Source of the DNA: Deltaproteobacteria bacterium
GTDB lineage: Bacteria; Desulfobacterota; GWC2-55-46; UBA9637
Length of the DNA stretch: 48,151 nt
NCBI GenBank assembly: GCA_016200645.1
Contig: JACQEJ010000096.1
Location: forward strand, 1 to 48,151
Reading direction: 5' to 3'
Shown here: piece after piece, positions 1-48,151 of the stretch
How the letters are laid out: every line of letters starts with the position of its first letter
How positions within the stretch are numbered: position 1 is the first letter of the stretch
The notes under the pieces: generated by a model
Told to the model about the DNA's origin: nothing
Seen by the model: the letters and a program-made list of their open reading frames with translations, nothing else
Database searches by the model: none
Translations under genes and position numbers: made by a program

Positions 1-1852
1 GCCGCGCGGGATGTGGCTTGCAGAGAGGATATGGGAGCCTCAACTTCCTGTTTGTCTGAAAGAAGCAGGGATGGAATATGCTGTTGTGGATGACTATCAT
101 TTTGTGAAGGCCGGGCTGAGAAAAGAGCAGTTGGCAGGTTATTACATTACAGAGGATATGGGAAATGTTTTGAAGATTTTTCCCGGAAGTGAGCGGCTCA
201 GATATATTATCCCGTTTCAGACATCGGATAAGTTTATGGAAAATATCCGATGGGTTGAAACTCTCGGAACAAACCCGGTGGCAATATTTGCTGATGACGG
301 CGAGAAATTTGGCACATGGCCGGGCACGCACCAGTGGGTTTATAAAGAAGGATGGCTTGAAAAATTCCTTGAGACCATTGTGAAAAATCCGGAACTGATA
401 AAGCCGGTAACCTTTTCTGAATATATGGACAATAACGAACCTCTCGGCAGGGTATATCTGCCGACCACATCCTACATGGAGATGGGGGAGTGGACGTTGC
501 CTGCCGAGGCATCGGAGACATATACGAATCTTCTGAATGAGGTTAAGACATGGCCTGACGGAGAGCGGATACGGAGATTTTTGCAAGGCGGATTCTGGAG
601 GAATTTATTTGCCAAGTATCCTGAGGCGAATTGGATGCACAAGAGGATGCTGATGGTGAGCGAAACGATTGCGGAATGCGGAATGCGGAATGCGGAATTA
701 GAATCTAAACTCCCAACCCCCAACTCCCAACTCCGAACTTATTTATACATGGCCCAGTGCAACGATGCATATTGGCACGGCGTGTTCGGAGGACTTTATC
801 TGCCGCATATCAGAAGGGCGGTTTATGAGAATCTGATTAAGGCGGAGAATCTTTTAGAAGAAAGGCTTAAGGCTGAAGAAAAACAGGCTGAGGGCAAATC
901 TTCTTCCTCTAACCTCCAGCCTGATAAAGAGGTCTTACGACCAGCCTTCAGCCTGATTAGAGATTTTGATGCTGATACCTTCGATGAAATATTAGTCAGG
1001 ACACCGGAACTTAATCTCTTTTTGAGTCCTCATAACGGAGGCTCTATCATAGAACTGGATTACAGGCCAAAGGCTGTAAATCTTTCCAATACGCTTTCAC
1101 GGTGGAAGGAAGGCTATCATCACAGGGTAAAGGCTCAGGGAGAGGGTGGCCATGCCGGCGGCACAAAGAGCATCCATGATTTAACCATGTCCAAGGAAGA
1201 AGGGCTGGAGAAGTATCTCTTCTTTGATAAAGAACAGAGACTTTCGCTGCGCGATCATTTTTTGAAAAAGGAAGAGACGCTGGATGCCTTCAGAAAATCT
1301 GCGCATGAGGAAATGGGGGATTTTGCTTACAGACCGTATGAAAATAATAAGGGGCAAGTGGCAAGGGGCAAGGGGCAGGTTATTTTTAGCAGAGATGGAA
1401 AGGTAAATGGCCAAGCGGTTTTGGTGGAGAAAAAAATATCGGTTAAGGATAATGGAATAATAATAGACTATTGTGTGAAGAGAAACTCTCAACTCCCAAC
1501 TCCCAGCTCCCAACTCCCTCTACGGTTCGGCATTGAATTTAATCTTATTTTGCCGTGCTGCGACGGCATGGACGGATTCTATGATATTTCCATAGAAGAC
1601 AAAGGGCTTGGTGGTTCCGGAGAGATTGTCGGCATAAGGCAAATAGGTTTAGTGGACAAATGGACAAAGATGAGGGTGGATTTCGGTTTTGACAGGGATA
1701 CCTCTTTGTGGAGATTTCCTGTAGAAACCGTTTCCATATCCGAGGCCGGATTTGAGAGAAATTTTCAGGGCTCATGTATTTTGTTTTTCTGGGATATATC
1801 AATGGACAAGAGTTTTGAAGTAGGTTTTAAAGTTAAGGTGGAAGCAATTTAA
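1..1852 (+). CDS. Glycoside hydrolase family 57 protein (alpha-amylase/4-alpha-glucanotransferase-like), 5' end outside window
   Basis: Frame open from nt 2. WLAERIWEP, DDGEKFGTWPG and CNDAYWHGVFGGLYLPHIR motifs are typical of GH57. Stop at 1850-1852. Carries four low-complexity repeat insertions. Confidence 0.8.
   Translation, partial: PRGMWLAERIWEPQLPVCLKEAGMEYAVVDDYHFVKAGLRKEQLAGYYITEDMGNVLKIFPGSERLRYIIPFQTSDKFMENIRWVETLGTNPVAIFADDGEKFGTWPGTHQWVYKEGWLEKFLETIVKNPELIKPVTFSEYMDNNEPLGRVYLPTTSYMEMGEWTLPAEASETYTNLLNEVKTWPDGERIRRFLQGGFWRNLFAKYPEANWMHKRMLMVSETIAECGMRNAELESKLPTPNSQLRTYLYMAQCNDAYWHGVFGGLYLPHIRRAVYENLIKAENLLEERLKAEEKQAEGKSSSSNLQPDKEVLRPAFSLIRDFDADTFDEILVRTPELNLFLSPHNGGSIIELDYRPKAVNLSNTLSRWKEGYHHRVKAQGEGGHAGGTKSIHDLTMSKEEGLEKYLFFDKEQRLSLRDHFLKKEETLDAFRKSAHEEMGDFAYRPYENNKGQVARGKGQVIFSRDGKVNGQAVLVEKKISVKDNGIIIDYCVKRNSQLPTPSSQLPLRFGIEFNLILPCCDGMDGFYDISIEDKGLGGSGEIVGIRQIGLVDKWTKMRVDFGFDRDTSLWRFPVETVSISEAGFERNFQGSCILFFWDISMDKSFEVGFKVKVEAI
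671..739. repeat. In-frame tandem heptamers (GCGGAAT)x4 then (CTCCCAA)x4 inside the GH57 CDS
   Basis: Read directly: gcggaatgcggaatgcggaatgcggaat..ctcccaacccccaactcccaactccgaact. Encodes AECGMRNAELESKLPTPNSQLRT. Confidence 0.9.
864..956. repeat. In-frame mirrored repeat (GGCTGAAGG words and their complements) inside the GH57 CDS
   Basis: ggcttaaggctgaag..caggctgaggg on the left, cagccttcagcctga on the right. Same word family as intergenic hairpin 25914-25987. Confidence 0.75.
1349..1379. repeat. In-frame AAGGGGC heptamer tract inside the GH57 CDS
   Basis: aaggggcaagtggcaaggggcaaggggcagg. Encodes KGQVARGKGQV. Confidence 0.9.
1486..1520. repeat. In-frame CTCCCAA heptamer tract inside the GH57 CDS
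   Basis: ctctcaactcccaactcccagctcccaactccctc. Encodes SQLPTPSSQLPL. Same word as 710-739. Confidence 0.9.
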
Positions 1853-1927
1853 GCGTCAGAGAGTCAAAGAATCAGAGTGTCAGAGAAAAAACTTTGACTC
1901 TATGACCCTGTGATACTTTGACTCTTC
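1853..1927. repeat. Intergenic imperfect hairpin built from GTCAGAG-type words and their complements
   Basis: Left arm gtcagagagtcaaagaatcagagtgtcagag, right arm ctttgactctatgaccctgtgatactttgactc. Lies between the GH57 gene and kdsC. Confidence 0.8.
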
Positions 1928-1936
1928 TATTAAGCT

Positions 1937-2476
1937 ATGACTAAAAAATTATCTCCAACTCTCATAAAAAAGATAAAGCCCATTAAACTCTTGTGCCTTG
2001 ATGTGGACGGGGTTATGACCGATGGCTGCATTATCTATGACGATGACGGCAAAGAAATAAAGGTGTTTGATGTTAAGGACGGACACGGCATAAAGCTCCT
2101 GATGCGTGCAGGCATAGATGTGGCGATCATCACGGCAAGAGAATCCAATGTGGTGCTTCACCGCGCGAAAAATCTCGGCATAGAAACTGTCTATCAGAAG
2201 GCAATGGATAAGGTGGCGGCCTTTGAGGATATAGTTAAGAAAAAACAATTATTGCCAAACGAGGCTTCATATATGGGAGACGAACTGGTGGATATACAGC
2301 TTTTGCGCAGGGTTGGCTTTGCCGTTGCGGTTAAGGATGCGGTAGCTGATGTAAAAAAATATGCGGATTATGTAACTGCCAGAAACGGCGGTTATGGCGC
2401 TGTGCGAGAGATTTGTGATTTGATACTTAAAGTGCAGGGGAAGTGGGAGGAAGTAACGGCAAGGTATTTTGAGTGA
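1937..2476 (+). CDS. kdsC: 3-deoxy-D-manno-octulosonate 8-phosphate phosphatase (HAD-IIIA)
   Basis: LDVDGVMTDG, ITARES, MGDELVDI and GGYGAVRE motifs; 179 aa. Confidence 0.85.
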   Translation: MTKKLSPTLIKKIKPIKLLCLDVDGVMTDGCIIYDDDGKEIKVFDVKDGHGIKLLMRAGIDVAIITARESNVVLHRAKNLGIETVYQKAMDKVAAFEDIVKKKQLLPNEASYMGDELVDIQLLRRVGFAVAVKDAVADVKKYADYVTARNGGYGAVREICDLILKVQGKWEEVTARYFE

Positions 2477-2489
2477 TACAAAATTAAGA

Positions 2490-3407
2490 TCAATCCCTCG
2501 GCGCCTCCAGCATCCTGTCTAATGCCCTCTTTGCCTGTATTCTTATATCCTCCGGCACCTTTACAATTCTATCCATTCCCTGCAATGCCTCCAGCACATC
2601 TTCCAGCGTGATGAGTTTCATGTTCGGACAGATCAGACTTTTGGATGCAAGAATGAAAGTTTTATCCGGGTTTTCCTTTTTAAGGCGATAGAGGATTCCC
2701 ATCTCCGTGCCCACGATAATGGTCTTTGCCATTGTCTCTTTTGCAAATGCATACATTCCTGATGTGGAGCGCACGGCATCCGCAAGGTCAATCACCTCGG
2801 GCCTGCATTCAGGGTGGCAGACAAAGACCGCATCCGGATATCTTTCCTTTGCCTTTAAAACTTCAGCGGCTTTCAACTTTTCATGCGTGGGGCAGAAACC
2901 ATCCCACCACTCCATCTTTTTCTTCGCTGTCCTTGCAACATACATGGAGAGATTTCTGTCAGGTATCATGTAAACTTTTTCTGACTGCACGGAATTTACA
3001 ACCCTCACTGCATTTGCGGATGTGCAGCAGATGTCGCTCAATGCCTTTACTTCAGCGGTTGTGTTCACATACGTCACAACCGGCACACCGGGTCTCTTTT
3101 CCTTTTCTTTTTTCAAATCCTCTGCCGTTATCATATCTGCCATAGGACAGCCCGCATCAAGTCTTGGCAGGATAACGGTTTTATCGGGACAGAGGATAGA
3201 TGCGCTCTCTGCCATAAAATGCACGCCGCAAAAAACGATCACTTCCGCGTCCGATTTTGCGGCAGCCTGACTTAAAGCCAGAGAATCTCCGCAGATATCC
3301 GCCGCAGCCTGCACCTCGTCCCGCTGGTAATTGTGCGCAAGCATAAGGGCGTTTTTTTGTTTCAATAAAGCCCGGATTTCTTTTTGGAGGTCTTTGGTTT
3401 CTTTCAT
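2490..3407 (-). CDS. nadA: Quinolinate synthase A
   Basis: [23 protein letters not shown] and CPNMK motifs; 305 aa. Confidence 0.9.
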
Positions 3408-3434
3408 AAAAACAGGCGCGGGGTCAAAGGTATT

Positions 3435-4949
3435 TTATTTGGCGAGCCTTTCCTTGACCAGCTTATTCAACACCTGCGGATTTGCCTGTCCCTTGGTCGC
3501 CTTCATGGTCTGACCGATAAAAAAGCTGAAGAGTTTTTCCTTTCCTCCCTTATATTCAGCGACCTCTTTGGGATTGGCGGCAATCACTTCGTCTATCGCC
3601 TTTATCAATGCGCCCTCGTTTGAAATCTGGACAAGCCCTTTCCCCTTTACTATCGCCTCCGGGTCCTTGCCTGTTTTATACACATCCTCAAACACTTCCT
3701 TTGCGGTTTTTAAATTGATACTCCCTGCATCAACCATCTTGAGAAGTTTTGCAAAGGCTGAAGGCTGAATGCTGAAAGTGGAAGGCTGTGTTATATCTTT
3801 GCCGTCCTCTTTGATCAGCCTCAACAACTCCCCCATGACCCAGTTGGACACATTTTTGCCAGCAGTTCCTTGCCCCTTGCCCCTTGCCCCTTGCCCCTCG
3901 TATTTTTGGACGCACTCTTCATAATAATTCGCCAATTCCTTGCTTGCGGTTAAAACACCTGCATCATAGGAAGGGATGCCATATTCTTTTATAAACCTTT
4001 GTCTCTTTTTTGCCGGAAGCTCCGGCAAGGTATTTTTTATCTCCTCTATCCATGCCTCATCAATATGCAAAGGAAGCAGATCGGGTTCAGGAAAATAGCG
4101 GTAATCGTGCGCCTCTTCCTTGCTCCGCATGGAAACGGTTATCCCTTTATCAGAATCAAAGAGCAGTGTTTCCTGAATAACCTTGCCGCCGTCCTCTATA
4201 ACCTCTATCTGTCGGTTTACCTCGTAATCAATTGCCTTTTGCACAAATCTGAATGAGTTCATATTTTTAAGCTCTGTCTTTGTGCCAAATTCTTTCCGGC
4301 CCACAGGCCTTATGGAGACATTTGCATCGCAGCGGAAACTCCCCTCTTCCATGTTGCCGTCGCAAATCTCAAGGTAAACCAGTATGTCCCGGAGCGCTTT
4401 GAGATATTCCACCGCCTCTTCTGAATTGCGAATATCCGGCTCGCTCACAATCTCAATCAGAGGAACGCCAGCCCTATTCAAATCAACAAAGCTAAAATCC
4501 GCATCCTCATAGCTCTCGCCGTGAAGGAGCTTTCCTGCGTCCTCTTCCATGTGTATCCTTGTTATGCCGATGCGCCTTTTTGCGCCGTTTACCCCCACAC
4601 CAAAATCTTTGGTGTGGGGGTTTACTTCAATATCAACATAACCCTTTTGTGTCAGGGGTTGGTCATACTGGGAAATCTGATACCCCTTTGGCAGGTCAGG
4701 ATAAAAATAGTTCTTCCGCGCAAAGATGCTTTTGTCGTTAACCTTGCAATGCGTTGCCAGAGCCATCTTTATGGCATATTCAACCGCTACCCTGTTTAAA
4801 ACAGGGAGCGTTCCGGGCATTCCAAGGCAGACCGGACAGACCTGCGTATTCGCCTCTGCGCCGAATTTTGTGGAACACCTGCAAAAGACCTTTGAGTTTG
4901 TCAAAAGCTGGGCGTGGACTTCAAGACCGATAACGGCTTCATATTGCAT
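3435..4949 (-). CDS. gatB: Asp-tRNA(Asn)/Glu-tRNA(Gln) amidotransferase subunit B
   Basis: [35 protein letters not shown] and a GatB/YqeY tail. 504 aa, longer than typical GatB because of two repeat insertions. Confidence 0.95.
3868..3898. repeat. In-frame AAGGGGC heptamer tract (coding strand) inside gatB
   Basis: Plus strand reads ccttgccccttgccccttgccccttgcccct. Encodes [12 protein letters not shown] in GatB. Confidence 0.9.
4592..4620. repeat. Palindromic element family P1 (CCCCCACACCAAA..TTTGGTGTGGGGG), in frame inside gatB
   Basis: cccccacaccaaaatctttggtgtggggg flanked by gtttac on both sides. Encodes [12 protein letters not shown] between IEV and [19 protein letters not shown]. Confidence 0.9.
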
Positions 4950-5076
4950 CTTAAAACCTCTGGCGTGAAATATTAATGCAGTGTAAAACTAACAGATATT
5001 ATATTTGAAATCAAGGGATGTTTTTGAGAAAATGAAACACCATGGCCGGAAATAAAAAGAATAAATTTATTTTTCT

Positions 5077-5226
5077 AAAACCCCAAAAATAGACTTTGAT
5101 TTTTGGGGGAACCTGCAAGTTGCCTGCCAGACGAGGCAGCGGACAATTTTTACGACGAGCCGTATGTTCACCGATACGGTGAGGAGTAAAAATTGTCCGA
5201 TAACGAAGTATGGCAGGCAAATCCTT
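5077..5226 (-). ncRNA. Candidate structured small RNA or leader: three-tier hairpin plus terminator-like hairpin
   Basis: Helices 5120-5129/5211-5220, 5140-5153/5186-5199 and 5160-5165/5174-5179. Then CCCCAAAAAT/ATTTTTGGGG (5081-5090/5099-5108), followed on the minus strand by TTTT. No family recognised; strand inferred from the T-run. Confidence 0.3.
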
Positions 5227-5252
5227 GACAAAATAATAGAGTCATTTACAAT
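5225..5252 (+). promoter_or_regulatory. Sigma70-like promoter for the HPF-CSD gene
   Basis: TTGACA 5225-5230, 16-nt spacer, TACAAT 5247-5252. GGAGG RBS 5275-5279 precedes the ATG at 5286. Confidence 0.45.
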
Positions 5253-5285
5253 CATTGCTTTAAGAATCTTCTACGGAGGTAGCAT

Positions 5286-5822
5286 ATGAAACTTCAATTA
5301 CAGATCACTGCCCGCAATTTTGAACTCACGGACCTTATGAGGGAACATATCCGGGAAAAGGCAGAAAAGCTGGACGGCTTTTACAGCGACATTATGCGCT
5401 GCAGGGTGGTGGTGGAGGTTCCGCACCGCCATAAGCATAAAGGCATATTGTATAATGTGCATATCTATATGACATTGCCAGGCGGAGAGGTGGTAATAAA
5501 ACGCGAACCCGGCGAAGATATATATGTGGCAATAAGAGATGCCTTTGATGCAGCGCGGCGCAAACTGGAGGACTATGCCAGACGGCAGCGCGGTGATATA
5601 AAACGGCACGAAGAAATCCCCCCTGCAAGAATAAGCGCTCTATTCCCGGATAAAGGCTACGGCTTTATAGCCACATCGGACGGCCGGGAAATCTATTTTC
5701 ACGAAAATAGCGTGCTGAATGATGACTTTAAGCATCTGAAGGTTGGGGCAGAGGTGCATTTTGCAGAAGAACAGGGAGAAAAAGGGCCTCAGGCCAGCAC
5801 AGTGAGGATGATAGGAAAATAG
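5286..5822 (+). CDS. hpf: Ribosome hibernation factor (HPF/RaiA family) fused to a C-terminal cold-shock domain
   Basis: The N-terminal ~100 aa resemble HPF/YfiA (ITARNFELTDLMREHIREKAEKL). The C-terminus has CSD RNP-like motifs KGYGFI and IYFHE, and ends GEKGPQASTV. Confidence 0.75.
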   Translation: MKLQLQITARNFELTDLMREHIREKAEKLDGFYSDIMRCRVVVEVPHRHKHKGILYNVHIYMTLPGGEVVIKREPGEDIYVAIRDAFDAARRKLEDYARRQRGDIKRHEEIPPARISALFPDKGYGFIATSDGREIYFHENSVLNDDFKHLKVGAEVHFAEEQGEKGPQASTVRMIGK

Positions 5823-5825
5823 AAA

Positions 5826-7076
5826 CTACTTTCCCTGAAATCCTTTGATATCCCCTACCCTTTCAAGGATAGGTGGATGGGAATAATAAAGGGTTACATA
5901 AAGCGGATGCGGGTAGAGATTGGACAGATTTTTCCTGGAGAGTTTTTTCAGGGCGCTTATCATACCTTCCGCATCTCCGGTCAGCGCATAAGAAACCCTG
6001 TCCGCCTCCCGTTCATGCCTCCTGATAAATGCGTTCATCAGCGGCTGTAGCGGAAGCGCGACTATTCCGGCAAGAAATGCCAGTATTGCCAGCTTTACAA
6101 AAATGGTGTCAGCGCTGATGTGAAAAAGTCTCATAAGATAATCGCCCAGGGTAAGTTTGAATGATATATAAACGGCAATGAGGGAGAAAGACTCCAATAC
6201 GGCAAGCATCTTCAAAAGATGTCTCCTCTTCCAATGTCCTATCTCGTGGGCCAGAACAGCCAGTGTCTCTTCATGGCTCATAGCCTTAAGAAGCGTATCG
6301 TAAAGCACTATCCTCTTTGTCCTTCCCAGGCCGGTAAAATATGCATTCGTATGCCTGCTCCTCTTTGACGCATTCATCTTCAGTATCCTGCTTATATGAA
6401 TACCAACCTTATCCGTAAGTCCCGTAATCTTTTCTTTTAAGATTTCATCCTCAAGGGGTGTGAATTTGTTAAACAGGGGCTCAATCACATACGGGGATAT
6501 ATACATGACAAAAATACTATAGGCAAAAAGAAAACACCAGACGAAGAACCACCAGTAATCAGGACTCCGCTGGATGAGCCAAAGCGCGGCGAATAGCAAT
6601 AAAGACATCATCACGGTTGACAGCATCAGTGATTTTATAAAGTCAGCTATCCAGAGCCTCCGGGTCATGGTATTGAATCCATACTTGCTCTCTATTTTGA
6701 ATGTGCTGTAAAGGCTGAAGGGAATGGAGAGGATATCTCCGGCATACGAGAGGAGTATAAAAAAGAGCCATCCTGAGATAATGAAGGAAAGGTTGAGCGA
6801 TGCAATCCATGAGTTGTATGCATTCAACAGGCCGCCGAACATAAACAGAATTATCATCACATTTCCCACAAGCGAAGAAATGATGCTGAGTCGGGCCTTA
6901 TCCGCCTCGTAATCCTGCGCCTTTTTAAAAAGCCCGGCATCCACCTCCCCTTCAAACTCAGGAGGCACAGCAGAGCCAAACTTCCTCATATACCTGAGAT
7001 TGAGATACAGGACCCAATATTCAAATGTCTCTTTGATGATGTAAAGACAGAGGATGAAAATAAGAAGGGTATTCAT
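5826..7076 (-). CDS. M48 family zinc metallopeptidase (Ste24/HtpX-like), membrane protein
   Basis: HEIGHWKRRH (HExxH) motif, multiple hydrophobic helices; 416 aa. Confidence 0.85.
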   Translation of the reverse strand: MNTLLIFILCLYIIKETFEYWVLYLNLRYMRKFGSAVPPEFEGEVDAGLFKKAQDYEADKARLSIISSLVGNVMIILFMFGGLLNAYNSWIASLNLSFIISGWLFFILLSYAGDILSIPFSLYSTFKIESKYGFNTMTRRLWIADFIKSLMLSTVMMSLLLFAALWLIQRSPDYWWFFVWCFLFAYSIFVMYISPYVIEPLFNKFTPLEDEILKEKITGLTDKVGIHISRILKMNASKRSRHTNAYFTGLGRTKRIVLYDTLLKAMSHEETLAVLAHEIGHWKRRHLLKMLAVLESFSLIAVYISFKLTLGDYLMRLFHISADTIFVKLAILAFLAGIVALPLQPLMNAFIRRHEREADRVSYALTGDAEGMISALKKLSRKNLSNLYPHPLYVTLYYSHPPILERVGDIKGFQGK

Positions 7077-7198
7077 GGAGGCTATATTCTATACCCTTTT
7101 TCAGGCAAATATACAAGCCGATGCCGCCGGAAAGGACGTTTGAATGTTCCCAATTGCCTCTTCCAAAATCAGATAAAGTATGTTAGGCTCTATCTTCT

Positions 7199-10100
7199 AT
7201 GCAGCACGCAAACTTTGTTCATCTGCACCTGCACACCCAGTACAGCCTTCTTGACGGCGCCATAAGGCATGACGATCTTTTCAAGCTCGCCAGGGAGTAT
7301 AAGATGCCTGCCCTTGCCATGACCGACCACGGCAATATGTTCGGCGCCATTGAATTCTATGAGAAGGCTTCGCATCATGGCATTAAGCCTATCATTGGGT
7401 GCGAGGTGTATGTTGCGCCGGGCAGCAGGTTTGACAGGACAGCAGGCCGCGGGAATAAAGAAGGGGCTGAATATGAGGGTTCCCATCATCTCATCCTTCT
7501 GGTAAAAAATATAAAGGGTTATAGGAATCTGTGCAGGCTGGCTACATCCGCCTATCTTGAGGGATTCTATTACAAGCCGAGGATAGATAAGGAGCTTCTC
7601 AAGGCAAATAGTGAGGGTCTTATTGCCCTCAGTTCCTGCCTCCACGGAGAAATCCCGCACCTTATCCTGAACGGCAACAAGGAAAAGGCGCTCAAAGCGG
7701 CGGATGAATACAAGGCAATTTTTAACAACAACAGATTTTATCTGGAGCTGCAGGATAATAAGCTCCCGGAACAAAAGAAGGTGAATGAGGGGCTTCTGGA
7801 GATCAGCAAAAAACTGGATGTCCCCATCGTTGCCACAAACGACTGCCATTATCTGAAGAGAGAAGAGGCAAAGGCGCACGATATTCTGATTTGCATACAG
7901 ACAGGAAAGACAGTAACTGCGACTGACAGGCTTAAGTTCAGGACAGATGAATTCTATTTTAAATCTCCGCAAGAGATGGAGACAGCCTTCAGCTCATATC
8001 CCGAGGCGATAAAGAACACCATCGAGATCGCCGAGAGATGCAATCTGGATTTCAAGCTTAAAGAGCATCACTTGCCTGTTTTTCCTGTGCCGGATGGCGA
8101 GGACATTGATATATTTTTTGAGAAACGGGCGCAGCACGGTTTGGAAAATAGATTAAGGGGTATGGAGCAAGCCGACCTGTCTGCCGAGACTCCGGCACAG
8201 GCAGGCCGTGTCGGCGTAAAAGATGACGGCAACACGGCTGCCTCGGTCCAAAAGTGGCGTTATTATGAAAGACTGGAAAAGGAGCTCAAGGTGATTAAGG
8301 CAATGGGGTTTTCAGGATACTTCCTCATTGTCGCCGATTTTATAGACTTTGCAAAAAAGGAAAACATACCGGTCGGCCCTGGAAGGGGCTCTGCAGCAGG
8401 CAGTCTTGTCGCCTATGCCCTCGGCATTACGAACCTTGACCCGATACAGCACAATCTCCTGTTTGAAAGATTTTTGAATCCTGACAGGATAAGCCTCCCT
8501 GATATTGATATAGATTTCTGCATTGAGGGGAGAGACGATGTCATACGATATGTTGCTGAGAAATACGGCAAGGATAATGTGAGCCAGATAATCACCTTCG
8601 GCCAGATGAAGGCAAAGGCGGTGATACGGGATGTGGGAAGGGCAATGGATATACCATACAGCGAGGTTGATAGGATTGCGAAGCTTGTCCCGAATATATT
8701 GAATATAACCATCGATGACGCCATGAGGCAGGAGCCCAGGCTGAAAGAGCTGAGCGATAAGGACGCAAGGATTAAGGAGCTGATGGATATTGCAAAAACC
8801 CTTGAAGGTCTTCCCCGTCACGCATCAACCCACGCCGCAGGCGTTGTGATATCTAATAAGCCTTTGATAGAATATCTGCCGCTTTACAAGGCCCCCAAGG
8901 AAGAAGTGGTGACAACCCAGTATGCCATGAAGGATGTGGAGAAGATAGGGCTTGTCAAATTTGACTTCCTCGGCTTGAAAACCTTGACTGTTATAGACAG
9001 GGTAGTAAAACTTTTAAAGCAGAAAGGCATAGAACTTGATATAGAAAATGTAAGGCTTGACGATACCGAGACATACAAGCTCTTGAGTTCCGGCAACACC
9101 AACGGCATATTCCAGCTTGAAAGCTCAGGCATAAAGGAGCTCCTCCGGAAGCTCAAGCCTTCAGACTTCGAAGACATTATGTCCGTTGTCGCCCTGTACA
9201 GGCCTGGCCCGCTGCAGAGCGGCATGGTGGATGATTTTATAAAGAGGAAGCACGGCAAGGCGGCCATTAAATATGAACTGCCGCAATTAAAAGAGATGCT
9301 GGCTAATACATACGGCGTTATTGTTTATCAGGAGCAGGTCATGGAAATCGCCAAGGTCCTCGCAGGCTTCAGCCCCGGCGACGCCGATGTGCTGCGAAAG
9401 GCGATGGGAAAAAAGCTTCCCGAAGAGATGGTTGTTCAGAGGGAGAGATTTATTGAAGGCGCCAAGAAAAACAAGGTGGAGCAGAAGAAGGCGGAAAAGA
9501 TTTTTGACCTCATGGCAAATTTTGCCGGCTATGGATTCAACAAATCCCACAGCGCGGCGTATGCGCTCATCGCGTATCAGACCGCGTATCTTAAGGCGCA
9601 TTATCCTGTGGAGTTTATGGCAGCGCTTTTAACTGCCGATATGGGCAATACGGATAATGTCATAAAATATATCGGCGAGTGCCGTGAAATGGCAATTGAG
9701 ATACTGCCGCCGGATGTCAATGAAAGCAGGATGGACTTTACGGTCACCTCCCCCTCTATCCCCCTCGTGGAGGGGGACAGGGGGAGGATACGATTCGGTC
9801 TGGCTGCGGTGAAGAATGTTGGAAGCGCTGCCATAGATGTGATATTAAAAGCAAGGAAAGATGGAGGGCCGTTTGCATCCATAGTGGATTTTTGCACAAA
9901 GGTTGACCTCCGAAAGGTAAACAGGCGGGTTATAGAAAGCCTTATCAAGTGCGGGGCGTTTGATTCTTTAGGCGCGAAAAGGGCCCGGCTTATGGCATCC
10001 ATAGATAAGGTGATGGATATATCGCAGGCGACGCAGAGAGAGAGGGAGAATGGCCAGATAAGCATTTTTCAAACAATCGGGGGCGGGAACAGCGGAACGG

Positions 10101-10774
10101 CAACCATAGAGCTTCCTCAAACAGAAGAATGGCACGATGCCCAGCTTTTGAGCTATGAGAAAGAAGCGCTCGGTTTTTATATCACCGGACATCCTCTGGA
10201 AAAATATGCGGAAGAGCTGAAGCATCTGGCAAACACCGACACTGATGGGATAAAAGAAAGGCAAGACGATGCAGAGGTGAGCATTGCCGGTATGGTAACG
10301 GCGGTGAAAGAGATAAATACAAAAAAAGGGGACCGGATGGCATTTATCACACTGGAAGATCTTAAGGGTTTTGTTGAGGTGATTGTATTTTCTGATGTGT
10401 ATAAAAATACCGCGCCCTATTTGAGCAGTGAGGCGCCTGTTGTCATAAAAGGCAAGATTGATAAAGGCGAGGAGGATGTAAAAATTATTGCACATACCGT
10501 CTATCCTCTGGAGCAGGCAAAGACAATGATTGTGAATGTTGCTCATATTAAAGCAGATGCGGCAAGACTCGAAACAGTTTCTCTGGAAAAGATAAAAGGG
10601 GTTCTGAGCGCGCATGCAGGCAGCTGTCCTGTATATATTCATCTTGTATGGAGCGACAGGGAAGTGGTGATTGCCGTCCCCGATAAACTCAGGGTTGCTC
10701 CTTCTGAAAAATTTATAAAGGATATCGAAATGCTTCTGGGGGACGGAAGCGTTGTTGTAAATGCAAAATTGTAA
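7199..10774 (+). CDS. dnaE: DNA polymerase III alpha subunit
   Basis: PHP motif FVHLHLHTQYSLLDG, pol III alpha core motifs, C-terminal OB region; 1191 aa. Confidence 0.95.
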   Translation: MQHANFVHLHLHTQYSLLDGAIRHDDLFKLAREYKMPALAMTDHGNMFGAIEFYEKASHHGIKPIIGCEVYVAPGSRFDRTAGRGNKEGAEYEGSHHLILLVKNIKGYRNLCRLATSAYLEGFYYKPRIDKELLKANSEGLIALSSCLHGEIPHLILNGNKEKALKAADEYKAIFNNNRFYLELQDNKLPEQKKVNEGLLEISKKLDVPIVATNDCHYLKREEAKAHDILICIQTGKTVTATDRLKFRTDEFYFKSPQEMETAFSSYPEAIKNTIEIAERCNLDFKLKEHHLPVFPVPDGEDIDIFFEKRAQHGLENRLRGMEQADLSAETPAQAGRVGVKDDGNTAASVQKWRYYERLEKELKVIKAMGFSGYFLIVADFIDFAKKENIPVGPGRGSAAGSLVAYALGITNLDPIQHNLLFERFLNPDRISLPDIDIDFCIEGRDDVIRYVAEKYGKDNVSQIITFGQMKAKAVIRDVGRAMDIPYSEVDRIAKLVPNILNITIDDAMRQEPRLKELSDKDARIKELMDIAKTLEGLPRHASTHAAGVVISNKPLIEYLPLYKAPKEEVVTTQYAMKDVEKIGLVKFDFLGLKTLTVIDRVVKLLKQKGIELDIENVRLDDTETYKLLSSGNTNGIFQLESSGIKELLRKLKPSDFEDIMSVVALYRPGPLQSGMVDDFIKRKHGKAAIKYELPQLKEMLANTYGVIVYQEQVMEIAKVLAGFSPGDADVLRKAMGKKLPEEMVVQRERFIEGAKKNKVEQKKAEKIFDLMANFAGYGFNKSHSAAYALIAYQTAYLKAHYPVEFMAALLTADMGNTDNVIKYIGECREMAIEILPPDVNESRMDFTVTSPSIPLVEGDRGRIRFGLAAVKNVGSAAIDVILKARKDGGPFASIVDFCTKVDLRKVNRRVIESLIKCGAFDSLGAKRARLMASIDKVMDISQATQRERENGQISIFQTIGGGNSGTATIELPQTEEWHDAQLLSYEKEALGFYITGHPLEKYAEELKHLANTDTDGIKERQDDAEVSIAGMVTAVKEINTKKGDRMAFITLEDLKGFVEVIVFSDVYKNTAPYLSSEAPVVIKGKIDKGEEDVKIIAHTVYPLEQAKTMIVNVAHIKADAARLETVSLEKIKGVLSAHAGSCPVYIHLVWSDREVVIAVPDKLRVAPSEKFIKDIEMLLGDGSVVVNAKL
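9747..9787. repeat. Palindromic element family P2 (CCCCCTCGTG core), in frame inside dnaE
   Basis: cctccccctctatccccctcgtggagggggacagggggagg. Encodes TSPSIPLVEGDRGR just before the conserved IRFGLAAVKNVG. Confidence 0.8.
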
Positions 10775-10775
10775 A

Positions 10776-10880
10776 CCCCCACACCTTGACCCCCACACCA
10801 AAGATTTTGGTGTGGGGGCAAGGAAGAAAAGAAGTAACCCTGCGCCAAGAGCGCAGGGCATTCCCAACAAGGTGTGGGGG
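10776..10880. repeat. Nested structured element after the dnaE stop: outer stem enclosing a P1 palindrome and a GC hairpin
   Basis: Outer arms cccccacaccttg (10776-10788) and caaggtgtggggg (10868-10880). Inner P1 palindrome 10790-10818. Hairpin ccctgcgc/gcgcaggg 10838-10858. Confidence 0.85.
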
Positions 10881-10892
10881 TAAATTGAATGG

Positions 10893-10968
10893 CAAAAAGG
10901 TAAAAAGACGAAAAGACGAAAAGGTGAAACCTGTTAGTCTGTTAACCTCTTAACCTTTTAACCTTCTT
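10893..10968. repeat. Intergenic word-repeat element (AAAAGACG/AAAAGGTG words, then GTTAACC/TTAACC words)
   Basis: aaaaaggtaaaaagacgaaaagacgaaaaggtgaaa..gttaacctcttaaccttttaacc. Shares words with 27419-27512 in inverted orientation. Confidence 0.7.
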
Positions 10969-10992
10969 TTGAACATGAAACGGAGTGACAAG

Positions 10993-11961
10993 ATGGCGCT
11001 TCAACAATTTTTGGAATTTGAAAAACCGGTGGTTGAGTTGGAAAAGAAGATAGAAGAGCTCAAGCAGGCAGCCTTGGATACAAAGGTTGATAACAGCCAT
11101 GAGATAGAAAGGCTGAGCCAAAATGCAATGCGGCTTCAGGAGGAGATATTCTCAAATCTTACGCCGTGGCAGATAACGCAGCTTGCCAGGCATCCGCTTA
11201 GGCCATATACGTTGGATTATACGCCGCGTCTGTTTAAAGATTTTATTGAACTGCATGGCGACAGAAATTTTCGGGACGACCCTGCTATAGTCGGCGGCCT
11301 TGCGATGCTTGAAAATGAGCCTGTCATGGTTATAGGCCACCAAAAGGGGAGAACGACAAAGGAAAAAGTCTTCAGAAATTTCGGCATGCCCAATCCCGAA
11401 GGTTACCGCAAGGCTGTCCGGCTTATGAGCATGGCGGAGCGTCTCAAAAAGCCGATAATAACATTCATAGACACACCTGGCGCATTTCCGGGCATAGGCG
11501 CAGAGGAGCGCGGCCAGGCAGAGGCGATTGCCAAAAATCTTATGGTTATGTCAAGGCTTAAGGTGCCTATAATTGTTGTTGTTATAGGCGAAGGCGGCAG
11601 CGGCGGCGCGCTGGCCATCGGTGTCGGAGACCGAATTTTAATGCTGGAATATGCCACCTATTCGGTGATATCACCTGAAGGGTGCGCTGCAATACTATGG
11701 AAAGACGTAAGCAAGGCGGATGTTGCGGCAAAAGCGCTCAAGATAACAGCGAAAGACCTTCATAAGCTTGGGATCATTGATGAGGTGGTGAAAGAACCCC
11801 TTGGCGGCGCGCATCAGAGTATAGATGCAATGGCAATAACCATGAAAGAGGCTCTTGTGAGGTCGCTTCAGGATTTAAAGAAGTTTTCTCAGGATGAATT
11901 GCTGGAAATGAGGTATAAGAAATATAGGGAGATAGGAAAGTTTCAGGAAATTAGCTCATAG
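10993..11961 (+). CDS. accA: Acetyl-CoA carboxylase carboxyltransferase alpha subunit
   Basis: [18 protein letters not shown]-terminus, IDTPGAFPG and [10 protein letters not shown] motifs. ATG at 10993 with GGAG 7 nt upstream is preferred over the TTG at 10969. Confidence 0.9.
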
Positions 11962-12026
11962 CTCATGGCTCATAGCTGATAGTTTATAGTTTTTTACTAT
12001 GAGCCACGAGCTATCAGCCATGAGCT
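11953..12026. repeat. Intergenic mirrored heptamer hairpin (GCTCATA words), overlaps the accA stop
   Basis: Left arm agctcatagctcatggctcatagctgatag, loop ttttt, right arm actatgagccacgagctatcagccatgagct. Confidence 0.85.
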
Positions 12027-12039
12027 GTTCTTAATAACT

Positions 12040-14211
12040 ATGGACGACTTAAAAAAAATAACAGAACTCAGGGCAAAGATAGATGTCATTGACGACAAGA
12101 TTCTGGACCTCCTGAATAAGAGAGCGCGTCTTGTCATTGAGGTTGGCAAGGAAAAGGTAGAGGGGAAAAGGGATTTTTATGCGCCTGAAAGAGAAAAGGA
12201 GATATACAAAAGGTTGACCGGGAAGAATCCCGGGCCTTTTCCCAATCAAGCGTTAAAGAATGTATTCAGGGAGATTATGTCCGCTTCCCTTTCCCTGGAA
12301 CGACCTTTAAAGGCTAGTTATTTCGGTCCAAAGGCCACCTTTACCCATCAGGCGTGTATGGAGTATTTTGGCCTTTCCGCAGAATTTGTCCCTGAAAAGG
12401 ATATTGCAGATGTGTTTGAAGATGTGGAGAGGGGGAAGACAGATTTTGGCGTGGTGCCTATAGAAAATACCATAGAAGGGGTTGTAAGCCATACCATTGA
12501 CATGTTCGTAACCTCTGATATAAAGATATGCGGGGAGATAATTATGGAGGTATCCCTTTCCCTTTTAAATAAAACCGGCAGGATTGAAGATGTAAAAAAG
12601 ATATGTTCCTACCCCCATGCCATCGCTGAGTGTAGAGAGTGGCTCAGGGAGCATGTTCCGGATATTCCGGTTTTTGATGTGTCTTCAACGGCAATGGCTG
12701 CACAGACCGCAAGCGAAGATCCGTCAGCCGCTGCCATTGCCAGTGAATTTGCGGCAGCCATCTATGATCTGCAGGTTGTTGAAAGAAAGATAGAAGACCA
12801 TACAAATAATTTTACGAGATTTCTTGTTATCGGGAAGAAAAGCCCTGAAAGAAGCGGCGATGACAAGACATCTATCATGTTTGCAGTAAAGGATGTCCCT
12901 GGCGCGCTGTACAGGATTCTTAAACCATTTGCAGAAAAAGGGATAAATCTTACCAAGATTGAATCCAGGCCGCAAAAGGGCAAGGCATGGGAATATATAT
13001 TCTTTGCGGATATGGACGGCCATGTCTCGGACAGCAAGGTGTCCGATGCGCTCAAGGAGCTTGAGGCGCAGTGTTCTTTTATGAAGATACTGGAGGCCTT
13101 AGTTCCATATCCGCCTGGCAAGCCTATGGAAGAGCTTGAGAGGGAGTTGGGGATAAAAAATTCCATCAAACTTGCGTCCAATGAAAACCCGCTTGGGCCT
13201 TCGCCTAAGGCTGTGGAGGCTGTGGCAAAGGCGCTCAAAAATCTCCACAGGTATCCTGATGGCGGATGTTATTATCTCAAGGAAAAGCTGGCTCAGCGTC
13301 TCAAGGTGAAGCCGGAGAATCTCATCATCGGCAACGGCTCCAATGAAATCATTGAGCTTGTCATCAGGACATTTTTAAGACCGGGCGATGAGGCGGTCAT
13401 GGGCAACCCGTCGTTTGCCGTATATCCGCTGGTTGTGCCTGCGGCAGGCGGAAAGAGCGTGCTCGTGCCTTTAAAAAATCTGACCCACGATTTGGATGCA
13501 ATGTTTGACGCGATAACGGAAAATACAAAATTGGTATTCATTGCAAACCCGAACAATCCCACAGGCACAATGAATACCAAGGCGCAGCTTGATAAATTTA
13601 TCGGCAGGTTGCGTAACGATATAATCCTTATTCTGGATGAGGCGTATTATGAATTTGTTACGGATAAGGATTTCCCCGCTTCTTTGGATTATTTAAACAG
13701 CGGCAAGAATATTGTGATACTCAGGACATTTTCAAAGATTTACGGCCTCGCAGGTTTGCGCGTAGGCTACGGCATTGCGCCTGAAAAGCTCAACTTTTAC
13801 ATGAATAAGGTGCGGCAGCCCTTTAATGTAAACAGCCTCGCCCAGATTGCTGCGATGGCTGCCTTGGATGATGACGAGCATCTAAAAAGGTCTCAGCGAA
13901 ATAACAGGGAAGGGCTTGCGTATCTCTTTGGAGAGTTAAAGGCAATGGGGCTTGAGTGCGTGCCTACGCAGGCGAATTTCTTTCTTATCAAGGTGGGCAA
14001 AGGCAAAGATGTTTACCCCCACACCAAAAATTTTGGTGTGGGGGTTTACGATGCGCTTTTAAGACAGGGCGTGATTGTCCGACCGATGGCAAGTTACGGC
14101 CTCGGCGAATACATCCGCGTTACCGTGGGACTGCCTGAGGAGAATAAGAGGTTTGTGGAGGCATTGAAAAAGACAGTAAACAGTAGACAGGAAAAAGATG
14201 GTAGAGGGTAG
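12040..14211 (+). CDS. pheA: Fusion protein: chorismate mutase / prephenate dehydratase / ACT domain + histidinol-phosphate/aromatic aminotransferase (HisC-like)
   Basis: CM helix LRAKIDVIDDKILDLLNKRA. PDT motif YFGPKATFTHQA. ACT motif TSIMFAVKDVPGALYRIL. Then LVPYPPGKP..KLASNENPLGPSP and FSKIYGLAGLRVGY (PLP-lysine motif) with no intervening stop; 723 aa. Confidence 0.85.
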   Translation: MDDLKKITELRAKIDVIDDKILDLLNKRARLVIEVGKEKVEGKRDFYAPEREKEIYKRLTGKNPGPFPNQALKNVFREIMSASLSLERPLKASYFGPKATFTHQACMEYFGLSAEFVPEKDIADVFEDVERGKTDFGVVPIENTIEGVVSHTIDMFVTSDIKICGEIIMEVSLSLLNKTGRIEDVKKICSYPHAIAECREWLREHVPDIPVFDVSSTAMAAQTASEDPSAAAIASEFAAAIYDLQVVERKIEDHTNNFTRFLVIGKKSPERSGDDKTSIMFAVKDVPGALYRILKPFAEKGINLTKIESRPQKGKAWEYIFFADMDGHVSDSKVSDALKELEAQCSFMKILEALVPYPPGKPMEELERELGIKNSIKLASNENPLGPSPKAVEAVAKALKNLHRYPDGGCYYLKEKLAQRLKVKPENLIIGNGSNEIIELVIRTFLRPGDEAVMGNPSFAVYPLVVPAAGGKSVLVPLKNLTHDLDAMFDAITENTKLVFIANPNNPTGTMNTKAQLDKFIGRLRNDIILILDEAYYEFVTDKDFPASLDYLNSGKNIVILRTFSKIYGLAGLRVGYGIAPEKLNFYMNKVRQPFNVNSLAQIAAMAALDDDEHLKRSQRNNREGLAYLFGELKAMGLECVPTQANFFLIKVGKGKDVYPHTKNFGVGVYDALLRQGVIVRPMASYGLGEYIRVTVGLPEENKRFVEALKKTVNSRQEKDGRG
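14016..14044. repeat. Palindromic element family P1, in frame inside the aminotransferase part of the fusion gene
   Basis: cccccacaccaaaaattttggtgtggggg, again flanked by gtttac on both sides. Encodes YPHTKNFGVGVY. Confidence 0.9.
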
Positions 14212-14291
14212 AAGGTAGATGGTAGAAAGAAAATCTTTTGTTTCTCCTGTCTACCTTCTACTACCTACTCTCTACTTCCTACTGCCTACTT
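14181..14291. repeat. Mirrored heptamer hairpin (GTAGAAG words), covers the fusion gene's 3' end and the spacer
   Basis: Left arm ggtagagggtagaaggtagatggtagaaag, right arm ctgtctaccttctactacctactctctacttcctactgcctac. Confidence 0.85.
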
Positions 14292-14309
14292 TCACTTAAG
14301 GGGGGGTTT

Positions 14310-15323
14310 ATGATTATCGTTTTAAGGCCGGATGCAACCAAGGAGCAGATTGACCATCTCATTGAAAAGATAAAAGACCTTGGCTTGTCAGTGCATATAT
14401 CAAAAGGAAAGGAAAGGACTATCATGGGCGTTATAGGCGATGAGTCGCTGTTGGAAGGCGCTCCGTTGGCAGTCTTGCCAGGCGTGGAAAATGTAATGCC
14501 CATATTAAAACCGTATAAGCTGGTCAGCAGAGAATTTCGAAAAGAGGATACTGTAATAGAAGTGGATGGAGTTAAGATTGGAGGGAAAGAGATCCAGGTA
14601 ATTGCAGGACCCTGCAGCATAGAAACGAGAGAACTTTTATTTGATGCTGCAAAAAAGGTAAAGAGGGCGGGGGCGAGGTTACTTCGGGGGGGCGCTTTTA
14701 AACCGAGGACATCTCCGTATGCATTTCAGGGGCTTGGGGAAGAGGGGTTGAAATACCTTGCAGAGGCAAGAAAAAAGACAGGAATGCCCGTTGTGACGGA
14801 ACTTATGGATCCGCGGGATATTGACATTATCTATGAGAATACCGACATAATTCAGATTGGCGCAAGAAATATGCAGAATTTCAGATTGCTGACAGAGGTG
14901 GGTAAATTGGATAAACCCGTGCTTCTAAAGAGGGGTTTGTCCGCAACAATAAAGGAGTTTTTGATGTCCGCAGAGTATATTGCGGCAGAGGGCAATCATA
15001 AAATAATACTTTGTGAAAGGGGCATAAGGACATTTGAAACAGCGGTTCGGAACACCCTTGATTTAAGCGCAGTGCCTGTGCTGAAAGAGGAAACACATCT
15101 TCCTGTTATTGTAGACCCGAGCCATGCTGTGGGAAGATGGGATCTTGTAGCTCCTCTGGCAAAGGCCGCAATAGCCGTGGGCGCGGACGGCCTCATGATA
15201 GAGGTTCATTCTGACCCTGAAAATGCCCTCTGCGACGGGGCGCAGTCTTTGAAGCCTGATAAATTCGCGAGCCTGATGAAAGAACTTAAAAAGGTGGCTG
15301 AGGCAATTGGAAGGACGATGTAG
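14310..15323 (+). CDS. aroF: 3-deoxy-7-phosphoheptulonate (DAHP) synthase, type I-beta with N-terminal ferredoxin-like regulatory domain
   Basis: [26 protein letters not shown]-domain, then [14 protein letters not shown] and DPSHA motifs. The ATG at 14310 is preferred because the longer ORF start (14238) lies inside the repeat hairpin. Confidence 0.85.
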
Positions 15324-16226
15324 ATGAAAGGGGCAAGGGGCAAGGGGCAAGGGGCAGGAGAAATACACTTTAATAAAGTTGCCATAATCGGCGTTGGTCT
15401 TATCGGCGGGTCCCTTGCGATTATTTTGAGAGAAAAGGGAATTGCAAAAAATATTGTCGGCATCGGCAGGGGGCTGAAAAATCTTGAGACTGCAAAAAAA
15501 CTCGGTGTTATTGATTCATACACGCAGGATGCAAGGGAGGGCGTCCGGGACGCAGACCTTGTTGTGGCTGCAATACCTGTTGCAGGTATTGCAAAGGTTA
15601 TAAAAGAAGCGCTGCCTTTGCTCAAGAAAGGCGCAATAGTCACAGATGTCGGGAGCGTCAAGAAAAACATTGTCGATGAAGTAGAAAAAATCCTTCCTGA
15701 TACAATTCATTTTGTCGGAGGCCATCCTATTGCGGGCACTGAGAATGCAGGCGTTGAGGCTGCATTTTCCACACTCTTCCAGAATAAGAGATGCATACTC
15801 ACACCTACCAAAAAAACGAATAAAGCCGCTTTGGGGAAGGTAAAAAAACTGTGGGAGATTGCAGGCTCTGAAGTAATCGTCATGGATGCGGAAAAGCACG
15901 ACAAAATCCTTGCCGCTGTAAGTCATCTGCCCCATGTTGTCGCCTATTCACTCGTGAACACCGTAAGCAACATAAATGATTTTAATGAAAGCATTATAAA
16001 ATATTCAGCAGGCGGTTTTAAGGATTTTACCCGCATTGCCTCAAGCCCGCCTGAGATGTGGCGGGACATCTGCCTTTTGAACAAAGACGCGATACTTGAT
16101 GTTGTCCTAAGATTTCAGAAGACGCTTAAAGGGCTGGAGGAGATGATAAAAGACAGCGATGGAGAGGGGCTTCAAAAGGAATTTGAAAAGGCAAAGGCAG
16201 TAAGGGATGGGTTGAAGAAGGGGTAG
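15324..16226 (+). CDS. tyrA: Prephenate dehydrogenase
   Basis: VAIIGVGLIGGS Rossmann motif and HPIAGTE motif. The N-terminal 11 codons are repeat-encoded. Confidence 0.85.
   Translation: MKGARGKGQGAGEIHFNKVAIIGVGLIGGSLAIILREKGIAKNIVGIGRGLKNLETAKKLGVIDSYTQDAREGVRDADLVVAAIPVAGIAKVIKEALPLLKKGAIVTDVGSVKKNIVDEVEKILPDTIHFVGGHPIAGTENAGVEAAFSTLFQNKRCILTPTKKTNKAALGKVKKLWEIAGSEVIVMDAEKHDKILAAVSHLPHVVAYSLVNTVSNINDFNESIIKYSAGGFKDFTRIASSPPEMWRDICLLNKDAILDVVLRFQKTLKGLEEMIKDSDGEGLQKEFEKAKAVRDGLKKG
15328..15358. repeat. In-frame AAGGGGC heptamer tract at the tyrA 5' end
   Basis: aaggggcaaggggcaaggggcaaggggcagg. Encodes [11 protein letters not shown] directly after the start codon. Confidence 0.9.
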
Positions 16227-16232
16227 GAGTTG
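16110..16232 (+). repeat. Direct repeat, left copy (authentic tyrA 3' end)
   Basis: 123 nt that recur at 17063-17185 with about 5 mismatches (aligned by eye). Confidence 0.9.
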
Positions 16233-16300
16233 CCTTCAGATTGATTAGCACGATAACGATGTGGTAATCTTTACTTTACCGGTATTTAAAAAGGTATCCT

Positions 16301-16624
16301 ATGTCATTAAAGCAATCAGAAAAAAATGCCATTGGGGAGCTAAAGAAGGTTTTAAGTGAAAAATATAGCCTCCTTGATTTTCGCGTATTCGGCTCAAAAG
16401 CAAGGGACGAGGATACTTCCGAATCTGATATAGATATAATGATTGAACTATCTGAATTAAACCCGAGTATTGAGGCTGGTATTGACAAAACCATATTCAA
16501 TATCAATTTACAACACGACTGTTTTATATCCGCAGTGCTTTTCAGCAAGAAGGAGTTGGAAGAAGGTCCGCTTGACCAATCGCCGTTATACAGGGTTATA
16601 GAAAAGGAGGGAGTCTCTCTTTGA
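16301..16624 (+). CDS. Nucleotidyltransferase-domain protein (MNT-type antitoxin)
   Basis: FGSKARDEDTSESDIDIMIE (GS..D.D minimal NTase motif). 107 aa. 4-nt TTGA overlap with the next gene. Confidence 0.85.
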   Translation: MSLKQSEKNAIGELKKVLSEKYSLLDFRVFGSKARDEDTSESDIDIMIELSELNPSIEAGIDKTIFNINLQHDCFISAVLFSKKELEEGPLDQSPLYRVIEKEGVSL

Positions 16625-17031
16625 CCTCCGCAGAAAAAAGGCGCGAACTGGCCATTTATCGCTTGAAACAAGCCTCAGAAACCATTGATGAGGCAAAATA
16701 TCTTTTATCCGGCGGAAAAAGTCCCAGGTCTGTAATAAATAGAGTTTACTATGCAATGTTTTATGCCATCCTTGGCCTGCTGATATTTGAGCCTTACACA
16801 TCATCAAAGCACAGCGGAGTTTTATCCTACTTTAACCGCAGATTTATCAAAAGCGGTCTATTGCCAAATGACATTGGCGAAACCGTGAATATTGCATTTG
16901 AGATGCGCCAAAGAGGGGACTATAGGGAATATGTCGAGCTTACTTATGAACAGGTAGAACCTTTCATAGATAAAGCTGAGGGATTTATCAAGGCCATTCG
17001 GAATTATTTGTCGGAGAGCAAACTGATTTGA
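16621..17031 (+). CDS. HEPN-domain protein (toxin partner of MNT)
   Basis: 136 aa, helical. The only R..H dipeptide (RFIKSGLLPNDIGETVNIAFEMRQRGDYREY region) does not match a clean Rx4-6H motif, so the call rests on the paired position with the NTase gene. TTG start at 16621. Confidence 0.8.
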   Translation: MTSAEKRRELAIYRLKQASETIDEAKYLLSGGKSPRSVINRVYYAMFYAILGLLIFEPYTSSKHSGVLSYFNRRFIKSGLLPNDIGETVNIAFEMRQRGDYREYVELTYEQVEPFIDKAEGFIKAIRNYLSESKLI

Positions 17032-17062
17032 ATAAACGGTCGCTGTCCCTATTTTCTCTCAG

Positions 17063-17179
17063 AGATTTCAGAACACGCTTAAAAGGCTGGAGGAGATGAT
17101 AAAAGACAGCGATGGAGAGGGGCTTCAAAAGGAATTTGAAAAGGCAAAAGGGGTAAGGGATGGGTTGAAGAAGGGGTAG
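17063..17179 (+). pseudogene. Orphan duplicate of the last ~38 codons of tyrA, including the stop
   Basis: Translates to RFQNTLKRLEEMIKDSDGEGLQKEFEKAKGVRDGLKKG*, which parallels the true TyrA C-terminus. No upstream body. Confidence 0.8.
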
Positions 17180-17185
17180 GAGTTG
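17063..17185 (+). repeat. Direct repeat, right copy
   Basis: Matches 16110-16232. Together the two copies bracket only the MNT/HEPN pair. Confidence 0.9.
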
Positions 17186-17201
17186 TTGTAAGAAATCAAT
17201 T

Positions 17202-18152
17202 ATGAAAAAACCGGCAAACAATAAAAAAAAGAAAAAAACATCCAGCCTGCTTAATAAGTCAAGAGGTTGTAGCCCTTCTGAACCGGGTGAATTTTATATA
17301 TCCGAAGCGACAGTCTCTTACGGAAATAACGTCAAAAAGCCCTTCACGGTTTACTATGACAATCCGGAGCCATCTATTAGACTTCTCAAAGGTGATTGCA
17401 TTGAGATTTTAAATCAGGCAAGAGAAAACAGCGTTGATATGATTTTTGCCGATCCGCCGTATTTCCTTTCTAACGGAGGAATTACCTGCCATGCGGGAAA
17501 GATGGTTTCTGTAAACAAGGGGGCGTGGGATAAATCCAAAGGCGTTATAGAAAATCATAAGTTTATCCTTGAGTGGCTGAAAGCGTGCCAGAGGGTTTTA
17601 AAGCCTAACGGCACTATTTGGGTTTCCGGCACGACACATATTATTTACTCCATAGGCTTCGCGATGCAGGAACTTGGCTATAAGATACTTAACGACATTG
17701 TCTGGTATAAGCGCAATGCCCCGCCGAATCTTTCTTGCAGATATTTTACTCACTCCACCGAGATAGTTTTATGGGCAGCAAAGAATCAAAAGAGCAAACA
17801 TTGTTTTAATTATCCATTGATGAAGGAAATGAATCAGGGGAAGCAAATGCGGAATGTTTGGGAAATTTCTGCGCCACAGTCGGAAGAAAAAAAGTTCGGC
17901 AAACACCCTACTCAAAAACCTGTTGATCTTTTAACCAGACTAATACTTGCCTCTACAAAAGAAGGGGATTTGGTTTTAGATCCTTTTTGTGGGAGTTCAA
18001 CAACAGGGGTGGCGGCGATTTCACTGAACAGGAAATATGTGGGAATTGATTTAGAAGAAGATTATCTCAAAGTTTCTGTCAAAAGATTGGAAGAAGCTGC
18101 CGCAAATAAAGAGGCTAAACTGTTTATTGCTGGAAAGGTTGCGGGCTTATGA
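17202..18152 (+). CDS. DNA methyltransferase, beta-class (motif IV before motif I), probably N6-adenine (N4-cytosine not excluded)
   Basis: IFADPPYF (motif IV) lies upstream of LDPFCGSSTTGVAA (motif I). Lys-rich N-terminus; 316 aa. Confidence 0.85.
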   Translation: MKKPANNKKKKKTSSLLNKSRGCSPSEPGEFYISEATVSYGNNVKKPFTVYYDNPEPSIRLLKGDCIEILNQARENSVDMIFADPPYFLSNGGITCHAGKMVSVNKGAWDKSKGVIENHKFILEWLKACQRVLKPNGTIWVSGTTHIIYSIGFAMQELGYKILNDIVWYKRNAPPNLSCRYFTHSTEIVLWAAKNQKSKHCFNYPLMKEMNQGKQMRNVWEISAPQSEEKKFGKHPTQKPVDLLTRLILASTKEGDLVLDPFCGSSTTGVAAISLNRKYVGIDLEEDYLKVSVKRLEEAAANKEAKLFIAGKVAGL

Positions 18153-19498
18153 ATACTTTTAACTCTTTTTTTAAAACATTGTTGGGCAATTCCAATATTT
18201 CATTATCACGAAATTTATCTATTGATGAAATTAGATTTGTTATATCTAAAATTAACGAGTATTTTTATACCAACTATGAAGGTATTGGTCATACAAATAT
18301 TTTAGATGACGATTTTGAGTATTTTTCTGAGTTTCACAAATTTTGGGAAAAGTATCATAAAGAAATATTAAATCCCCAGATCGATGACAGCCAATGCTCG
18401 CTTGTTGCGAATGTTTTGCACGATGTGTTTATCAAATATGGCAGACCGCCTTTTTATGAGTTGTATAATACCCACGCATTAACGGCTGAAGAAATATGCA
18501 AGATAAGATATTTCTCTGCCAATCAGGATTTTAGAGGTTCAAGGGATTTTGAGGATTTGTTTGAAATATATAAAGATGACCCCAGTGTTTTTGATAAGGA
18601 AAATATCAATCAAAATCCAGAGGATTTTTTGAAGAATATTGGGATAACAAGTCTTTCACAGAATGACAAACGTGTTAAGTATGCTATTACTGCGTCCAAA
18701 CTTGTAATTGACAATAAAATAGAGCCTTATGAACTCTTGTCATTTTGTCAAAATGATATTGAAAAGGTAAGAAATCTTTTGATAAGTAATCGCGGTTCTG
18801 GTTTCGGCAATAAGAAGACAGATATGTTTTTGAGAGATATGGTTGTGTTGGGAGTTTGGAGAAAGCCAAAAAACTTTGATAAAATTGATGTTGCCAGTGA
18901 TATAAATACAGTCAAGGTTGCATTAAGAAGCAGGATATTGAAAACAGATATTGTTTTGATTAGTAGTTTTTTGGATATTTTCTGTTATCAATATGGTTTG
19001 ATTGATGATATGAATGCGAAGGCATGGCGGAGGGTATGGGAAATATGGAAAAATAAATATCCAAAGGAATGTATAGAAAGCCCATGCCTAATTGATTATT
19101 TTGCTTACAGAGTGATAGGCAAAGATTTTTGTAAGGAATCGCTATGTATATTTAAGTGTGAATCAGAAAATCATACTTTTAAATGGCATTCAGGAAGAAA
19201 TAAAACTTGCCAAATATGTTTCAAAAATAAGACAAAAAATAAAGCATATGTGCTTAATAAAATATTGCCTTGTACAGATACTCAAGGATATATAGTAATT
19301 GAAAAATCTAATTTTGTTTCCGGTGATAATCCATTATTGCCAAATCTCAAAGAATGTCCTTTTGAAGTTGCATGCAAACCCAAAACTGATATTTTTAAAA
19401 AACTGAACCCACCAAAATCTATAAGTATACTTGGCCAGACTGGATGGGAAAGTGCAAAAACAAGAGGTAATGAAGGTGGCGGTGGCTTAATGTCGTAG
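18149..19498 (+). CDS. Uncharacterised 449-aa protein with an endonuclease-III-like helix-hairpin-helix signature and a Cys-rich C-terminal region
   Basis: ATGA overlap with the methyltransferase stop. LLISNRGSGFGNKKTDMFLRDM..KIDVASDINTVKVALRSRIL resembles HhH-GPD (LPGVGxKTA..VDxHxxRV). Eleven Cys between residues 307 and 409, including CX4CX3C and CX2C. Visibly A+T-rich. Confidence 0.7.
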   Translation: MNTFNSFFKTLLGNSNISLSRNLSIDEIRFVISKINEYFYTNYEGIGHTNILDDDFEYFSEFHKFWEKYHKEILNPQIDDSQCSLVANVLHDVFIKYGRPPFYELYNTHALTAEEICKIRYFSANQDFRGSRDFEDLFEIYKDDPSVFDKENINQNPEDFLKNIGITSLSQNDKRVKYAITASKLVIDNKIEPYELLSFCQNDIEKVRNLLISNRGSGFGNKKTDMFLRDMVVLGVWRKPKNFDKIDVASDINTVKVALRSRILKTDIVLISSFLDIFCYQYGLIDDMNAKAWRRVWEIWKNKYPKECIESPCLIDYFAYRVIGKDFCKESLCIFKCESENHTFKWHSGRNKTCQICFKNKTKNKAYVLNKILPCTDTQGYIVIEKSNFVSGDNPLLPNLKECPFEVACKPKTDIFKKLNPPKSISILGQTGWESAKTRGNEGGGGLMS

Positions 19499-19532
19499 TA
19501 TATAAAACATTCATTTAACTAAGGGAGGATTC

Positions 19533-19694
19533 GTGCCAAAATTTTGTGTAGACTTTGAATTCGCCGGACATGTTGAAGTTGAGGCTGAAAATGAGGAAGA
19601 GGCTAAAAAAATTGTGGAAGGCATGAATCTTGATAAACTTGCAGAGCATGTCCAAAACTTCAATGTCGGCAGACATTATGTTGAGGGAGTATGA
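19533..19694 (+). CDS. Small acidic hypothetical protein (53 aa), GTG start
   Basis: AAGGGAGG at 19521-19528 shortly before the GTG at 19533. Open to the TGA at 19692-19694. Not in the supplied ORF track (below its length cut-off). Confidence 0.4.
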   Translation: MPKFCVDFEFAGHVEVEAENEEEAKKIVEGMNLDKLAEHVQNFNVGRHYVEGV

Positions 19695-19743
19695 TTTTTG
19701 ATTGTTATAGAAAGAAAACTCTAAATAAGACAAAAACCATCTT

Positions 19744-21045
19744 ATGAAATCCATAACCATAAAAAAAGCCCAATCCCTCAGAGGCGAGATAACCGTTCCT
19801 GGCGATAAGAGCATCTCTCACAGGGCGATTATGCTTGGTTCCATTGCTGAAGGGGATACGACAATAAGAGGGCTTTTGAAGGGCGAAGATAATATGGCTA
19901 CCCTCAAGGCCTTCAGGCAGATGGGGGTTCGCATTGATGAGCATGAAAACGGTGTGGTTGCCATTCAGGGCAAGGGGCTTCACGGACTGAAAGAGCCGGA
20001 AGACTTTATAGATGCTGGAAATTCTGGAACCACCATGAGGCTTTTAACAGGGCTGCTTTCAGGCCAGGGGTTTTTTTCTGTCCTCACCGGAGACCAATAT
20101 CTGAGAAAAAGGCCCATGAAAAGGGTTGTTGAGCCATTGAGCCTGATGGGTGCAAGGATATTCGGAAGGGAAAATGGAAATAAGGCGCCTCTTGCTATTG
20201 TCGGCTCAAAACTGAAAGGAATAACTTATAACTCTCCTGTTGCGAGTGCGCAGGTAAAATCCGCCGTTCTCCTTGCGGGTCTATCTGCCGATGGAGTTAC
20301 AACAGTAACTGAGCCGATCATTTCAAGAGACCACACAGAACGAATGCTTGCGTATTTCGGCGCAGAGGTAAAACGTAGCGGAGCAACCGTCAGCATCAAG
20401 GGTGGACAGAAACTTGTAGGCAAGGAGATTGAAGTTCCGGGCGATATTTCCTCTGCCGCATTTTTTATGGTTGCCGCGCTTATCACAAAGGATTCGGAAC
20501 TGCTGATAAAGAATGTCGGCATAAACCCTACCAGAACCGGCGTTGTTGACATATTAAAGGCAATGGGTGGAGATTTGAAAATAGTAAATCAAAGAGAAAT
20601 TTCCGGTGAACCTGTCGGAGATATTCTGGTAAAATCAAGCAAACTCAAAAGCGTGGAGATAAAGGGAGATATAATTCCGAGAGCCATTGATGAATTGCCC
20701 GTTGTTGCTGTTGCCGCTGCATTTGCGGATGGAATTACTGAGATAAGGGATGCAAAGGAACTGCGGGTCAAAGAGAGCGATAGGATAGGAACTATGGCAA
20801 CGCATTTAAAGGAGTTGGGCATACAGGTAACTGAATTTGACGACGGCATGGATATTTTAGGAGGAAGGCCGAAACCGCCGCCGCAAGGGGCTATTTTTAA
20901 CAGCCACGGGGACCACAGGGTGGCTATGTCTATGCTTGTGGCTGGTTTGGCAACAGATAAAGCAGTGCAGGTTTTTGATACCGACTGCATAGATACCTCT
21001 TTCCCTGGTTTTATGGAATTATTGGAAGGTGTTAAAAAGACATGA
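19744..21045 (+). CDS. aroA: 3-phosphoshikimate 1-carboxyvinyltransferase (EPSP synthase)
   Basis: VPGDKSISHRA, GNSGTTMRLL, RVKESDR and DHRVAMS motifs; 433 aa. Confidence 0.95.
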   Translation: MKSITIKKAQSLRGEITVPGDKSISHRAIMLGSIAEGDTTIRGLLKGEDNMATLKAFRQMGVRIDEHENGVVAIQGKGLHGLKEPEDFIDAGNSGTTMRLLTGLLSGQGFFSVLTGDQYLRKRPMKRVVEPLSLMGARIFGRENGNKAPLAIVGSKLKGITYNSPVASAQVKSAVLLAGLSADGVTTVTEPIISRDHTERMLAYFGAEVKRSGATVSIKGGQKLVGKEIEVPGDISSAAFFMVAALITKDSELLIKNVGINPTRTGVVDILKAMGGDLKIVNQREISGEPVGDILVKSSKLKSVEIKGDIIPRAIDELPVVAVAAAFADGITEIRDAKELRVKESDRIGTMATHLKELGIQVTEFDDGMDILGGRPKPPPQGAIFNSHGDHRVAMSMLVAGLATDKAVQVFDTDCIDTSFPGFMELLEGVKKT

Positions 21046-21734
21046 AAAGAGGCCCTGTCATCGCCATAGACGGCCCCGCAGGTTCGGGCAAATCCACATT
21101 GGCAAAACTTCTGGCAAAGGAATTGGGGTTCGCCTATATTGACACCGGCGCCATGTATCGGGCTGTGGCGCTCAAGGCGCATGAGCAGAAGATTGATAGT
21201 GATGATGAGAATGCGTTAAAAGACCTTTGCTCAACGATAAATCTCTATTTTGAAGCAAAAGCCAACGCAAATAAAATATTCATTGACGGCAATGATTATT
21301 CTGAAAAGATAAGAACGCCGTTTGTCAGCCGGCTTTCATCAAAGGTTTCCTCGCAAAAGGCAGTCAGAGACGCAATGGTCAGGCTTCAACGTTTACTTGC
21401 GGCGAAAGGTTCTGTTATAATGGAAGGCAGAGATATTGGCACAGTTGTTTTTCCGGATGCAGATGTCAAGTTTTATATTGATGCCTCTCCGGAGGTTCGC
21501 GGCAGGAGAAGGTATGCGGAACTCAAGGAAAAAGGAGAAAATGTTTCTTTGGATACAATTATTGCAGAGGAGAAGGTGAGGGATCAAAGGGATTCTACCA
21601 GAGAACATGCGCCGTTAAAAAAGGCCGATGATGCGGTATGCATTGATACCAGCAATATGGAGTTGCAAGATGTTTTGGCTAAAATGCTTAAAATTGTTAA
21701 GGAGAAGCTGACAATTGGAAATACTCATTGCTAA
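21042..21734 (+). CDS. cmk: Cytidylate kinase
   Basis: IAIDGPAGSGKST P-loop and GRDIGTVVFPDA motif. Overlaps the aroA stop by 4 nt. Confidence 0.9.
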   Translation: MKRGPVIAIDGPAGSGKSTLAKLLAKELGFAYIDTGAMYRAVALKAHEQKIDSDDENALKDLCSTINLYFEAKANANKIFIDGNDYSEKIRTPFVSRLSSKVSSQKAVRDAMVRLQRLLAAKGSVIMEGRDIGTVVFPDADVKFYIDASPEVRGRRRYAELKEKGENVSLDTIIAEEKVRDQRDSTREHAPLKKADDAVCIDTSNMELQDVLAKMLKIVKEKLTIGNTHC

Positions 21735-22566
21735 ACATGCCGGTTTTTGTTTTGGCGTCAAAAGGGCGATAAATATGGCACAGGATTGCGTTAGAGAGGC
21801 TGCCGGCAATATTTATACACTTGGCCCGATTATCCATAATCCTCAGGTTGTTAAAGAGTTGGAGGAATCTGGCATATCCAAGGCAGACAAAGTTGAAGAA
21901 ATAAATAATGGGACTGTTATAGTGCGCTCTCACGGAGTTACATCACATGAAATAGAGACTATAAAAGAAAAGGGGCTCAAGGTTGTTGATGCAACATGTC
22001 CTTTTGTTAAAAAGACCCATGACTATGTAGAGCTATTAACCAGAGAAGGGTATTCCGTAATTGTTGTGGGGGAAAAAGAGCATCCTGAGGTCAGGGGTAT
22101 TTTGAGTTACGGCGCAAAGGATATAATTGCAGCCGCTTCGGTAGAGGACTTAAAAGCTATGCCGAGAAAGAAAAGAATCGGTATCGTGGCGCAGACAACT
22201 CAATCCATAGAGAACCTTCAAGCGGTAGTCGCCCACTGCCTCAAAAAGGCATCAGAGCTTAAGATATTTAACACAATATGCAATGCGACATCCGTGAGGC
22301 AGCAGGAATCGATAGAGCTTGCAAAACAGGTGGAGTGCATGATTGTGGTCGGCGGCAGGAACAGCGCCAATACCAACCGCCTGGCGGAAATTTGCAGAAA
22401 GATTCAGCCCAAAACCTATCATATAGAGGTGCCGGAGGAATTGAATCAAATACATTTTAGCGGCGCAAAAAATGTTGGCATAACAGCAGGAGCATCTACT
22501 CCGAACTGGATAATAGAAAAGGTGATAGAGGCGATACGGCTTAAAGCCGGCAATGCTTCAGGCTGA
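21715..22566 (+). CDS. ispH: 4-hydroxy-3-methylbut-2-enyl diphosphate reductase
   Basis: AGFCFGVKRAI, CPFV and NTICNAT motifs (the three cluster cysteines); 283 aa. Confidence 0.9.
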   Translation: MEILIAKHAGFCFGVKRAINMAQDCVREAAGNIYTLGPIIHNPQVVKELEESGISKADKVEEINNGTVIVRSHGVTSHEIETIKEKGLKVVDATCPFVKKTHDYVELLTREGYSVIVVGEKEHPEVRGILSYGAKDIIAAASVEDLKAMPRKKRIGIVAQTTQSIENLQAVVAHCLKKASELKIFNTICNATSVRQQESIELAKQVECMIVVGGRNSANTNRLAEICRKIQPKTYHIEVPEELNQIHFSGAKNVGITAGASTPNWIIEKVIEAIRLKAGNASG

Positions 22567-22637
22567 GTTGAATAATCTCTGCGGTGTGCTACTGGGATTT
22601 CTCCGTTCAATCAACGACCAATGCTGCCAATCAAGTA

Positions 22638-22714
22638 TGGTCGGGGCGGCGGGATTCGAACCCACGGCCACTTGCACCCCATGCAAGTGCGCTACCAGAC
22701 TGCGCTACGCCCCG
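22638..22714 (-). tRNA. tRNA-Pro (anticodon GGG)
   Basis: Cloverleaf folded by hand: CGGGGCG acceptor, GCGC D stem, CTTGC/GCAAG anticodon stem with loop ATGGGGT, GTGGG-TTCGAAT-CCCGC T arm, encoded CCA; 77 nt. Confidence 0.9.
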
Positions 22715-22728
22715 AATTGCTGCAAACT

Positions 22729-23127
22729 TTAGACCGTAGACTTCAGACTGGTGTCTGATGTCTCGTGTCTATCACCGGTTAAAATCTTTTTTATAGAATA
22801 TAACTCTTCTTTTATTATCTTCAACGCGCGCATAACCTTTGGATCGGGAAATTTTATATTCAACTGCATATTATTTCTTTCCCTCTGCCACTGTTTTATT
22901 TTAGCCTTTGCCCCGGGAAGCGTGTATCTTTCATCATATAAAAGTCTTTTTATTTCCAGAATAAGCTCTATGTCACCTTTTCTGTAAACCCGCTGGTTTG
23001 CTCTCGATTTATGCGGGTTAATTATCTTGAATTCCGTTTCCCAATACCTCAGGACATAAGGCTTCACACCGGTTATCCTGCCAACCTCGCCTATCTTGAA
23101 GTAAAGCTTATCAGGGATAGTAGCCAT
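22729..23127 (-). CDS. MerR-family transcriptional regulator
   Basis: N-terminal winged [28 protein letters not shown]; 132 aa. Lies downstream of ihfA, as in many pheST-ihfA clusters. Confidence 0.85.
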
Positions 23128-23133
23128 AAATAC

Positions 23134-23172
23134 AGTAGAAAGTAGAAGGTAGAAGGTAGAAGACTGTCTACT
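23134..23172. repeat. Intergenic GTAGAAG heptamer tract
   Basis: cagtagaaagtagaaggtagaaggtagaagactgtctact. Same word as 14181-14291. Confidence 0.85.
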
Positions 23173-23447
23173 TATTTGTTCACCGAATCTTTTAATATCT
23201 GACTGGCTTTAAATGTTAAAACCCTTCTTGCTGTTATTGTCAGGTCATTCCCTGTTTGCGGATTTCTTCCCCTCCTTGCCCTCTTTTGCCGTGCCATGAA
23301 ATTTCCAAAACCGGATATTTTGACATTCTCTCCTTGTTCAAGGGACTTTTTTATGGACTCAAATACAAGTTCCACTACATCTGTCACATCTTTTTTGGAG
23401 AAGCCGACTTTTTCAAAGATATTCTCTACAATGTCCGCCTTAGTCAT
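23172..23447 (-). CDS. ihfA: Integration host factor alpha subunit / HU-family DNA-binding protein
   Basis: MTKADIVE..GFGNFMARQKRARRGRNPQTG, the typical IHF-alpha arm; 91 aa. Confidence 0.85.
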   Translation of the reverse strand: MTKADIVENIFEKVGFSKKDVTDVVELVFESIKKSLEQGENVKISGFGNFMARQKRARRGRNPQTGNDLTITARRVLTFKASQILKDSVNK

Positions 23448-25903
23448 TTGATGCCTCCTTCCTCTCCTCTAATTTCTATGCCGAATTTATCTTTTAAGCC
23501 TTTTAATATTGCCAAGTGGGCGCTATTCACTTCCTCATCGGTCAATGTTCTATCCGGAGAACGATACAGAAAGCGAAGGGCGATGCTCACTTTGTCTTGC
23601 GGGATATGTTCACCGTAGTATACATCAAAAACATTAACTTCTTCAAGGAGTTTCATATCCAGCGCTTTGACAAAATGATAAACCTCCTGGAACGAAATCT
23701 CCTTATCTATTATCATTGCCGCATCCCTGACTATCGTAGGATATGTAGGGAGAGAAGCGTATCTTTTTTTTCTGTGGGAAGCTATGAGAATGGCATTCAT
23801 GCCAAGCTCAAATATATGCACAGGCTGTTTGATATCCAGCCGCTGCATGGCATCAGGATGAATTTCTCCTATTATTCCGAGTCTCCGGTTGGATACCTCA
23901 ATCACAGCGGCCTTGCCAGGGTGCAGGAACGGGATATCTCCCCTGGGGATAAAGGCATACCTGTCAATGCCCAGCCCTGTCAAAACCTGTTCCGCTGCGC
24001 CTTTTATATCGTAAAAATCCGCAGCCTCCCTGCCGGTATTCCATGCCTCGCCGTATCTGAGGCCGCTTATCAAACCGCTTACGAGCTCCCTCTCTTCGGT
24101 TTCCTTCCCCTTTGGGATAAATATCTTGCCGATCTCAAAAATCTTTATGTCGCGATTATTGTAATTCAAATTATACTGCAGGGTTTGCAAAAGACAGGGG
24201 ATAAGACTCTGCCTCATCACAGATTGTTCGTCTGTTAATGGATTTATCAGCGCCAATCCGCTTTTTATATCAGGTGTTGTAATCTCAAAAAACTTTGGTG
24301 ACAGAAAGCTATAATTGACAGCCTCGAGAAAACCATTGTTGATTAAAATATCCCTCGCCTTTTCTCTTAGCAAATCCGCCCCTTTTGTTTTACGGGTTGA
24401 TAATCCTGCTGCCGGAAGGATGGCGGGGATATTTTCATAGCCGTAGAGCCTTGCAATTTCTTCTATGATATCTATCTCTTTGAGCAAGTCCACCCTGAAC
24501 GCAGGCGGTATAACATTCCATGCCGTCTGCTGCCTGCTGCCTGTTGCCTTACAGGCGATGCTGAGTCTCTTCAAGCAATCCTCAACCTCTTTTTTCTTTA
24601 TATCAATGCCGAGGAGTTTATTTATTCGGGAAAGTCTTACTTTAATCGCTGCGGGTTTGTGCGGCCTGGGGTATTTATCAACGGCTCCATCTGCTATATT
24701 TCCGCCTGCCAGTGCAGCGATCATCCGGGCAGCCCTGTCCAATGCCTTTGCCACGCCCTCTATGTCGGCGCCCCGCTCAAATCTGTAAGATGACTCGGTA
24801 GAAATCCCCAATGCCTTTGATGTCCTCCGCACACAGGCAGGATCAAAATATGCGCTCTCCAGCAGGATATTTTTTGTTGTCTCCCGTATCTCCGATCCCT
24901 TTCCGCCCATAATCCCTGCCAGGGCAACAGGCCTCTCCTTATCAGCAATAACAAGCATATCCCTGGTAAGCGCCCTGTCAATGCCATCAAGGGTCTGAAG
25001 CCTTTCATTTTCTTTCGCCATTCTTACCACGATCTGTTTGCCGGAAATAAGGTCGTAGTCAAACGCATGCAAGGGGTGGCCGTATTCGAGCATCACATAA
25101 TTGGTCGCATCCACCACATTGTTTATTGCTCTGAAGCCGAGAAACTCAAGTCTCTGCTTAAGCCAGACCGGCGAAGGGCCGATTTGAACATTTTCAATAA
25201 TCTGCGCGGCATATCGTCTGCAAAGAGAAGGTTCAGCAATGGAAACGTACGGGAGTTTTGTGTGTTGCGTTTTGCGTTTTGCGTTTTTACTCCTGACTCC
25301 TGACTTCTGACTCCTGACCGTAGCGCCTGTTATCGCGGCTATTTCTCTGGCAATCCCAATAATGGATAAACAATCCGGCCTGTTCGGCGTGACATTTATA
25401 TTGAAGATAAAATCATTTAAACCGGTTGCCTCTGTAAAATTTTTGCCGATGGGAAAATCTTGCGGCAGAATCATTATGCCAACCCCCTCGTGCCCCCCTT
25501 TTTCTAAAGGGGGGACGTGGGGGGTTAGCCCCAACTCAGCTTCGGAACACATCATGCCTTCGGATTCCACGCCCCTTATCTTTGTCTTCTCTATTTTTAT
25601 GCCTTTGGGCAACGTTGCCCCGGGAAGCGCCAGAGCGACTTTGTCGCCTGCCTTCATATTTTTTGCGCCGCAGACAATGGAGTGGACCCCTTTATCGGTC
25701 TTTACCTTGCAGAATGAAAGCCTGTCGGCATTTGGATGTTTTTCTACAGAGAGGATTTGGGCTATCACAACACCTTTTATATCTTTACCCGGCGCCTCAA
25801 TGCCTTCCACCTCAAAACCAGCCATGGTTAATTGTTCAGCCAGTTGAACAGGTGAGGGAATCGCTCTTATATATTCTTTAAGCCAGTTGTAGCTTATCTT
25901 CAT
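23444..25903 (-). CDS. pheT: Phenylalanine--tRNA ligase beta subunit
   Basis: MKISYNWLKEY N-terminus, tRNA-binding, B3/4, B5 and FDX-ACB regions. 819 aa, including two repeat insertions. Confidence 0.95.
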   Translation of the reverse strand: MKISYNWLKEYIRAIPSPVQLAEQLTMAGFEVEGIEAPGKDIKGVVIAQILSVEKHPNADRLSFCKVKTDKGVHSIVCGAKNMKAGDKVALALPGATLPKGIKIEKTKIRGVESEGMMCSEAELGLTPHVPPLEKGGHEGVGIMILPQDFPIGKNFTEATGLNDFIFNINVTPNRPDCLSIIGIAREIAAITGATVRSQKSGVRSKNAKRKTQHTKLPYVSIAEPSLCRRYAAQIIENVQIGPSPVWLKQRLEFLGFRAINNVVDATNYVMLEYGHPLHAFDYDLISGKQIVVRMAKENERLQTLDGIDRALTRDMLVIADKERPVALAGIMGGKGSEIRETTKNILLESAYFDPACVRRTSKALGISTESSYRFERGADIEGVAKALDRAARMIAALAGGNIADGAVDKYPRPHKPAAIKVRLSRINKLLGIDIKKKEVEDCLKRLSIACKATGSRQQTAWNVIPPAFRVDLLKEIDIIEEIARLYGYENIPAILPAAGLSTRKTKGADLLREKARDILINNGFLEAVNYSFLSPKFFEITTPDIKSGLALINPLTDEQSVMRQSLIPCLLQTLQYNLNYNNRDIKIFEIGKIFIPKGKETEERELVSGLISGLRYGEAWNTGREAADFYDIKGAAEQVLTGLGIDRYAFIPRGDIPFLHPGKAAVIEVSNRRLGIIGEIHPDAMQRLDIKQPVHIFELGMNAILIASHRKKRYASLPTYPTIVRDAAMIIDKEISFQEVYHFVKALDMKLLEEVNVFDVYYGEHIPQDKVSIALRFLYRSPDRTLTDEEVNSAHLAILKGLKDKFGIEIRGEEGGIK
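25267..25318. repeat. In-frame tandem heptamers (GCGTTTT)x3 + (CTCCTGA)x4 inside pheT
   Basis: gcgttttgcgttttgcgtttttactcctgactcctgacttctgactcctgac. Encodes VRSQKSGVRSKNAKRKTQ on the minus strand. Confidence 0.9.
25481..25526. repeat. Palindromic element family P2, in frame inside pheT
   Basis: aaccccctcgtgcccccctttttctaaaggggggacgtggggggtt. Encodes TPHVPPLEKGGHEGVG after the conserved MCSEAELGL. Confidence 0.85.
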
Positions 25904-25913
25904 AGGAGAAATA

Positions 25914-25987
25914 GGCTGAGGGCTGATGGCTGAAGGAAGAATAATTTTTGCTTCTATCTACAGCCTAATTTTCTTCAGCCTTCAGTC
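25914..25987. repeat. Intergenic mirrored hairpin (GGCTGAAGG words) between pheS and pheT
   Basis: Left arm ggctgagggctgatggctgaagg, right arm cagcctaattttcttcagccttcagtc. Confidence 0.85.
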
Positions 25988-25990
25988 TTT

Positions 25991-27007
25991 CTAAAACTGC
26001 TTCAAAAACCTCACATCATTTTCAAAAAAGAGCCTTATATCGTCTATACCGAACTTAAGCATTGCAATGCGCTCAATGCCAAGACCGAATGCAAAACCGG
26101 TAAATTTTTCAGCGTCATATTCCACAGCCTTGAACACCATGGGATGAATCATACCTGCCCCCAGTATCTCCAGCCAGCCGCTTCCTTTGCATACCCTGCA
26201 TCCCTTGCCACTGCACATAACGCATTGAATATCCACCTCAGCGCTCGGCTCTGTAAAAGGGAAAAAGCTCGGCCTGAAACGGATGGCCATATCTTCTCTA
26301 AAGAGAGAATGCAGAAATGCGCTCAGAACACCTTTGAGGTCGCCAAAGGTAATCGCTTCATCCACCATGAATCCTTCCACCTGATGGAACATGGGGGTAT
26401 GAGTTACATCCGAATCTCTTCTGTATACCTTGCCGGGGGCAATTACCCTTAAAGGAGGTTTTTGTTCCTTCATTACCCTTATCTGCACAGGGGAGGTGTG
26501 GGTGCGGAGAAGCGCATCAGCGCTTATATAAAAGGTATCCTGCATGTCCCTTGCAGGATGATCTTTGGGCATGTTAAGGGCTTCAAAATTGTAATAATCG
26601 GTTTCAACCTCAGGGCCTTCTGCAATTTCAAACCCCATCCCGGAAAATATCCTTATCACCTCATCCATTACCTGTGTGACCGGGTGTCTTTTCCCTAAGG
26701 GGATATATCTTCCGGGCAGGGTTACATCAATTTTTTCAGCTTTGAGTTTTTCTTCTCGCTCGTTTTGCAGCAAGGCTGTTAGAAGGCTCTGTATTCTCTC
26801 CTCTATGCTGCCGCGTATCCTGTTTATTAATTCCCCGATAATTGGCCGTTCTTCCGGCGGGAATTTGCCCAATTCTTTGGTAAGCGCGGCCAACTCCCCT
26901 TTTCTTCCGAGGTATTTATTTTTAAGTTCAAGCACAGCCTCCTTGCCTTTAACAGAGGCAACCTCTTCAAAGGCAGCCTTTTCTAACTGGAGAAGCTTGT
27001 CCCTCAT
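25991..27007 (-). CDS. pheS: Phenylalanine--tRNA ligase alpha subunit
   Basis: [23 protein letters not shown] and [13 protein letters not shown] class II motifs; 338 aa. Confidence 0.95.
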
Positions 27008-27363
27008 GCGGATAGACTTGCCTTTGCCACGGAAACAATCTGGGAAAAACCGCGCGGGTCATTGAGCGCAAGATGGGCAAGATTTTTCCTGTCCACTCCT
27101 ATATTGGCTTTTTTCAGCCCCTGCATGAGCTTGCTGTAGGATATTTCATTTAATCTCGCCGCGGCGTTTATCCGGGCTATCCAGAGGTTTCTAAACTCTC
27201 TCTTCTTTGCCTTTCTGTCCCTGTATGCATAGGCAAGGGCGCGGTCAACCGCCTCTGTGGCAATGCGGTATAATCTGCCCCTGGCCCCCCTCATTCCCTT
27301 GGCGGCTTTCAGAATCTTTCTTCTCTTTTTCTTAGCATGAACGGCTCTTTTAACCCTCGGCAT
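27004..27363 (-). CDS. rplT: 50S ribosomal protein L20
   Basis: [25 protein letters not shown]; 119 aa. Overlaps the pheS start by 4 nt. Confidence 0.95.
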
Positions 27364-27418
27364 ATATTTGAAACTCCTTTCTGTATAATTTAGACTTTAG
27401 AGATTATATTTTAATACA

Positions 27419-27512
27419 GGTTGAGGTTAAGATTAAGGTTAAGAGGCTAAAAGATTAAGAGGTTTAAAACCTTTTCACCTTTTTGCCTTTTCATCTCTTA
27501 ACCTTAACCTGT
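27419..27512. repeat. Mirrored hairpin (GGTTAAG words) between rpmI and rplT
   Basis: Left arm ggttgaggttaagattaaggttaagaggctaaaagattaagagg, right arm aaccttttcacctttttgccttttcatctcttaaccttaacc. Confidence 0.85.
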
Positions 27513-27520
27513 TTTTTTTA

Positions 27521-27718
27521 CTACCCATACGGCAGCAGCTTTTTTATCTGGTCATGATTTGCCTTTTCAACATATACGGCCTTTCTCATAGTCCGCGATG
27601 TCCTTGCGGAATTGGACAATAAGAGATGCCTGCGGCCTGCCTTTGACCGCTTTAGCTTCCCTGTGCCAGTAATGCGGAACCTTTTTGCAGCGCCGCTGTT
27701 TGTCTTCATCTTTGGCAT
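27521..27718 (-). CDS. rpmI: 50S ribosomal protein L35
   Basis: MPKMKTNSGAAKRF. GGAGG RBS upstream of the ATG at 27718. The longer ORF start at 27751 is rejected. Confidence 0.9.
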   Translation of the reverse strand: MPKMKTNSGAAKRFRITGTGKLKRSKAGRRHLLLSNSARTSRTMRKAVYVEKANHDQIKKLLPYG

Positions 27719-27735
27719 AGTTTCCTCCCTTTTTA

Positions 27736-27802
27736 AAGTTTCAAGTTGCAAGATTCAAGTTTCAAGTCTTTACTTACAACTTGCAACTTGTGACTTGCAA
27801 CT
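27736..27802. repeat. Mirrored heptamer hairpin (AAGTTGC/TTCAAGT words) between infC and rpmI
   Basis: Left arm aagtttcaagttgcaagattcaagtttcaagtc, right arm acttacaacttgcaacttgtgacttgcaact. Confidence 0.85.
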
Positions 27803-27803
27803 A

Positions 27804-28316
27804 TTATTTCCCTGCCGGGGCGATCACCATAGTCAGGCTTTTCCCCTCCATGCGCGGGTGTTGTTCTACCACGCCTTTATCTTTGATTATATCTGCCACC
27901 CTTTTAAGCATTTCCCTTCCGAGATCAATATGGGCCATCTCTCTTCCCCTGAATACAATGGTAATCTTTGCCTTATCTCCGTCAGCCAAAAACCTTTCTA
28001 TATGCCGCATCTTAAATTGAAAATCATGTTCATCTGTTCCTGACCGCAGTTTGACTTCTTTCAGATGGATGACGGTCTGTTTCTTTTTTGCCTCGTGCGC
28101 CCGCTTGCTCATCTGGTATTTATATTTTCCATAATCCATGATCCTGCACACCGGAGGATTGGCATTGGGCGATATTTCCACCAGGTCTAAGCCCGCTTCT
28201 TCCGCCAGTTTTATACCATCCCGCGGCGCCATGATGCCCAACTGTTTTCCCTCCTGGTCAAGCACCCTTACCTGCGGCGCCCGTATCCATCTGTTTATTC
28301 GTGTATGATCTTTTAT
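27804..28316 (-). CDS. infC: Translation initiation factor IF-3, non-canonical ATA start
   Basis: Conserved IF-3 N-terminus IKDHTRINRWIRAPQVRVLDQEG lies upstream of the first GTG/ATG. GGAGG 28328-28324 is 7 nt before the ATA at 28316-28314, and no canonical start occurs in frame there. Confidence 0.8.
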   Translation of the reverse strand: MKDHTRINRWIRAPQVRVLDQEGKQLGIMAPRDGIKLAEEAGLDLVEISPNANPPVCRIMDYGKYKYQMSKRAHEAKKKQTVIHLKEVKLRSGTDEHDFQFKMRHIERFLADGDKAKITIVFRGREMAHIDLGREMLKRVADIIKDKGVVEQHPRMEGKSLTMVIAPAGK

Positions 28317-28340
28317 AACACCACCTCCGTTTTAGAAATA

Positions 28341-28383
28341 GTGAGCAGTAAAAACTGCTCACTGTTCACTGCTTACTGTTCAC
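28341..28383. repeat. Hairpin plus CACTGTT heptamer tract at the thrS 3' end
   Basis: gtgagcag-taaaaa-ctgctcac, then tgttcactgcttactgttcac. The last ThrS codons (VNSKQ*) are repeat-encoded. Confidence 0.8.
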
Positions 28384-30285
28384 GGTAGTATCCACAAGCC
28401 CTATAAACGCTTCCACCGTCATCGGCTCCAGCGTATTGCCGCTCCTTGCCCTTGGAGCAACCACCCTTTTTTCTTCTTCACTATTGCCTATTACAAGCAT
28501 ATACGGAATCTTTTTTAACTGCGCCTCTCTTATCTTGAGTCCAAGTTTTTCATTTCGTATATCCAGCTCTGCGCGTATATCATGGCCGCGCAGGGCATTA
28601 TACACCTGCTGAGCGTAATCGTTGTTTTTTTCAGTAACCGTCAGTATGACAGCCTGCACAGGGGCAAGCCATAAGGGAAATGCGCCTGCATAATGCTCTA
28701 TCAAAACACCAAAAAACCTTTCCAGAGAACCCATAAGGGCCCTGTGTATCATTATGGGCTGATGTTCTTTTCCATCCTCTCCGCGGCAGGTTACATTAAA
28801 TCTTTGAGGGAGATTGAAATCAACCTGGATGGTTGAACACTGCCACGCCCTGTCAAGCACGTCCTTTATTTTTATGTCTATCTTAGGGCCGTAGAAAACA
28901 CCCTCACCGGGGTCAACTTGAAATGGAATCCCTGTTTTTTCCAAGGCAGACCTTAACGCATCCTCTGCCTTCGCCCAGTTATCCAGAGTCCCGACAAATT
29001 TTTCAGGCCTTGTGGAAAGATATATATCGTAGGTATTAAACCCGAAACTCCTTAATATGTAAAGGGTAAAATTCAATACATTGCCAATCTCTTCTTCCAG
29101 TTGATCCGGCCTGCAGAATATATGGGCGTCATCCTGTGTGAACCCCCGTACACGCAGCAAACCGTGCAGTACACCTGATCGCTCAAATCTGTAAACTGTT
29201 CCAAGCTCTGCATAACGGATGGGCAAATCCCTGTAGCTTCGAAGCCGGCTCTGGTATATCTGTATATGAAACGGGCAGTTCATCGGCTTCACGATAAAAT
29301 CCTGGCCCTCGATATCCATCGGCGAATATAAATTTTCCCGGTAAAAATCCCAATGCCCGCTCGTCTTCCATAAATCCACTTTGGCGATATGCGGCGTATA
29401 GATAATTTGATAGCCGTGCTTGTAATGCTCCTTTTTCCAGAAATCCTCTATTATGCCTCTGACAATAGCGCCGCTCGGATGCCAGCACACAAGTCCGGCG
29501 CCCACATCATCGTTTATACTGAAGAGGTCCAACTCCTTTCCGAGCTTTCTGTGGTCTCTCTTTTTTGCCTCTTCTATCCTGTAAAGATAGTCGTCCAGTT
29601 CTTTCTTTGTTGGGAATGCTGTGCCGTATATCCTCTGAAGCATCTTGTTCTTTTCATTGCCGCGCCAATATGCGCCTGCAATGCTCGTTAATTTAAACGC
29701 CTTGATCCAACCGGTTGACGGCAGGTGCGACCCGCGGCACAAATCCGCAAAGCCGTCCTGCTTATACACGGAAACTTTGTCTTCCGGTATTTCGTTTATC
29801 AGCTCCTGTTTATAGCTCTCGCCCATGCTGCCGAAAAATTCCAACGCCTCTTTTTTACTGAGATCTCTCCGCTCTATTCGTATATCCTTTTTCACAATCT
29901 CCTGCATCCGCTTTTCTATCTTCTCCAAATCTTCGGGAATGAATGGCCGGGACGAATCAAAATCATAATAAAAGCCGTCTTCTATCGCCGGGCCGATGGC
30001 AACCTTTACATCGCCAAAAAGCTCCTTCACCGCCTGAGCCATGACATGGGACGCAGAGTGGCGGTAAATCTCAAGCCCTTCTTTTGAATCTACGGCGATG
30101 GGTTTTATAACGCTGTCCTCATGTAATGGAGATGAGAGGTCAACATATCTCCCATTAACCTCTGCTGCCACAGAAGTCTTCAGAAGTCCCTTGTCAAACT
30201 CCTTGATAATATCCCTTGCCGTAACATCTGCTGGATATTCTCTTTCTTTCCCGTCAGGGAAAATTATTTTGATTAAACTGCCCAT
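28366..30285 (-). CDS. thrS: Threonine--tRNA ligase
   Basis: TGS domain N-terminus, HRKLGKELDLF and RVRGFTQDDAHIFC motifs, anticodon-binding C-terminus; 639 aa. Confidence 0.95.
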   Translation of the reverse strand: MGSLIKIIFPDGKEREYPADVTARDIIKEFDKGLLKTSVAAEVNGRYVDLSSPLHEDSVIKPIAVDSKEGLEIYRHSASHVMAQAVKELFGDVKVAIGPAIEDGFYYDFDSSRPFIPEDLEKIEKRMQEIVKKDIRIERRDLSKKEALEFFGSMGESYKQELINEIPEDKVSVYKQDGFADLCRGSHLPSTGWIKAFKLTSIAGAYWRGNEKNKMLQRIYGTAFPTKKELDDYLYRIEEAKKRDHRKLGKELDLFSINDDVGAGLVCWHPSGAIVRGIIEDFWKKEHYKHGYQIIYTPHIAKVDLWKTSGHWDFYRENLYSPMDIEGQDFIVKPMNCPFHIQIYQSRLRSYRDLPIRYAELGTVYRFERSGVLHGLLRVRGFTQDDAHIFCRPDQLEEEIGNVLNFTLYILRSFGFNTYDIYLSTRPEKFVGTLDNWAKAEDALRSALEKTGIPFQVDPGEGVFYGPKIDIKIKDVLDRAWQCSTIQVDFNLPQRFNVTCRGEDGKEHQPIMIHRALMGSLERFFGVLIEHYAGAFPLWLAPVQAVILTVTEKNNDYAQQVYNALRGHDIRAELDIRNEKLGLKIREAQLKKIPYMLVIGNSEEEKRVVAPRARSGNTLEPMTVEAFIGLVDTTVNSKQ

Positions 30286-30348
30286 GTCAGTTGAAAAAGA
30301 TTGAGCTTACGCATAAAAATAACAAAAGGCATCAACCCTGTAGAAAAT

Positions 30349-30417
30349 GTAGCGTTGGGGTTTATCCCCAACGATTTCCGTTGCCGCGCCCAGAGGGCAC
30401 CCGGGGCAACGCTACTT
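30349..30417. repeat. GC-rich REP-like element (family P3) with alternative pairings in the tRNA-Val/thrS spacer
   Basis: gtagcgttg pairs with caacgctac. There are also an internal ttgggg/ccccaa hairpin and a gttgcc/ggcaac pairing. The core 20-mer 30384-30403 recurs inverted at 40272-40291. Confidence 0.75.
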
Positions 30418-30570
30418 TAAAATAGGGATGACACCTTTTGAATTTTAATCCTGCAAAATCCTTCTCCGTTGTTTAATGTAGCTGCCCAATCGGGGCGCCC
30501 ATTGCAGCGCAATGGGTCGGGCGTATTCAAAAACGCCGATAAATCGGCAAACTACCATGCTGTTTTGAAA

Positions 30571-30646
30571 TGGTAGGCACGGGCGGTCTCGAACCGCCGA
30601 CCTCTACCGTGTCAAGGTAGCGCTCTAACCCCTGAGCTACGCGCCT
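30571..30646 (-). tRNA. tRNA-Val (anticodon GAC)
   Basis: Hand-folded cloverleaf: AGGCGCG acceptor, GCTC/GAGC D stem, CTACC-TTGACAC-GGTAG anticodon arm, GGCGG-TTCGAGA-CCGCC T arm, encoded CCA; 76 nt. Confidence 0.9.
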
Positions 30647-30678
30647 GAAAACTATTAAGGCAAAAACAAGCAAAAAGA

Positions 30679-30706
30679 ATTTTATCACAAAGGACAAGAC
30701 TGTCAA
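30679..30706 (-). promoter_or_regulatory. Sigma70-like promoter upstream of tRNA-Val (and possibly thrS-infC-rpmI-rplT-pheST)
   Basis: On the minus strand: TTGACA (30706-30701), 16-nt spacer, TAAAAT (30684-30679). About 30 nt upstream of the tRNA 5' end. Confidence 0.45.
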
Positions 30707-30782
30707 GGAAATTATTGAAGAATATCAAAGAGATGTCTGGGGTTTGATTTTCCTGCGCTTATTTTTCAGGGAGAAGGAAATA

Positions 30783-33605
30783 TCACCCTGTATTTCTCAG
30801 TCCGGCTGCAACACAGTTTATGCTCATCATAAGGGCTGCAATTAATTTTTCTCTTTCATTGCCGCTTGTCCTTTCATGCCTCAGCCTTTCTAAAAGTATG
30901 ACCTGGATATAATTTACCGGGTCTATGCTCGGCCTTCTCATGTTTATTGACCTCTGAAGAAACGGGCTGTTATCCAGCATATTTTTCTGCCCGGTAATCT
31001 TTAAAAGCATTTTTATTGTCAGGTTAAACTCTCTATCGATCTTTTCATATATTCTGTCTCTTATCTTTTTATCCTTTACAAGCGAGGAATAAAGCCTTGC
31101 AATGGTCATATCGGATTTTGCGATGACCATCTGAATATTATCCACAAGGTTATTGAAAAACGGCCATTTCTCATACATCTCCTGAAGCATCCTTTCCCGT
31201 GACGCATCATTTTTTATAAATGCCTTCAGGCTGGAGCCGAACGGATACCATCCCGGTATGATGTGCCTGCTCTGGTTCCAGCTGAAAACCCACGGGATTG
31301 CGCGCAAATCCTCTACCCCGCCTTTCCCTTTTCTGTAGGTCGGTCTGGAGCCTATCTTCAGGTGCTCCAGTTCTTGTATTGGAGTGGCCTGATAAAAGTA
31401 TGTGAGGAAATCAGGGTCGTCAACCAGCTCCCTGTAGAGCCCGTATGATATTTCAGATATTTCCTTGAATGCCTCTTCAAATATATTTTCTTTCTTTGAC
31501 TGTTCACTGTTAACTGTTAACTGTTCACTGCCTAATGTCGCTTCCATAGCCCCGGCTACGAGCATATTTAAGTTATACAATGCCGTGCCGAGGTTTGCGT
31601 ATTTGGACGATATAACCTCGCCCTGCTCCGTTATTTTTATCAAGCCGTTCACTGTGCCGCGCGGCTGGGCAAGGATTGCCTTATGCGTCGGACCGCCGCC
31701 CCTGCCCACGGTGCCGCCCCTTCCGTGAAAGAATTTGAGTTTGATTTGATATTCTGCCGCCGTCTCGGTGATTATCTTCTGGGCATGGTAGAGCTCCCAG
31801 CTGGAGGTCAATATCCCGCCGTCCTTGCAGCTGTCCGAATAACCGAGCATAACCTCCTGGATATTATCCCTCTTTGCCAGATATCGTTTGTAGACCGGAT
31901 TTGAAAAGAGAGATTTTAATATTATCGGCGCCCTTCTTAAGTCATCTATGGTTTCAAAGAGCGGAACTATATCAAGCCGGTTAAACAGCTCATGGTCGTC
32001 GCTCGTTCCGCAAAGCCCTGCCTCTTTGGCCAAAAGCTGGACTGTCAGGATATCGCTGGCGTTGTGCGTCATGCTGACAATATAAGAGCCGATAGAATCC
32101 CAGCTTATCCTATCCTGGGCGTGCCTGATTACCCTGAATGTTTCCAGAACCTCCCGCGTTTCCGGAGAGAGGCGAACATAGTCCGGCACCAGAGGCCGCA
32201 GGGAGGTAAGCTCTCCGGAAAGAAGCCTCATCTTGTCCTGTTCCGACAAGGCAAGGTATCCTGATTTCACAACGTCGGCCTTTTCCAGAAGCTCTGCCGC
32301 AGCCATTCTGTGAACTTCGCTGTGCTGCCGTATATCCAGCTTCGCCAGATGAAATCCAAAGGTCAACGTCTGCCATATTAGGGGATATATCTCAAGACGC
32401 GCAATCCTTTCTCCTTTATGAGCCGATAAGCTTCTTTGAATGATGTTTAAATCCTCTATAAACTCCTCTCTGTCTCTGTAAGAAAACCCTTCCCTGTTTG
32501 CAGCGGTATTTTCAAGCTTTTTCTTGATAAGCGAAAGTTTCTGCCGGTACGGCTCATGCGGATTTCTCGCTATAATCTTTTCTCCCTCAACTCCCATATC
32601 TCTGGCATCTTTCTTGATAGAGATAAGGAGCTCCTTGCTCGGCAGGATAAGCTGCCGGGATATGCTGAGCCGGGATATCAGATGCGAGACGATTTCTCTA
32701 TACTGAGAAAGGACTAACTCCTTGTGGGAATTCAGGGTCCACCTCGTCTTCTCGCCGGTAACAAAGGGATTTCCATCCCTGTCGCCCCCTATCCAGCTGC
32801 CAAAGGATAATAAAGGTGGAATTGAAAAATTATAATTTGGATAGTATTTGCGGAGATAATACAAAAGTTCATCATGCAGCATAGGGAGAACTTCAAAAAA
32901 TGTCTTATTGAAATAAAAAAGGCCGTTTTGAACCTCCTCTTCCACCTTTGGACTTTCAAGCCTTATATCGCCTGTCTGCCAGAGTTTCTGAACCTCCCCG
33001 AGTATCTCTTCCCGTATGACCTCTTTTTCCCGGTTGGTCCAGATGGGGTTTTCTTTCCGGAATATCGCCAGATATATCCTTCTGTGTTTTTCCAGAACTG
33101 TTCTTCGTTTCACCTCCGTAGGATGGGCGGTTATTACCGGTGAAATCGCCAGTTGATTCAAAAGAAATTGTATCTTTTCAGGACGAATCCCTTTTTTCCT
33201 GAATGCCCTGATGCACTCATCCAGAGAGCCCGGCACAGGTTCCCCTTGCCGCTGAATCCTTCTCCTGTCCTGCATGCCGAAATTTTCCTCTGCCAGATTG
33301 ACAAGCTGAAAATTGATGGAATATGCCTGAATAATCTGAGCCGTTTCATCAAGCCTGAGGCCTTTTATCTTTTTAAAGAGTTTGGAGGATGTTGACGAAA
33401 CGGAGGGGGACGGGACTACGCCGTTCCCGGCAGATGCGCTCAGCTCTTCCATCACCTTGAGCAATCTTTTCCCAATCTGCTCAAGAAGGACATCAGAGAG
33501 GATTGCCTTTAGATATGCTATGTCATTAACAAGGGTGTTATCCTGATACATACCGTACGCAGCAAGCAAGGGGCGGCGCCCCTGTGCCCGCCCCAATAAG
33601 GGCAA
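30783..33605 (-). CDS. ppc: Phosphoenolpyruvate carboxylase
   Basis: VITAHPTEVKRRTV and FHGRGGTVGRGGGP motifs, C-terminal GLRNTG. The start is uncertain: TTG at 33605 lies in repeat-like sequence, and ATG at 33551 (MYQDNTL) is the alternative. Confidence 0.9.
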   Translation of the reverse strand: MPLLGRAQGRRPLLAAYGMYQDNTLVNDIAYLKAILSDVLLEQIGKRLLKVMEELSASAGNGVVPSPSVSSTSSKLFKKIKGLRLDETAQIIQAYSINFQLVNLAEENFGMQDRRRIQRQGEPVPGSLDECIRAFRKKGIRPEKIQFLLNQLAISPVITAHPTEVKRRTVLEKHRRIYLAIFRKENPIWTNREKEVIREEILGEVQKLWQTGDIRLESPKVEEEVQNGLFYFNKTFFEVLPMLHDELLYYLRKYYPNYNFSIPPLLSFGSWIGGDRDGNPFVTGEKTRWTLNSHKELVLSQYREIVSHLISRLSISRQLILPSKELLISIKKDARDMGVEGEKIIARNPHEPYRQKLSLIKKKLENTAANREGFSYRDREEFIEDLNIIQRSLSAHKGERIARLEIYPLIWQTLTFGFHLAKLDIRQHSEVHRMAAAELLEKADVVKSGYLALSEQDKMRLLSGELTSLRPLVPDYVRLSPETREVLETFRVIRHAQDRISWDSIGSYIVSMTHNASDILTVQLLAKEAGLCGTSDDHELFNRLDIVPLFETIDDLRRAPIILKSLFSNPVYKRYLAKRDNIQEVMLGYSDSCKDGGILTSSWELYHAQKIITETAAEYQIKLKFFHGRGGTVGRGGGPTHKAILAQPRGTVNGLIKITEQGEVISSKYANLGTALYNLNMLVAGAMEATLGSEQLTVNSEQSKKENIFEEAFKEISEISYGLYRELVDDPDFLTYFYQATPIQELEHLKIGSRPTYRKGKGGVEDLRAIPWVFSWNQSRHIIPGWYPFGSSLKAFIKNDASRERMLQEMYEKWPFFNNLVDNIQMVIAKSDMTIARLYSSLVKDKKIRDRIYEKIDREFNLTIKMLLKITGQKNMLDNSPFLQRSINMRRPSIDPVNYIQVILLERLRHERTSGNEREKLIAALMMSINCVAAGLRNTG
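31498..31532. repeat. In-frame CACTGTT/TTAACTG heptamer tract inside ppc
   Basis: tgactgttcactgttaactgttaactgttcactgcc. Encodes GSEQLTVNSEQS on the minus strand. Confidence 0.85.
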
Positions 33606-33619
33606 CCAGAGGGCTGCCC

Positions 33620-34009
33620 CTACTGTTCACAGTTTGAAGTTCTGTGCAGATGGTTTTCTATGGTCTGTAAAAATGACTTTATATTTATCGGCTTTGCAAT
33701 ATAATCATTAAATCCCTCCTTTAAAAAATCTTCCCGGTCGCCTTTCATCGCATGGGCTGTTAATGCAATGATGACAATATTATTTGCCGAGGAATGTTCC
33801 CGCACCCTGCGGGCAACTGTAACCCCGTCTATTTTAGGAAGCTGAATGTCAAGAAGCACCAGGTCCGGCGCCTCAGTCAGCGTTTTTGCAAGCCCCGTTT
33901 CGCCATCCATGGCCTCCATTACCGTATATCCTTGCGAGAGGAGGAGGTCGCGGAAAAGCTCCATATTCTGTTCATTGTCTTCGACTATTAAAACTTTTTT
34001 CCCGGCCAT
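33620..34009 (-). CDS. Single-domain response regulator (CheY-like receiver)
   Basis: KVLIVEDNEQN..DLVLLDIQLPKIDG..ALTAHAMKGD; 129 aa. Confidence 0.9.
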   Translation of the reverse strand: MAGKKVLIVEDNEQNMELFRDLLLSQGYTVMEAMDGETGLAKTLTEAPDLVLLDIQLPKIDGVTVARRVREHSSANNIVIIALTAHAMKGDREDFLKEGFNDYIAKPINIKSFLQTIENHLHRTSNCEQ

Positions 34010-34026
34010 TCTACACTCCTGAAAAT

Positions 34027-34079
34027 ACCGTAAGTCGTAAGTCGGAAGTAGTTACCACTTACTACTTACAACTTACTGT
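34027..34079. repeat. Mirrored heptamer hairpin (CGTAAGT words) between kinase and regulator genes
   Basis: Left arm cgtaagtcgtaagtcggaagtagt, right arm accacttactacttacaacttactg. Overlaps the kinase stop. Confidence 0.85.
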
Positions 34080-37000
34080 TTTTGTATGCCGCAACCCTGT
34101 CTCCGCCTATCCCCCTGGCTTCTGCCAGCGCCTTGCGGGCCGCTGTCATAAATCCTTCCAGGTTATGGGCATCATCAAGATATGTCGCCACCCCAACGCA
34201 CGCGCTTATCTTTCCTCCGGGCTGGTTTTCCGCATTGTAAAAAGGGTAACTCTCAATAATAGTTTTGAATCTCTTTGCCAGCTGCAGGGCAGGGGATTTT
34301 GGCGTATTGGGGAGGAGTATCGCCAGCTCATCCCTCCCGTATCTCACTGCCGTATCATAACCCCGGAGTGTCTTTTTTATCAGCTCCGCTGTCTTTCTCA
34401 GCACGGCATTGCCGTGAAACTCTCCATTTCTGCCGATATACCCAGGAAGGTCGTCTATAGCTATCATCAAGAGGGAGCATGATTGTTTGTATCTGTCCAC
34501 CCTCTTTATCTCCTGACCCAGCCTGATATTCAGATAACGGTGATTAAAAAGCCCGGTAATCTCATCCACCAGTCCCGCCCTTTTCGGGTAGAGGTATTCC
34601 AGCTCCCTTATCTGCTCTACCAGATATTCTTTTGAGAAAGAGCCCCGCTGGATAACCCGGTCAATGTATCCCATAACCTTAAGCCTTTCGTCAATCTCCA
34701 TCTCCTTTTCAGTCAGGAGAAATACAGGTATTCCATGGGTTGCCGGGGTGGTTTTTAATTTATGTATGATATCAAAACTGCTGATGCCGTCGTCCAGGCC
34801 GTTAAACATTATATCAATGATGATAATATCCGGTTTGGCAACCAGGGCAAGCTCAATGCCTTCCCCCCCGCTCTTCACGCTTGATACGGAAAACCCTTCG
34901 ACTTCTAATGTTGAGGTTAAAAGTTTTACCATCTCCTCATCTTTCTCTATCAGGAGGATGCTGGCGGGTTGTCTCGATTTTCTGAACATGGGTCTGAATT
35001 CATTGAGCCTTTGAATAAGCCTGGCGCCGTCCACAGGTTTTATGAGATAATCCGCCGCGCCGAGGACAAAACCAAGCTCTTTGTTATCTATGATTGAATT
35101 TATGATGACAGGAATATCTTTTGTCTCCTCGCCGCTCTTTAATGTCTGCAGCACCTCCCAGCCGTCTTTGTTGGGGAGCATGATATCAAGGGTTATGGCA
35201 AAGGGCTTTAACACCCGCGCCTTCTTAACGGCGTCATTTCCGTCAAAGGCATGGGCAACAGAGTAGCCTGCCTTTACCAGATGGATGGTGATAAGCTCGG
35301 ATGTGGGAGGGTCATCCTCCACCACCAGCACCAGAGGCGCATTTGCTTTACCATCACACCAACCAGGTTGGTGTGATGGTAAATCCTGCAAATGCCCCTC
35401 AACAACCGGCAGAGGATGGCTGATGGCAGAGGCTTTAGGCTGAGATCCTTGAAAAGCATCGGAGGCGGCCATCGGCAGGACAAAGCCGAAGGTAGAACCC
35501 TGACCGAACCGGCTTTCAGCCCATATCATCCCGCCGTGGAGCTCCACCAGTCTTTTGGTCAGCGCAAGGCCTAGTCCCAGCCCCTCGTGCCTTCTGGAAT
35601 AACTCCCGTCCACCTGTTCAAACTCCTCAAAGAGCCGTTCCATATCATTCGGTTTTATACCGATGCCGGTATCAATAACTGAAATCTTTAGCCATGAAGC
35701 CGGAAACGGCGGACTGGCTGCAGAAAAGGATTTTCCCGATCCTCCGCTTCCTGCTTCCCACATCCCGGCTTGAAGAATAACTTTGCCATTCTGAGGGGTA
35801 AATTTGATTGCATTGCTTAAAAGATTGTAGAGTATCTGCTTGAATTTTATCCCGTCTGCCGTTATCTCCGGCAGGTCCGGGTTTAATTGTAATTCAAGGG
35901 TTACCCCATGTTTATTAGCCAGCGGCTGCACAATGCCCAGCACTTCATTCACGATGGCTGAAAGGGGGAAAGTGGAATAATCCAGGGTCATCTTGCCCGC
36001 CTCTATTTTTGCGATATCCAGGATATTATTGATAAGCTGCAGGAGATGCCTGCCTGATGTCAGGACATTATTTATATATCTCGCCTGTTTATCATTCAGG
36101 CTGCCAAAGGTATCGGTCAAGAGAATCTCTGAAAAACCTAAGATAGAATTGAGCGGTGTTCTCAACTCATGGCTCATATTGGTGATAAACTGGTTTTTGA
36201 CCTTGTCCGACCTTTCCAGTTGTTTATTGGCCTTCTCCAACTCCATTGTCCTTTCCAGTATCCTCTCCTCGAGCCTGTCGTTAATCTCTTTCAGCTCCCT
36301 GTTCTTTTTATCTATTTCGAGCCGTATCTTTTTTTCTTCCGTTATATCCTTGCTGATGCCAACGGTTCCGATCACCTTTCCCGTCCAATTGCCCAGCTGG
36401 GAAAGGGTAAGGCTTATGTCAACGATCCTCCCGTCCTTTGCCACAAGCTGGGTTTCATAATTGGAGATACTATCTTCCTTTTCCAGCTTGCTCAGTATGT
36501 TATTCCTTTCATCCCTGTTGCGGTACAGTGTGGATACAGCTCTGCCGATGACCTCATCTCTCCTATATCCAAGAATTGTTTCTGCCCCCCGGTTAAATTC
36601 AACAATCTTTCCCTCGGTATCGGTAGTGATGATGACATCAGCCGAGTCATTTAAGACATTTTTCAGATAATCCTTTGCCTCAAGGAGGGCGTCGTTTTTA
36701 TCCTCCAATTCTTTCAGAAGCTGAAATTTTTCTATGGCAAAGGTGGCCTGGGCTCCGAGCAGACTCAGGAAAGATATTTCGTTTGAGGTAAACCTGCGTG
36801 GTTTAAAATCATCTATGTAGAGGATGCCGATGATGCGGCTGTTGGCAAGAAGCGGTATGGCGATGAGAGACCTTATGCCTTCATCAAGCATGAGCGGGTT
36901 ATTGAACAGAGGCTCTTTTTTTATATCAGATATGACAACGGGCTTTCTTGCGCCGAGGATGTGGCTGGTCATGCCGTTTGGCCTTGCCTTCCATCTGTCA

Positions 37001-37548
37001 ACCTCAAGAAATTTTTGAGAAAGGCCTTTGCTGGCCGCAATCCTTAACTCTCCGGAGCCTGCGTCGTACAGCGCAATGCTTCCTGCGGGCGCATTTACAA
37101 ACTCGGTGGATTTCTTTATTATGATATCCAATACATCTTCCAGATGGTGGGCGGAGGCAAGTATTACACCGATATTATATAGCTCCTTTAACTCATTTAC
37201 ATTTTTATTTAAATCTTCCTGATCCTTTTTAAGTCTGCTTAAAAGCTCCCATACAAGCTTTGCGCTCATCCCCTCTACAATTTCCGCCTTAAGCCTTCTC
37301 TTTTTTCTGATACCCTTTGAGACGGCATCGCTGCCGGTAACATTAATGACGATATCTATATCTTTTATCTTGAGAAGTTCGTTGTAATCTTTTGCGGCGG
37401 GTATATTGAAATGTCTTGCCAGTTTTATCCCTGGGGCCTTTTCATCTTTATCAGCGATGCCGATCACCTCAATATCAGGCATATCTTGTAAAAGGGCAAG
37501 CAATGCATAACCGCCCTTGCCTGCGCCTATGATAGCTATCTTTTTCAT
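34066..37548 (-). CDS. Multidomain sensor: Rossmann-like N-domain, GAF, PAS, HisKA, HATPase_c, two receiver domains, degenerate GGDEF
   Basis: IAIIGAGKGG N-terminus. H-box MSHELRTPLNS. DTGIGI and GLGLGLA ATPase boxes. Receiver domains LVVEDD..LDIMLPNKDG and ILLIEKDEE. C-terminal RGYDTAVRYGRDELAILL in place of GGDEF; 1160 aa. Confidence 0.85.
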   Translation of the reverse strand: MKKIAIIGAGKGGYALLALLQDMPDIEVIGIADKDEKAPGIKLARHFNIPAAKDYNELLKIKDIDIVINVTGSDAVSKGIRKKRRLKAEIVEGMSAKLVWELLSRLKKDQEDLNKNVNELKELYNIGVILASAHHLEDVLDIIIKKSTEFVNAPAGSIALYDAGSGELRIAASKGLSQKFLEVDRWKARPNGMTSHILGARKPVVISDIKKEPLFNNPLMLDEGIRSLIAIPLLANSRIIGILYIDDFKPRRFTSNEISFLSLLGAQATFAIEKFQLLKELEDKNDALLEAKDYLKNVLNDSADVIITTDTEGKIVEFNRGAETILGYRRDEVIGRAVSTLYRNRDERNNILSKLEKEDSISNYETQLVAKDGRIVDISLTLSQLGNWTGKVIGTVGISKDITEEKKIRLEIDKKNRELKEINDRLEERILERTMELEKANKQLERSDKVKNQFITNMSHELRTPLNSILGFSEILLTDTFGSLNDKQARYINNVLTSGRHLLQLINNILDIAKIEAGKMTLDYSTFPLSAIVNEVLGIVQPLANKHGVTLELQLNPDLPEITADGIKFKQILYNLLSNAIKFTPQNGKVILQAGMWEAGSGGSGKSFSAASPPFPASWLKISVIDTGIGIKPNDMERLFEEFEQVDGSYSRRHEGLGLGLALTKRLVELHGGMIWAESRFGQGSTFGFVLPMAASDAFQGSQPKASAISHPLPVVEGHLQDLPSHQPGWCDGKANAPLVLVVEDDPPTSELITIHLVKAGYSVAHAFDGNDAVKKARVLKPFAITLDIMLPNKDGWEVLQTLKSGEETKDIPVIINSIIDNKELGFVLGAADYLIKPVDGARLIQRLNEFRPMFRKSRQPASILLIEKDEEMVKLLTSTLEVEGFSVSSVKSGGEGIELALVAKPDIIIIDIMFNGLDDGISSFDIIHKLKTTPATHGIPVFLLTEKEMEIDERLKVMGYIDRVIQRGSFSKEYLVEQIRELEYLYPKRAGLVDEITGLFNHRYLNIRLGQEIKRVDRYKQSCSLLMIAIDDLPGYIGRNGEFHGNAVLRKTAELIKKTLRGYDTAVRYGRDELAILLPNTPKSPALQLAKRFKTIIESYPFYNAENQPGGKISACVGVATYLDDAHNLEGFMTAARKALAEARGIGGDRVAAYKNSKL
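35347..35383. repeat. Perfect palindrome related to family P1 (CACACCAA..TTGGTGTG core), in frame in the kinase linker
   Basis: tttaccatcacaccaaccaggttggtgtgatggtaaa. Encodes LPSHQPGWCDGK between the ATPase domain and the first receiver. Confidence 0.85.
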
Positions 37549-37551
37549 CCG

Positions 37552-37845
37552 TCAGGCCTCTTTTACCCCGTTGCGCTCGTCTATTCTCTGCTGGAAGAGA
37601 CGGGTTGCGAGTTGCCAGTTGCGAGTTCTTACCCGCAACCCGTAACCCGCAACTTTCAACCCCTTCTCGTTCAAAACAACCATATCGTTTGTGTCAGCAA
37701 GAAAATTTTTATGGCAAAACAAATTTTGCAGTGCTTCTTTACCCGACCCCAGTGCCTTCGTATTTTGCATTGCAAGGCAGGTTTCCAGAGACTTCATTGC
37801 AGCACGTTCAGTGGGGTCTTGGCTCAGGGAAATTTTGATCCACAC
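37552..37845 (-). CDS. Hypothetical protein (doubtful); partly encoded by a repeat hairpin
   Basis: 97-codon ORF ending 3 nt before the kinase start. No recognisable motif. Codons KVAGYGLRVRTRNWQLAT come from hairpin 37601-37654. Confidence 0.3.
   Translation of the reverse strand: MWIKISLSQDPTERAAMKSLETCLAMQNTKALGSGKEALQNLFCHKNFLADTNDMVVLNEKGLKVAGYGLRVRTRNWQLATRLFQQRIDERNGVKEA
37601..37654. repeat. Mirrored heptamer hairpin (GTTGCGA words)
   Basis: Left arm gggttgcgagttgccagttgcgagtt, right arm acccgcaacccgtaacccgcaact. Confidence 0.85.
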
Positions 37846-37936
37846 TGCCGTCCTAATGGTGCTGTGCTAATGTGTTTTGCCATAAAAATTTTCTTGCTGA
37901 CACAAAGGATTTATATTTCTCAAAAAATTTTAACAA

Positions 37937-38725
37937 TTATCCTCTATGGGTGTCAAGGTGAAATCTTTTCTTTAATTCACGGAGAATCATGTTTGCATCC
38001 TCGTTCAGTTTATTCGCCGATTTCAGATTTTCAGAATCGCCTTTGCCAAAAACATACGCTGCGTATAAGCGCGTAGCTTTTGATTTGAGCGATATAGCCT
38101 TTTTCAGCATTTGATGCCATTCTGCCCTTGCTTTTGGGGGTTCTATGGAATTGAGCATCTGAATCATTATTACATAATGCTGGCGAAGTTTCTTCAGTTT
38201 TTCAGGATTCAACCGCGCGGTTCTTTTCATGCTTATCATTTTCGATATATCGTTTGTCCTCTTGCTGATGAACATTGCCTCCCTTATTATTTCAGGAATT
38301 TTTGTTGTAAATTTTTGCTCGTCAAAAACTACCGGCGCTTGTTCTTTTGGATTGGATAAAAGCACGGCTGCCTGAAGCCTCACGCGGTAGAGCCTTTCCT
38401 TATCTTCCTTGCCTTCGTTTAATATCTTGTATGTCTTTACATAACCCTTGCATTTTGCGACTATCTCATCTTTTACCGCCGCGTAACTCTCCACTTCCGT
38501 CTCTGCATTTACAAATACCCCTTTTGCCTGCTCCACTGCAATCCTCAGTCCGTCATCAATAGCAGACCTCCTTGCATCGGCTACATCGCCTTTGATGGTT
38601 CCAACGCCGTCCGCTGTTACGGTAATGGCCTCATCTTCTCCGCTGCTTTCTTGCTCTACACCATAGACAGTCAATGAGCATAAATTCATAAACACAAATA
38701 AGGAAAAAACAAATAATCTTTTCAT
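37937..38725 (-). CDS. Secreted hypothetical protein with N-terminal signal peptide
   Basis: MKRLFVFSLFVFMNLCSLTVYG hydrophobic leader; 262 aa. No family confidently recognised. Confidence 0.65.
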   Translation of the reverse strand: MKRLFVFSLFVFMNLCSLTVYGVEQESSGEDEAITVTADGVGTIKGDVADARRSAIDDGLRIAVEQAKGVFVNAETEVESYAAVKDEIVAKCKGYVKTYKILNEGKEDKERLYRVRLQAAVLLSNPKEQAPVVFDEQKFTTKIPEIIREAMFISKRTNDISKMISMKRTARLNPEKLKKLRQHYVIMIQMLNSIEPPKARAEWHQMLKKAISLKSKATRLYAAYVFGKGDSENLKSANKLNEDANMILRELKKRFHLDTHRG

Positions 38726-39011
38726 ACATTACCCTCCCTGATTTTTTTATTAGCATTTTATCTCTTTTTCGGCAGTAATTGCCAGCGCTATTTTTGAGCG
38801 GCCTACAAACAGTATGCTCCTACGGAGCAAAAGACAAAAAGCCATATCAAAGCCTCGTAAGATGTTGAAAATTGAGAATTGTTTTTTTCTATGCTTATCA
38901 TTTCAACTTTTTTACGAAAGAGCCCTAATATCTTAATTATATTAGGCCTTTTTACTTATTTAATAATTGTTAAGTTTGCAAGTTAAGATATTTCTGTGGC
39001 AAACTTTTATC

Positions 39012-39040
39012 TTGACAAATATACTAAAGTATTATACAAG
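39012..39040 (+). promoter_or_regulatory. Possible promoter for the cysM block
   Basis: TTGACA 39012-39017. The -10 is ambiguous: TATACA with a 15-nt spacer, or TACAAG with 17 nt. Confidence 0.3.
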
Positions 39041-39061
39041 AGTAAAAGACTCAACTTTTCA

Positions 39062-39091
39062 CCCCCACACCAAAAGATTTTGGTGTGGGGG
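39062..39091. repeat. Palindromic element family P1 in the cysM 5' leader
   Basis: cccccacaccaaaagattttggtgtggggg, about 30 nt upstream of the cysM ATG. Confidence 0.9.
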
Positions 39092-39119
39092 ATTCGCTTA
39101 ATCCGGGAGATAAAAAAAT

Positions 39120-40073
39120 ATGGGCAGGCATCCTGCTTTTGATTCACAAAAAGTTATATGGGATTTAAGGCAGCCGCGGCAAACTATCGTTGAAATGGTC
39201 GGCAATACGCCGCTGGTTAAGATAAACAGGATTACCAAACACCTCCCGGAATCGGTAGAGATTTACGCAAAGGTTGAGGCGTATAATCCAGGCGGGTCTG
39301 TAAAAGACAGGGCTGCCAAGCGGATGATTGAGGATGCGGAAAAGAGCGGCAGGCTTACAAAGGATAAGATAATCCTTGATTCAACATCCGGCAACACCGG
39401 GATTGCATACGCATGGATCGGCGCGGTAAAGGGTTACGGCGTTGAGCTGGTGGTGCCTCAAAATGTGAGCGAAGAGAGGAAGAAGATACTCAGGGCATTC
39501 GGCGCAAAGGTGGTATTTTCAAATCCTCTGGAGGGTTCGGACGGCGCTATAAGGCTTGCATGGAAACTCTATGTAGACAATCCGGATAAATACTGCAAGC
39601 TTGACCAGTATAATAACCCATCCAACCCTCAGGCCCATTATGATACAACAGGCCCAGAAATCATAGAGCAGACGGACGGCAGAATCACCCATTTTGTGGC
39701 AAGCATTGGAACCAGCGGCACTATCATGGGCACGGGGAGGAGAATGAAGGAATATAATCCTGCCATACAGGTGATACAGGTGGAACCTGCAACCCCTCTC
39801 CACGGTCTGGAAGGATTAAAGCATATGGCTACCTCCATTGTCCCGGGCATATATCATCCGGAAAAATTGGACGGCAAGGTATCCGCGCCAACGGAAGAGT
39901 CGTATGACATGGCAAAGAGGCTTGCGCGGGAGGAAGGGCTTTTTGTGGGCCAGTCGTCCGGCGCCGCCATGTGGGGCGCCCTGGAGGCGGCAAAGAATCT
40001 GAAGGAGGGTCTTATCGTGGTTTTATTCCCCGACGGGGGAGACAGGTATCTTTCTACGAGGCTGTGGGAGTAA
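39120..40073 (+). CDS. cysM: Cysteine synthase, CysM-like PLP enzyme
   Basis: NPGGSVKDRAA (PLP lysine), STSGNTGIAYAW and GTSGTIMG motifs; 317 aa. Confidence 0.85.
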   Translation: MGRHPAFDSQKVIWDLRQPRQTIVEMVGNTPLVKINRITKHLPESVEIYAKVEAYNPGGSVKDRAAKRMIEDAEKSGRLTKDKIILDSTSGNTGIAYAWIGAVKGYGVELVVPQNVSEERKKILRAFGAKVVFSNPLEGSDGAIRLAWKLYVDNPDKYCKLDQYNNPSNPQAHYDTTGPEIIEQTDGRITHFVASIGTSGTIMGTGRRMKEYNPAIQVIQVEPATPLHGLEGLKHMATSIVPGIYHPEKLDGKVSAPTEESYDMAKRLAREEGLFVGQSSGAAMWGALEAAKNLKEGLIVVLFPDGGDRYLSTRLWE

Positions 40074-40153
40074 AACAGTCTAAAAGTTGTTAGTCTACAA
40101 GCCTACAAGTTTTAAAACTTTTAGTCTAACGACTTGTAGGCTCTTAGGCTGTA
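40072..40153. repeat. 82-nt structured element, copy 1 (upstream of the JAMM gene)
   Basis: aaaacagtctaaaagttgttagtctacaagcctacaagttttaaaacttttagtctaacgacttgtaggc... Near-identical to 40610-40692. Confidence 0.9.
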
Positions 40154-40160
40154 TTTAATT

Positions 40161-40622
40161 ATGCTTTCTTTTCCTCAAAATATTTACAACGAAATAATCA
40201 ACCATGCCAAAGAGACGTATCCCTACGAGGCGTGCGGCGCATTGGCGGGAAAACAAAAACAAGGGTCAGGGCGGGTGCCCTCTGGGCGCGGTCAAGGGTC
40301 AAGAACCGAAAAGGATGTTTTGAAATTTTATAGTATGGAGAATATCAACAAGGACAGGGCGAATGACCGGTATGAGATAAATCCTAAAGAATTATTGAAG
40401 ATTGAAAAAGAGGCAAAAGCAAACGGTCTGCAGGTAATTGGTTTCTATCATTCCCATCCCGATCACCCTGACAGGCCTTCGGCCTTGGACAAGGAAAGGG
40501 CATGGCCATTGTATTCGTATGTAATTATTGCCGTTCATAACGGAAGAGATGTTTCCGTAAAGTCCTGGACATTTGAAGATGAGAGAGAACCTTTTAGAGA
40601 AGAGGAGGTAAAAACAGTCTAA
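40161..40622 (+). CDS. mec: JAMM/MPN+ metallopeptidase (Mec-like)
   Basis: EACG..., HSHPDHPDRPSALD (JAMM HxHx7Sx2D motif). 153 aa, including a repeat-derived insertion. Confidence 0.8.
   Translation: MLSFPQNIYNEIINHAKETYPYEACGALAGKQKQGSGRVPSGRGQGSRTEKDVLKFYSMENINKDRANDRYEINPKELLKIEKEAKANGLQVIGFYHSHPDHPDRPSALDKERAWPLYSYVIIAVHNGRDVSVKSWTFEDEREPFREEEVKTV
40272..40291. repeat. Family P3 core 20-mer, in frame inside the JAMM gene
   Basis: cgggtgccctctgggcgcgg is the exact reverse complement of 30384-30403. It is flanked by GGTCAAG-type words. The insert encodes about QGSGRVPSGRGQGS. Confidence 0.9.
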
Positions 40623-40692
40623 AAGTTGTTAGTCTACAAGACTACGAGTTTTAAAACTTTTAGTCTAACGACTTGTAGACTTTTAGTCTGTA
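40610..40692. repeat. 82-nt structured element, copy 2 (downstream of the JAMM gene)
   Basis: About 6 differences from copy 1 by eye. Supplies the last JAMM codons and the stop (aaaacagtctaa). Confidence 0.9.
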
Positions 40693-40693
40693 G

Positions 40694-41521
40694 TTGGCTA
40701 TGAACTTCACCGAAGAACAGATAGAGCGATACTCAAGACATATAATTCTTCCGGAGGTGGGGGGCAAAGGCCAGGCGGAGCTTCTTAAGTCAAAGGTCTT
40801 TGTGCTGGGCGCTGGCGGGCTTGGCTCGCCGGCGCTCTTGTATCTTGCCGCTGCGGGCGTGGGAACCATCGGCATAGCCGATGGCGACTGCGTTGATTTA
40901 TCTAACCTGCAAAGGCAGATAATCCATGATACGGAAAAGGTCGGCACGCACAAGGCCGTATCTGCAAAAAAGTCCATTGAGGCCCTGAATCCTGATGTCA
41001 AGGTTGTAACCTACAAGGAGAGGCTTAATACAGATAACATAAGAGGCATCATAAGAGATTACGATGTGCTTCTGGACGGAAGCGACAATTTTCCTACACG
41101 ATATTTGATGAACGATGCGGCGTTTTTTGAAAAAAAGACGCTGATATCAGGGAGTATGTTCAGGTTTGACGGGCAGGCGACCATATTCAAACCGCATGAA
41201 GGCCAGCCGTGCTATCGGTGCCTTTATCCGGAGCCGCCGCCAAAAGGCCTTGTGCCAAGCTGTCAGGAGGCGGGGGTTTTAGGGGCCCTGGCAGGTGTGG
41301 TTGGAGTCATACAGGCAGTGGAAACGATAAAAGAACTTTTGGGGATTGGCAACACACTGGCAGGCCATCTTCTTATTTTTGACGCCCTGGGCATGAACTT
41401 CAGAAAGGTCAAGGTGAGGAGAGACCCGGAATGCGCCTTGTGCAGCGAAAAAGCAATCATTAAAGAGCTTATTGCTTACGAAGAGGCGTGTGAGATACAA
41501 GCGGCGAAGTGTGGGGCCTAA
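40694..41521 (+). CDS. moeB: MoeB/ThiF-family E1-like adenylyltransferase
   Basis: RYSRHIILPEVG, LGAGGLGSP nucleotide loop, CYRC and CALC zinc pairs. 275 aa, no rhodanese domain. Confidence 0.85.
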   Translation: MAMNFTEEQIERYSRHIILPEVGGKGQAELLKSKVFVLGAGGLGSPALLYLAAAGVGTIGIADGDCVDLSNLQRQIIHDTEKVGTHKAVSAKKSIEALNPDVKVVTYKERLNTDNIRGIIRDYDVLLDGSDNFPTRYLMNDAAFFEKKTLISGSMFRFDGQATIFKPHEGQPCYRCLYPEPPPKGLVPSCQEAGVLGALAGVVGVIQAVETIKELLGIGNTLAGHLLIFDALGMNFRKVKVRRDPECALCSEKAIIKELIAYEEACEIQAAKCGA

Positions 41522-41525
41522 GAAT

Positions 41526-41641
41526 ACAGGCAAGGGGCGATAGGCAAAGAAATTCTAAATTCTAAACTCAAAATTTTAAATTTGAAATTTGTAATTTGGA
41601 TATTAGAATTGCTAATCCTATAGCCCATAGCCTATAGCCTA
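41526..41641. repeat. Two-tier mirrored element: outer GGCAA(G/T)(G/A)GG / CCTATAGCC words, inner AATTCTA-type heptamers
   Basis: acaggcaaggggcgataggcaa..aattctaaattctaaactcaaaattttaaatttgaaatttgtaatttgg..ttagaatt..cctatagcccatagcctatagcc. Confidence 0.85.
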
Positions 41642-41652
41642 TTTTGATTTCT

Positions 41653-42891
41653 ATGAAACAAACAAAGACATACCTCCACAACCCCGGTTATTTGAAGATT
41701 GACCTTATGCTCAAAGGCATCAGGGTTGATAAAGAGGTTCTTAAAAAAGCAAACATGGATAAATGCCGCAATCTTTTTGATGTTGCGTGCGGTATAGATG
41801 TTATCCTGCCGCACAATACATGGGTAACAGTCCCGTATATTGAAGACTTTACCAAAGATTCGCCTTATGAGCTTATGGAAAGGGATGGAAGATTTTTTAT
41901 AACCCATGGCGATGAATCGGTTCAGGTATCAGTAGTTCCAACGCCGGAGTTCTATACATTGAAAACAACCACGGGCATTCAATTATCCAGGATAGGCCTT
42001 GTCCACGGCGGATATGTGGCGATAACACCCGCGACGCAGTGCGACTTCTTTAATAAGGCCATAGAATGCAGATATTGCGCGGGGAATCTTGATATCTATA
42101 GCAATAAAGGGAGGGTTTATAGCGTTGAAGATGTATTGGAGACCGTCGAGGCCGCGTATAAAGAAGGAAAGGCGGAGATTGTCTATATATCCATAGGTTT
42201 TTCAGATACCCCTGACGGCGGCATAGAGTTCTTGAAGCCGTATATACAGGCGATAAAAAAACACTTTAATACCCTTGTTGCCGTGGAAGCCCTCCCACCA
42301 AAGGAAAACAGATGGGTAGATGAAACTTACGCAGTAGGCGCTGATTCTGTCTTATATAACCTGGAGATATTCAATCCGAAATTATTTGATGAGATATGCC
42401 CCGGCAGGGCAACGCTTATTGGGAGGGAAAGGTATCTGGACGCCCTGCGATACGCAACAACCATATTCCCGAACGGCACCGTAGCATCCCATCTTATTGT
42501 CGGACTCGAACCGATAGAGTCAACCATGTCAGGCATAGATTATTTTACCAACATCGGTGTGGTGCCTATACTGCCTATATACAGGCCGTCCTTAGGGGCA
42601 AAACTTTCTCAATATAAGATGCCTGCCACTAAAGATATTGCCCCGCTGTATGGTCATCTCTACAGGGCGGTTACCGCAAATAAGATAAATACAACCTGGG
42701 TCAGGGATATAAGCATTGTGACAACGCCGCTGGAGGGAAGATTCTTTGTCGGCGACGAGGCCAGGATGAAGACATGGATGCAGAATTTTTATAAATCAAG
42801 GTTGGGATTAAAGGCAGCATGGAGTCTCGCAACCCTGCGAAGGAAGCTGAAGGTCAAGGTAGGGGAATCGTCAGCGCACCGGGACAAATAA
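41653..42891 (+). CDS. Radical-SAM-like TIM-barrel protein with non-canonical CX8CX2C motif and an N-terminal domain of unknown function
   Basis: CDFFNKAIECRYC (42040-42078). GADSVLYNLEIF and SHLIVGLEP resemble BioB/ThiH-type strands. ATG at 41653 is preferred over the TTG at 41644, which abuts the repeat. Confidence 0.6.
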   Translation: MKQTKTYLHNPGYLKIDLMLKGIRVDKEVLKKANMDKCRNLFDVACGIDVILPHNTWVTVPYIEDFTKDSPYELMERDGRFFITHGDESVQVSVVPTPEFYTLKTTTGIQLSRIGLVHGGYVAITPATQCDFFNKAIECRYCAGNLDIYSNKGRVYSVEDVLETVEAAYKEGKAEIVYISIGFSDTPDGGIEFLKPYIQAIKKHFNTLVAVEALPPKENRWVDETYAVGADSVLYNLEIFNPKLFDEICPGRATLIGRERYLDALRYATTIFPNGTVASHLIVGLEPIESTMSGIDYFTNIGVVPILPIYRPSLGAKLSQYKMPATKDIAPLYGHLYRAVTANKINTTWVRDISIVTTPLEGRFFVGDEARMKTWMQNFYKSRLGLKAAWSLATLRRKLKVKVGESSAHRDK

Positions 42892-42906
42892 GGATGGGGA
42901 TATGAG

Positions 42907-43010
42907 CCCCGTTAGACCTAAAAGCAAGAGGCTTTGCTTCAATCGATTGGTACGGAGAACAGTTTAAAAGTGAAGTGGGCAGCAATTATTTTAAAGGAGG
43001 TCTAACGGGG
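42907..43010 (+). promoter_or_regulatory. Long-range 13-bp helix sequestering the RBS/start of the permease gene
   Basis: ccccgttagacct (42907-42919) is perfectly complementary to aggtctaacgggg (42998-43010). The latter overlaps the GGAGG SD and the first base of the GTG start. Confidence 0.45.
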
Positions 43011-44437
43011 TGAGAATAGAGATAGACCGGCGCCCCATCTGGCTCATCATTATCTTAAGAAGTTTTAGGCCTATATTTTTTCTGACCATAGGGCTCATCT
43101 TCTTTTACCTGATCAACCTTCCTACACCGGACGGCTTGACAATCCAGGGACAGCGGGCAATTGCTCTGTTTACCGTATGCCTCATTTTATGGGTTACCGG
43201 CATGCTGCCGCTTGCCATAACCAGTCTTCTGGCGATTGTAACAGTTCCTCTGCTGGGGATACTGGATAAGAAAGAGACCTATGCGCTGTTCGGCAATGAG
43301 GCGGTCTTTTTTATCTTAGGGGCATTTATACTTTCCGGCGCCGTGATGCATTCGGGGCTGTCCGGCCGCATAGCTCTGGCGATAATGAACAGATTTGGAG
43401 GCACCCCGAAGGGGCTGCTTGCTTCCATATTCCTCCTGGCTTCGGCTTTGTCATTTTTCATGTCAGAACATGCGGTAGCGGCTATGCTCTTTCCCATTGT
43501 GCTGGACATTGCAAAGGGTTTGAATCTGAGGCCCGGCAGATCAAATTATGCAAAGTCTCTTTTTCTTGCCCTCGCGTGGGGGTGTATTATCGGAGGCGTT
43601 GCGACATTTCTCGGAGGGGCGCGGGTTCCGCTTGCCGTCGGTATGCTGAAGGAGGCAACAGGCATAACCATTGATTTCCTGGAATATACCGTCATCGTGT
43701 TCCCGACTGTGGTGATGCTGCTCGTGATAGGTTATCTTGGGCTGACAAGATTTTTCCCCCCGGATATAGAAGACATGCATCTGGCAAAAACCGTATTTGA
43801 AAGAAAGATGAAAGAGATGGGAAAGATAGGATATCTGGAATATGCAGTAGGCGCTGTCATGGCGGCAACAATACTTTTCTGGCTGTTTTTCGGCAGAAGC
43901 CTGGGCATAGCGAATATAGCCATTGTCTCGGTGGTCGGGCTTTTCATATTAAAGCTGGTTAGATGGAAGGACATTGAGGAGTATGTGAACTGGGGCATAA
44001 TCCTGATGTACGGCGGCGCAATAACATTGGGCGCGGCAATGGAAAAGTCCGGGGCGGCGGCATGGATGGCCAATGCGGCAATCGGAAATGGCATAAGCAG
44101 CCCTCTTGTAGTTATAGCAATATTTTCTCTTTTGACAATTCTCTTAACGGAAGGCATGAGCAACGCCGCTGTCATAGCAATCCTGCTGCCCGTCGGCATT
44201 GGCATGGCCTCCCGATTCAATATGGAGCCGAGGCTTATTACCTATGCCATAGCAGTTCCGGCAGGACTGGCATTTTGTTTTCCAATGTCAACGCCTGCAA
44301 ATGCCATTGCTGTATCATCAGGTTACATAACGACAAAGGATATGGCAAAGGCAGGCATTGTCATGATGATTTTGGCATGGCTTGTATTTAATCTGACGGC
44401 GCGATTTTATTGGCCGATAATAGGCATCAGGCTATAG
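43010..44437 (+). CDS. DASS/SLC13-type anion permease (ArsB/NhaD superfamily), putative sulfate/anion symporter
   Basis: 475 aa, about 12 hydrophobic segments. GTG start 9 nt after GGAGG. The sulfate role is inferred only from neighbours. Confidence 0.75.
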   Translation: MRIEIDRRPIWLIIILRSFRPIFFLTIGLIFFYLINLPTPDGLTIQGQRAIALFTVCLILWVTGMLPLAITSLLAIVTVPLLGILDKKETYALFGNEAVFFILGAFILSGAVMHSGLSGRIALAIMNRFGGTPKGLLASIFLLASALSFFMSEHAVAAMLFPIVLDIAKGLNLRPGRSNYAKSLFLALAWGCIIGGVATFLGGARVPLAVGMLKEATGITIDFLEYTVIVFPTVVMLLVIGYLGLTRFFPPDIEDMHLAKTVFERKMKEMGKIGYLEYAVGAVMAATILFWLFFGRSLGIANIAIVSVVGLFILKLVRWKDIEEYVNWGIILMYGGAITLGAAMEKSGAAAWMANAAIGNGISSPLVVIAIFSLLTILLTEGMSNAAVIAILLPVGIGMASRFNMEPRLITYAIAVPAGLAFCFPMSTPANAIAVSSGYITTKDMAKAGIVMMILAWLVFNLTARFYWPIIGIRL

Positions 44438-44493
44438 GCAATAGGCGATGGGCAATAGGAAAACCCATAGCCTATAGCCCATTGCCAATAGCC
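44417..44493. repeat. Mirrored heptamer hairpin (GGCAATA / CCTATAG words), overlaps the permease stop
   Basis: Left arm ggctataggcaataggcgatgggcaatagg, right arm cccatagcctatagcccattgccaatagcc. Confidence 0.9.
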
Positions 44494-44505
44494 AATTCTT
44501 TTATT

Positions 44506-44970
44506 ATGAAAAACATACTTCTCATACTCTCAACCTCAAGAACCTCGCAGGATGCGATTGAGTATGCCGTGGGTCTCGCAAAAAAGGAGAAGGCAAAGCT
44601 TGTCGTCCTCTACATAATCGAGACCGAGCTTACCAATGAGGTCTTTGATAAATTTACCGACATTGGCTTTATCGGCGACAAACCGTCAACAGAGCTTACC
44701 GAGGCCATTATGCGGGAATACCGCCAGCGCGGCTACGAGGAGATGGGAAAGGTTCAGATAAGGGCAATGGAAGAAAATGTTGATTTCGACGCAGTTACAA
44801 CGCAGGGGGATTTTGTTGAAAAGGCCGTAGAGACAATTGAGCGGTATAAGATTGATACTGCCGTTGCGATTAAACGGAAGCGCTCCGCATTCTGGAAGTA
44901 TTTCTCAAAATCCATGGTTGATGAACTCATAGAGCAAGCGCCGTGCAAGGTGGAGGTGTTTGAGGAATAA
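44506..44970 (+). CDS. Universal stress protein family
   Basis: MKNILLILSTSRTSQDAIEYAVGLAKKEKAKLVVLYIIE. The ATG at 44506 is preferred because the longer ORF start (44410) lies in the repeat. Confidence 0.75.
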   Translation: MKNILLILSTSRTSQDAIEYAVGLAKKEKAKLVVLYIIETELTNEVFDKFTDIGFIGDKPSTELTEAIMREYRQRGYEEMGKVQIRAMEENVDFDAVTTQGDFVEKAVETIERYKIDTAVAIKRKRSAFWKYFSKSMVDELIEQAPCKVEVFEE

Positions 44971-44975
44971 AAAAT

Positions 44976-45053
44976 ACAGGCAATAGGCTATAGGCAATGG
45001 GTTAGAGACCAAAGTTTTTTTCCTATCACTTATAGCCTCTTGCCTATAGCCTG
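44976..45053. repeat. Mirrored heptamer hairpin (GGCAATA / CCTATAG words)
   Basis: Left arm acaggcaataggctataggcaatggg, right arm cctatcacttatagcctcttgcctatagcctg. Confidence 0.9.
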
Positions 45054-45070
45054 CATTTAAAGGAGACAAC

Positions 45071-45682
45071 ATGACCCAACAAAAAGCTACCAACATCAAA
45101 TGGCATCACGGAAAGATTACGAAAGAAGACAGGATAAAGCTGATGAAGCAGAAAGGAGTAACCATCTGGCTCACCGGTCTGTCCGGCTCAGGCAAATCAA
45201 CCATTGCGGTTGAACTTGAGCATGCCCTCCTGGAAAACGGTCATCAGGCGTATATACTGGATGGCGATAATATCCGCCACGGCCTGAATAAAAATCTCGG
45301 CTTTTCGCCGGAAAACCGCTCTGAAAATATACGGCGCATCGGCGAAGTGGCAAAGCTATTTACCGATGCAAATATCATTACTATAACAGCATTCATATCC
45401 CCATACAGACAGGACAGGGAAAATGCCAGGAAACTCCAGAAGGATGGTGAGTTTATAGAGATATATGTGAAGTGTCCGTTGGAAGTGTGCGAGCAGAGAG
45501 ATACGAAAGGGTTGTATAAAAAGGCGCGGGCTGGCGAAGTCAAAGAATTTACCGGCATATCAGCGCCGTATGAAGAGCCGTTAAATCCTGAAATAACCAT
45601 TGACACATCAAAGCTGTCTGTTGAGGAATCGACAAAGGAGATAATAGGCTATCTGGAGAAGAAGGGGTATGTGAAGTTTTAA
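45071..45682 (+). CDS. cysC: Adenylylsulfate (APS) kinase
   Basis: [15 protein letters not shown]-loop, [17 protein letters not shown] and FISPYR motifs; 203 aa. Confidence 0.95.
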
Positions 45683-45685
45683 GAC

Positions 45686-45755
45686 GGGTTAAGGTTGAGG
45701 TTAAGGTTAAGAAAAAATCTTTTACTCAACCTCAACCTTAACCTCAGCCTTTTTT
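45686..45755 (+). terminator. Mirrored hexamer hairpin (GGTTAA words) followed by a T-run; terminator-like
   Basis: Left arm gggttaaggttgaggttaaggttaag, right arm ctcaacctcaaccttaacctcagcc, then tttttt. Lies between cysC and cysH. Confidence 0.6.
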
Positions 45756-45759
45756 AATT

Positions 45760-46536
45760 ATGAAAATAGATGATATTACAAAGAACACACTTGACAAACT
45801 CAATGCCATGCCTGCTGAAGGGCTTATCACATGGGCATTTGAAAACTTTGGGGCAAGATGCGCCATCGGCACGAGTTTTCAGTTAACCGGCACGGTAATT
45901 GTAGACATAGCCGGCAGGCATTTTAAGAAATTCAGGGTGTTTACCATTGATACGCTTCGGCTCCATCCTGAAACATACGAGGCAATCAAGGCTTCGGAAA
46001 AAAAATATGGTTTGACTATTGAAAGATTTACGCCGAATGAGGGCACATTAAAGAGCATGATTGAAAGATTCGGCGAGTATCTCTTTTTCATGGATAAGGC
46101 AAAGCAGGAATACTGCTGCTTTGTGAGAAAGGTTGAGCCGAACAGGCGAGCGCTTAAAACCGTTGATGTCTGGATAACGGGTTTAAGAAAAGACCAGTCG
46201 GATTACAGAAAGACTGTGCCAAAGGCGTCTCTTATCGAAGAAGACGGAAGGAAGATTCTCAAGCTCGCTCCCCTGGCGGACTGGGGCATGGAAGAGATAT
46301 GGCGGCATATACGGGAGAACAATCTCCCCTATAACAAACTCTTTGACATGGATTACGACAGCATAGGCTGCGTCATATGCTCAACACCGCTGGTCAAGGG
46401 CGAACCGCCCCGCTCCGGCAGGTGGAGATGGTTCAGCAAGGTGGATGAAAAAAAGGAGTGCGGGATACATACAAATACAGGCAATAGGCAAGAGGCAATA
46501 GGCAATAGAAAATTAAAAAATCAAAAGTCAAAATGA
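45760..46536 (+). CDS. cysH: Phosphoadenosine/adenosine phosphosulfate reductase, Fe-S (APS-reductase-like) type
   Basis: CC pair (EYCCFVRKVEP), CxxC (GCVICS), SGRWRW and ECGIH motifs. The C-terminal 21 codons are repeat-encoded. Confidence 0.9.
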   Translation: MKIDDITKNTLDKLNAMPAEGLITWAFENFGARCAIGTSFQLTGTVIVDIAGRHFKKFRVFTIDTLRLHPETYEAIKASEKKYGLTIERFTPNEGTLKSMIERFGEYLFFMDKAKQEYCCFVRKVEPNRRALKTVDVWITGLRKDQSDYRKTVPKASLIEEDGRKILKLAPLADWGMEEIWRHIRENNLPYNKLFDMDYDSIGCVICSTPLVKGEPPRSGRWRWFSKVDEKKECGIHTNTGNRQEAIGNRKLKNQKSK

Positions 46537-46626
46537 CAAATTAAAATTTAAAAATAACATTCCTTAATTTTGATATTTGATTTTTCATCTTTGATTTTAC
46601 TTGCCTATAGCCCATAGCCTATCGCC
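46477..46626. repeat. Two-tier mirrored element (outer GGCAATA words, inner A/T-rich heptamers), then T-run and RBS of sat
   Basis: acaggcaataggcaagaggcaataggcaatag..aatcaaaagtcaaaatgacaaattaaaattt..ttaattttgatatttgatttttcatctttgatttt..cttgcctatagcccatagcctatcgcc. Confidence 0.9.
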
Positions 46627-46648
46627 ATTTTTTAAGGAGGCATAAAGA

Positions 46649-47809
46649 ATGGTAGGTTTAATCGAGCCGCATGGCGGCAAACTTGTCAACAGGATTCTGG
46701 AAGGAAAAGAAAGGGAAGATCTTGCGGAAAAGGCGCAAAAACTAAAAAAGGTGCATCTCAATGAGAGAGAGATCTCCGATATTGAGATGATCGCAATAGG
46801 CGCTTTCAGCCCGCTGGAAGGGTTCATGAAAAAGGATGACTACCACAGCGTCATGGACAATATGAAGCTGTCCGATGGCCTTCCATGGACAATACCGATA
46901 ACCTTATCGGTCACAAAGGATGAGGCAAAGAATCTCAAAGAAGGGGAAGAAGTAAGCCTCGTCAACAAGGAAGGCGAGATGCTGGCGGTTCTCCATATTG
47001 AAGAAAAATTCAGTCACGATAAAGAAAAAGAAGCTGTTCAGATCTACGGCACAAAGGATATGGCTCACCCCGGGGTGGCAAAGGTTTTTGAGATGGGCGA
47101 TACGCTTCTTGGAGGCAGTGTATCGGTCATACACAGGGTTAAGCAGGAAAACTTTTTAAAATATAGACTTGATCCAAAAGAAACCCGTCAGCTTTTTAAG
47201 GAAAAGGGATGGAAGAGGGTTGTCGGCTTTCAAACAAGAAACCCGATTCATAGGGCGCACGAATATATCCAGAAGTGCGCACTGGAGGTGGTAGACGGGC
47301 TGATGATTCATCCTATTGTCGGCGAAACAAAAGGAGACGATGTGCCTGCTGCTGTGCGTGTGAAGTGCTATGAGGTTTTGCTGGAAAATTATTATCCCAA
47401 AGACAGGACCGTGCTTGTTGTCAATCCTGCGGCCATGAGATACGCAGGCCCAAAAGAGGCGATATTCCATGCGCTCATAAGGAAAAACTACGGCTGCACC
47501 CACTTTATTGTCGGGAGAGACCATGCGGGCGTGGGCAACTACTACGGCACCTTTGATGCGCATTACATATTTGACGAGTTTGACCCTCTGGAGATCGGCA
47601 TAACACCGATGTTTTTCGACCACACCTTCTACTGTAAAAAATGCGAAGGCATGGCGTCGTATAAAAGCTGCCCGCACGATTCCAGCCACCATGTCACCCT
47701 TTCCGGCACAAAGGTAAGGGAGATGCTGCGGGCAGGAACGATGCCCCCGCACGAGTTTTCAAGGCCAGAAGTCGCAAAGGTTTTGATAGAGGCGATGAGG
47801 GCAACATAA
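46649..47809 (+). CDS. sat: Sulfate adenylyltransferase (ATP sulfurylase)
   Basis: [11 protein letters not shown] and GRDHAGVG motifs; 386 aa. Confidence 0.95.
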
Positions 47810-47894
47810 TGGCGGAGGGTGAGGGACTCGAACCCCCAAGGGCGTTAGCCCGCTGGTTTTCAAGACCAGTGACTTACCATTAGCCTAACCCTCC
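47810..47894 (-). tRNA. tRNA-Ser (anticodon UGA) with long variable arm
   Basis: Hand-folded: GGAGGGT acceptor, CTGGT-CTTGAAA-ACCAG anticodon arm, variable arm CGGGCTAACGCCCTT, GGGGG-TTCGAGT-CCCTC T arm, encoded CCA. 85 nt. Abuts the sat stop. Confidence 0.9.
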
Positions 47895-47928
47895 TGTGAG
47901 ACAGTTATTAGTGGTTAATTGTTAGTAA

Positions 47929-47958
47929 ACCCCGTTACTTGAGTTCAAGTAACGGGGT
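47929..47958. repeat. Near-perfect 14-bp palindromic hairpin
   Basis: accccgttacttga-gt-tcaagtaacggggt. Shares taacggggtg with the permease leader at 43003-43012. Confidence 0.7.
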
Positions 47959-48044
47959 GAAAAACGTTTTGTATATATAGGATTGTTCTAAGACTTTAAC
48001 AAAACATACAACTCTCTGTCAATACAATTACCTTCTCGCTCATA

Positions 48045-48073
48045 TTGACCCATGCCTGTTTTCTTGCTACTAT
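48045..48073 (+). promoter_or_regulatory. Sigma70-like promoter for a gene starting at the window edge
   Basis: TTGACC 48045-48050, 17-nt spacer, TACTAT 48068-48073. The leader ends with aaaggaggtctaacgagg (48134-48151), almost identical to the permease leader 42993-43010. Confidence 0.45.
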
Positions 48074-48151
48074 CCTTTCATTATCATGCAACGAGGTTCT
48101 TTAAAGAAAGTTTTTCAAGAATTCTAACAGACGAAAGGAGGTCTAACGAGG

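What the first reader, a model, noticed from the sequence alone, without database searches (positions are those of the whole stretch)
671..1520. One enzyme gene carrying four separate in-frame repeat insertions
The GH57 ORF stays open through four tracts. These are (GCGGAAT)x4+(CTCCCAA)x4 at 671-739, a mirrored GGCTGAAGG element at 864-956, AAGGGGC heptamers at 1349-1379 and CTCCCAA heptamers at 1486-1520. A 7-nt unit is not a multiple of 3, so only certain copy numbers preserve the frame. All four tracts do. This implies purifying selection on insert length, or a mechanism that adds frame-neutral blocks. These tracts are also potential slipped-strand ON/OFF switches.
Basis: seen in the sequence. 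Interest (0 to 1): 0.65.

Follow-up and report, generated by a model that had tools for sequence, protein, structure and literature searches.

The report
Heptamer repeat inserts in enzyme loops
The four repeat tracts are real, but they are local examples of small 7-base tandem-repeat and hairpin elements that litter this bacterium's whole genome and survive inside genes only where they keep the reading frame, avoid stop codons and sit in floppy protein loops; nothing suggests an on/off switch.

Summary
The GH57 ORF (2-1852) stays open through (GCGGAAT)4+(CTCCCAA)4, a degenerate inverted AAGGCTG/CAGCCTT element, (AAGGGGC)4 and (CTCCCAA)5.

The gene is not special. The 48-kb window holds 24 strict period-7 arrays against 0 in shuffles. 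Most are intergenic hairpins whose two arms are heptamer arrays (z -4 to -7). Others lie in GatB, PheT, PEP carboxylase and MerR.

The four GH57 sites are loops or linkers, by AlphaFold and the 1K1W alignment. Relatives (about 65-77% identical) carry different arrays or hairpins at the same sites; 50%-identical homologues carry short loops.

Selection is visible in three ways:
- Coding arrays use stop-free units.
- One array is mutated exactly where TAA would fall in frame.
- Two close relatives differ by a clean 21 nt, which is 3 units.

Near-identical alleles from many samples show no length variation, and essential genes carry the same arrays, so a phase switch is unsupported.

The closest known cases are the Geobacter metallireducens four-heptanucleotide elements, cyanobacterial STRRs and intragenic REP/RPE palindromes. 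This is a new member of a known kind.

One point is unexplained: the same heptamers (GGGGTCA, GCGGAWT) recur across phyla.

The parts
2..1852 (+). GH57-family alpha-amylase/4-alpha-glucanotransferase gene. It is truncated at its 5' end by the window edge and hosts the four tracts.
   Evidence: Pfam GH57, AmyA middle and AmyA C-terminal domains. Homologous to T. litoralis 4-alpha-glucanotransferase 1K1W, E 4e-117.
671..739 (+). Tract 1 (site 1): (GCGGAAT)4, an 11-nt spacer, then (CTCCCAA)4. It encodes AECGMRNAELESKLPTPNSQL.
   Evidence: It is a loop between helices 207-225 and 240-253, pLDDT 56. 1K1W is 15 residues shorter here. The arms are only weakly complementary (z -0.9), but orthologue inserts at this site are hairpins (z -3.2 to -5.9).
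864..956 (+). Tract 2 (site 2): a degenerate hairpin with AAGGCTK units facing CAGCCTT units.
   Evidence: Fold -35.8 kcal/mol, z -2.9. L002 carries a cleaner version, (AAGGCTK)2 ... (TTCAGCC)3, and L001 lacks the insert. It lies in the linker between the middle and C-terminal domains, pLDDT 53 for residues 301-310.
1349..1379 (+). Tract 3 (site 3): a single array, (AAGGGGC)4.
   Evidence: L003 has (AAGGGTC)4 at the same place, and L004 and L007 have (TCAGGGG)3-4, which indicates concerted evolution. It is a loop, pLDDT 70.
1486..1520 (+). Tract 4 (site 4): a single array, (CTCCCAA)5.
   Evidence: L002, L007 and L008 have no insert here; L004 has (AAACTCT)5; L003 and L006 have hairpins. It is the loop 495-506 between strands.
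1855..1927 (+). Hairpin with octamer-array arms (GTCAGAGA / TTTGACTC), immediately after the GH57 stop codon.
   Evidence: TRF period 8. Fold -29.7 kcal/mol, z -4.7.
3754..3898 (-). Two arrays inside gatB: sense (GGCAAGG)4.4 at 3868-3898 and (CAGCCTT)5 at 3754-3788.
   Evidence: There is an 11-aa insert, [11 protein letters not shown], relative to the solved GatB structures 3H0L and 3AL0.
25255..25318 (-). Adjacent arrays inside pheT, sense (CAGGAGT)4 and (GCAAAAC)4.7. Further arrays lie at 24527-24549 and 25914-25933.
   Evidence: The peptide is VRSQKSGVRSKNAKRKTQ. There is no hairpin (z +1.3). The pair lies between the tRNA_bind and B3_4 domains.
31499..31530 (-). Array (AGTTAAC)4.6 inside the PEP carboxylase gene, with stop-avoiding point changes.
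23135..23162 (-). Array (+ strand GTAGAAG, sense CTTCTAC) x4 inside a MerR-family gene.
11952..12026 (.). Intergenic hairpin with heptamer-array arms (TAGCTCA). It overlaps the accA stop codon.
   Evidence: Fold -40 kcal/mol, z -7.2.
14196..14290 (.). Intergenic hairpin with arms (GGTAGAN)4 and (CTACNNN)n.
   Evidence: Fold -43.5 kcal/mol, z -6.3.
15328..15356 (+). A perfect (AAGGGGC)4 array at the junction of the DAHP synthase and prephenate dehydrogenase genes.
   Evidence: No hairpin.
27732..27802 (.). Intergenic hairpin, (TTTCAAG)5 / (ACTTGCA)4, between infC and rplT.
   Evidence: z -4.2.
34029..34076 (.). Intergenic hairpin, (CGTAAGT)3 / (TTACNAC)3.6.
   Evidence: z -4.2.
37604..37653 (.). 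Intergenic hairpin, (GTTGCGA)3.4 / (ACCCGCA)3.3.
   Evidence: z -6.2.
41550..41642 (.). Intergenic A+T-rich heptamer arrays with a hairpin.
   Evidence: z -2.8.
44419..44496 (.). Hairpin, (AATAGGC)5.9 / (ATAGCCA)4.3, overlapping the 3' end of the symporter gene.
   Evidence: z -5.3.
44978..45052 (.). Intergenic hairpin, (AGGCAAT)3 / (TATAGCC)3.
   Evidence: z -6.0.
45687..45750 (.). Hairpin with hexamer-array arms (GGTTAA / CTCAAC) followed by TTTTTT, so it looks like a terminator.
   Evidence: z -7.0.
46479..46595 (.). (AGGCAAT)4.3 at the C-terminal tail of the PAPS reductase gene, followed by an A+T-rich heptamer hairpin.
   Evidence: z -2.6.

Best explanation
The four tracts are copies of a genome-wide class of small elements found in this uncultured 'Deltaproteobacteria' lineage (about 42-45% G+C). 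The elements are tandem arrays of about 4-5 units of 7 nt (sometimes 6 or 8). They are typically arranged as two arrays in inverted orientation that form a hairpin.

Shown: in intergenic DNA the elements persist as strong stem-loops at gene ends, like REP or STRR elements and in some cases like terminators.

Inferred: the arrays arise and turn over by replication slippage or template switching on short local seeds. They are also shuffled between related lineages by homologous recombination.

Shown: inside genes only a filtered subset survives. The survivors have a total length that keeps the frame, units with no sense-strand stop codon, and positions in surface loops or inter-domain linkers.

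Shown: GH57 has four such permissive sites, and each has been occupied repeatedly and differently across the clade.

Inferred: the encoded peptides are tolerated passengers. They are not functional modules, and they are not a switch.
For: - Genome-wide excess. There are 24 period-7 arrays against 0 in shuffles. Relatives carry 0.4-0.9 arrays per kb, and 22 kb of a 50%-identical homologue locus carries none.
- Hairpins. Intergenic pairs fold with z -4 to -7. Orthologue site-1 inserts fold with z -3.2 to -5.9.
- Same sites, different units in each lineage; absent from distant homologues.
- Loops and linkers, from the AF2 model and 1K1W gaps. GatB has an 11-aa insert relative to crystal structures.
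- Selection filter. Stop-free sense units are 11/13 in coding arrays against 8/20 in intergenic arrays. TAA is avoided in the PEP carboxylase array. Lengths are congruent mod 3.
- Slippage. A clean 21-nt (3-unit) difference separates L090 and L091. Whole-array single-base differences such as (AAGGGGC)4 against (AAGGGTC)4, and GCGGAAT against GCGGATT, indicate concerted evolution.
- Recombination mosaic.
- Stability in populations.
- No transposase, RAYT or reverse transcriptase in the 48 kb.
- Precedents: G. metallireducens has 49 four-heptanucleotide elements within and between genes, plus paired arrays on opposite strands (PMC2700814). A heptamer excess in bacteria has been reported (PMC4692102).
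Against: - The origin step (slippage or template switching) is inferred and not observed.
- The regular copy number of about 4 and the cross-phylum reuse of a small heptamer vocabulary are not predicted by neutral local slippage. 136 arrays fall into 84 classes where about 126 are expected, and 12 classes have at least 3 members where 0.6 are expected.
- L004 and L009 are about 98% identical in their flanks yet have entirely different site-1 and site-2 inserts. This needs recombination junctions right at the insert edges.
- No reads were available for this organism.
- Any function of the intergenic hairpins is untested. The simple terminator scan did not flag them.
Confidence: 0.7

Rival explanations
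1. The tracts are slipped-strand contingency switches. Gain or loss of single 7-nt units turns GH57 (glycogen/glucan metabolism) ON and OFF within the population.
For: 7-nt units are not multiples of 3. Slippage does occur over evolutionary time (the 21-nt indel). The 671-698 array is perfect. Two relatives' contigs end right at site 1, which could reflect heterogeneity.
Against: There are no length variants among 12 alleles at least 99% identical from many samples, nor among seven near-identical (at least 99%) alleles of another lineage. Most arrays are interrupted by variant units. The same arrays sit in the essential genes gatB and pheT. The only indel seen is frame-preserving. The 182-aa 'fragments' in a protein cluster turned out to be the neighbouring gene.
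Confidence: 0.04
2. The elements are non-autonomous mobile DNA (REP/RPE or MITE-like). They are inserted as pre-formed hairpins by a trans-acting transposase such as a RAYT, and they are not born locally.
For: The inserts are hairpins. Some orthologue inserts are non-repeat palindromes bounded by GTAG...CTAC, like GTAG-tagged REPs: L004 and L007 at site 1, and L003 at site 4 (PMC3733652). The same units recur at unrelated loci and in other phyla. Whole inserts are replaced between near-identical strains. Intragenic in-frame REPs and RPEs are documented.
Against: There is no conserved full-length consensus, because dozens of unrelated unit sequences occur. No target-site duplications or terminal inverted repeats were seen. 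No transposase lies in 48 kb. Array units often resemble the adjoining ancestral sequence. Filled sites differ from empty sites by 15 and 24 nt, which does not fit a discrete element length.
Confidence: 0.2
3. The repeat-encoded peptides are adaptive. Selection favours new flexible or disordered linkers in GH57 and other enzymes, as proposed for Borg tandem repeats.
For: The inserts sit in linkers and loops, are hydrophilic and rich in G/S/Q/E/K, and recur at the same sites in distant lineages including Nitrospirota. The Borg precedent is PMC9879509.
Against: The peptide sequences are unconserved and are replaced wholesale between close relatives. Some relatives lack inserts at sites 2 and 4. 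The same arrays are mostly intergenic. The unit length is not divisible by 3, unlike Borg amino-acid repeats.
Confidence: 0.06

Closest known systems
Geobacter metallireducens multicopy elements: 49 'four tandem heptanucleotide' elements (GGACCGG), plus paired arrays of 3-5 seven-to-nine-nt units on opposite strands (Aklujkar et al. 2009, PMC2700814)
   Same: About four tandem 7-nt (or 8-nt) units. [quoted passage not shown] Paired arrays in inverted orientation with variable spacing. The host is a deltaproteobacterial-type lineage.
   Different: In Geobacter there are a few families with one consensus each, interpreted as regulator-binding or RNA elements. Here there are dozens of different units. 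The orthologue comparison here adds site reuse, concerted evolution and a frame/stop filter, none of which were reported there.
Cyanobacterial STRR heptanucleotide repeats, and the general excess of 5-11-nt SSRs in free-living bacteria (Mazel 1990 and Mrazek 2007, as cited in PMC4692102); TAACTGA repeats of Beggiatoaceae (PMC4679880)
   Same: Tandem 7-nt units at many loci, mostly intergenic, with several unit families per genome. The vocabulary is shared across phyla with no known mechanism.
   Different: STRR and TAACTGA arrays are described as intergenic or 5'-UTR. In-frame occupation of enzyme loops, and hairpins with array arms, are not their defining picture.
Intragenic REPs and Rickettsia palindromic elements (Di Nocera et al. 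2013, PMC3733652; Ogata et al. 2000, from my own knowledge)
   Same: Small palindromic DNA inserted in frame in housekeeping genes and tolerated as extra peptide segments. The same site is hit in related species. Element ends supply stop codons to flanking ORFs.
   Different: REP and RPE families have a conserved consensus (GTAG/CGTC tags) and a candidate transposase (RAYT). The elements here have variable tandem-repeat arms, no common tag and no transposase in view.
Phase-variable simple-sequence contingency loci (e.g. Haemophilus and E. coli neuO heptanucleotide tracts; PMC8262952 and PMC13001214, listed)
   Same: Heptanucleotide tandem tracts inside ORFs, where copy number sets the reading frame.
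   Different: Those tracts are long, perfect, polymorphic within populations, and located in surface or modification genes. Here the tracts are short, interrupted, invariant among near-identical alleles, and located in housekeeping genes.

Membership tests
Heptanucleotide tandem-repeat elements (STRR / G. metallireducens H4-type) | Tandem arrays of a 7-nt unit, about 3-6 copies | tested here: met
   TRF and my own scan.
Heptanucleotide tandem-repeat elements (STRR / G. metallireducens H4-type) | Many dispersed loci per genome, well above chance | tested here: met
   24 arrays against 0 expected in 48 kb; 0.4-0.9 per kb in relatives.
Heptanucleotide tandem-repeat elements (STRR / G. metallireducens H4-type) | Occurrence both between and within genes | tested here: met
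   13 coding and about 20 intergenic arrays.
Phase-variable contingency locus | Copy-number polymorphism within a population or among near-identical strains | tested here: not met
   Tracts are identical in 12 and in 7 near-identical alleles of two related lineages. Reads for this organism itself are not available.
Phase-variable contingency locus | Long uninterrupted tract of identical units | tested here: not met
   Only 671-698 is perfect, at 4 copies. The others carry variant units.
Phase-variable contingency locus | Host gene is dispensable and concerned with surface, modification or host interaction | tested here: not met
   The arrays are also in gatB, pheT and ppc.
REP / RPE intragenic palindromic elements | Imperfect palindrome able to form a stem-loop | tested here: inconclusive
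   Met for the intergenic elements, tract 2 and the orthologue inserts. Not met for tracts 1, 3 and 4 in the window.
REP / RPE intragenic palindromic elements | A conserved family consensus with a GTAG or CGTC tag | tested here: not met
   136 arrays fall into 84 unit classes. GTAG...CTAC was seen only in a few orthologue hairpins and in one window element.
REP / RPE intragenic palindromic elements | Associated RAYT/IS200-like transposase in the genome | not testable with these tools
   None lies in the 48-kb window by Pfam. The whole genome is not available.
REP / RPE intragenic palindromic elements | In-frame insertion at tolerated (surface) positions of proteins | tested here: met
MITE | Terminal inverted repeats plus a target-site duplication flanking a discrete element | tested here: not met
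   Filled sites differ from empty orthologous sites by 15 and 24 nt, with no duplicated flank.
Borg-type amino-acid tandem repeats | Unit length divisible by 3 inside ORFs | tested here: not met
   The units are 7 or 8 nt.

The most novel reading that the evidence does not exclude
A sequence-specific generator or binder may be shared horizontally among groundwater and sediment phyla (this clade, Nitrospirota, Planctomycetota). It would write about four copies of units from a restricted heptamer vocabulary (GGGGTCA, GCGGAWT, GGAGYCA, AAKRGGC), often as hairpins, and would repeatedly rewrite the same genomic sites, including protein loops. On this reading the arrays are products of an unrecognised DNA-editing or mobile system, and not of passive slippage.
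Probability: 0.12. Interest if true: 0.75.

Novelty: new member of a known kind. Interest (0 to 1): 0.35.

Why it matters
The finding shows in one gene how a lineage with rampant 7-nt microsatellite and hairpin formation remodels protein loops without breaking genes. The filter has three layers that can be read directly from the sequence: frame, stop codons and structural position.

Practically, such tracts break assemblies, inflate protein-length diversity and can be mistaken for phase-variation loci.

The cross-phylum reuse of the same heptamers and the regular copy number of about 4 remain unexplained. A complete genome or long-read population data could address both.

Tried and rejected
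- G-quadruplex idea for (AAGGGGC)4. Many arrays are not G-rich, so it cannot be general. It was not pursued.
- GTAG-tag (RAYT target) idea. The tag is present in a few orthologue hairpins and in the 14196 element, but absent from most arrays.
- Long-range pairing of tracts 3 and 4. The units are not complementary. L003 shares tract 3 but carries an unrelated hairpin at site 4.
- The N-terminal truncation of P0019. It looked like a possible frameshift but is a scaffold gap of Ns.
- The 182-aa members of the P0009 cluster. They looked like possible frameshift fragments but are the neighbouring KdsC-like hydrolase.
- The simple terminator scan did not flag the array hairpins, because their loops and stems fall outside its rules.
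- Rfam found only three tRNAs.
- Assembly artefact was rejected, because identical tracts recur in independent NCBI, JGI, ENA and Logan assemblies.
- A metagenome scan for same-species contigs was not spent, because the GH57 protein is a singleton at 90% identity in the 5.8-billion-protein set.
Full report
**Observation**

The sequence at 671-1520 is as described.
- Tract 1: GCGGAAT x4, exact (671-698), then an 11-nt spacer, then four CTCCCAA-type units (710-739).
- Tract 2: an imperfect inverted repeat, AAGGCTTAAGGCTGAAG ... CCAGCCTTCAGCCTG (864-956).
- Tract 3: four AAGGGGC units, one of them a variant (1349-1379).
- Tract 4: five CTCCCAA-type units (1486-1520).

Tandem Repeats Finder reports the same arrays. 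The ORF 2-1852 is open and runs off the window edge. It is a GH57 alpha-amylase/4-alpha-glucanotransferase (Pfam) and is homologous to Thermococcus litoralis 1K1W, E 4e-117.

Period-7 arrays are far above chance. A strict scan finds 24 in the window against 0.0 in shuffles, and periods 9-15 give none.

**The gene is not special**

Arrays occur throughout the 48 kb. The window is ordinary core chromosome. It holds dnaE, accA, aromatic amino-acid genes, pheST, infC, thrS, ppc and sulfate assimilation genes, with no transposase or reverse transcriptase.

About two thirds of the arrays lie at gene boundaries. There they usually come as two arrays in inverted orientation and fold into strong stem-loops. 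Ten such elements have z-scores from -2.6 to -7.2 against dinucleotide shuffles. One has hexamer arms and a T-run. An octamer-arm hairpin sits directly after the GH57 stop codon (z -4.7).

The rest lie in ORFs:
- GH57;
- gatB, with an 11-aa insert [11 protein letters not shown] relative to crystal structures;
- pheT, in the linker between the tRNA_bind and B3_4 domains;
- ppc;
- a merR-family gene.

**Orthologue comparison**

The nearest GH57 homologues are about 65-77% identical over aligned positions (61% for the most distant clade member). BLASTP over the whole query gave 57-73%. They come from uncultured groundwater 'Deltaproteobacteria' MAGs such as GWB2_42_7.

In protein alignments the four tracts coincide with four hypervariable gaps. 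Homologues at 50% identity, and 1K1W, have short loops there.

At the DNA level each clade member carries its own element at the same sites.
- Site 1 holds (GCGGAAT)4+(ACTCCCA)4 in the window and nearly the same in L001.
- Site 1 holds (GAGTTCG)3+(AAGAAGC)4+(CTGCCTC)4 in L002.
- Site 1 holds (CAGTTAG)4+(CTCACAG)4 in L003.
- Site 1 holds octamers, (GAAACGGG)4+(CTTCTCCC)4, in GWB2_42_7.
- Site 1 holds non-repeat palindromes bounded by GTAG...CTAC in L004 and L007.
- Some relatives lack an insert at site 2 (L001) or at site 4 (L002, L007).

The site-1 inserts of five relatives fold as significant hairpins (z -3.2 to -5.9). The window's copy has decayed (z about -1). So the basic element is a small palindrome, often with tandem-repeat arms. 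Tracts 3 and 4 are single arrays.

**Structure**

An AlphaFold2 model (mean pLDDT 86) places the tracts as follows.
- Tract 1: a loop between two helices (pLDDT 56).
- Tract 2: the end of a long helix plus the disordered inter-domain linker (pLDDT 53).
- Tract 3: a loop before a strand (pLDDT 70).
- Tract 4: a loop between two strands.

This agrees with the 1K1W gaps.

**Selection**

- Anchor-to-anchor lengths at sites 1 and 2 are congruent mod 3 in all orthologues, but differ by arbitrary multiples of 3. No array is a multiple of 3 by itself.
- Eleven of 13 coding arrays have units with no stop codon in any sense-strand frame. Only 8 of 20 intergenic arrays do.
- In ppc the unit AGTTAAC would give an in-frame TAA in copies 1 and 4. 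Exactly those two copies read AGTGAAC.
- Two relatives about 91% identical differ at site 1 by a clean 21 nt: (AAATCTC)5 against (AAATCTC)2, which is three units.
- Whole arrays differ between lineages by one base in every unit, for example (AAGGGGC)4 against (AAGGGTC)4, and GCGGAAT against GCGGATT. This indicates concerted evolution through repeated contraction and expansion or through conversion.

A special frame-neutral insertion mechanism is not needed.

**Phase variation**

Twelve alleles of the GWB2_42_7 lineage, at least 99% identical and drawn from many samples, have identical sequence across all four sites. Seven near-identical (at least 99%) alleles of the GWA2_43_19 lineage agree in the same way.

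Apparent short 'fragments' in a protein cluster are the neighbouring gene. A truncated N-terminus is a scaffold gap.

Essential genes carry the same arrays. I therefore see no support for an ON/OFF switch. Reads for this organism could not be examined.

**Turnover**

The window's GH57 is a mosaic. Successive segments are closest to L003, L001, L002, L003 and L001, and the highest identities (93-96%) surround the shared tracts.

L004 and L009 are about 98% identical outside the inserts, yet they have unrelated site-1 and site-2 inserts. L009's site-2 insert resembles that of the distant L007 within L004-like flanks.

Homologous recombination between co-occurring lineages, with junctions in the conserved flanks, is the simplest reading. 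A site-specific rewriting process is not excluded.

**Distribution**

Among 80 GH57 loci from GTDB genomes, high array density is confined to the close clade.

The remaining 1.2 Mb still holds 54 period-7 arrays. It holds 11 of period 6, 2 of period 8 and 3 of period 9.

Nitrospirota GH57 genes carry (GGGGTCA)n at site 2, and GWC2_42_11 carries (AAATCAA)4 at site 1.

Unit sequences are reused. 136 arrays fall into 84 rotation/strand classes, where about 126 are expected. Twelve classes have at least 3 members, where 0.6 are expected. GGGGTCA, GCGGAWT and GGAGYCA are shared by different phyla at non-orthologous loci. Part of the excess is due to orthology. The rest is unexplained.

**Comparison with known systems**

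The closest precedent is Geobacter metallireducens. [quoted passage not shown] It also has paired arrays of 3-5 seven-to-nine-nt units on opposite strands (PMC2700814).

Other known cases:
- A heptamer excess in bacteria, and cyanobacterial STRRs (PMC4692102).
- TAACTGA repeats shared across phyla without a known mechanism (PMC4679880).
- In-frame intragenic REPs and Rickettsia palindromic elements, including reuse of the same site in related species (PMC3733652).

The elements here work like these. They fail the REP definition (no common consensus or tag), the MITE definition (no TIR or TSD) and the contingency-locus definition.

**Verdict**

Interest is moderate to low for the finding as posed. 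The vocabulary sharing and the copy-number regularity are the parts worth following up.

Noticed in passing
window 16276-19498: A low-G+C island (35-41% against about 45%) lies between the prephenate dehydrogenase and EPSP synthase genes. It carries a HEPN-domain ORF, an N6/N4 DNA methylase and a 459-aa ORF with no Pfam match. It is probably an acquired restriction-modification or defence island.
   Followed up: partly
window 5283-5822 (+): One ORF combines a ribosome hibernation factor domain (Ribosomal_S30AE) with a C-terminal cold-shock domain. This is an unusual fusion.
   Followed up: no
window 11983-14211 (+): A four-domain fusion: chorismate mutase, prephenate dehydratase, ACT and a class I/II aminotransferase (742 aa).
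   Followed up: no
L020, L021, L023, L029, L089 (Nitrospirota), L064 (Planctomycetes), L017/L019/L069: The same heptamer units (GGGGTCA, GCGGAWT, GGAGTCA/GGAGCCA/GGAGACA) form arrays in unrelated phyla. L021, L023 and L029 carry GGGGTCA-type arrays (GGGTCCN in L023) inside GH57 at the window's site 2. L069 5137-5158 contains the Beggiatoa-type TAACTGA unit.
   Followed up: partly
L003 site 4; L004 and L007 site 1 (GH57 orthologues): These are non-repetitive, near-perfect palindromes bounded by GTAG...CTAC, inserted in frame at the same loops. They resemble GTAG-tagged REPs, the targets of RAYT transposases.
   Followed up: partly
L070 (contig end at 6245) and P0132: Two relatives' contigs end within a few bases of GH57 site 1. 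This suggests the arrays break short-read assemblies, through repeats or through strain heterogeneity.
   Followed up: no
window 3868-3898 (-), 15328-15356 (+), 1349-1379 (+): The identical unit AAGGGGC forms about 4-copy arrays at three unrelated loci. Two of them are perfect G4N3 x4 motifs with G-quadruplex potential, one on the sense strand of the essential gatB.
   Followed up: no
window 22641-22714, 30574-30646, 47813-47894 (all -): Three tRNA genes (Rfam).
   Followed up: no

Follow-up and report, generated by a model that had tools for sequence, protein, structure and literature searches.

The stretch analysed here (hereafter, the window) is an entire NCBI contig of 48,151 nt belonging to a MAG labelled "Deltaproteobacteria bacterium". 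It contains a short palindrome, P1, of the form CCCCCACACCAAA-N3/4-TTTGGTGTGGGGG. Four perfect copies, three of 29 nt and one of 30 nt, are present, one at each of the four positions at which a sequence-only reading of this DNA had placed them. These copies, their target-site duplications (TSDs), their host genes and their relatives are arranged as follows.

3435-4949, minus strand: host gene gatB; the insert falls between two predicted β-strands.
4588-4591: left TSD of the gatB copy, TTTA (TAAA on the coding strand).
4592-4620, no strand: P1 palindrome of 29 nt that keeps the gatB reading frame open; the palindrome and one TSD copy lengthen the protein by 11 residues.
4621-4624: right TSD of the gatB copy, TTTA.
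10772-10775 and 10881-10884: TSD of the 105-bp miniature transposon (MITE), TAAA; the left copy includes the dnaE stop codon.
10776-10880: MITE of 105 bp with terminal repeats CCCCCACACCTTG / CAAGGTGTGGGGG; a P1 copy is nested inside.
10790-10818: the P1 copy nested in the 105-bp MITE, reverse-complementary to that in gatB.
14012-14015: left TSD of the hisC copy, TTTA.
14016-14044: P1, 29 nt, read in frame within the HisC portion of ORF 12040-14211, to which it contributes YPHTKNFGVGV.
14045-14048: right TSD of the hisC copy, TTTA.
35347-35383: diverged perfect palindrome, TTTACCATCACACCAACC-A-GGTTGGTGTGATGGTAAA, with an 18-bp stem, in the linker between HATPase and receiver of a hybrid kinase/GGDEF protein.
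39062-39091: P1, 30 nt, with a loop of 4 nt; it lies between genes and precedes the PALP (CysK/CysM-type) ORF 39120-40073 by 29 nt.
42907-43010: sister-family MITE, 104 bp, terminal repeat CCCCGTTAGACCT; its TSD, TGAG, is at 42903-42906 and 43011-43014.
47930-47957: sister family, minimal palindrome of 28 nt, CCCCGTTACTTGA-GT-TCAAGTAACGGGG, flanked by TAAA and TGAA.

The arms of P1 are identical among the copies of the window and form 13-nt perfect inverted repeats, i.e., terminal inverted repeats (TIRs) of the kind by which MITEs are recognized. Half-sites with up to two mismatches occur 10 times in the window against 1.25 expected, a count reached in none of 100 shuffles. The four copies account for eight of these 10 matches through their arms; the remaining two, at 22060 and 42290, are unpaired and are chance matches. 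Folded as DNA, P1 gives a perfect, stable hairpin (-16 kcal/mol; z = -5 to -7). All four perfect copies are free of stop codons in all six frames.

Two of the loci proposed earlier call for comment here. A fifth locus, a diverged form, had been counted at 35347-35383. The palindrome found there has the core CACACCAA in common with P1, with CCATC/GATGG in place of CCCCC/GGGGG, and is on this basis a possible relative rather than a copy. The copy at 39062-39091 had been placed in a cysM leader; the palindrome is confirmed, upstream of a PALP (CysK/CysM-type) gene, and the copy lacks a flanking duplication, its flanks being TTCA and ATTC.

Judged by comparison with their orthologues, the copies in gatB and hisC are recent insertions. 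The latter interrupts an ORF encoding a chorismate mutase / prephenate dehydratase / ACT protein joined to HisC, whose translation around the insert reads ...GKDVYPHTKNFGVGVYDALL (in longer form, ...GKGKDVYPHTKNFGVGVYDALLRQG). An alignment of GatB and HisC orthologues, suggested as a check in the sequence-only reading, bears out the insertions as lineage-specific: each insert is found in none of the 59 closest homologues examined, and among the best 60 GatB matches only the window's own protein carries it. The nearest GatB relative, at 87% identity, reads IQVNDAEKR at the insert site, and most others read IEVNG...; the nearest HisC, at 90% identity, reads GKGKEVYDALL. Thus, filled and empty orthologous sites, a further property by which MITEs are defined, are available for both proteins, and for gatB they are available as DNA. 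The empty site, in an orthologue with 84% protein identity, is GAG G-TAAA-T GGT; the filled site in the window is GAA G-TAAA-[CCCCCACACCAAAGATTTTGGTGTGGGGG]-TAAA-C GGC. Hence gatB gained 29 nt and a second TAAA, that is, 33 nt, or 11 codons.

Solved structures of GatB agree with this picture: none has the insert, and the alignment leaves a 10-residue gap at its position. An AlphaFold2 model of the window's GatB (mean pLDDT 79.7) places residues 110-121, with pLDDT below 50, between strands 100-108 and 124-143, and the insert is accordingly modelled as an extended turn between two β-strands. In another organism, gatB contains a 173-nt composite of the sister family described below, in frame and at exactly the same TAAA; within this composite lies a nested copy with a CAAA duplication of its own. 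Two independent insertions at one TAAA of gatB demonstrate both mobility and target preference.

The sequence GTTTAC that borders the coding copies had been read as a target duplication or, alternatively, as a fixed element end. P1 was sought in one genome per GTDB species, which yielded at least 114 contig stretches; the element was taken as bounded by CCCCC...GGGGG in 120 listed copies, and the right flanks were permuted 2000 times. The flanking 4-mers are identical in 45 of the 120 listed copies; the permutations gave 8 on average and never more than 17. Position-wise identity of the flanks is 0.60-0.72 in the 4-nt register only, all other registers being at background. At least nine kinds of 4-mer are duplicated (TTTA/TAAA, TGAA/TTCA, CAAG/CTTG, TTGA/TCAA, TTAA, CCTG, TATT, CGAG and TCTA). 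The duplication therefore differs from copy to copy while the two flanks of each copy co-vary, and beyond the duplicated 4-mers the flanks of different copies are unrelated. It is a TSD of fixed length, 4 bp, as is characteristic of MITEs. Reconstruction of the target gives (G)-T-W-W-A-(C), the first position being T in 82% of sites and the fourth A in 82%; TTTA/TAAA dominates among the duplications, and TTAA, the canonical piggyBac target, is in the minority. With a 4-bp duplication the ambiguity is settled, and GTTTAC decomposes into G, TTTA and the first C of the element. Its outer G represents a weak target preference, and its outer C is the element's own first base.

The proposal that P1 is a selfish palindromic repeat tolerated in frame, in the manner of the Rickettsia palindromic elements (RPEs), is upheld well beyond gatB and hisC. 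About one third of the 120 listed copies lie within long ORFs, and at least 32 of the 120 (about one quarter) lie in verified genes, namely 30 tested ORFs together with gatB and hisC. In a Pfam search with ORFs spanning a P1 copy, all 30 of those tested proved to be real, ordinary housekeeping genes. They include PutA, a P-type ATPase, PheT (twice), UvrD, HypF, PolX, RecJ, Nnr, GuaA and Mur ligases, as well as DegT, glycosyltransferases, DprA, TruB, MiaA, KsgA, FolD, Lgt, HolB and others. Comparison with solved structures locates an insert of 11 residues in the FolD of a Giovannonibacteria (CPR) genome and one of 10 residues in a DegT aminotransferase of Nealsonbacteria. An element of 29 nt with a 4-nt duplication amounts to 33 nt and contains no stops; the consequence of insertion into an ORF is therefore no more than an additional short peptide. 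P1 is translated in all three frames, most commonly as PHTK-x-FGVG and less often as PPHQ-x-FWCGG or PTPK-x-LVWG. With age, copies degenerate in the manner of coding sequence, as seen in the GuaA copy (locus L003) and, from the translations, in enolase-like and phosphoglycerate-mutase-like genes of locus L176.

These peptides bear on the question of whether P1 is mobile at all or is instead a hairpin selected for a function, whether as terminator, as protein-binding site or as conserved peptide motif. Its striking sequence conservation across phyla and the T-rich sequence that follows some intergenic copies elsewhere would suit such a function. We nevertheless consider a functional hairpin very improbable. 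The terminator scan reports none of the window copies, which have no T tracts; an Rfam search of the window returned three tRNAs only, with no family matching P1; and the three frames that are read give three different peptides. Moreover, the palindrome is missing from orthologues, has duplications at its flanks, and is accompanied by evidence of insertion polymorphism.

The motif also proved abundant elsewhere. P1 is present in at least 83 species-level MAGs or different assemblies from many phyla, all uncultured. Among CPR/Patescibacteria, the host labels comprise Saccharibacteria, Parcubacteria and many other CPR groups; further labels are Omnitrophota, Planctomycetota (including Brocadiaceae), Deltaproteobacteria/Thermodesulfobacteriota, Methylomirabilota, Nitrospira, Spirochaetia, Clostridia and Gammaproteobacteria, and one contig is labelled Nanoarchaeota. 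The GC content of the loci ranges from 33 to 70%. Copies measure 27-31 nt, the 29-nt form accounting for 66 of the 120 listed, and the loop variants AAAATCTTT, AAAAATTTT and AATGCATT, among others, recur at many unrelated sites in several phyla. No match to P1 was found among PLSDB plasmids or INPHARED (GenBank) phages. P1 is also rare in IMG/VR viral contigs, which gave only four palindrome matches, with 7-nt loops; viral half-site matches were mostly chance or belonged to an unrelated phage upstream region.

It should be noted that copies in MAGs are often located near contig ends, as might be expected of an artefact of assembly or sequencing. The probability of an artefact is, in our opinion, negligible: the copies come from independent projects dated 2015 to 2025 and from assemblers including IDBA-UD, MEGAHIT and SPAdes, their frames are intact in conserved genes, and target duplications are present. 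Repeats, furthermore, are expected to break assemblies.

P1 has longer relatives, one of which lies in the window. The sequence-only reading noted a copy after dnaE; its position is correct, but the copy is nested in the 105-bp element at 10776-10880, which shares its terminal 10 nt with P1 and has TTG rather than AAA as inner TIR bases. A metagenome scan from which palindromes of 27-31 nt were excluded returned at least 120 stretches. Among the stretches listed, most are longer elements that end like P1, carry a 4-bp duplication and measure 26 to about 127 bp, and the duplication is perfect in 26 of the 66 longer elements listed. By these shared termini, P1 is identified as the smallest member of a MITE family with the terminal repeat CCCCCACACC, spanning 26 to about 127 bp. 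The interiors of the longer members are unique, since BLAST found no relatives of them. A sister family, recognizable by its terminal repeat CCCCGTTAGA, is represented in the window by the elements at 42907-43010 and 47930-47957. The spread over many phyla, the longer MITE-type members and the nesting of the dnaE copy all go beyond the sequence-only reading.

The lengths of the longer elements follow a pattern. In 47 of the 66 non-redundant longer elements listed, the length is 3n+2 (binomial p = 3.6e-10), and the same holds for 32 of the 50 listed elements that are not obviously inside an ORF (p = 9e-6). An element of such a length and its duplication thus add up to a multiple of three, and the frame is kept. 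Within ORFs, the longer elements read NPHTK...(variable)...FGVGV.

The continuous size series with identical termini, from 26 to about 127 bp, could also mean that the 29-nt palindromes do not move themselves but are the collapse products of longer MITEs, which lost their interiors by deletion between the inverted repeats after insertion. The difficulty of synapsing a 29-bp duplex points the same way. Collapse is nonetheless quite unlikely, because the same loop variants occur at many unrelated sites in several phyla and the 29-nt form is the dominant one among the listed copies. The window copies, moreover, have identical arms, and the lone longer element there differs from them in its inner TIR bases.

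Of the systems known to us, RPEs and prokaryotic MITEs are the closest in kind to P1. MITEs are 50-500 bp and RPEs about 150 bp in length (2024 review, PMC10969869); P1 falls below the MITE range, within which its longer relatives lie. Both RPEs and P1 are dispersed palindromic repeats, inserted in frame in unrelated housekeeping genes, that add a short peptide and do not destroy the host protein (PMC10969869). By description, however, the two are set apart: RPEs, of about 100-150 bp, are known only from Rickettsia, whereas P1 measures 29 nt, is bordered by a clear 4-bp duplication and occurs in many phyla. With prokaryotic MITEs (Correia, Chunjie, QMITE and others), P1 shares TIRs, a TSD of fixed length, high copy number, noncoding character and size variants. 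Unlike the usual MITEs, it consists of two TIRs and 1-4 nt only, has mirrored changes in its arms, belongs to a series of 3n+2 lengths and has no known parent IS.

In size, the nearest counterparts of P1 are the small dispersed repeats (SDRs) of heterocystous cyanobacteria, reportedly described by Elhai et al. in 2008 as mobile hairpin-forming repeats of 21-27 nt. These are reportedly sometimes nested and sometimes located within genes, and their mechanism is said to be unknown. We know of no 4-bp T-W-W-A duplication, longer TIR series or cross-phylum spread among SDRs, and their sequences and hosts differ from those of P1. A search of open-access papers and preprints, by arm sequences or by MITEs together with CPR, found no description of P1. 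Arm-sequence matches in the literature were coincidences only, among them a Lactobacillus type I-E CRISPR repeat with a shared 10-mer.

The RAYT-mobilized REPs and REPINs are likewise many-copy palindromes of 20-40 nt. REPs are not known to make a target duplication. P1, by contrast, ends in CCCCC/GGGGG flanked by TWWA, has no tag, has genic copies and duplicates its target. REPs are characterized as extragenic and as bearing a GTAG or CGTC tag in one account of them (PMC3733652). An HUH/Y1 enzyme (RAYT or IS200/IS605-like) might move the hairpin as single-stranded DNA, a route that has been proposed for REPs and REPINs; the flanking repeat would then be a cleavage-site motif rather than a true duplication. 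Several observations would accord with such an enzyme: the size of 27-31 nt within the REP range, the perfect and stable hairpin with mostly compensated arm mutations, and the lack of a TIR-bearing autonomous element in the loci searched. We find the HUH/Y1 route unlikely, as the flanking 4-mers vary widely yet match within a copy, which is what a staggered cut would yield. P1 has no GTAG or CGTC tag and about one quarter of its copies are inside genes; its longer members, with their unrelated interiors, are bounded by inverted termini only.

Elements of the IS1380 family are reported to have CC ends and a 4-5 bp duplication (ISfinder). P1 resembles both IS1380 and piggyBac in its 4-bp duplication, which starts with T and finishes with A, and in TIRs beginning with CCC, its own termini being CCCC(C). 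It prefers TTTA/TAAA where piggyBac prefers TTAA, and the resemblance is a likeness rather than a demonstrated membership. The piggyBac element itself duplicates TTAA (with TAAA, TCAA and other variants) and has TIRs starting with CCC (PMC10813416), and it has been paired with IS1380-like bacterial elements (PMC5718144).

Taken together, these data make it probable that P1 is a non-autonomous miniature transposable element served by a transposase in trans, for which an enzyme of the IS1380/piggyBac type (DDE/DDD) is the best fit. Insertion with a 4-bp duplication at T-W-W-A, CCCC termini, non-autonomy, a frame-neutral length and a stop-free sequence are the parts of this model that the sequences establish directly. 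P1 is composed of two 13-nt TIRs joined head to head by a spacer of 1-4 nt. It enters T-W-W-A sites, often G-TWWA-C, by way of a 4-bp staggered cut, the repair of which duplicates the four bases; a cut-and-paste DDE/DDD transposase acting in trans would move it, and its insertions persist where the host protein tolerates the added peptide.

The source of the transposase was sought in about 1.5 Mb of loci by means of solo half-sites, TIR pairs 0.8-3.5 kb apart and solo ends in the metagenome loci; neither an autonomous element nor a transposase bearing matching TIRs was found there, and no transposon-like unit and no recurrent ORF family was seen beside P1 copies among the loci examined. Two candidate autonomous elements were rejected on reading their translations: 5010-7219 of locus L003 contains a membrane-protein gene next to one that is SecY-like, and 3799-5526 of locus L176 represents the two decayed copies mentioned above, in the enolase-like and phosphoglycerate-mutase-like genes.

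Besides this negative result and the minority of TTAA among the targets, three observations speak against the transposon model. First, a change in one arm usually has its mirror image in the other (termini T...A, A...T and G...C; CCCTCCCACC/GGTGGGAGGG; CCCCGCACC/GGTGCGGGG; and, in the window, CCATC/GATGG), which is not demanded of an ordinary MITE with two TIRs. Second, a duplex of 29 bp is too short for conventional pairing of ends. Third, the duplication is perfect in only 45 of the 120 listed copies and is absent at 39062. With regard to the first two, one may speculate that each strand folds back on itself, giving a cruciform whose two hairpins stand side by side and imitate the two ends of a transposon; a hairpin serving as an end would explain the mirrored arm mutations. 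Two cruciform hairpins are topologically the same as the linear element.

A more far-reaching reading joins these points, and we put it forward tentatively, as a possibility that we would not expect to hold in full. According to it, P1 is a transposable element of 29 bp, among the smallest found so far, that consists of two fused ends; its palindrome is obligatory, because the hairpin or cruciform of each strand acts as a transposon end in the transposase complex. The lineage would have evolved, or have been filtered, toward 3n+2 lengths and stop-free sequence for life in coding genes. It would have spread horizontally among CPR and co-occurring groundwater phyla, leaving 11-residue loops in essential proteins.

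As a mobile element, P1 would bring the minimum size at which DNA can transpose down to about 30 bp, which raises the question of how ends only 3 nt apart are synapsed. Lengths tuned to open frames would be a direct signature of selection acting on a parasite in gene-dense, streamlined genomes. P1 may, moreover, be used to trace horizontal exchange of CPR/Patescibacteria with the phyla that occur alongside them. It would also explain one source of the short lineage-specific insertions in conserved proteins of uncultured bacteria, and such inserts matter to annotation, alignment-based phylogenomics and structure prediction. Finally, if its excision is precise, as for piggyBac, P1 insertions would constitute reversible protein variants.

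The gatB gene (ORF 3435-4949, minus strand) carries, besides the in-frame copy of the 29-nt palindromic miniature transposon P1, the following repeat:

3868-3900, minus strand: four GGGGCAA heptamers within the gatB ORF.

The heptamers translate to QGARGKGQG. Because the comparison of GatB homologues restricts a matching insert of 12-24 residues to the closest ones, this segment is a second lineage-specific insertion in gatB.

The target of P1 in this gene is also used by another miniature transposon (MITE), in a metagenomic contig:

L119 (Logan SRR13554776 contig), about 665-845: composite CCCCGTTAGAAG-type MITE of 173 nt, in gatB.

This composite is inserted in frame at the very TAAA of gatB where P1 sits in the window. 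It contains a nested second copy with its own target-site duplication, CAAA, and lengthens GatB by 59 residues.

A sister-family MITE of 104 bp in the window (42907-43014 including the right target-site duplication) contains AAAGGAGG, which lies approximately 10 nt upstream of the GTG at 43010 that begins a DASS/CitMHS transporter ORF. The MITE may provide both the ribosome-binding site and the start codon of the transporter gene. Four phage or marine contigs (L262, at 7635-7700; L254; L137; L152) share TTAACCCCCACACCAAAACTTTAAGGA directly upstream of an ORF, which begins MKKY in L262 and L254, MIK in L137, and MTL in L152. The match is solo and unrelated to the P1-type MITE. The L262 ORF, with MKKYQIIYADPPW, was read as methyltransferase-like; the further reading covered L262 only.

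Several other features of the window should be noted. An intergenic stretch of 68 nt (5149-5216) is 97% identical to positions 1889-1956 of L073, from Deltaproteobacteria bacterium GWF2_42_12; just downstream are a strong promoter-like site (5225-5252) and an S30AE/cold-shock-domain ORF (5286-5822). Chorismate mutase, prephenate dehydratase, ACT and HisC share a single uninterrupted ORF (12040-14211), whereas the public annotation lists HisC separately, with 376 residues (P0121); the ORF may represent a true fusion or, alternatively, HisC may have an internal start. Near-identical repeats of about 60 nt, at 40080-40147 and 40619-40686, border ORF 40161-40622 on either side and contain the palindrome AG(C/A)CTAC(A/G)AGTTTTAAAACTTTTAGTCT. 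An imperfect 52-nt palindrome, GCCAACCCCCTCGTGCCCCCCTTT / AAAGGGGGGACGTGGGGGGTTAGC (25478-25529), falls within a long minus-strand ORF (23444-25903).

In some genomes, P1 is part of larger repeat units of 100-170 nt:

L067, L080, L083, L093, L074: Saccharibacteria CAYNAP01.
L017, L020, L023, L026, L039: DYHX01.

Such units were found repeatedly, at several contig ends, and the CAYNAP01 unit adjoins a variant palindrome, CCCTCCCACCAAA..TTTGGTGGGAGGG.

Decayed P1 copies occur in adjacent glycolytic-type genes, called enolase-like and phosphoglycerate-mutase-like from reading their translations alone:

L176, 3795-3830: decayed P1 copy.
L176, 5495-5535: decayed P1 copy.

The two copies read FFLPPHQNFGSGD and KPYPHYQVSGVGVYKN*. 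They show the palindrome eroding with the peptide retained.

What the first reader, a model, noticed from the sequence alone, without database searches (positions are those of the whole stretch)
9747..9787. Second palindromic family (CCCCCTCGTG core) in frame in dnaE
cctccccctctatccccctcgtggagggggacagggggagg forms an imperfect palindrome. It encodes TSPSIPLVEGDRGR directly before the conserved IRFGLAAVKNVG segment of Pol III alpha. The ccccctcgtg core recurs in the pheT insertion at 25481-25526. The replicative polymerase therefore tolerates a repeat-derived loop as well.
Basis: partly seen in the sequence, partly recalled or inferred. Interest (0 to 1): 0.6.

Follow-up and report, generated by a model that had tools for sequence, protein, structure and literature searches.

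The report
Mobile mini-palindrome translated inside DnaE
A 41-base DNA palindrome from a small repeat family found in only one family of uncultured groundwater bacteria sits in frame in the only replicative-polymerase gene, where it lengthens a floppy surface hairpin by ten residues; this kind of insert is already known from Rickettsia, but this family is new, very small, and has an odd history at this site.

Summary
Window 9747-9787 is a stable nested hairpin, in frame in dnaE, and encodes TSPSIPLVEGDRGR directly before IRFGLAAVKNVG.

It is a true insert. 89 of 98 DnaE homologues, and every outgroup, have a 4-residue turn there (for example IGDK).

It is a member of a real repeat family. The consensus is CCTCCCCCTTTATCCCCCTC-NNN-GAGGGGGACAGGGGGAGG. 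G000 holds about 8-11 copies. The family was found in 9/9 genomes of the bacterial family, in 0/398 other genomes sampled from the phylum, and on at least 120 metagenome contigs.

The 10-mer occurs only twice in the genome (2.1 expected by chance). In dnaE the G is a private loop variant of ATG. The pheT copy belongs to a sister subfamily (inner stem CCCCCCTTT/AAAGGGGGG).

The unit is stop-free in 5 of 6 frames and reads as Pro-rich then Gly-rich loops in either orientation. It occurs in many housekeeping genes in different frames, which points to passive tolerance.

Unusual points:
- There is no target duplication.
- 11-15 target bases are overwritten.
- The unit prefers the tips of other hairpins.
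- Filled and ancestral-looking empty dnaE alleles alternate between sister species.
- The insert is about 20-fold less diverged than its flanks.

The scan had already followed up a sister family (P1) in this same window. Intragenic REPs, including one in Rickettsia dnaE, are published.

The parts
7199..10774 (+). dnaE (DNA polymerase III alpha, DnaE1-type), 1191 aa. It is the only full-length copy found in the genome.
   Evidence: ORF and translation. PDB phmmer gives E=2.5e-300 to T. aquaticus Pol III alpha. Pfam finds PHP, DNA_pol3_alpha, finger, HHH_6 and OB. There is a single full match in G000.
9747..9787 (+). 41-nt family-B palindrome unit (CCT...AGG). It is translated within codons 9746-9787 as T850-R863.
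   Evidence: Family consensus and unit ends come from 61 distinct metagenome copies and from 9 related genomes.
9747..9755 (+). Outer left arm, CCTCCCCCT.
   Evidence: Fold.
9759..9766 (+). Inner left arm, TCCCCCTC. It is preceded by the internal loop CTA (9756-9758). That loop contains the dnaE-specific TCT variant where the consensus has TTT.
9767..9769 (+). Apical loop GTG, a private variant of the consensus ATG.
9770..9777 (+). Inner right arm, GAGGGGGA.
9779..9787 (+). Outer right arm, AGGGGGAGG. Base 9778 (C) is a one-base bulge.
25481..25526 (-). Sister-subfamily (C) nested palindrome, in frame in pheT (ORF 23444-25903 on the minus strand). It encodes TPHVPPLEKGGHEGV.
   Evidence: It is absent from pheT of the 12 other genomes with a readable site, 7 of them in family f1, which have KDVSE there; G009 has PPLQGGG.

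Best explanation
The segment is one copy of a lineage-restricted family of 41-nt nested G5/C5-clamped palindromes (called family B here). The family behaves as small non-autonomous selfish DNA.

This copy overwrote the 4-codon turn of a beta-hairpin at the N-terminal edge of the (HhH)2 domain of DnaE. It is translated as a 14-residue, Pro-then-Gly-rich flexible loop, a net gain of 10 residues.

It persists because it keeps the reading frame, contains no stop codon, and sits on a solvent-exposed hairpin tip. It does not persist because the peptide does something.

Shown:
- It is a repeat.
- It is an insert.
- It is in frame.
- Its location is a low-confidence loop between two strands.
- The same unit is tolerated in other essential genes in five different frames.
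- It turns over between close relatives.

Inferred:
- It is translated rather than removed.
- It is functionally neutral.
- It spreads by a mechanism that leaves no target duplication and overwrites about 11-15 bases of target (as few as 5 if G002's GGGAGG is taken as the target), often the tip of an existing hairpin. Capture of a hairpin at a break, or template switching, seems more likely than cut-and-paste with staggered cuts.
- The dnaE site has been filled more than once, or the filled allele has moved between lineages.
For: Family
- G000 has 8 full and about 3 partial copies.
- The pattern is in 9/9 f1 genomes with 2-36 hits each, and in 0 of 21 + 398 other genomes. The reversed control gives 0.
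- At least 120 metagenome contigs carry it.

Insert
- All 12 outgroup DnaE sequences, and 89/98 database homologues, have 10 residues between PPDxNES and IRFGL; G000 has 20.
- Against T. aquaticus Pol III alpha there is a 10-residue gap between residues 885 and 886.
- Pfam HHH_6 matches residues 833-931 to 89 profile positions.

Structure
- The AF2 model (pLDDT 84.4) has strands 848-850 and 863-865 flanking the loop.
- Block 851-860 has mean pLDDT 53, and residues 854-856 are below 50.

Tolerance
- The consensus is open in 5 of 6 frames for 39 of 64 possible loop triplets; a random frame of this length has probability 0.49 of being open.
- G000 copies lie in frame in dnaE, two cheA genes, ybeY and an outer-membrane protein gene.
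- Subfamily C copies lie in pheT, truA, uvrD/pcrA-like, cobT, a NiFe hydrogenase gene and others.
- All five open frames are used in long ORFs across genomes.
- Net length changes are +30, +51, +27, +27 and +30 nt, all multiples of 3.

Turnover
- The cheA and pheT copies are private to G000.
- dnaE is filled in G006 but empty in its sister G002 (95% nt identity), and filled in G003 but empty in G001 (90%).

Mechanism clues
- No direct repeat flanks any copy.
- The element replaces 11-15 nt of target.
- 27 of 61 distinct copies continue as a hairpin for 2 or more bases into flanks of variable sequence.
- The stems were already present at the empty sites examined.
Against: - There is no direct evidence of translation (no proteome or ribosome data), and none of mobility in real time.
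- No mobilising enzyme was identified.
- Y1 transposase genes occur in all f1 genomes but also in 14/21 genomes of other families, and none examined is flanked by B units.
- No GIY-YIG match above cut-off was found in G000.
- The dnaE copies are far more conserved than neutral DNA should be (0-1 differences in 41 nt against about 20-23% in the flanks, p<=0.002). They also share a private TCT variant. Selection on the hairpin in dnaE, or conversion between copies, therefore cannot be excluded.
- "Overwriting" of target bases is inferred from comparisons between species, not from an observed event.
Confidence: 0.82

Rival explanations
1. Single ancient insertion at the base of the bacterial family, inherited vertically and kept by selection on the DNA or RNA hairpin or on the loop in DnaE, with independent later losses in G002, G001, G004 and the P0027 clade.
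For: - Parsimony on the DnaE tree needs only 4 changes if the gain is basal; the basal lineages P0002, G008 and G000 are all filled.
- G009 has a decayed remnant, ACCTCC..ATGGAG.. = TSDGEMRK.
- The filled alleles share the private TCT variant.
- The element is strongly conserved relative to its flanks.
Against: - The empty alleles (ATTGGCGATAAG, ATTGGAAATAAG, ATTGGCGGGAGG, GTCAGCAATAAG = IGDK, IGNK, IGGR, VSNK) resemble each other and the outgroups (IGEK, VGDK, VGEG). They cannot be produced from the filled allele by one deletion.
- Four independent deletions converging on the ancestral sequence is implausible.
- With G001 included, a pure-loss history needs 5 events against 6 for pure gain, so parsimony does not decide.
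Confidence: 0.3
2. The loop is an adaptive module of this lineage's DnaE, for example altering DNA, clamp or tau contacts near the HhH motif or modulating fidelity, and not a neutral passenger.
For: - The site is filled in six lineages and the insert is much more conserved than its flanks.
- Di Nocera et al. 2013 (PMC3733652) speculated that REP inserts in replication and repair genes are not fortuitous.
Against: - Close relatives work without it (G002, G001, G004 and 13 further f1-like proteins).
- The same unit is read in four other frames in unrelated proteins.
- In G007 and G008 the loop has been further invaded or duplicated to 27 and 23 residues without loss of the ORF.
- The model confidence there is low, as expected for a disordered loop.
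Confidence: 0.08
3. The palindrome arose locally in dnaE by template switching on a quasi-palindrome and is unrelated to a mobile family. Alternatively, it is skipped during expression (translational bypass, or excision at the RNA or protein level).
For: Loop triplets occur as complementary pairs (ATG/CAT, ACA/TGT, ATA/TAT, ACG/CGT), which shows that intra-hairpin template switching does operate on these units.
Against: - Identical 35-41-mers occur at dozens of unrelated loci in nine genomes and on at least 120 metagenome contigs.
- Every intragenic copy with a known empty site changes length by a multiple of 3 and is stop-free in the host frame. A bypassed or excised element would not need either property.
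Confidence: 0.03

Closest known systems
Intragenic REPs (GTAG- and CGTC-tagged repetitive extragenic palindromes) of Di Nocera et al. 2013 (PMC3733652), including a REP inside Rickettsia conorii dnaE and REPs in dnaE2, uvrABCD, recBCD and polA
   Same: Both are 20-40-bp hairpin repeats that are mostly intergenic, with a minority translated inside known genes, notably replication and repair genes. Both are thought to sit in loops or linkers. CGTC REPs also lack a dedicated transposase.
   Different: - There is no GTAG or CGTC tag at either end (0 and 6 of 122 flanks).
- The architecture is two nested stems clamped by C5/G5 runs.
- It does not flank Y1/RAYT genes.
- It is restricted to one uncultured family of a 'deltaproteobacterial' / Thermodesulfobacteriota-like phylum.
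Rickettsia palindromic elements (RPE; Ogata et al. 2000, as summarised in PMC10969869)
   Same: Both are selfish palindromic repeats inserted in frame in many unrelated housekeeping genes, with the extra peptide compatible with the fold.
   Different: RPEs are about 100-150 bp and add 30-50 residues. This unit is 41 nt and adds a net 9-10 residues. There is no sequence relation, and the host phylum is different.
Prokaryotic MITEs (review PMC10969869)
   Same: Both are non-autonomous, multicopy, have inverted-repeat ends, and occasionally form in-frame fusions.
   Different: MITEs are 50-500 bp, AT-rich, and have terminal inverted repeats plus target-site duplications. Here the unit is 41 nt and about 70% G+C. 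No duplication was seen, and target bases are overwritten.
REPIN / RAYT systems (Bertels and Rainey 2011, PMC3116915)
   Same: Both are hairpin-forming repeat units with conserved sequence across related genomes, and both insert into or next to existing repeats.
   Different: A REPIN is a doublet of two REPs, and its cognate RAYT gene is flanked by them. B units are single hairpins, and no RAYT association was found.
P1 palindrome family of this same genome (CCCCCACACCAAAnnnTTTGGTGTGGGGG), earlier follow-ups e1-3373676 and e1-3373677
   Same: Same genome, same C5...G5 clamp, and also in frame in essential genes (gatB, hisC). About 75 copies were seen here.
   Different: P1 is reported to make a 4-bp target duplication, to occur in many phyla, and to have nuclease-carrying full-length relatives. 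B shows no duplication, is confined to one family, and no long form was found.

Membership tests
REP (GTAG/CGTC-tagged) superfamilies | Small (20-40 bp) imperfect palindrome present in many copies | tested here: met
   41-nt unit. G000 has 8-11 copies, and each related genome gave 2-36 pattern hits on the two strands.
REP (GTAG/CGTC-tagged) superfamilies | Unpaired GTAG or CGTC motif at one end (PMC3733652) | tested here: not met
   In 61 distinct copies there is no GTAG/CTAC within 10 nt of either end, and CGTC/GACG occurs in 6 of 122 flanks. The unit ends are CCT...AGG.
REP / REPIN-RAYT | Cognate Y1 (RAYT) transposase gene flanked by the repeats | tested here: not met
   The two Y1 genes of G000 and five in relatives have no B unit directly flanking them. 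In L103 a B copy, part of the ~210-nt element, lies about 700 nt from the Y1 gene. The genomes are incomplete MAGs, so absence is not proven.
REP / REPIN-RAYT | Predominantly extragenic | tested here: inconclusive
   53 of 61 metagenome copies are extragenic by an ORF criterion. In G000, however, 5 of 8 full copies are intragenic.
MITE | 50-500 bp with terminal inverted repeats and flanking target-site duplication | tested here: not met
   The unit is 41 nt. No direct repeats flank any copy. Filled/empty pairs show replacement of 11-15 nt of target.
Rickettsia palindromic elements | In-frame insertion of a palindromic repeat in unrelated protein genes | tested here: met
   dnaE, cheA x2, ybeY, an OMP gene and others.
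Rickettsia palindromic elements | ~100-150 bp unit belonging to the RPE-1..10 sequence families of Rickettsia | tested here: not met
   The unit is 41 nt. The family is confined to one non-rickettsial lineage. Sequence comparison with RPEs was not run.
DnaE1-type Pol III alpha (host gene) | PHP - Pol3 core - (HhH)2 - OB architecture | tested here: met
   Pfam and PDB matches. Domain order as in PMC3919608.

The most novel reading that the evidence does not exclude
The 41-nt palindrome is a homing-like, or hairpin-tip-seeking, mobile unit. It repeatedly enters exactly the same dnaE codon, or is exchanged between alleles at that codon. It moves by a process that leaves no target duplication and overwrites about 5-15 bases of target. 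That would be a mode of small-repeat spread (templated patch or hairpin capture) not described for REPs, MITEs or RPEs. It would explain three observations: ancestral-looking empty alleles alternate with filled alleles among sister species; flanks follow the species tree right up to the element; and the element is about 20-fold less diverged than its flanks.
Probability: 0.25. Interest if true: 0.75.

Novelty: new variant of a known kind. Interest (0 to 1): 0.5.

Why it matters
- It shows that even the sole replicative polymerase of a free-living bacterium carries translated selfish DNA. In this lineage dnaE carries it at several sites.
- It defines a new, very small repeat family whose composition (C5/G5 clamps, open in 5 of 6 frames, Pro...Gly peptides in either orientation) makes it unusually safe to insert in genes.
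- For annotation, such units explain lineage-specific low-confidence loops in conserved proteins.
- For mobile-DNA biology, three features offer a tractable case for asking how sub-50-nt palindromes move: no target duplication, overwriting of target bases, and a preference for the tips of other hairpins.
- The alternation of filled and empty alleles at one codon among sister species adds to that case.

Tried and rejected
1. CCCCCTCGTG as a family marker. It occurs only twice in the genome, as expected by chance.
2. Direct target-site duplications. None was seen in 30 + 61 copies with flanks or in five filled/empty pairs.
3. RAYT/Y1 transposase as the partner. Y1 genes are not specific to the family and are not flanked by B units.
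4. A GIY-YIG nuclease partner, a lead from the earlier P1 follow-up. G000 gives only a sub-threshold 20.6-bit hit.
5. Long "full-length" forms with separated arms. Only 1-2 solo arms were found and no ORF-containing form.
6. Phage carriage. There are 0 exact matches in viral contigs.
7. The dnaE-specific TCTAT variant elsewhere. There are 0 matches in metagenome contigs and none among other genomic copies.
8. Rfam identity for the ~210-nt multicopy element that hosts B in relatives. No match was found.
10. A shared target motif. The TTTAC...ATACG resemblance between the dnaE site and the 210-nt element site is not seen at other loci.
11. Naming the organism. The search for related loci returned only relatives at 61% identity or less. 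Protein names point to Rifle and Hainich groundwater 'Deltaproteobacteria' MAGs.
Full report
OBSERVATION

The window is contig C113 of a 1.98-Mb, 201-contig, 45.6% G+C metagenome-assembled genome. Positions 9747-9787 read cctccccctctatccccctcgtggagggggacagggggagg. They lie in a 1191-codon ORF, 7199-10774 +.

That ORF is DNA polymerase III alpha. It matches T. aquaticus Pol III alpha at E=2.5e-300 and the E. coli enzyme at 4.5e-276, and it has the PHP, core, finger, HHH_6 and OB domains.

The segment folds as a 9-bp outer stem, a 3/1-nt internal loop, an 8-bp inner stem and a 3-nt loop. The energy is -17.7 kcal/mol as DNA and -36.1 as RNA, and no shuffle of 200 folds as well.

THE "CORE"

CCCCCTCGTG is found exactly twice in the whole genome, at 9760 and 25483, against 2.1 expected by chance. 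In dnaE it is inner arm plus loop. In pheT it is outer arm plus spacer. It is a coincidence of two C5-rich elements, not a signature.

THE REAL FAMILY

A scan for C5...G5 palindromes gave 111 loci in three main groups.

- The P1 family: CCCCCACACCAAAnnnTTTGGTGTGGGGG, about 75 copies.
- Family B, the type found in dnaE.
- Family C, the type found in pheT, with inner stem CCCCC(C)TTT...AAAGGGGG(G).

The B consensus is CCTCCCCCTTTATCCCCCTC-NNN-GAGGGGGACAGGGGGAGG. G000 has eight full copies (C10:61, C19:998, C45:4693, C94:14273, C102:5133, C109:4909, C113:9747, C156:131) and about three partial ones.

Distribution of a 35-nt pattern:
- It hits all nine other genomes of GTDB family f1, with 2-36 hits each.
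- It hits none of 21 genomes from ten other families of the class.
- The reversed-pattern control gives zero.
- In 400 genomes sampled across the phylum, only the f1 members match.
- The exact consensus lies on at least 120 metagenome contigs, many from groundwater.
- It is on no viral contig.

In 61 distinct metagenome copies the conserved unit ends sharply at CCT...AGG, giving 41 nt. There is no GTAG or CGTC tag.

The loop triplet varies and comes in complementary pairs (ATG/CAT, ACA/TGT, ATA/TAT, ACG/CGT), while the asymmetric spacers TTTAT/ACA keep their orientation. This is what loop inversion by intra-hairpin template switching would give (inference). The GTG of G000 is a one-base private variant of ATG.

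IT IS AN INSERT

All 12 outgroup DnaE sequences have 10 residues between PPDxNES and IRFGL, for example FTVVGDKVRFGL. G000 has 20. Among 98 database homologues that could be scored, 89 have 10 residues. Only the nearest relatives have 14, 20, 29 or 33. Against T. aquaticus the query shows a 10-residue insertion between residues 885 and 886. Pfam HHH_6 covers residues 833-931 with 89 profile positions.

An AlphaFold2 model built on 31 sequences (pLDDT 84.4) puts strands at 848-850 and 863-865. The loop between them has mean pLDDT 53, and residues 854-856 are below 50. The insert therefore lengthens the tip of a beta-hairpin directly before the first HhH hairpin of the (HhH)2 motif (domain order as in PMC3919608). 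I could not measure distances to DNA or the clamp because coordinates are not exposed.

WHY IT IS TOLERATED

The consensus is open in five of six frames for most loop triplets. Because C-runs give Pro and G-runs give Gly, either orientation reads as Pro-rich then Gly-rich. The five open frames give:

| Frame | Peptide |
|---|---|
| 1 | SPFIPLMEGDRGR |
| 2 | PPPLSPSWRGTGG |
| 3 | LPLYPPHGGGQGE |
| 4 | PPPVPLHEGDKGG |
| 5 | LPLSPSMRGIKGE |

All five frames are found inside long ORFs.

Hosts of B in G000 are dnaE, two cheA genes, ybeY and an outer-membrane protein gene. Family C sits in pheT, truA, a UvrD/PcrA-like helicase gene, cobT, a NiFe-hydrogenase large-subunit gene and others (host names from motifs, inference).

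Where an empty orthologous site is available, the net change is +30 (dnaE), +51, +27, +27 and +30 (pheT) nt. In-frame length and absence of stops argue for ordinary translation and against bypassing. In the larger metagenome sample only 8 of 61 copies are intragenic, as expected if most genic insertions are purged.

HISTORY AT THE dnaE SITE (the unexplained part)

Allele states:
- Filled: G000, G006, G003, G007, G008 and the database protein P0002.
- Decayed remnant: G009.
- Empty: G002, G001, G004, P0024, P0027 and twelve further close proteins.

Two sister pairs differ in state. G006 (filled) and G002 (empty) are 95% identical in dnaE. G003 (filled) and G001 (empty) are 90% identical. The masked DnaE tree needs at least 4 changes of state, or 5 once G001 is added by hand.

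The empty alleles resemble one another and the outgroups. They read ATTGGCGATAAG, ATTGGAAATAAG, ATTGGCGGGAGG and GTCAGCAATAAG (IGDK, IGNK, IGGR, VSNK), against IGEK, VGDK and VGEG in the outgroups. No single deletion of the filled allele yields them. At least some filled states must therefore be secondary gains, or imports of a filled allele.

Several facts remain hard to reconcile:
- The flanks follow the species relationships right up to the element.
- The filled alleles share a private TCT where every other copy has TTT.
- The 41-mer differs at 0-1 positions between lineages whose flanks differ at 20-23% (p<=0.002).
- G003's copy shares two internal-loop variants with another G003 copy (C128:7391).
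- G002's allele looks like a hybrid, with an ancestral left half and GGGAGG, as at the element's right end, on the right.

I cannot decide between three histories: recurrent entry at a hot spot with convergent Phe-to-Ser change, exchange of alleles within recombining populations, or an old insert kept uniform by selection or conversion and repeatedly replaced.

Most other copies are lineage-private. The cheA and pheT copies occur only in G000, and three copies in relatives are empty in G000. So the dnaE site is exceptional.

MECHANISM CLUES

- No direct repeat flanks any copy.
- In every filled/empty pair the unit replaces 11-15 nt of target. The figures are 41 nt for 11 in dnaE, 45 for 15 in pheT, 41 for 14 twice, and 41 for 12-13 in a ~210-nt multicopy element.
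- 27 of 61 distinct copies continue as a hairpin for two or more further bases into flanks of variable sequence; about 6% would do so by chance. These copies are not all independent.
- At two sites the stem already existed in the empty state.
- In G007 another palindrome has entered the loop of the dnaE copy, and in G008 the inner hairpin is doubled.

These points suggest targeting of hairpin tips, or patch-like templated repair (inference).

No partner enzyme was identified:
- Y1 transposase genes are in all f1 genomes but also in 14 of 21 others, and none examined is directly flanked by B.
- No GIY-YIG match above cut-off exists in G000.
- No long form of B was found.

COMPARISON WITH WHAT IS KNOWN

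Translated palindromic repeats in essential genes are known.
- RPEs of Rickettsia are about 150 bp (PMC10969869).
- Di Nocera et al. 2013 listed intragenic GTAG/CGTC REPs in replication and repair genes, including dnaE of R. conorii (PMC3733652).

Family B works like these elements but fails the defining tests of each family. It has no GTAG or CGTC tag and no RAYT flanking, so it is not a tagged REP or REPIN. It has no target duplication and is under 50 bp, so it is not a MITE. It is not about 100-150 bp and not rickettsial, so it is not an RPE. The same scan has already followed up the sister P1 family in this window.

VERDICT

The family definition is wrong. The thing itself is a new, very small variant of a known kind. 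Its site history in dnaE is curious and unresolved, and read-level data could settle it.

Noticed in passing
window 8162-8250 (dnaE residues ~322-346): There is a second repeat-derived in-frame insert in the same dnaE, an ~88-nt partly palindromic element with a near-identical second copy at G000:C158:6680-6770. AF2 pLDDT is below 50 there. G008 has it too. G003 and G004 have heptamer tandem arrays (aactccg / aaatccg) at the same position.
   Followed up: partly
dnaE of relatives (L005, L007, L008, L137; alignment columns 2962-3024 and 3441-3546): Two more dnaE sites in this bacterial family hold other palindrome families. GGGGACAGATTTGAAATCTGTCCCC is in G007, G001, G003 and G004. CCCCCGATAGnnTCnATCGGGGG is in G003 and G004. 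Their presence is again patchy among species.
   Followed up: no
window 10776-10818: A doublet of the P1 palindrome (CCCCCACACCTTGACCCCCACACCAAAGATTTTGGTGTGGGGG) starts two bases after the dnaE stop codon.
   Followed up: no
G000:C47:1937-2121, C137:6298-6483 (-), C153:410-597, C9:1-152, C78:35104-35322, C129:10929-11146, C179:2200-2330: A ~210-nt multicopy element with several hairpins and a terminator-like end (cccaaaaatagactttgatttttgggg ... gtaaaatagcgaggtttttaatcgctattttacgg) has no Rfam match. In G004, G005, G008, G009 and many metagenome contigs its central hairpin tip (CCGTATgttcaccGATACGG) is replaced by the B palindrome.
   Followed up: partly
window 25481-25526 (pheT): The family-C palindrome is a 15-codon replacement of 5 codons (KDVSE). 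It is private to G000 among the 13 genomes with a readable site. G009 has a short PPLQGGG variant at the same place, possibly a remnant of a similar element.
   Followed up: partly
G000 contig ends (C10:61, C156:131, C119:256, C134:107, C33:53): Several C5/G5 palindromes lie within about 250 nt of contig ends. This suggests that these repeats break the assembly and that copy numbers are underestimated.
   Followed up: no
L103 271-813 (G004:C75): A 180-aa RAYT-like Y1 transposase gene lies about 700 nt from a B-bearing copy of the 210-nt element, separated from it by a small two-gene cassette. No repeat directly flanks the gene.
   Followed up: partly

Follow-up and report, generated by a model that had tools for sequence, protein, structure and literature searches.

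The question raised by this locus was how a perfect palindrome came to lie in frame within a hisC-type aminotransferase gene. The gene was carried on a 48,151-nt stretch of DNA (the window) from a groundwater MAG labelled Deltaproteobacteria, and the aminotransferase part of its host ORF (Table 1) was the 376-aa protein P0001 in NCBI calls. Positions 14011-14049 of the window read gtttacccccacaccaaaaattttggtgtgggggtttac, i.e., GTTTAC–CCCCACACCAAAAATTTTGGTGTGGGG–GTTTAC, and in frame 1 of ORF 12040-14211(+) they encoded VYPHTKNFGVGVY in the protein context ...FFLIKVGKGKD–VYPHTKNFGVGVY–DALLRQGVIVRP, the insertion corresponding to residues ~308-319 of P0001; the in-frame palindrome pointed out in a preliminary description of this DNA was confirmed by both the sequence and the translation of the ORF. 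The two arms (14015-14029 and 14031-14045) were 15 nt each and 100% complementary. To the outermost base pair of the palindrome (here P1), the right-hand GTTTAC contributed its G and the left-hand one its C, and neither base belonged to the target duplication (see below); P1 contained zero stop codons in all frames.

The preliminary description had also attributed the segment to a mobile or templated insertion, and comparison with relatives supported this. The 11 residues were missing from 24/24 HisC orthologues (65-93% identity) and from 7/7 full-length members of P0001's own 90% cluster (the eighth member was a fragment that stopped before the insertion site); the counter-possibility that HisC orthologues generally carry the segment did not hold (0/24). 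Syntenic empty sites were found in locus L002 (AAAGAG–GTTTAC–GAC, with a single GTTTAC) and locus L001 (AAAGAG–ATTTAC–GAT, with a single ATTTAC). Orthologues without exactly 11 residues and empty sites with a single (G/A)TTTAC thus identified a 33-nt insertion, of which the palindrome makes up 29 bp and a target duplication (TTTA) the other 4 bp. The hisC segment is real: a mobile palindrome of 29 bases was recently inserted into the gene of an essential enzyme.

The AF2 model placed the insertion in a loop (pLDDT < 50) that joins strand 300-304 to helix 319-328, the rest of the fold around it was confident, and an indel occurred at the same position in solved HisC structures, all of which agreed with the earlier suggestion that the peptide is tolerated. 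The hisC and gatB (see below) insertions both fall in surface loops. A net gain of 33 nt with no stop in any frame would thus add 11 residues to a surface loop with the enzyme unbroken, and P1 would survive in essential genes (hisC and gatB) because this loop addition leaves the enzyme intact.

Table 1. Features of the palindromic elements and their host gene in the window
Feature	Coordinates	Strand	Remarks
P1 palindrome in hisC, ORF-less hairpin element	14016..14044	.	29-bp perfect, CCCCCACACCAAAA-A-TTTTGGTGTGGGGG, in frame
Left 4-bp target-site duplication (TSD) TTTA, hisC	14012..14015	.	Empty sites in L001/L002 and flank-register statistics
Right 4-bp TSD TTTA, hisC	14045..14048	.	Same basis as left copy
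Host ORF: pheA (chorismate mutase/prephenate dehydratase) fused in frame to hisC-type aminotransferase	12040..14211	+	
In-frame P1 copy in gatB (ORF 3435-4949, minus strand)	4592..4620	.	Flanks 4588-4591 and 4621-4624 (TAAA on coding strand)
105-nt long member, with 13-bp terminal arms as in P1	10776..10880	.	Arms CCCCCACACCTTG…CAAGGTGTGGGGG; TSD TAAA 10772-10775 and 10881-10884
Intergenic P1 copy, 4-nt centre (30 bp), upstream of PALP-domain gene at 39120	39062..39091	.	
Probable older diverged copy, candidate insertion	35351..35379	.	CCATCACACCAACC-A-GGTTGGTGTGATGG; flanks TTTA and TAAA
ORF-less member of second arm family, 104 nt, intergenic	42907..43010	.	CCCCGTTAGACCT…AGGTCTAACGGGG; TSD TGAG 42903-42906 and 43011-43014

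The P1 29-mer (≤3 mismatches) was found at 4592, 10790, and 14016 of the window (0 expected from 100 dinucleotide shuffles), and in total the 48 kb of the window contained one long member besides four tight P1 copies. The claim that GatB carries the same peptide class was borne out: the gatB copy (4588-4625, minus strand) encoded such a peptide, which was missing from 16/16 orthologues and from solved GatB structures, and the empty site in L232 read GAA GTGAAT GGC. The 105-nt member had a complete P1 palindrome nested at 10790-10818, its left TSD supplied the dnaE stop codon (10772-10774), and it was folded into a three-way hairpin with a free energy of -68.9 kcal/mol. The intergenic copy at 39062..39091 was flanked by TTCA and ATTC and thus had no intact TSD, and the diverged copy at 35351..35379, akin to an AACC…GGTT subfamily, fell within a linker encoded by the histidine-kinase/receiver/GGDEF-type ORF 34066-37548(-), with the reading frame kept. 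Pfam identified no transposase among 20 window ORFs, and no Rfam family matched the hairpins or the 105-nt element; the 48-kb window contained no GIY-YIG gene, which counts against the nuclease model presented below.

The same palindrome was recovered from >200 loci, comprising at least 108 genome loci and at least 120 metagenome loci, and its hosts included Patescibacteria, Omnitrophota, Nitrospirota, Planctomycetota, Desulfobacterota-type MAGs, Clostridia, and Spirochaetia. No P1 copy was found in viral contigs, and a phage-borne origin was therefore not supported. Perfect 4-bp direct repeats beside the arms were present in 48/113 and 50/122 copies among the matches listed, compared to means of 9.7 and 6.8 (maxima 21 and 15) with shuffled flank partners and 0-5 at shifted flank registers; more than half of the copies had no perfect TSD, a point against the explanation favoured below. 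The repeats varied between copies (TTTA, TAAA, TTGA, TCAA, TGAA, TATA, etc.) and paired up within each copy, and the duplicated 4-bp target followed T-W-W-A, with TTTA/TAAA prevailing. The GTTTAC target preference suspected in the preliminary description was thus borne out only in part: there is a preference, mostly for TTTA/TAAA, but it does not extend to a fixed hexamer. Copies with a 33-nt total insertion (27-nt core) lay in long ORFs in 29/58 cases, versus 9/55 for other lengths (Fisher p = 1.6e-4); the frame-preserving insertion length is under selection in ORFs.

A conserved arm core, CCCCCACACC, was common to members of 29 to 135 bp. The P1 arms were 13-14 bp and perfect, with a spacing of 1-8 nt between the terminal inverted repeats (TIRs), and longer members had unrelated interiors with the same TSDs. 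P1 displayed the traits of a MITE: short (29 bp), non-coding, with inverted repeats, a fixed 4-bp TSD, and many dispersed copies. The family is apparently undescribed, and the literature yielded nothing relevant on the arm sequences, in-frame MITEs in CPR, or GIY-YIG plus MITE. Two other origins were considered: (i) a variable centre produced by templated addition or end joining was disfavoured, as longer members with unrelated interiors kept the same TSDs; and (ii) a gyrase-type 4-bp staggered cleavage was rejected on target sequence, given the site preference of gyrase.

No mobilising protein family recurred beside the copies in all-against-all ORF clustering of 110 and then 232 loci, the recurrent ORF clusters being housekeeping only (ABC ATPases, release factors, CheB, and sigma factors). 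An ISEcp1-type query, a weak test, gave no match in the loci, and a search for elements ≤5 kb with perfect arms and matching TSD returned only coincidences of two short elements. The sole gene type found between P1 arms was a GIY-YIG ORF, in full-length units of ~290 bp whose two arms, identical to those of P1, enclosed a single gene for an 84-aa GIY-YIG nuclease. Such ORFs were found in L047, L188, and L217 and, in decayed form, in L216; a GIY-YIG scan of the first 110 loci had given two matches, and the link emerged once metagenome loci were included. Neither this gene nor the span of P1 over many phyla lay within the sight of the preliminary description.

The nucleases were matched by PF01541 (Pfam) at E = 1e-14 to 1e-19, and the catalytic residues Y3, Y5, Y16, R26, H30, and E50 were invariant. 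The GIY-YIG catalytic domain occupied residues 1-71 of the 84-aa protein, with no separate DNA-binding domain, and the closest solved relatives were the UPF0213 proteins BH0048 and EF2693. Six of six further homologues, picked by protein sequence alone, were bracketed by CCCCCACACCAA…/…TTTGGTGTGGGGG, and arm-encoded peptides were found beside about 15 more. Every sampled gene of one 84-aa subfamily (A) sat exactly between P1 arms, while a second nuclease subfamily (B) sat between a second arm type (CCCCGTTAGA…): in L153 and L224, genes of subfamily B lay between the arms of the 42907..43010 member, and in L142 between arms of that type. The second arm type also had ORF-less copies with 4-bp TSDs, including the one in this window. 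The contexts of the ORF-bearing units were (i) between a Ser_hydrolase gene and a small ORF, (ii) inside a small ORF, (iii) beside polysaccharide-synthesis genes, and (iv) beside a DGR-type RT/Avd locus, and the P1 arm pair was their only constant. That nuclease subfamily and arm type co-vary proves that the two are inherited together as a unit, and not that the nuclease acts on the arms.

The most probable reading, to which a probability of roughly 0.6 is given, takes the hisC palindrome to be a MITE-like derivative, without an ORF, of a ~290-bp GIY-YIG hairpin element; it was recently inserted at TTTA and would have been mobilised by the nuclease. P1 would then be a non-autonomous element of two abutting 13-14-bp TIRs starting CCCCCACACC, integrated at TTTA with duplication of those 4 bp; the putative transposase, i.e., the nuclease as sole gene of the ~290-bp same-arm units, would be encoded elsewhere in the genome or community, act on P1 in trans, recognise the arms, whether these are the ends of a duplex or extruded into a hairpin, and mobilise full-length and ORF-less copies alike. 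The likely route would be 4-nt staggered cuts, with the joints finished by host repair or ligation. The data establish the insertion and its TSD, the preference for certain targets, a family that spans phyla, selection on length, and the physical linkage of arms and nuclease gene; the role of the nuclease in mobilisation and the chemistry of the cuts are inferred. A broader proposal is more tentative: the P1 and CCCCGTTAGA families may be the members without an ORF in a novel class of mobile elements of prokaryotes, in which a ~290-bp autonomous unit with an 84-aa GIY-YIG nuclease as sole gene and 13-bp inverted repeats would move by nuclease cutting plus host ligation/repair with a 4-bp TWWA duplication, cross phyla in groundwater communities, and seed in-frame peptides in essential proteins through its 29-bp derivatives.

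Several points weigh against the nuclease as mobilising enzyme. GIY-YIG nucleases are hydrolytic and are not known to carry out strand transfer; those that have been characterised produce short 3' overhangs instead of 5' staggers of 4 nt. Unequal flanks were present in several ORF-bearing units (TTTA/TGAA in L188, L153, and L265). The nuclease ORF may have invaded a pre-existing palindrome, and a 29-bp duplex is physically too short for DDE-style synapsis of both ends.

Such an invasion is the core of a different explanation, judged unlikely: the palindrome is independently mobile, the GIY-YIG ORF is a free-standing homing gene that is copied into the cut centre and thus invades P1 copies without moving them, and another enzyme disperses the ORF-less palindromes. 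It would account for the position of the ORF at the exact palindrome centre, with arms intact, in all ORF-bearing units and for the roughly equal frequency of perfect TSDs around ORF-bearing and ORF-less units; GIY-YIG is a classical homing-endonuclease family, and a palindrome of 29 bp falls within the usual length of homing-endonuclease sites (PMC11270868). Homing, however, requires flanking homology, and the dispersed P1 copies have only about 13 bp per side in common; the host contexts are unrelated and share no homing site in any conserved host gene or intron, the neighbourhoods of >200 copies revealed no second enzyme, and palindrome dispersal, TSD, and cross-phylum spread would be left unexplained. 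GIY-YIG ORFs also occur in insertions of CPR rRNA genes that are not introns and whose insertion site is not conserved (PMC11270868), which would fit a transposon-like element. Both classical homing enzymes and P1 units are selfish genes for GIY-YIG nucleases, but I-TevI has a separate DNA-binding domain and one conserved home site, whereas the P1 nuclease is a catalytic domain alone, found at many unrelated sites and, unlike enzymes of the I-TevI type, bounded by inverted repeats and 4-bp duplications. The P1 palindrome could instead be a MITE of a conventional DDE transposon (IS1380/piggyBac-like or IS5/IS701-like), with an autonomous copy elsewhere and the GIY-YIG gene as a passenger, which is regarded as improbable. 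IS1380 has CC ends and 4-5-bp TSDs, and piggyBac has CCC…GGG ends and a TTAA duplication; P1 resembles both in its CCC…GGG (CC…GG) termini and its TIRs with a fixed 4-bp duplication at A/T-rich T..A targets. Its preferred target is nevertheless TTTA/TAAA and not the TTAA of piggyBac, a 29-bp element would be unable to bend and pair its ends in a DDE synaptic complex, the only gene between the arms is the GIY-YIG ORF, and ~1.6 Mb of loci showed no DDE transposase either within the arms or next to them (weak evidence, all loci having been picked around short copies).

Far less probable still is an origin as a REP/REPIN-like hairpin, or as one derived from IS200/IS605 (PATE), whose transfer in single-stranded form would depend on a Y1 HUH transposase (RAYT or TnpA). 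The IS608 target is TTAC, and the frequent left flank (T)TTAC of P1 resembles it. REP hairpins are about 30 nt with hundreds of dispersed copies, and their associated nuclease gene is itself flanked by hairpins (PMC3116915); the G+C-rich, ~30-nt stem of P1 and the presence of a nuclease gene between its own hairpins alongside many dispersed ORF-less ones mirror RAYT and REP. Yet REPs are extragenic, TSD-free, and have a conserved tetranucleotide, and HUH elements have fixed cleavage motifs and produce no TSD, whereas the P1 flanks are paired direct repeats differing between copies, half of the 33-nt copies are intragenic (29/58), and the flanked gene is GIY-YIG (PF01541), not Y1. It is hardly credible that the segment is an artefact of assembly or sequencing, or a HisC loop that is ancestral and palindromic by chance: palindromes can come from assembly and the window is a MAG contig, but hundreds of contigs, produced in unrelated projects with unrelated assemblers, carried the identical sequence with site-specific flank duplications, and the segment was missing from all orthologues. 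Sequencing error, which the preliminary description had allowed for, became untenable with >200 loci of independent assembly bearing matching flank duplications and with frame-preserving lengths enriched in ORFs.

Compared to known systems, the hisC palindrome and its relatives share single traits with several. Rickettsia palindromic elements (RPEs) are described in a review as palindromic, non-autonomous, about 100-150 bp, and in frame in unrelated, often essential genes with a fold-compatible added peptide, and its passages on them name no mobilising gene (PMC10969869). The likeness to P1 is functional only, lying in the in-frame insertion into essential genes at fold-compatible positions: RPEs are larger and confined to Rickettsia, while P1 has 29 bp, a 4-bp TSD, many phyla, identical arms, and ORF-bearing relatives. 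Bacterial MITEs such as Correia, Nezha, and QMITE resemble P1 in being short and multi-copy, with TIRs, TSDs, a hairpin, and a large majority of ORF-less copies; P1 is far smaller, being essentially two TIRs 1-8 nt apart, and the gene enclosed by its TIRs is for an 84-aa GIY-YIG nuclease in place of a DDE, HUH, or serine transposase. The small dispersed repeats (SDRs) of heterocystous cyanobacteria were reportedly described by Elhai et al. in 2008, in a study that PMC3116915 cites, as mobile, about 21-27 nt, and in some cases hairpins; they have no known mobilising enzyme, and they share with P1 the nature of tiny mobile repeats but differ in sequences and hosts.

If the linkage of arms and nuclease holds, these elements would represent an unrecognised, very abundant selfish DNA in uncultivated bacteria including CPR/Patescibacteria, would account for many of the odd 11-residue inserts seen in MAG proteomes (PHTKxFGVG, PPHQxFWCGG, TPTPKxLVWG, and NPVR…LTG) as well as for split genes there, and would offer a natural experiment in protein tolerance of random loop insertions. 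It would also give a function to a large orphan family of 84-aa GIY-YIG (UPF0213-like) proteins, which comprised 7637 clusters at 50% identity. If the ~290-bp unit is indeed autonomous, it would be, to our knowledge, smaller than every other autonomous transposable element and the only type of DNA transposon so far to depend on a GIY-YIG enzyme; how a 29-bp palindrome gets moved at all is a mechanistic puzzle in its own right. In practice, P1 palindromes break assemblies and, with a hairpin stability of about -27 kcal/mol, put stable hairpins into essential-gene mRNAs.

The P1 palindrome in hisC consisted of two 15-nt arms of perfect complementarity, and the computed free energy of its RNA hairpin was about -28 kcal/mol. 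It lay within an ORF whose C-terminal half encoded a class-I/II aminotransferase (P0001, 376 aa; NCBI label: histidinol-phosphate transaminase), and the peptide across the insert, …FFLIKVGKGKD-VYPHTKNFGVGVY-DALLRQGVIVRP…, was confirmed from the sequence to be in frame, just as the preliminary description had read it. The 29-mer recurred elsewhere in the window (see the table), while no match was expected in shuffled sequence.

Coordinates of P1 copies, related elements and other repeats or islands in the window
Feature	Position	Strand	Remarks
P1 in hisC with flanks	14011-14049		gtttac-ccccacaccaaaaattttggtgtgggg-gtttac (direct reading)
Host ORF of hisC P1	12040-14211	+	insert in frame
Further 29-mer copy	4592	minus	in gatB
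Further 29-mer copy	10790		
Further 29-mer copy	39062		4-nt centre
105-nt long member	10776-10880		left TAAA is the source of the dnaE stop codon
ORF-less copy of second arm type	42907-43010		
Tandem heptamers (GGGGCAA)x3-4	3868-3897	minus	in frame, gatB
Tandem heptamers (GGGGCAA)x3-4	15329-15357		in frame, start of tyrA-like (prephenate-dehydrogenase-like) ORF
Inverted arrays of imperfect heptamers	14189-14280, 27430-27510, 11954-12026, 45687-45751, 44420-44489, 1852-1925		intergenic
pheA/hisC junction	13080-13100		one continuous ORF, …FMKIL-EALVPYPP…
G+C-rich inverted repeat in pheT	25478-25529	minus	in frame; CTAA-CCCCCCACGTCCCCCCTTTAGAAAAAGGGGGGCACGAGGGGG-TTGG, encodes TPHVPPLEKGGHEGV
Low-G+C island (0.35-0.41)	16276-19498		between tyrA and aroA

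The proposal that the segment had been inserted by a mobile or templated mechanism was borne out by orthologues without the segment and by syntenic empty sites. Far from being general among HisC orthologues, the segment corresponded to a single 11-residue gap in all 24 orthologues aligned to P0001 (65-93% identity), and the 11 residues were also missing from all seven full-length members of the 90% cluster of P0001, the eighth being a fragment that stopped short of the site. The syntenic loci L001 and L002, from related groundwater MAGs, shared the gene order dnaE-accA-pheA-hisC-aroF-tyrA and displayed empty hisC sites: (i) AAAGAG ATTTAC GAT in L001 and (ii) AAAGAG GTTTAC GAC in L002, compared to AAAGAT GTTTAC (27 nt) GTTTAC GAT in the window; the insertion thus amounted to 33 nt and included a short direct repeat. 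The 11 residues in GatB were likewise missing from 16 orthologues and from solved GatB structures, and the empty site GAA GTGAAT GGC of a relative (L232) corresponded to GAA GTAAAC (27 nt) GTAAAC GGC in the window. The hisC palindrome was assigned, with high confidence, to mobile-element insertion.

A genome scan (one genome per species; pattern CCCCACACCAAA-N1-8-TTTGGTGTGGGG) returned at least 108 loci, and 113 copies with sufficient flank among the matches listed were used for flank statistics. The pair immediately outside the CCCC/GGGG arm ends was C/G in 88 of these copies and T/A in 11, and it was therefore part of the palindrome. The next four bases outward showed left-right agreement of 61-76% per position (15-50% in other registers), and perfect 4-mer flank repeats were found around 48 of the same 113 listed copies, versus 0-5 in shifted registers and a mean of 9.7 (maximum 21) with flanks shuffled among copies. 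The duplicated words among these matches were TTTA (17), TAAA (13), TTAA (4), and others of the form T..A, and the wider target resembled R-TWWA-Y. The GTTTAC flank hexamer of the preliminary description is more accurately split into a TTTA duplication of 4 bp and the C/G pair that terminates the palindrome. A second, independent scan, of metagenomes and with the interior left free (CCCCCACACC-N0-30-GGTGTGGGGG), gave perfect target-site duplications (TSDs) around 50 of 122 copies among the matches listed, versus 6.8 with shuffled partners, and the words were again TAAA, TTTA, TTGA, and TCAA. Only the ten terminal bases were constant across the metagenome copies, with interiors that varied (AAA…TTT, TATGCATA, or long unrelated stems) and were mostly self-complementary. 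Longer members with the same ends measured 65-135 nt, most of them with matching 4-bp duplications. In a MAG labelled Nitrospira japonica DR5_44_14 (L013, L015, L017, L020, and L029), P1 lay within a repeat of ~150 nt conserved on both sides, and in four of the five copies the end of the fetched stretch was no more than ~130 nt away; such a repeat would break the assembly wherever contig and stretch ended together.

The most frequent form, with a 27-nt core, added 29 + 4 = 33 nt, and direct reading of the palindrome showed all six frames to be free of stop codons. Among the 113 genome-scan copies (matches listed), 29 of 58 of the 33-nt form were inside long ORFs versus 9 of 55 of other lengths (Fisher p = 1.6e-4), both shares being under the normal bacterial coding density of ~85-90%; such a bias marks random insertion with subsequent purifying selection. 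The favoured reading was frame 0 (PHTKxFGVG; 17 of 28). An AlphaFold2 model of P0001 had a mean pLDDT of 84; its sole internal segment with pLDDT below 50 was the insert (residues 308-319), predicted as a loop between strand 300-304 and helix 319-328. An indel was also found at this position in solved HisC structures. In the cluster member P0123, an insert of six residues unrelated to P1 (NPAERD) began a separate indel three positions upstream of it (alignment A2 columns ~339-344), and the HisC loop therefore takes indels repeatedly. The GatB site was a turn between two strands directly ahead of the conserved RIGITRxHxEEDAGK motif. The gatB gene of a related organism (L231 664-830, Logan SRR13554776) harbored at the identical site, …EV-NG…, a 164-nt CCCCGTTAGA-family element with target TAAA and junctions ATAAA-CCCCGTTAGAAGGCT…AGCCTTCTAACTGGG-TAAAT, and the GatB loop was thus hit twice independently, by P1 in the window and by the CCCCGTTAGA element in the L231 lineage.

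No gene family recurring beside the copies was found among the ORFs of the fetched loci, nor was any transposase found in the window, and the elements were therefore considered non-autonomous. Three loci (L047, L188, and L217; decayed in L216) contained an ORF of 84-90 codons exactly between two P1 arms, with ATG 3-30 nt inside the left arm and, in intact units, a stop codon abutting the right arm. All P1-armed ORFs were GIY-YIG catalytic domains (PF01541, E = 1e-14 to 1e-19), the closest solved structures being UPF0213 proteins BH0048 and EF2693. Searching a database with one nuclease gave 1196 homologues, almost all of which had 84 aa, and an exhaustive search gave 7637 clusters at 50% identity (E ≤ 1e-3), 946 with E ≤ 1e-10; catalytic Tyr, Tyr, Tyr, Arg, His, and Glu were invariant in 26 of 26 sequences. 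Six homologues were chosen by protein alone before their DNA was fetched (P0309, P0256, P0368, P0360 from Elusimicrobia, P0351, and P0262), and all six were bracketed as …TTTA-CCCCCACACCAA(A)…ATG … stop-TTTGGTG(T/G)GGGGG-T..A; the TTTA/TTTA duplication was perfect in L253. About 15 more homologues, called from an upstream start or past the stop, carried arm-encoded peptides: either PPHQ or PHTK directly ahead of MFYxY, or FGVG beyond the C-terminus. Another arm type, CCCCGTTAGA…TCTAACGGGG, bracketed a second nuclease subfamily (C-terminus …YLTG or …LSLTG), which had its last residues encoded by the right arm and its stop codon supplied by flanking TGAA or TAAA. ORF-less copies of the second arm type with 4-bp duplications existed as well, occurring at 11 places in loci picked for P1 alone, in frame in proteins in L125 and L231, and in the window (see the table).

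At the P0256 locus (L243-L252) and in L188, the GIY-YIG unit divided a small host gene, which was consequently called as two ORFs (upstream, 64 aa, ending inside the left arm; downstream, ~60 aa), and the sequence 3' of the unit varied between samples. In L263/L264 (1-1165), a unit adjoined a reverse transcriptase gene and an Avd-like (bAvd / 23S_rRNA_IVP) gene in a diversity-generating-retroelement-type neighbourhood, which was probably coincidental.

Arms and nuclease gene constituted one heritable unit of ~290 bp, and there is good support for the 29-bp palindrome being this unit minus its gene, as a MITE is to its parent. The nuclease would be the mobilising enzyme, because it was the sole gene seen to lie between the arms or next to them, and because its subfamilies tracked the arm types. 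Such co-variation by itself proves co-inheritance only, and in the main rival explanation the ORF is a homing-endonuclease gene invading palindromes already present, which would not account for how the palindromes themselves became dispersed. Readings as conventional DDE-MITEs or as REP/RAYT elements failed specific tests on the fetched loci.

The fixed 4-bp duplication implies target cuts staggered by 4 nt. Speculatively, cuts at the arm/flank boundaries would leave TWWA overhangs for host ligation, a scheme that would permit precise excision and favour re-insertion at the same word, in agreement with TTTA/TAAA dominance. The overhangs left by characterised GIY-YIG enzymes are short and 3', and none of these enzymes is known to transpose DNA; confidence in the proposed enzymology is moderate to low.

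Hosts among the genome-scan matches listed included (i) many Patescibacteria/CPR lineages (Parcu-, Saccharibacteria, Microgenomates, and others), (ii) Omnitrophota, Saganbacteria, Ratteibacteria, Brocadiaceae, Planctomycetota, and a Nitrospira MAG, (iii) Thermodesulfobacteriota- or Deltaproteobacteria-labelled MAGs, including the assemblies holding L002 and L232, and (iv) a gammaproteobacterium, Clostridia, and Spirochaetia; where record names told the sample type, it was mostly groundwater or subsurface. No P1 copy was found in 2.9 million viral contigs, no family matched in Rfam, and a literature search with the arm sequences gave no relevant occurrence. In the literature covered, no description was found of the palindrome, the second arm family, or their GIY-YIG linkage, and the chance that the full-length unit represents a new class is considerable. 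Rickettsia palindromic elements are selfish palindromes within essential genes, tolerated in loops (PMC10969869); P1 resembles them in function but is much smaller, and it has a clear TSD, an extremely wide range of hosts, and a candidate enzyme. GIY-YIG ORFs without intron association or site conservation are inserted in CPR rRNA genes (PMC11270868), and the genes for which transfer from Patescibacteria to other groundwater bacteria has been inferred include GIY-YIG genes (PMC12455944); both reports fit the GIY-YIG element picture, and neither describes the arms.

The window contained further repeats. The (GGGGCAA) heptamers, which resemble cyanobacterial STRR heptamer repeats, added to GatB a second 11-residue segment (not present in solved GatB structures; close orthologues differ in it) and encoded a 12-residue stretch in the prephenate-dehydrogenase-like ORF. 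The intergenic arrays (GGTAGAA-, GGTTAAG-, and GCTCATA-type) formed long hairpins between convergent or tandem genes and are a repeat system distinct from P1. The pheT inverted repeat, with ~10 encoded residues missing from solved PheT structures and no clear TSD, may represent another hairpin-element family. Compared to L001 and L002, the pheA/hisC junction lacked ~83 nt (the last ~9 pheA codons, the spacer, and the first ~13 hisC codons), reflecting a genuine fusion of the two genes in frame or else a deletion introduced in assembly. The low-G+C island carried a HEPN-domain ORF, an N6/N4 DNA methylase gene (17202-18152), and an adjacent 449-aa ORF without Pfam match, a possible restriction partner; L001 harbored other cargo (nucleotidyltransferase/HEPN and others) at the syntenic position.

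Follow-up and report, generated by a model that had tools for sequence, protein, structure and literature searches.

A duplicated tyrA 3′-end beside a putative MNT/HEPN toxin–antitoxin pair as a probable seam between two haplotypes of a defence-gene slot

When circular molecules are integrated through single crossovers in E. coli, most of the recombinants end up with 109–950 bp of the homologous segment duplicated around the insert (PMC3240628). Homology-facilitated illegitimate recombination (HFIR; de Vries & Wackernagel 2002 and Prudhomme et al. 2002, as cited in PMC5361080) has been proposed for the displaced orphan 3′-ends at the T6SS loci of V. cholerae and at Rhs loci (PMC5361080). For the cDHS of P. 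aeruginosa (PMC10250203) and the defence islands of E. coli (PMC10121019), it has been suggested that transfer proceeds through homologous recombination in the flanks. Here we describe a locus in which two copies of a tyrA 3′-end enclose a putative toxin–antitoxin (TA) pair, and compare it with the same locus in related genomes.

The stretch of DNA analysed, hereafter the window, is a metagenome-assembled contig of 48,151 nt from an uncultured lineage that NCBI labels ‘Deltaproteobacteria bacterium’, and all genes, spacers and repeat copies located below lie on its + strand. Its neighbouring genes around the locus are pheA/hisC, a DAHP synthase gene, tyrA, a methyltransferase gene, a 449-aa ORF, aroA, cmk and ispH. 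The left core flank is an intact tyrA (15324..16226), which encodes a prephenate/arogenate dehydrogenase (Pfam PDH_N and PDH_C), and the right core flank is aroA (19744..21045), which encodes EPSP synthase (Pfam EPSP_synthase, 8.9e-128). A repeat search of the window found a single 123-nt direct repeat with copies at 16110–16232 and 17063–17185, in the same orientation and 953 nt apart from start to start. The copies are identical at 118 of 123 positions (96%), differ at repeat positions 12, 22, 87, 89 and 90, and share a longest identical run of 64 nt. When the window was simulated 20 times under a Markov-1 model, the longest exact repeat per simulation was only 14–19 nt; the 123-nt repeat is thus not a product of chance, and the duplication of the tyrA 3′-end that a sequence-only reading of this DNA had pointed out is real. 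BLAST of the repeat against the window returned two copies and no third. A candidate for a third, degraded tyrA 3′ copy in the stretch from the 449-aa ORF to aroA, an 83% match over 23 nt inside that ORF, was judged a chance match.

Copy 1 (16110..16232) consists of the final 39 codons and the stop codon of the functional tyrA, followed by 6 nt. When the two copies in the window are compared, the repeat has sharp borders on both sides; judged against the tyrA alleles of relatives, the true start of copy 2 lies 3 nt earlier, at 17060, and adds one codon (‘cag’, Gln). Copy 2 (17060..17185) is accordingly 40 codons, a stop codon and 6 nt long, and appears to be the orphaned 3′ portion of another tyrA allele. 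Its translation, (Q)RFQNTLKRLEEMIKDSDGEGLQKEFEKAKGVRDGLKKG*, is that of a TyrA C-terminus and stop without a gene body, as had been noticed earlier: an in-frame TAA at 17033–17035 precedes it, and the next start codon is an internal ATG at 17096. We infer that copy 2 is a dead remnant. Across 11 related loci no other orphan tyrA 3′ fragment was found, which indicates that the duplication is a one-off event and not a recurrent one; two copies of a 28-nt tyrA motif, or two BLAST matches to the repeat, occur in the window only.

The sole genes between the repeat copies overlap each other by 4 nt. The first encodes an MNT-type minimal nucleotidyltransferase, a putative antitoxin (16301..16624; Pfam NTP_transf_2, 6.6e-08; PADLOC PDC-S09, 7e-16), and the second a 136-aa HEPN-domain protein, a putative toxin (16621..17031; Pfam HEPN PF05168, 2.9e-16). 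The MNT protein carries a GSx10DxD motif, reading GSKARDEDTSESDID, which lies within the range GSx(9–13)DxD and next to a HEPN gene; with the NCBIfam MntA model it scored 21.8 bits against a cut-off of 60. In the 136-aa HEPN protein the RNase motif Rx4-6H was not found, and an NCBIfam search of this protein gave no family match. We therefore refer to the two genes as a putative TA pair and not as a proven member of HepT/MntA. The pair has a GC content of 40.2%, compared with 45.4% for the window. Upstream of it lies a TA-proximal spacer (16233..16300) that is conserved before MNT in all TA-bearing relatives and contains ‘cttcagattgattagcacgataa...’, common to the window and the related loci L039, L088 and L097. 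Downstream, a conserved stretch after the HEPN stop codon (17032..17059), the HEPN tail, forms the end of the TA-bearing haplotype.

To the right of copy 2, a Type II N6/N4 DNA methyltransferase (MTase) gene (17202..18152; Pfam N6_N4_Mtase, 4.2e-61; PADLOC MTase_II, 3.3e-100) encodes a product 92–93% identical in amino acids to the MTases that adjoin tyrA in L099, L100 and L093. The MTase gene is overlapped by 4 nt by a gene for a 449-aa protein (18149..19498), a candidate restriction partner, which had no meaningful match in Pfam, NCBIfam, PADLOC or PDB sequences; in L099 and L100 a DpnII-family gene occupies its place. A 53-aa ORF (19533..19694) travels with the 449-aa gene and has homologues in L098, L092 and L039. 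The homologue in L098 follows a homologue of the 449-aa gene, the trio of MTase, 449-aa and 53-aa genes being present there in an unrelated context at 88% amino-acid identity; the one in L092 follows a remnant of the 449-aa gene 3′-end, and the one in L039 stands at the end of a different cargo. The GC content of this restriction-modification (R-M) segment is 35.6%, compared with 45.4% for the window. Promoter and terminator scans of 15300–19800 gave counts at or below shuffle expectation. The TA pair and the R-M module point the same way as the aromatic amino-acid genes, and no obvious terminator was predicted to separate one gene from the next, so that read-through into both is possible.

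The sequence-only reading had also proposed that the TA pair and the methyltransferase module together split a conserved tyrA–aroA junction and that neither an integrase nor a tRNA accompanies them, and the comparison with relatives bore out both points. The order tyrA–[variable]–aroA–cmk–ispH was seen in relatives, with a nearly empty tyrA–aroA junction of ~240 nt in L094. In the clade at least 10 cargo arrangements were found between tyrA (86–94% amino-acid identity) and aroA, mostly of restriction-modification or other defence genes; they include DpnI, NmeDI with an MTase, DpnII with an MTase, SNF2/DndB-like systems, other NTases, MNT/HEPN pairs and the nearly empty site, and the cargo is low in GC. 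The identity of aroA in relatives is either 87–89% or 63–72% while that of tyrA stays at ~90% throughout, and this discordance points to recombination across the site. Mobile-element hallmarks were found neither in the window nor in the syntenic relatives, where only housekeeping or defence genes lie near the site, and the nearest tRNA in the window is at 22638. The tyrA|aroA gap is thus a defence hotspot flanked by core genes, with mutually replacing cargos. The clade itself is poorly represented among reference genomes: in a scan of TyrA over GTDB genomes, apart from L039 (one probably mis-binned contig), the closest proteins were at most 60% identical in amino acids.

Comparison of the junctions, which the sequence-only reading had suggested as a check for empty sites, yielded both TA-empty (L090, L095, L099 and L100) and TA-occupied sites, and these sort into two arrangements. 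In haplotype A, tyrA is followed by a 16-nt ‘ttgtaag’ spacer, MNT/HEPN, the HEPN tail and further cargo; in haplotype B, tyrA is followed by ‘ttgtaagaaatcaat’, the methyltransferase, a restriction gene and aroA, without the TA pair. The two were found independently of each other, A in L039, L088 and L097 and B in L099 and L100, the latter having a full-length tyrA directly followed by the same methyltransferase. A near-identical parental haplotype was not found among the relatives, the nearest haplotype B (L099/L100) being 84% identical in nucleotides over the colinear stretch. In L039, L088/L089 and L097 the TA pair stands at the same place after tyrA and no repeat is present. The pair of L039 is 94% identical in nucleotides to that of the window, and by gene the identity between the two loci is 93.7% for tyrA, 94.4% for MNT and 94.5% for HEPN, an equal divergence of all three that agrees with an old association. 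In L097 the pair begins 16 nt past the tyrA stop codon, with no long duplication and a terminal repeat of at most 4 nt (‘agct’), and is inserted precisely after ‘ttgtaagg’ and before the ATG of the gene that follows; in L095 and L090 this ATG directly follows ‘ttgtaagg’. L084–86 and L093 carry a deletion scar, a fusion of the tyrA end to the final six codons of HEPN plus the HEPN tail. The repeat-less pairs and the deletion scars together indicate that the TA pair is old at this locus, and by this comparison it appears to be a long-standing resident at tyrA that predates the repeat. Close HEPN homologues (83–98% amino-acid identity) with readable upstream DNA are all tyrA-linked, and beyond this group HEPN homologues are at most 75% identical and stand in unrelated contexts.

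The two repeat copies themselves differ in ancestry. At four of the five mismatch sites copy 2 has the base found in the tyrA of relatives (aac, ggcaaaA, ggg), and the only mismatch state unique to the window is a G→R change in copy 2. The two-base codon change from gca to ggg recurs in L092, L095 and L099. Copy 2 is ~96% identical to L092 and L095, which equals its identity to copy 1. The duplicated segments thus appear to be different tyrA alleles and not copies of one another. Moreover, copy 2 is continuous with what lies on its right: window 17060–18095 aligns with L099 883–1922 in one piece, over 1040 nt at 84% identity, L100 likewise, and this colinear alignment begins at the first base of copy 2 and runs from the tyrA 3′-end through the spacer into the MTase. 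The spacer after copy 2, ‘ttgtaagaaatcaatt’ (17186..17201), matches L099/L100 and is the native tyrA-to-MTase spacer of the TA-less haplotype. In L099 and L100 the tyrA stop is separated from the MTase start by ‘cttgtaagaaatcaatcATG’, and ‘ttgtaagaaatcaatT/cATG’ joins the two in the window and in L099/L100 alike; ‘ttgtaag’ after the tyrA stop is also found in L090, L095 and L097. By these alignments copy 2 appears to be linked, physically and historically, to the MTase on its right and not to the TA pair.

The left border of copy 2 is of another kind. The HEPN tail is homologous to the post-HEPN sequence of L039, L088 and L097 and to the deletion scars of L084 and L093, and all lineages part directly after ‘cctatt(tt)ct’. 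At 17059|17060 the homology switches, that to the TA-tail haplotype ending and that to the tyrA-MTase haplotype beginning, and the microhomology at this point amounts to a few nt at most. The left border of the repeat is therefore an illegitimate joint (17059..17060) of the HEPN tail to the interior of tyrA (codon ~261), at an arbitrary codon of the coding sequence, and not the core site of a recombinase. Run SRR12113413, which represents the same population and was assembled independently by Logan at k=31, shows the same junction of HEPN tail and tyrA fragment in contig L001, which is 100% identical to window 16233–17059. As the sequences joined there share no k-mer, the junction cannot have been made by an assembler. 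L001 is a closed cycle of 953 nt (its first 30 nt equal its last 30 nt) whose break falls immediately past the position-22 SNP of the repeat; the repeat that it contains has copy-2 variants throughout, joined to the right flank of copy 1, that is, the TA flank. The copies share stretches of 33 nt and 64 nt, both longer than k−1 = 30, and a k=31 graph consequently leaves variants and flanks unphased; for this reason the cycle fits a tandem arrangement and an excised circle alike. A closed cycle with a copy-2-type repeat on the TA flank is also the look to be expected of a 953-bp mini-element in circular form.

Taken together, the comparison with relatives indicates that the duplication is probably a recombination seam left by the merging of two haplotypes of a defence-gene slot, and not a pair of att sites of a TA element. 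The window up to 17059, the end of the HEPN tail, would be haplotype A, and from 17060 onwards haplotype B, the B part beginning 120 nt before the tyrA stop codon. Because the B part begins inside tyrA, the last 40 codons of B’s tyrA would have been carried in as an orphan and formed the repeat with the resident gene end. One of the two crossovers would have been illegitimate (HEPN tail | tyrA codon ~261) and the other homologous. The right border of the repeat, 6 nt past the stop codon, would be simply the point where A and B cease to match. After it, copy 1 runs into ‘ccttcag...’, the TA-proximal spacer that L039 shares, and compared with L097 it is without the 12 nt ‘ttgtaaggagct’; this 12-nt deletion in A’s spacer, also present in L039, would have sharpened the border.

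Two routes could have led there. The first is HFIR of linear DNA from a related strain, in which the homologous crossover would lie in tyrA if the TA side was incoming, and in the 53-aa ORF or aroA if the R-M side was incoming. The second is a single RecA-mediated crossover bringing a circularised 953-bp fragment, the tyrA 3′-end plus the TA pair, into a haplotype-B chromosome. Relative to L099/L100, one repeat plus the TA pair is indeed extra DNA flanked by two tyrA 3′-ends, the topology of a Campbell-type insertion. Both routes, in either direction of transfer, would give the same product, and neither would need a site-specific recombinase. The 64-nt perfect core of the repeat would in turn permit RecA to loop out the TA pair, restoring haplotype B and releasing a 953-bp circle.

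An arrangement that we consider unlikely shares this circle with the merged-haplotype explanation and places it outside the chromosome: a TA-less tyrA-MTase chromosome would exist alongside a circular or amplified 953-bp molecule of TA pair plus repeat, which an assembler threaded into the contig, or integrated and excised forms would coexist. The closed 953-nt cycle of L001, its break after the position-22 SNP and its all-copy-2 repeat on the TA flank agree with this, and the 31-mer content of an integrated form is identical to that of a circle plus an empty site. A tandem repeat yields an identical graph cycle, however, and in the assembly of the window all five variants are phased with their flanks. 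A 953-bp circle would also have no replication function, so that coverage at the chromosomal level would be unlikely, and the adjacency of tyrA and the TA pair is ancestral in the closest relative, L039, down to the same 12-nt spacer deletion. A further proposal, which goes beyond the merging of haplotypes and which we hold to be improbable, is that the 953-bp unit is an active, integrase-free mini-element that loops out and re-enters TA-less tyrA-MTase chromosomes by RecA crossover through the 123 nt of tyrA homology that it carries. If it were true, an addictive TA pair could spread in a population with a fragment stolen from a core gene as its only means of attachment.

The sequence-only reading had taken the two copies for attL and attR; spelled out, this would mean that a recombinase of the tyrosine or serine type, supplied in trans, placed an MNT/HEPN circle in the tyrA 3′-end and thereby regenerated that end. 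The direct repeats do enclose the TA pair alone, the gene end is regenerated, the independent assembly contains a 953-nt graph cycle with one repeat, and relatives include TA-empty as well as TA-occupied sites. That reading had itself named the same arrangement without a repeat in relatives as an observation that would speak for vertical ancestry instead of insertion, and precisely this was found at the three other occupied sites (L039, L088/L089 and L097). Besides, copy 2 and the DNA to its right align colinearly with the tyrA-MTase haplotype, so that copy 2 belongs to the MTase side, the left border of the repeat falls at an arbitrary codon, and the cassette was unseen at other targets, the 83–98% HEPN homologues with readable upstream DNA all being tyrA-linked. 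Neither the window nor the syntenic relatives have an integrase or a tRNA at the locus or close to it; a recombinase may nevertheless act in trans. On balance, insertion between att sites is very improbable, and the claim was given up in favour of the recombination seam.

Equally hard to sustain is a tandem duplication of the tyrA 3′-end in situ, by slippage or as a long target-site duplication at TA insertion, followed by drift: the copies are 96% identical, in the same orientation and 953 nt apart, as this would have it, but the relative-type states at four of the five differences, including gca to ggg, would be rare under random drift and fit a drifting in-situ copy poorly, the TA pair is older than the repeat, and the right flank of copy 2 runs on into the native TA-less spacer, so that it has very little chance of being correct. 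A long target-site duplication was rejected on the same evidence. An integron gene cassette was rejected as well: the repeat is tyrA coding sequence and not a palindrome, no inverted repeat was reported at either end of the cassette, and an integrase gene is absent.

Relatives supply both parental haplotypes, a nearly empty site and deletion scars, so that the successive stages in the history of the locus can be followed. Two alternative cargos of one slot would have been stacked here instead of swapped, with the orphan gene end marking the illegitimate joint. The scar opens neither a new mechanism nor a long-standing question; it would be an ordinary but clearly readable case of a core-flanked defence hotspot rebuilt without mobile-element machinery. 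It also calls for caution, in that duplicated gene ends flanking a small cassette should not be taken for att sites until other occupied sites have been checked.

Among known systems, HepT/MntA type VII TA pairs (PMC7641770, PMC11586414) resemble the cassette in their adjacent, overlapping MNT and HEPN genes and the GSx10DxD motif; in contrast to them, the HEPN protein of the window is of the PF05168 type without Rx4-6H, its MNT protein scores far below the MntA cut-off, and the toxin role is putative. Islands made by integrases likewise have direct repeats of a target 3′-end around extra DNA and leave the gene intact, whereas here there is no integrase, other occupied sites are free of repeats, and the second repeat historically belongs to the neighbouring cargo. 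The hotspot as a whole is like the P. aeruginosa cDHS and the E. coli defence islands in its fixed core flanks, its variable, low-GC, defence-rich cargo and its lack of mobile-element hallmark genes, but it measures only 0.2–6 kb, sits within an operon for aromatic amino acids, is bordered by no RNA gene and comes from an uncultured groundwater lineage. With the T6SS effector-immunity arrays of V. cholerae, their displaced immunity genes included, and with Rhs/CDI loci (PMC5361080) it has in common that a new module placed at a conserved upstream anchor displaces old content and leaves orphan 3′-ends, without an integrase; in the window, by contrast, the anchor is the housekeeping gene tyrA and not a toxin gene, and there is one orphan with no array and no plausible function. 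HFIR and single-crossover integration share with the proposed merging one homologous anchor and one non-homologous joint, with foreign DNA placed beside a conserved gene, and differ from it in that the event is deduced here from comparative sequence and the donor would be a related strain with another haplotype of the same locus. The duplications recorded for single crossovers of circular molecules (PMC3240628) match the repeat of the window in both topology and size range.

A direct repeat of 123 nt was found at 16110-16232 (copy 1) and 17063-17185 (copy 2), with 118 of the 123 positions identical, mismatches at repeat positions 12, 22, 87, 89 and 90, and a perfect core of 64 nt. As the longest exact repeat in 20 Markov-1 simulations was only 14-19 nt, this repeat is not a product of chance. 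Copy 1 comprises the last 39 codons and the stop of an intact tyrA (15324-16226; Pfam PDH_N/PDH_C) plus 6 nt, and copy 2 reads as the TyrA C-terminus and stop without a gene body; its start codons are limited to an internal ATG that would open a 27-codon ORF, and it is a dead remnant. The only genes separating the copies encode an MNT-type nucleotidyltransferase (16301-16624) and a HEPN protein (16621-17031); they overlap by 4 nt and are referred to as the TA pair. Copy 2 is followed by an N6/N4 methyltransferase gene (17202-18152), a 449-aa ORF that overlaps its 3′ end, a 53-aa ORF, and aroA (19744-21045), the core gene that flanks the variable region downstream. Neither the window nor its syntenic relatives have an integrase, transposase or tRNA at this locus, and the tRNA closest to it in the window is at 22638. 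The sequence-only reading had described the duplication with about 5 mismatches, the bodiless TyrA terminus, the bare overlapping gene pair and the lack of mobility genes, and all of these were borne out. We consider it likely that the repeat is a recombination seam joining two haplotypes of a hotspot, with no site-specific recombinase involved. Elsewhere in the window, a 92-nt direct repeat (40072-40163 and 40611-40702) is 90% identical, with copies 539 nt apart and an internal palindromic character.

The junction was recovered in an independent assembly (Logan, k=31, run SRR12113413), in which a 983-nt contig (L001) is 100% identical to window 16233-17059 and spans the joint of the HEPN tail with the tyrA fragment. 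Other Logan contigs from SRR12113411 and SRR12113413 match window 17915-19767 exactly, so these runs sample the window's population, and because the HEPN-tail sequence and the joined tyrA sequence have no k-mer in common, the joint could not have been invented by any assembler. The first 30 nt of L001 equal its last 30 nt, closing a 953-nt graph cycle, and its single repeat carries every copy-2 variant followed by the copy-1 (TA-side) flank. Since the stretches shared between variant cluster and flank and between left and right variant clusters are 33 nt and 64 nt, respectively, a k=31 graph is unable to phase variants and flanks. The cycle is expected from a tandem repeat and equally from an excised circle, and does not discriminate between them. 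It is nonetheless unlikely that the assembler threaded a circle or a mixed population into the contig, given that the tyrA-TA adjacency and a 12-nt spacer deletion are ancestral in the closest relative, L039, and that a 953-bp circle is incapable of replication. An integrase-free TA mini-circle using a captured tyrA end as portable homology also seems quite improbable.

Because related loci include repeat-free occupied sites, empty sites and deletion scars, the TA pair is a long-standing occupant of a site about 16 nt beyond the tyrA stop. L039 is 94.3% identical to the window in nucleotides from mid-tyrA to the HEPN end, with the same divergence in tyrA (93.7%), MNT (94.4%) and HEPN (94.5%); past HEPN it carries a wholly different 5.8-kb cargo of ParB/DndB-like, SNF2 and radical-SAM-like genes, and no second tyrA-end copy. 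L039 (JACPZA010000034.1) is filed under a 'Candidatus Daviesbacteria' MAG and is probably mis-binned, since its tyrA and TA pair match those of the window at 94% in nucleotides. The TA pair likewise occurs without a tyrA-end copy in L088/L089 (TyrA 87% aa) and L097. The tyrA-aroA junctions were compared for empty sites, as the sequence-only reading had proposed: L090 and L095 have 'ggagag(a/c)ttgtaag(g/a)' after the tyrA stop, with the ATG of a 100-aa gene coming immediately behind it, and in L097 (560-600 and 1394-1450) the TA pair lies exactly between 'ttgtaagg' and the ATG of that gene (MIKK...). The L097 insert begins 'agct' and finishes 'agctat', with no long duplication relative to these empty sites. 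In L084-86 and L093, tyrA ends in ...ESKLI and a stop, and the DNA shows the tyrA end fused to the six final codons of HEPN and the conserved tail behind them (L084 8880-8960; L093 1700-1760, minus strand), a deletion scar from removal of the whole MNT/HEPN pair; the breakpoints are identical in two lineages now bearing different cargo. The pair is thus variously present, absent or deleted among relatives, and bracketing tyrA repeats occur in the window only among the compared loci. The proposal that the repeats are attL/attR of a site-specific TA insertion is therefore contradicted and very unlikely: L039, L088/L089 and L097 are occupied without repeats, which that proposal had itself regarded as evidence of vertical ancestry rather than insertion, the locus has no recombinase, and copy 2 is linked to the methyltransferase.

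This linkage was seen in L099, a JGI groundwater contig, and in L100, where a methyltransferase with 92% protein identity to that of the window lies 23 nt beyond a full-length tyrA. Window 17060-18095 and L099 883-1922 form one unbroken alignment of 1040 nt at 84%, starting at the first base of copy 2 with 'cag', a Gln codon that is the state of most relatives (the window's own tyrA has Leu there), and passing the tyrA stop codon and the 'ttgtaagaaatcaat(t/c)' spacer before it enters the methyltransferase. Copy 2 therefore derives from a TA-less haplotype in which tyrA and this methyltransferase were native neighbours, and is what truncation left of the 3′ end of that tyrA. At 4 of the 5 mismatch sites, copy 2 has a base also found in the tyrA of relatives (the shared states being aac Asn, ggcaaaA and the two-base ggg Gly codon), and only a G-to-R change is private to it; these allele states are consistent with a separate origin. 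In-situ duplication of the tyrA end followed by drift is contradicted by both the allele states and the colinearity, and deserves hardly any credence. On its right side the repeat ends (+6 nt) at the point where the two haplotypes cease to match. L097 indicates that the TA-bearing haplotype formerly also had 'gagttgttgtaag', and a 12-nt deletion in that region is common to the copy-1 flank and L039.

The trio of methyltransferase, 449-aa and 53-aa genes (17202-19694) also occurs in L098 (6001-8434) in an unrelated chromosomal context, with the 449-aa protein at 88% aa, and is thus a mobile three-gene module. One methyltransferase (85-92% aa) has two alternative partners, a DpnII-family endonuclease in L099/L100 (L099 1026-2902) versus the 449-aa and 53-aa proteins in the window and L098, and the window-L099 DNA homology stops at 18095, within the 3′ end of the methyltransferase gene. 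These alignments suggest partner swapping by recombination inside the conserved methyltransferase gene. Domain, defence-profile and structure-sequence searches recognised no family for the 449-aa ORF, which may encode an unclassified restriction enzyme. L092 (8073-8219 and 7889-8047) retains the final 45 codons of the 449-aa gene, at 59% aa, along with the 53-aa ORF, and L039 (7187-7345) retains the 53-aa ORF on its own; these are fossils of the window-type putative restriction-modification (R-M) module amid other cargo.

Across the clade, the tyrA-aroA gap shows at least ten arrangements, including a nearly empty slot of ~240 nt (L094), a DpnI-family gene (L084), an NmeDI_C-domain gene with DUF6996/7 and a methyltransferase (L087), a methyltransferase with a DpnII-family gene (L099/L100), a 166-aa ORF with a methyltransferase (L093), another nucleotidyltransferase with a remnant of the 449-aa gene and the 53-aa ORF (L092), the 100-aa gene and SNF2/DndB-like sets with or without the TA pair (L039, L088, L090, L095 and L097), and the window's own TA pair, copy 2 and methyltransferase/449-aa/53-aa genes. 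The cargo is low in GC (R-M segment 35.6%, TA pair 40.2%, window 45.4%). By their identity to the window, the aroA genes form two classes, 87-89% aa (L084, L087, L092) versus 63-72% aa (L090, L094, L095), while tyrA stays at ~90% in both, so the hotspot flanks have different histories, as would be expected if recombination repeatedly breaks linkage at the slot.

Upstream of tyrA, one 723-aa ORF (12040-14211) comprises both pheA (chorismate mutase/prephenate dehydratase) and hisC (aminotransferase); in L084 and L088 they are separate genes of 359 and 366 aa, ~24 nt apart, and the single ORF is either a real fusion or a sequencing/assembly change at the stop codon. Five copies of a 39-nt palindrome, GTTTACCCCCACACCAAAA-N-TTTTGGTGTGGGGGTTTAC, lie in the window (14011-14049, 4587-4625, 10785-10823, 35346-35384 and 39057-39095). 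The copy at 14011 lies in frame within hisC and adds 11 residues (YPHTKNFGVGV) missing from HisC of three relatives, resembling the in-frame insertions of palindromic elements known in Rickettsia. Short tandem 6-7-mers (AAGGGGC, GGTAGAA, ATAGGCA, GGTTAAG) build intergenic regions and gene 5′ ends (15328-15358, 1349-1379, 14189-14280, 23128-23161, 27409-27444 and 41522-46633), often in long inverted arms such as the 45-nt arms at 14189-14280; an AAGGGGC run encodes the 11-residue TyrA N-terminus, and relatives show the same repeat-like variation at their TyrA N-termini.

All inserted genes have the orientation of the operon, as the sequence-only reading had noted, and the read-through that it envisaged is possible: a scan of the locus found no terminator-like site between genes and one weak site inside the methyltransferase gene, with counts at or under shuffle expectation. 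'Type VII TA' is used for the MNT/HEPN pair as a working analogy. The pair resembles type VII TA (PMC7641770) in its GSx10DxD MNT motif and its Pfam HEPN partner, but differs in that the Rx4-6H RNase motif is absent from the HEPN protein and the MNT score is far under the NCBIfam MntA cut-off.

Both parental arrangements of the proposed seam, haplotype A (tyrA-TA-tail) and haplotype B (tyrA-spacer-methyltransferase), exist in relatives, and the novel joint between 17059 and 17060 has microhomology of a few nt at most. The window would thus be a merger of haplotype A up to 17059 with haplotype B from 17060. One route would be homology-facilitated illegitimate recombination (HFIR) with linear DNA from a related strain; its homologous crossover would fall in tyrA for an incoming TA side, and in the 53-aa ORF/aroA for an incoming R-M side. 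In the other, a 953-bp fragment would circularise and enter a chromosome of haplotype B through one crossover mediated by RecA. Both would yield the same product. The 64-nt perfect core would permit RecA loop-out of the TA pair, restoring haplotype B. When HFIR was tested in E. coli, the majority of recombinants arose by a single crossover of a circle, with 109-950-bp duplications of the homologous segment (PMC3240628), and for T6SS arrays of V. cholerae and for Rhs loci HFIR is the proposed origin of displaced orphan 3′ ends (PMC5361080). The locus is a new, unusually legible case of known processes, namely turnover at a defence hotspot between core genes and a recombination scar whose anchor is duplicated.
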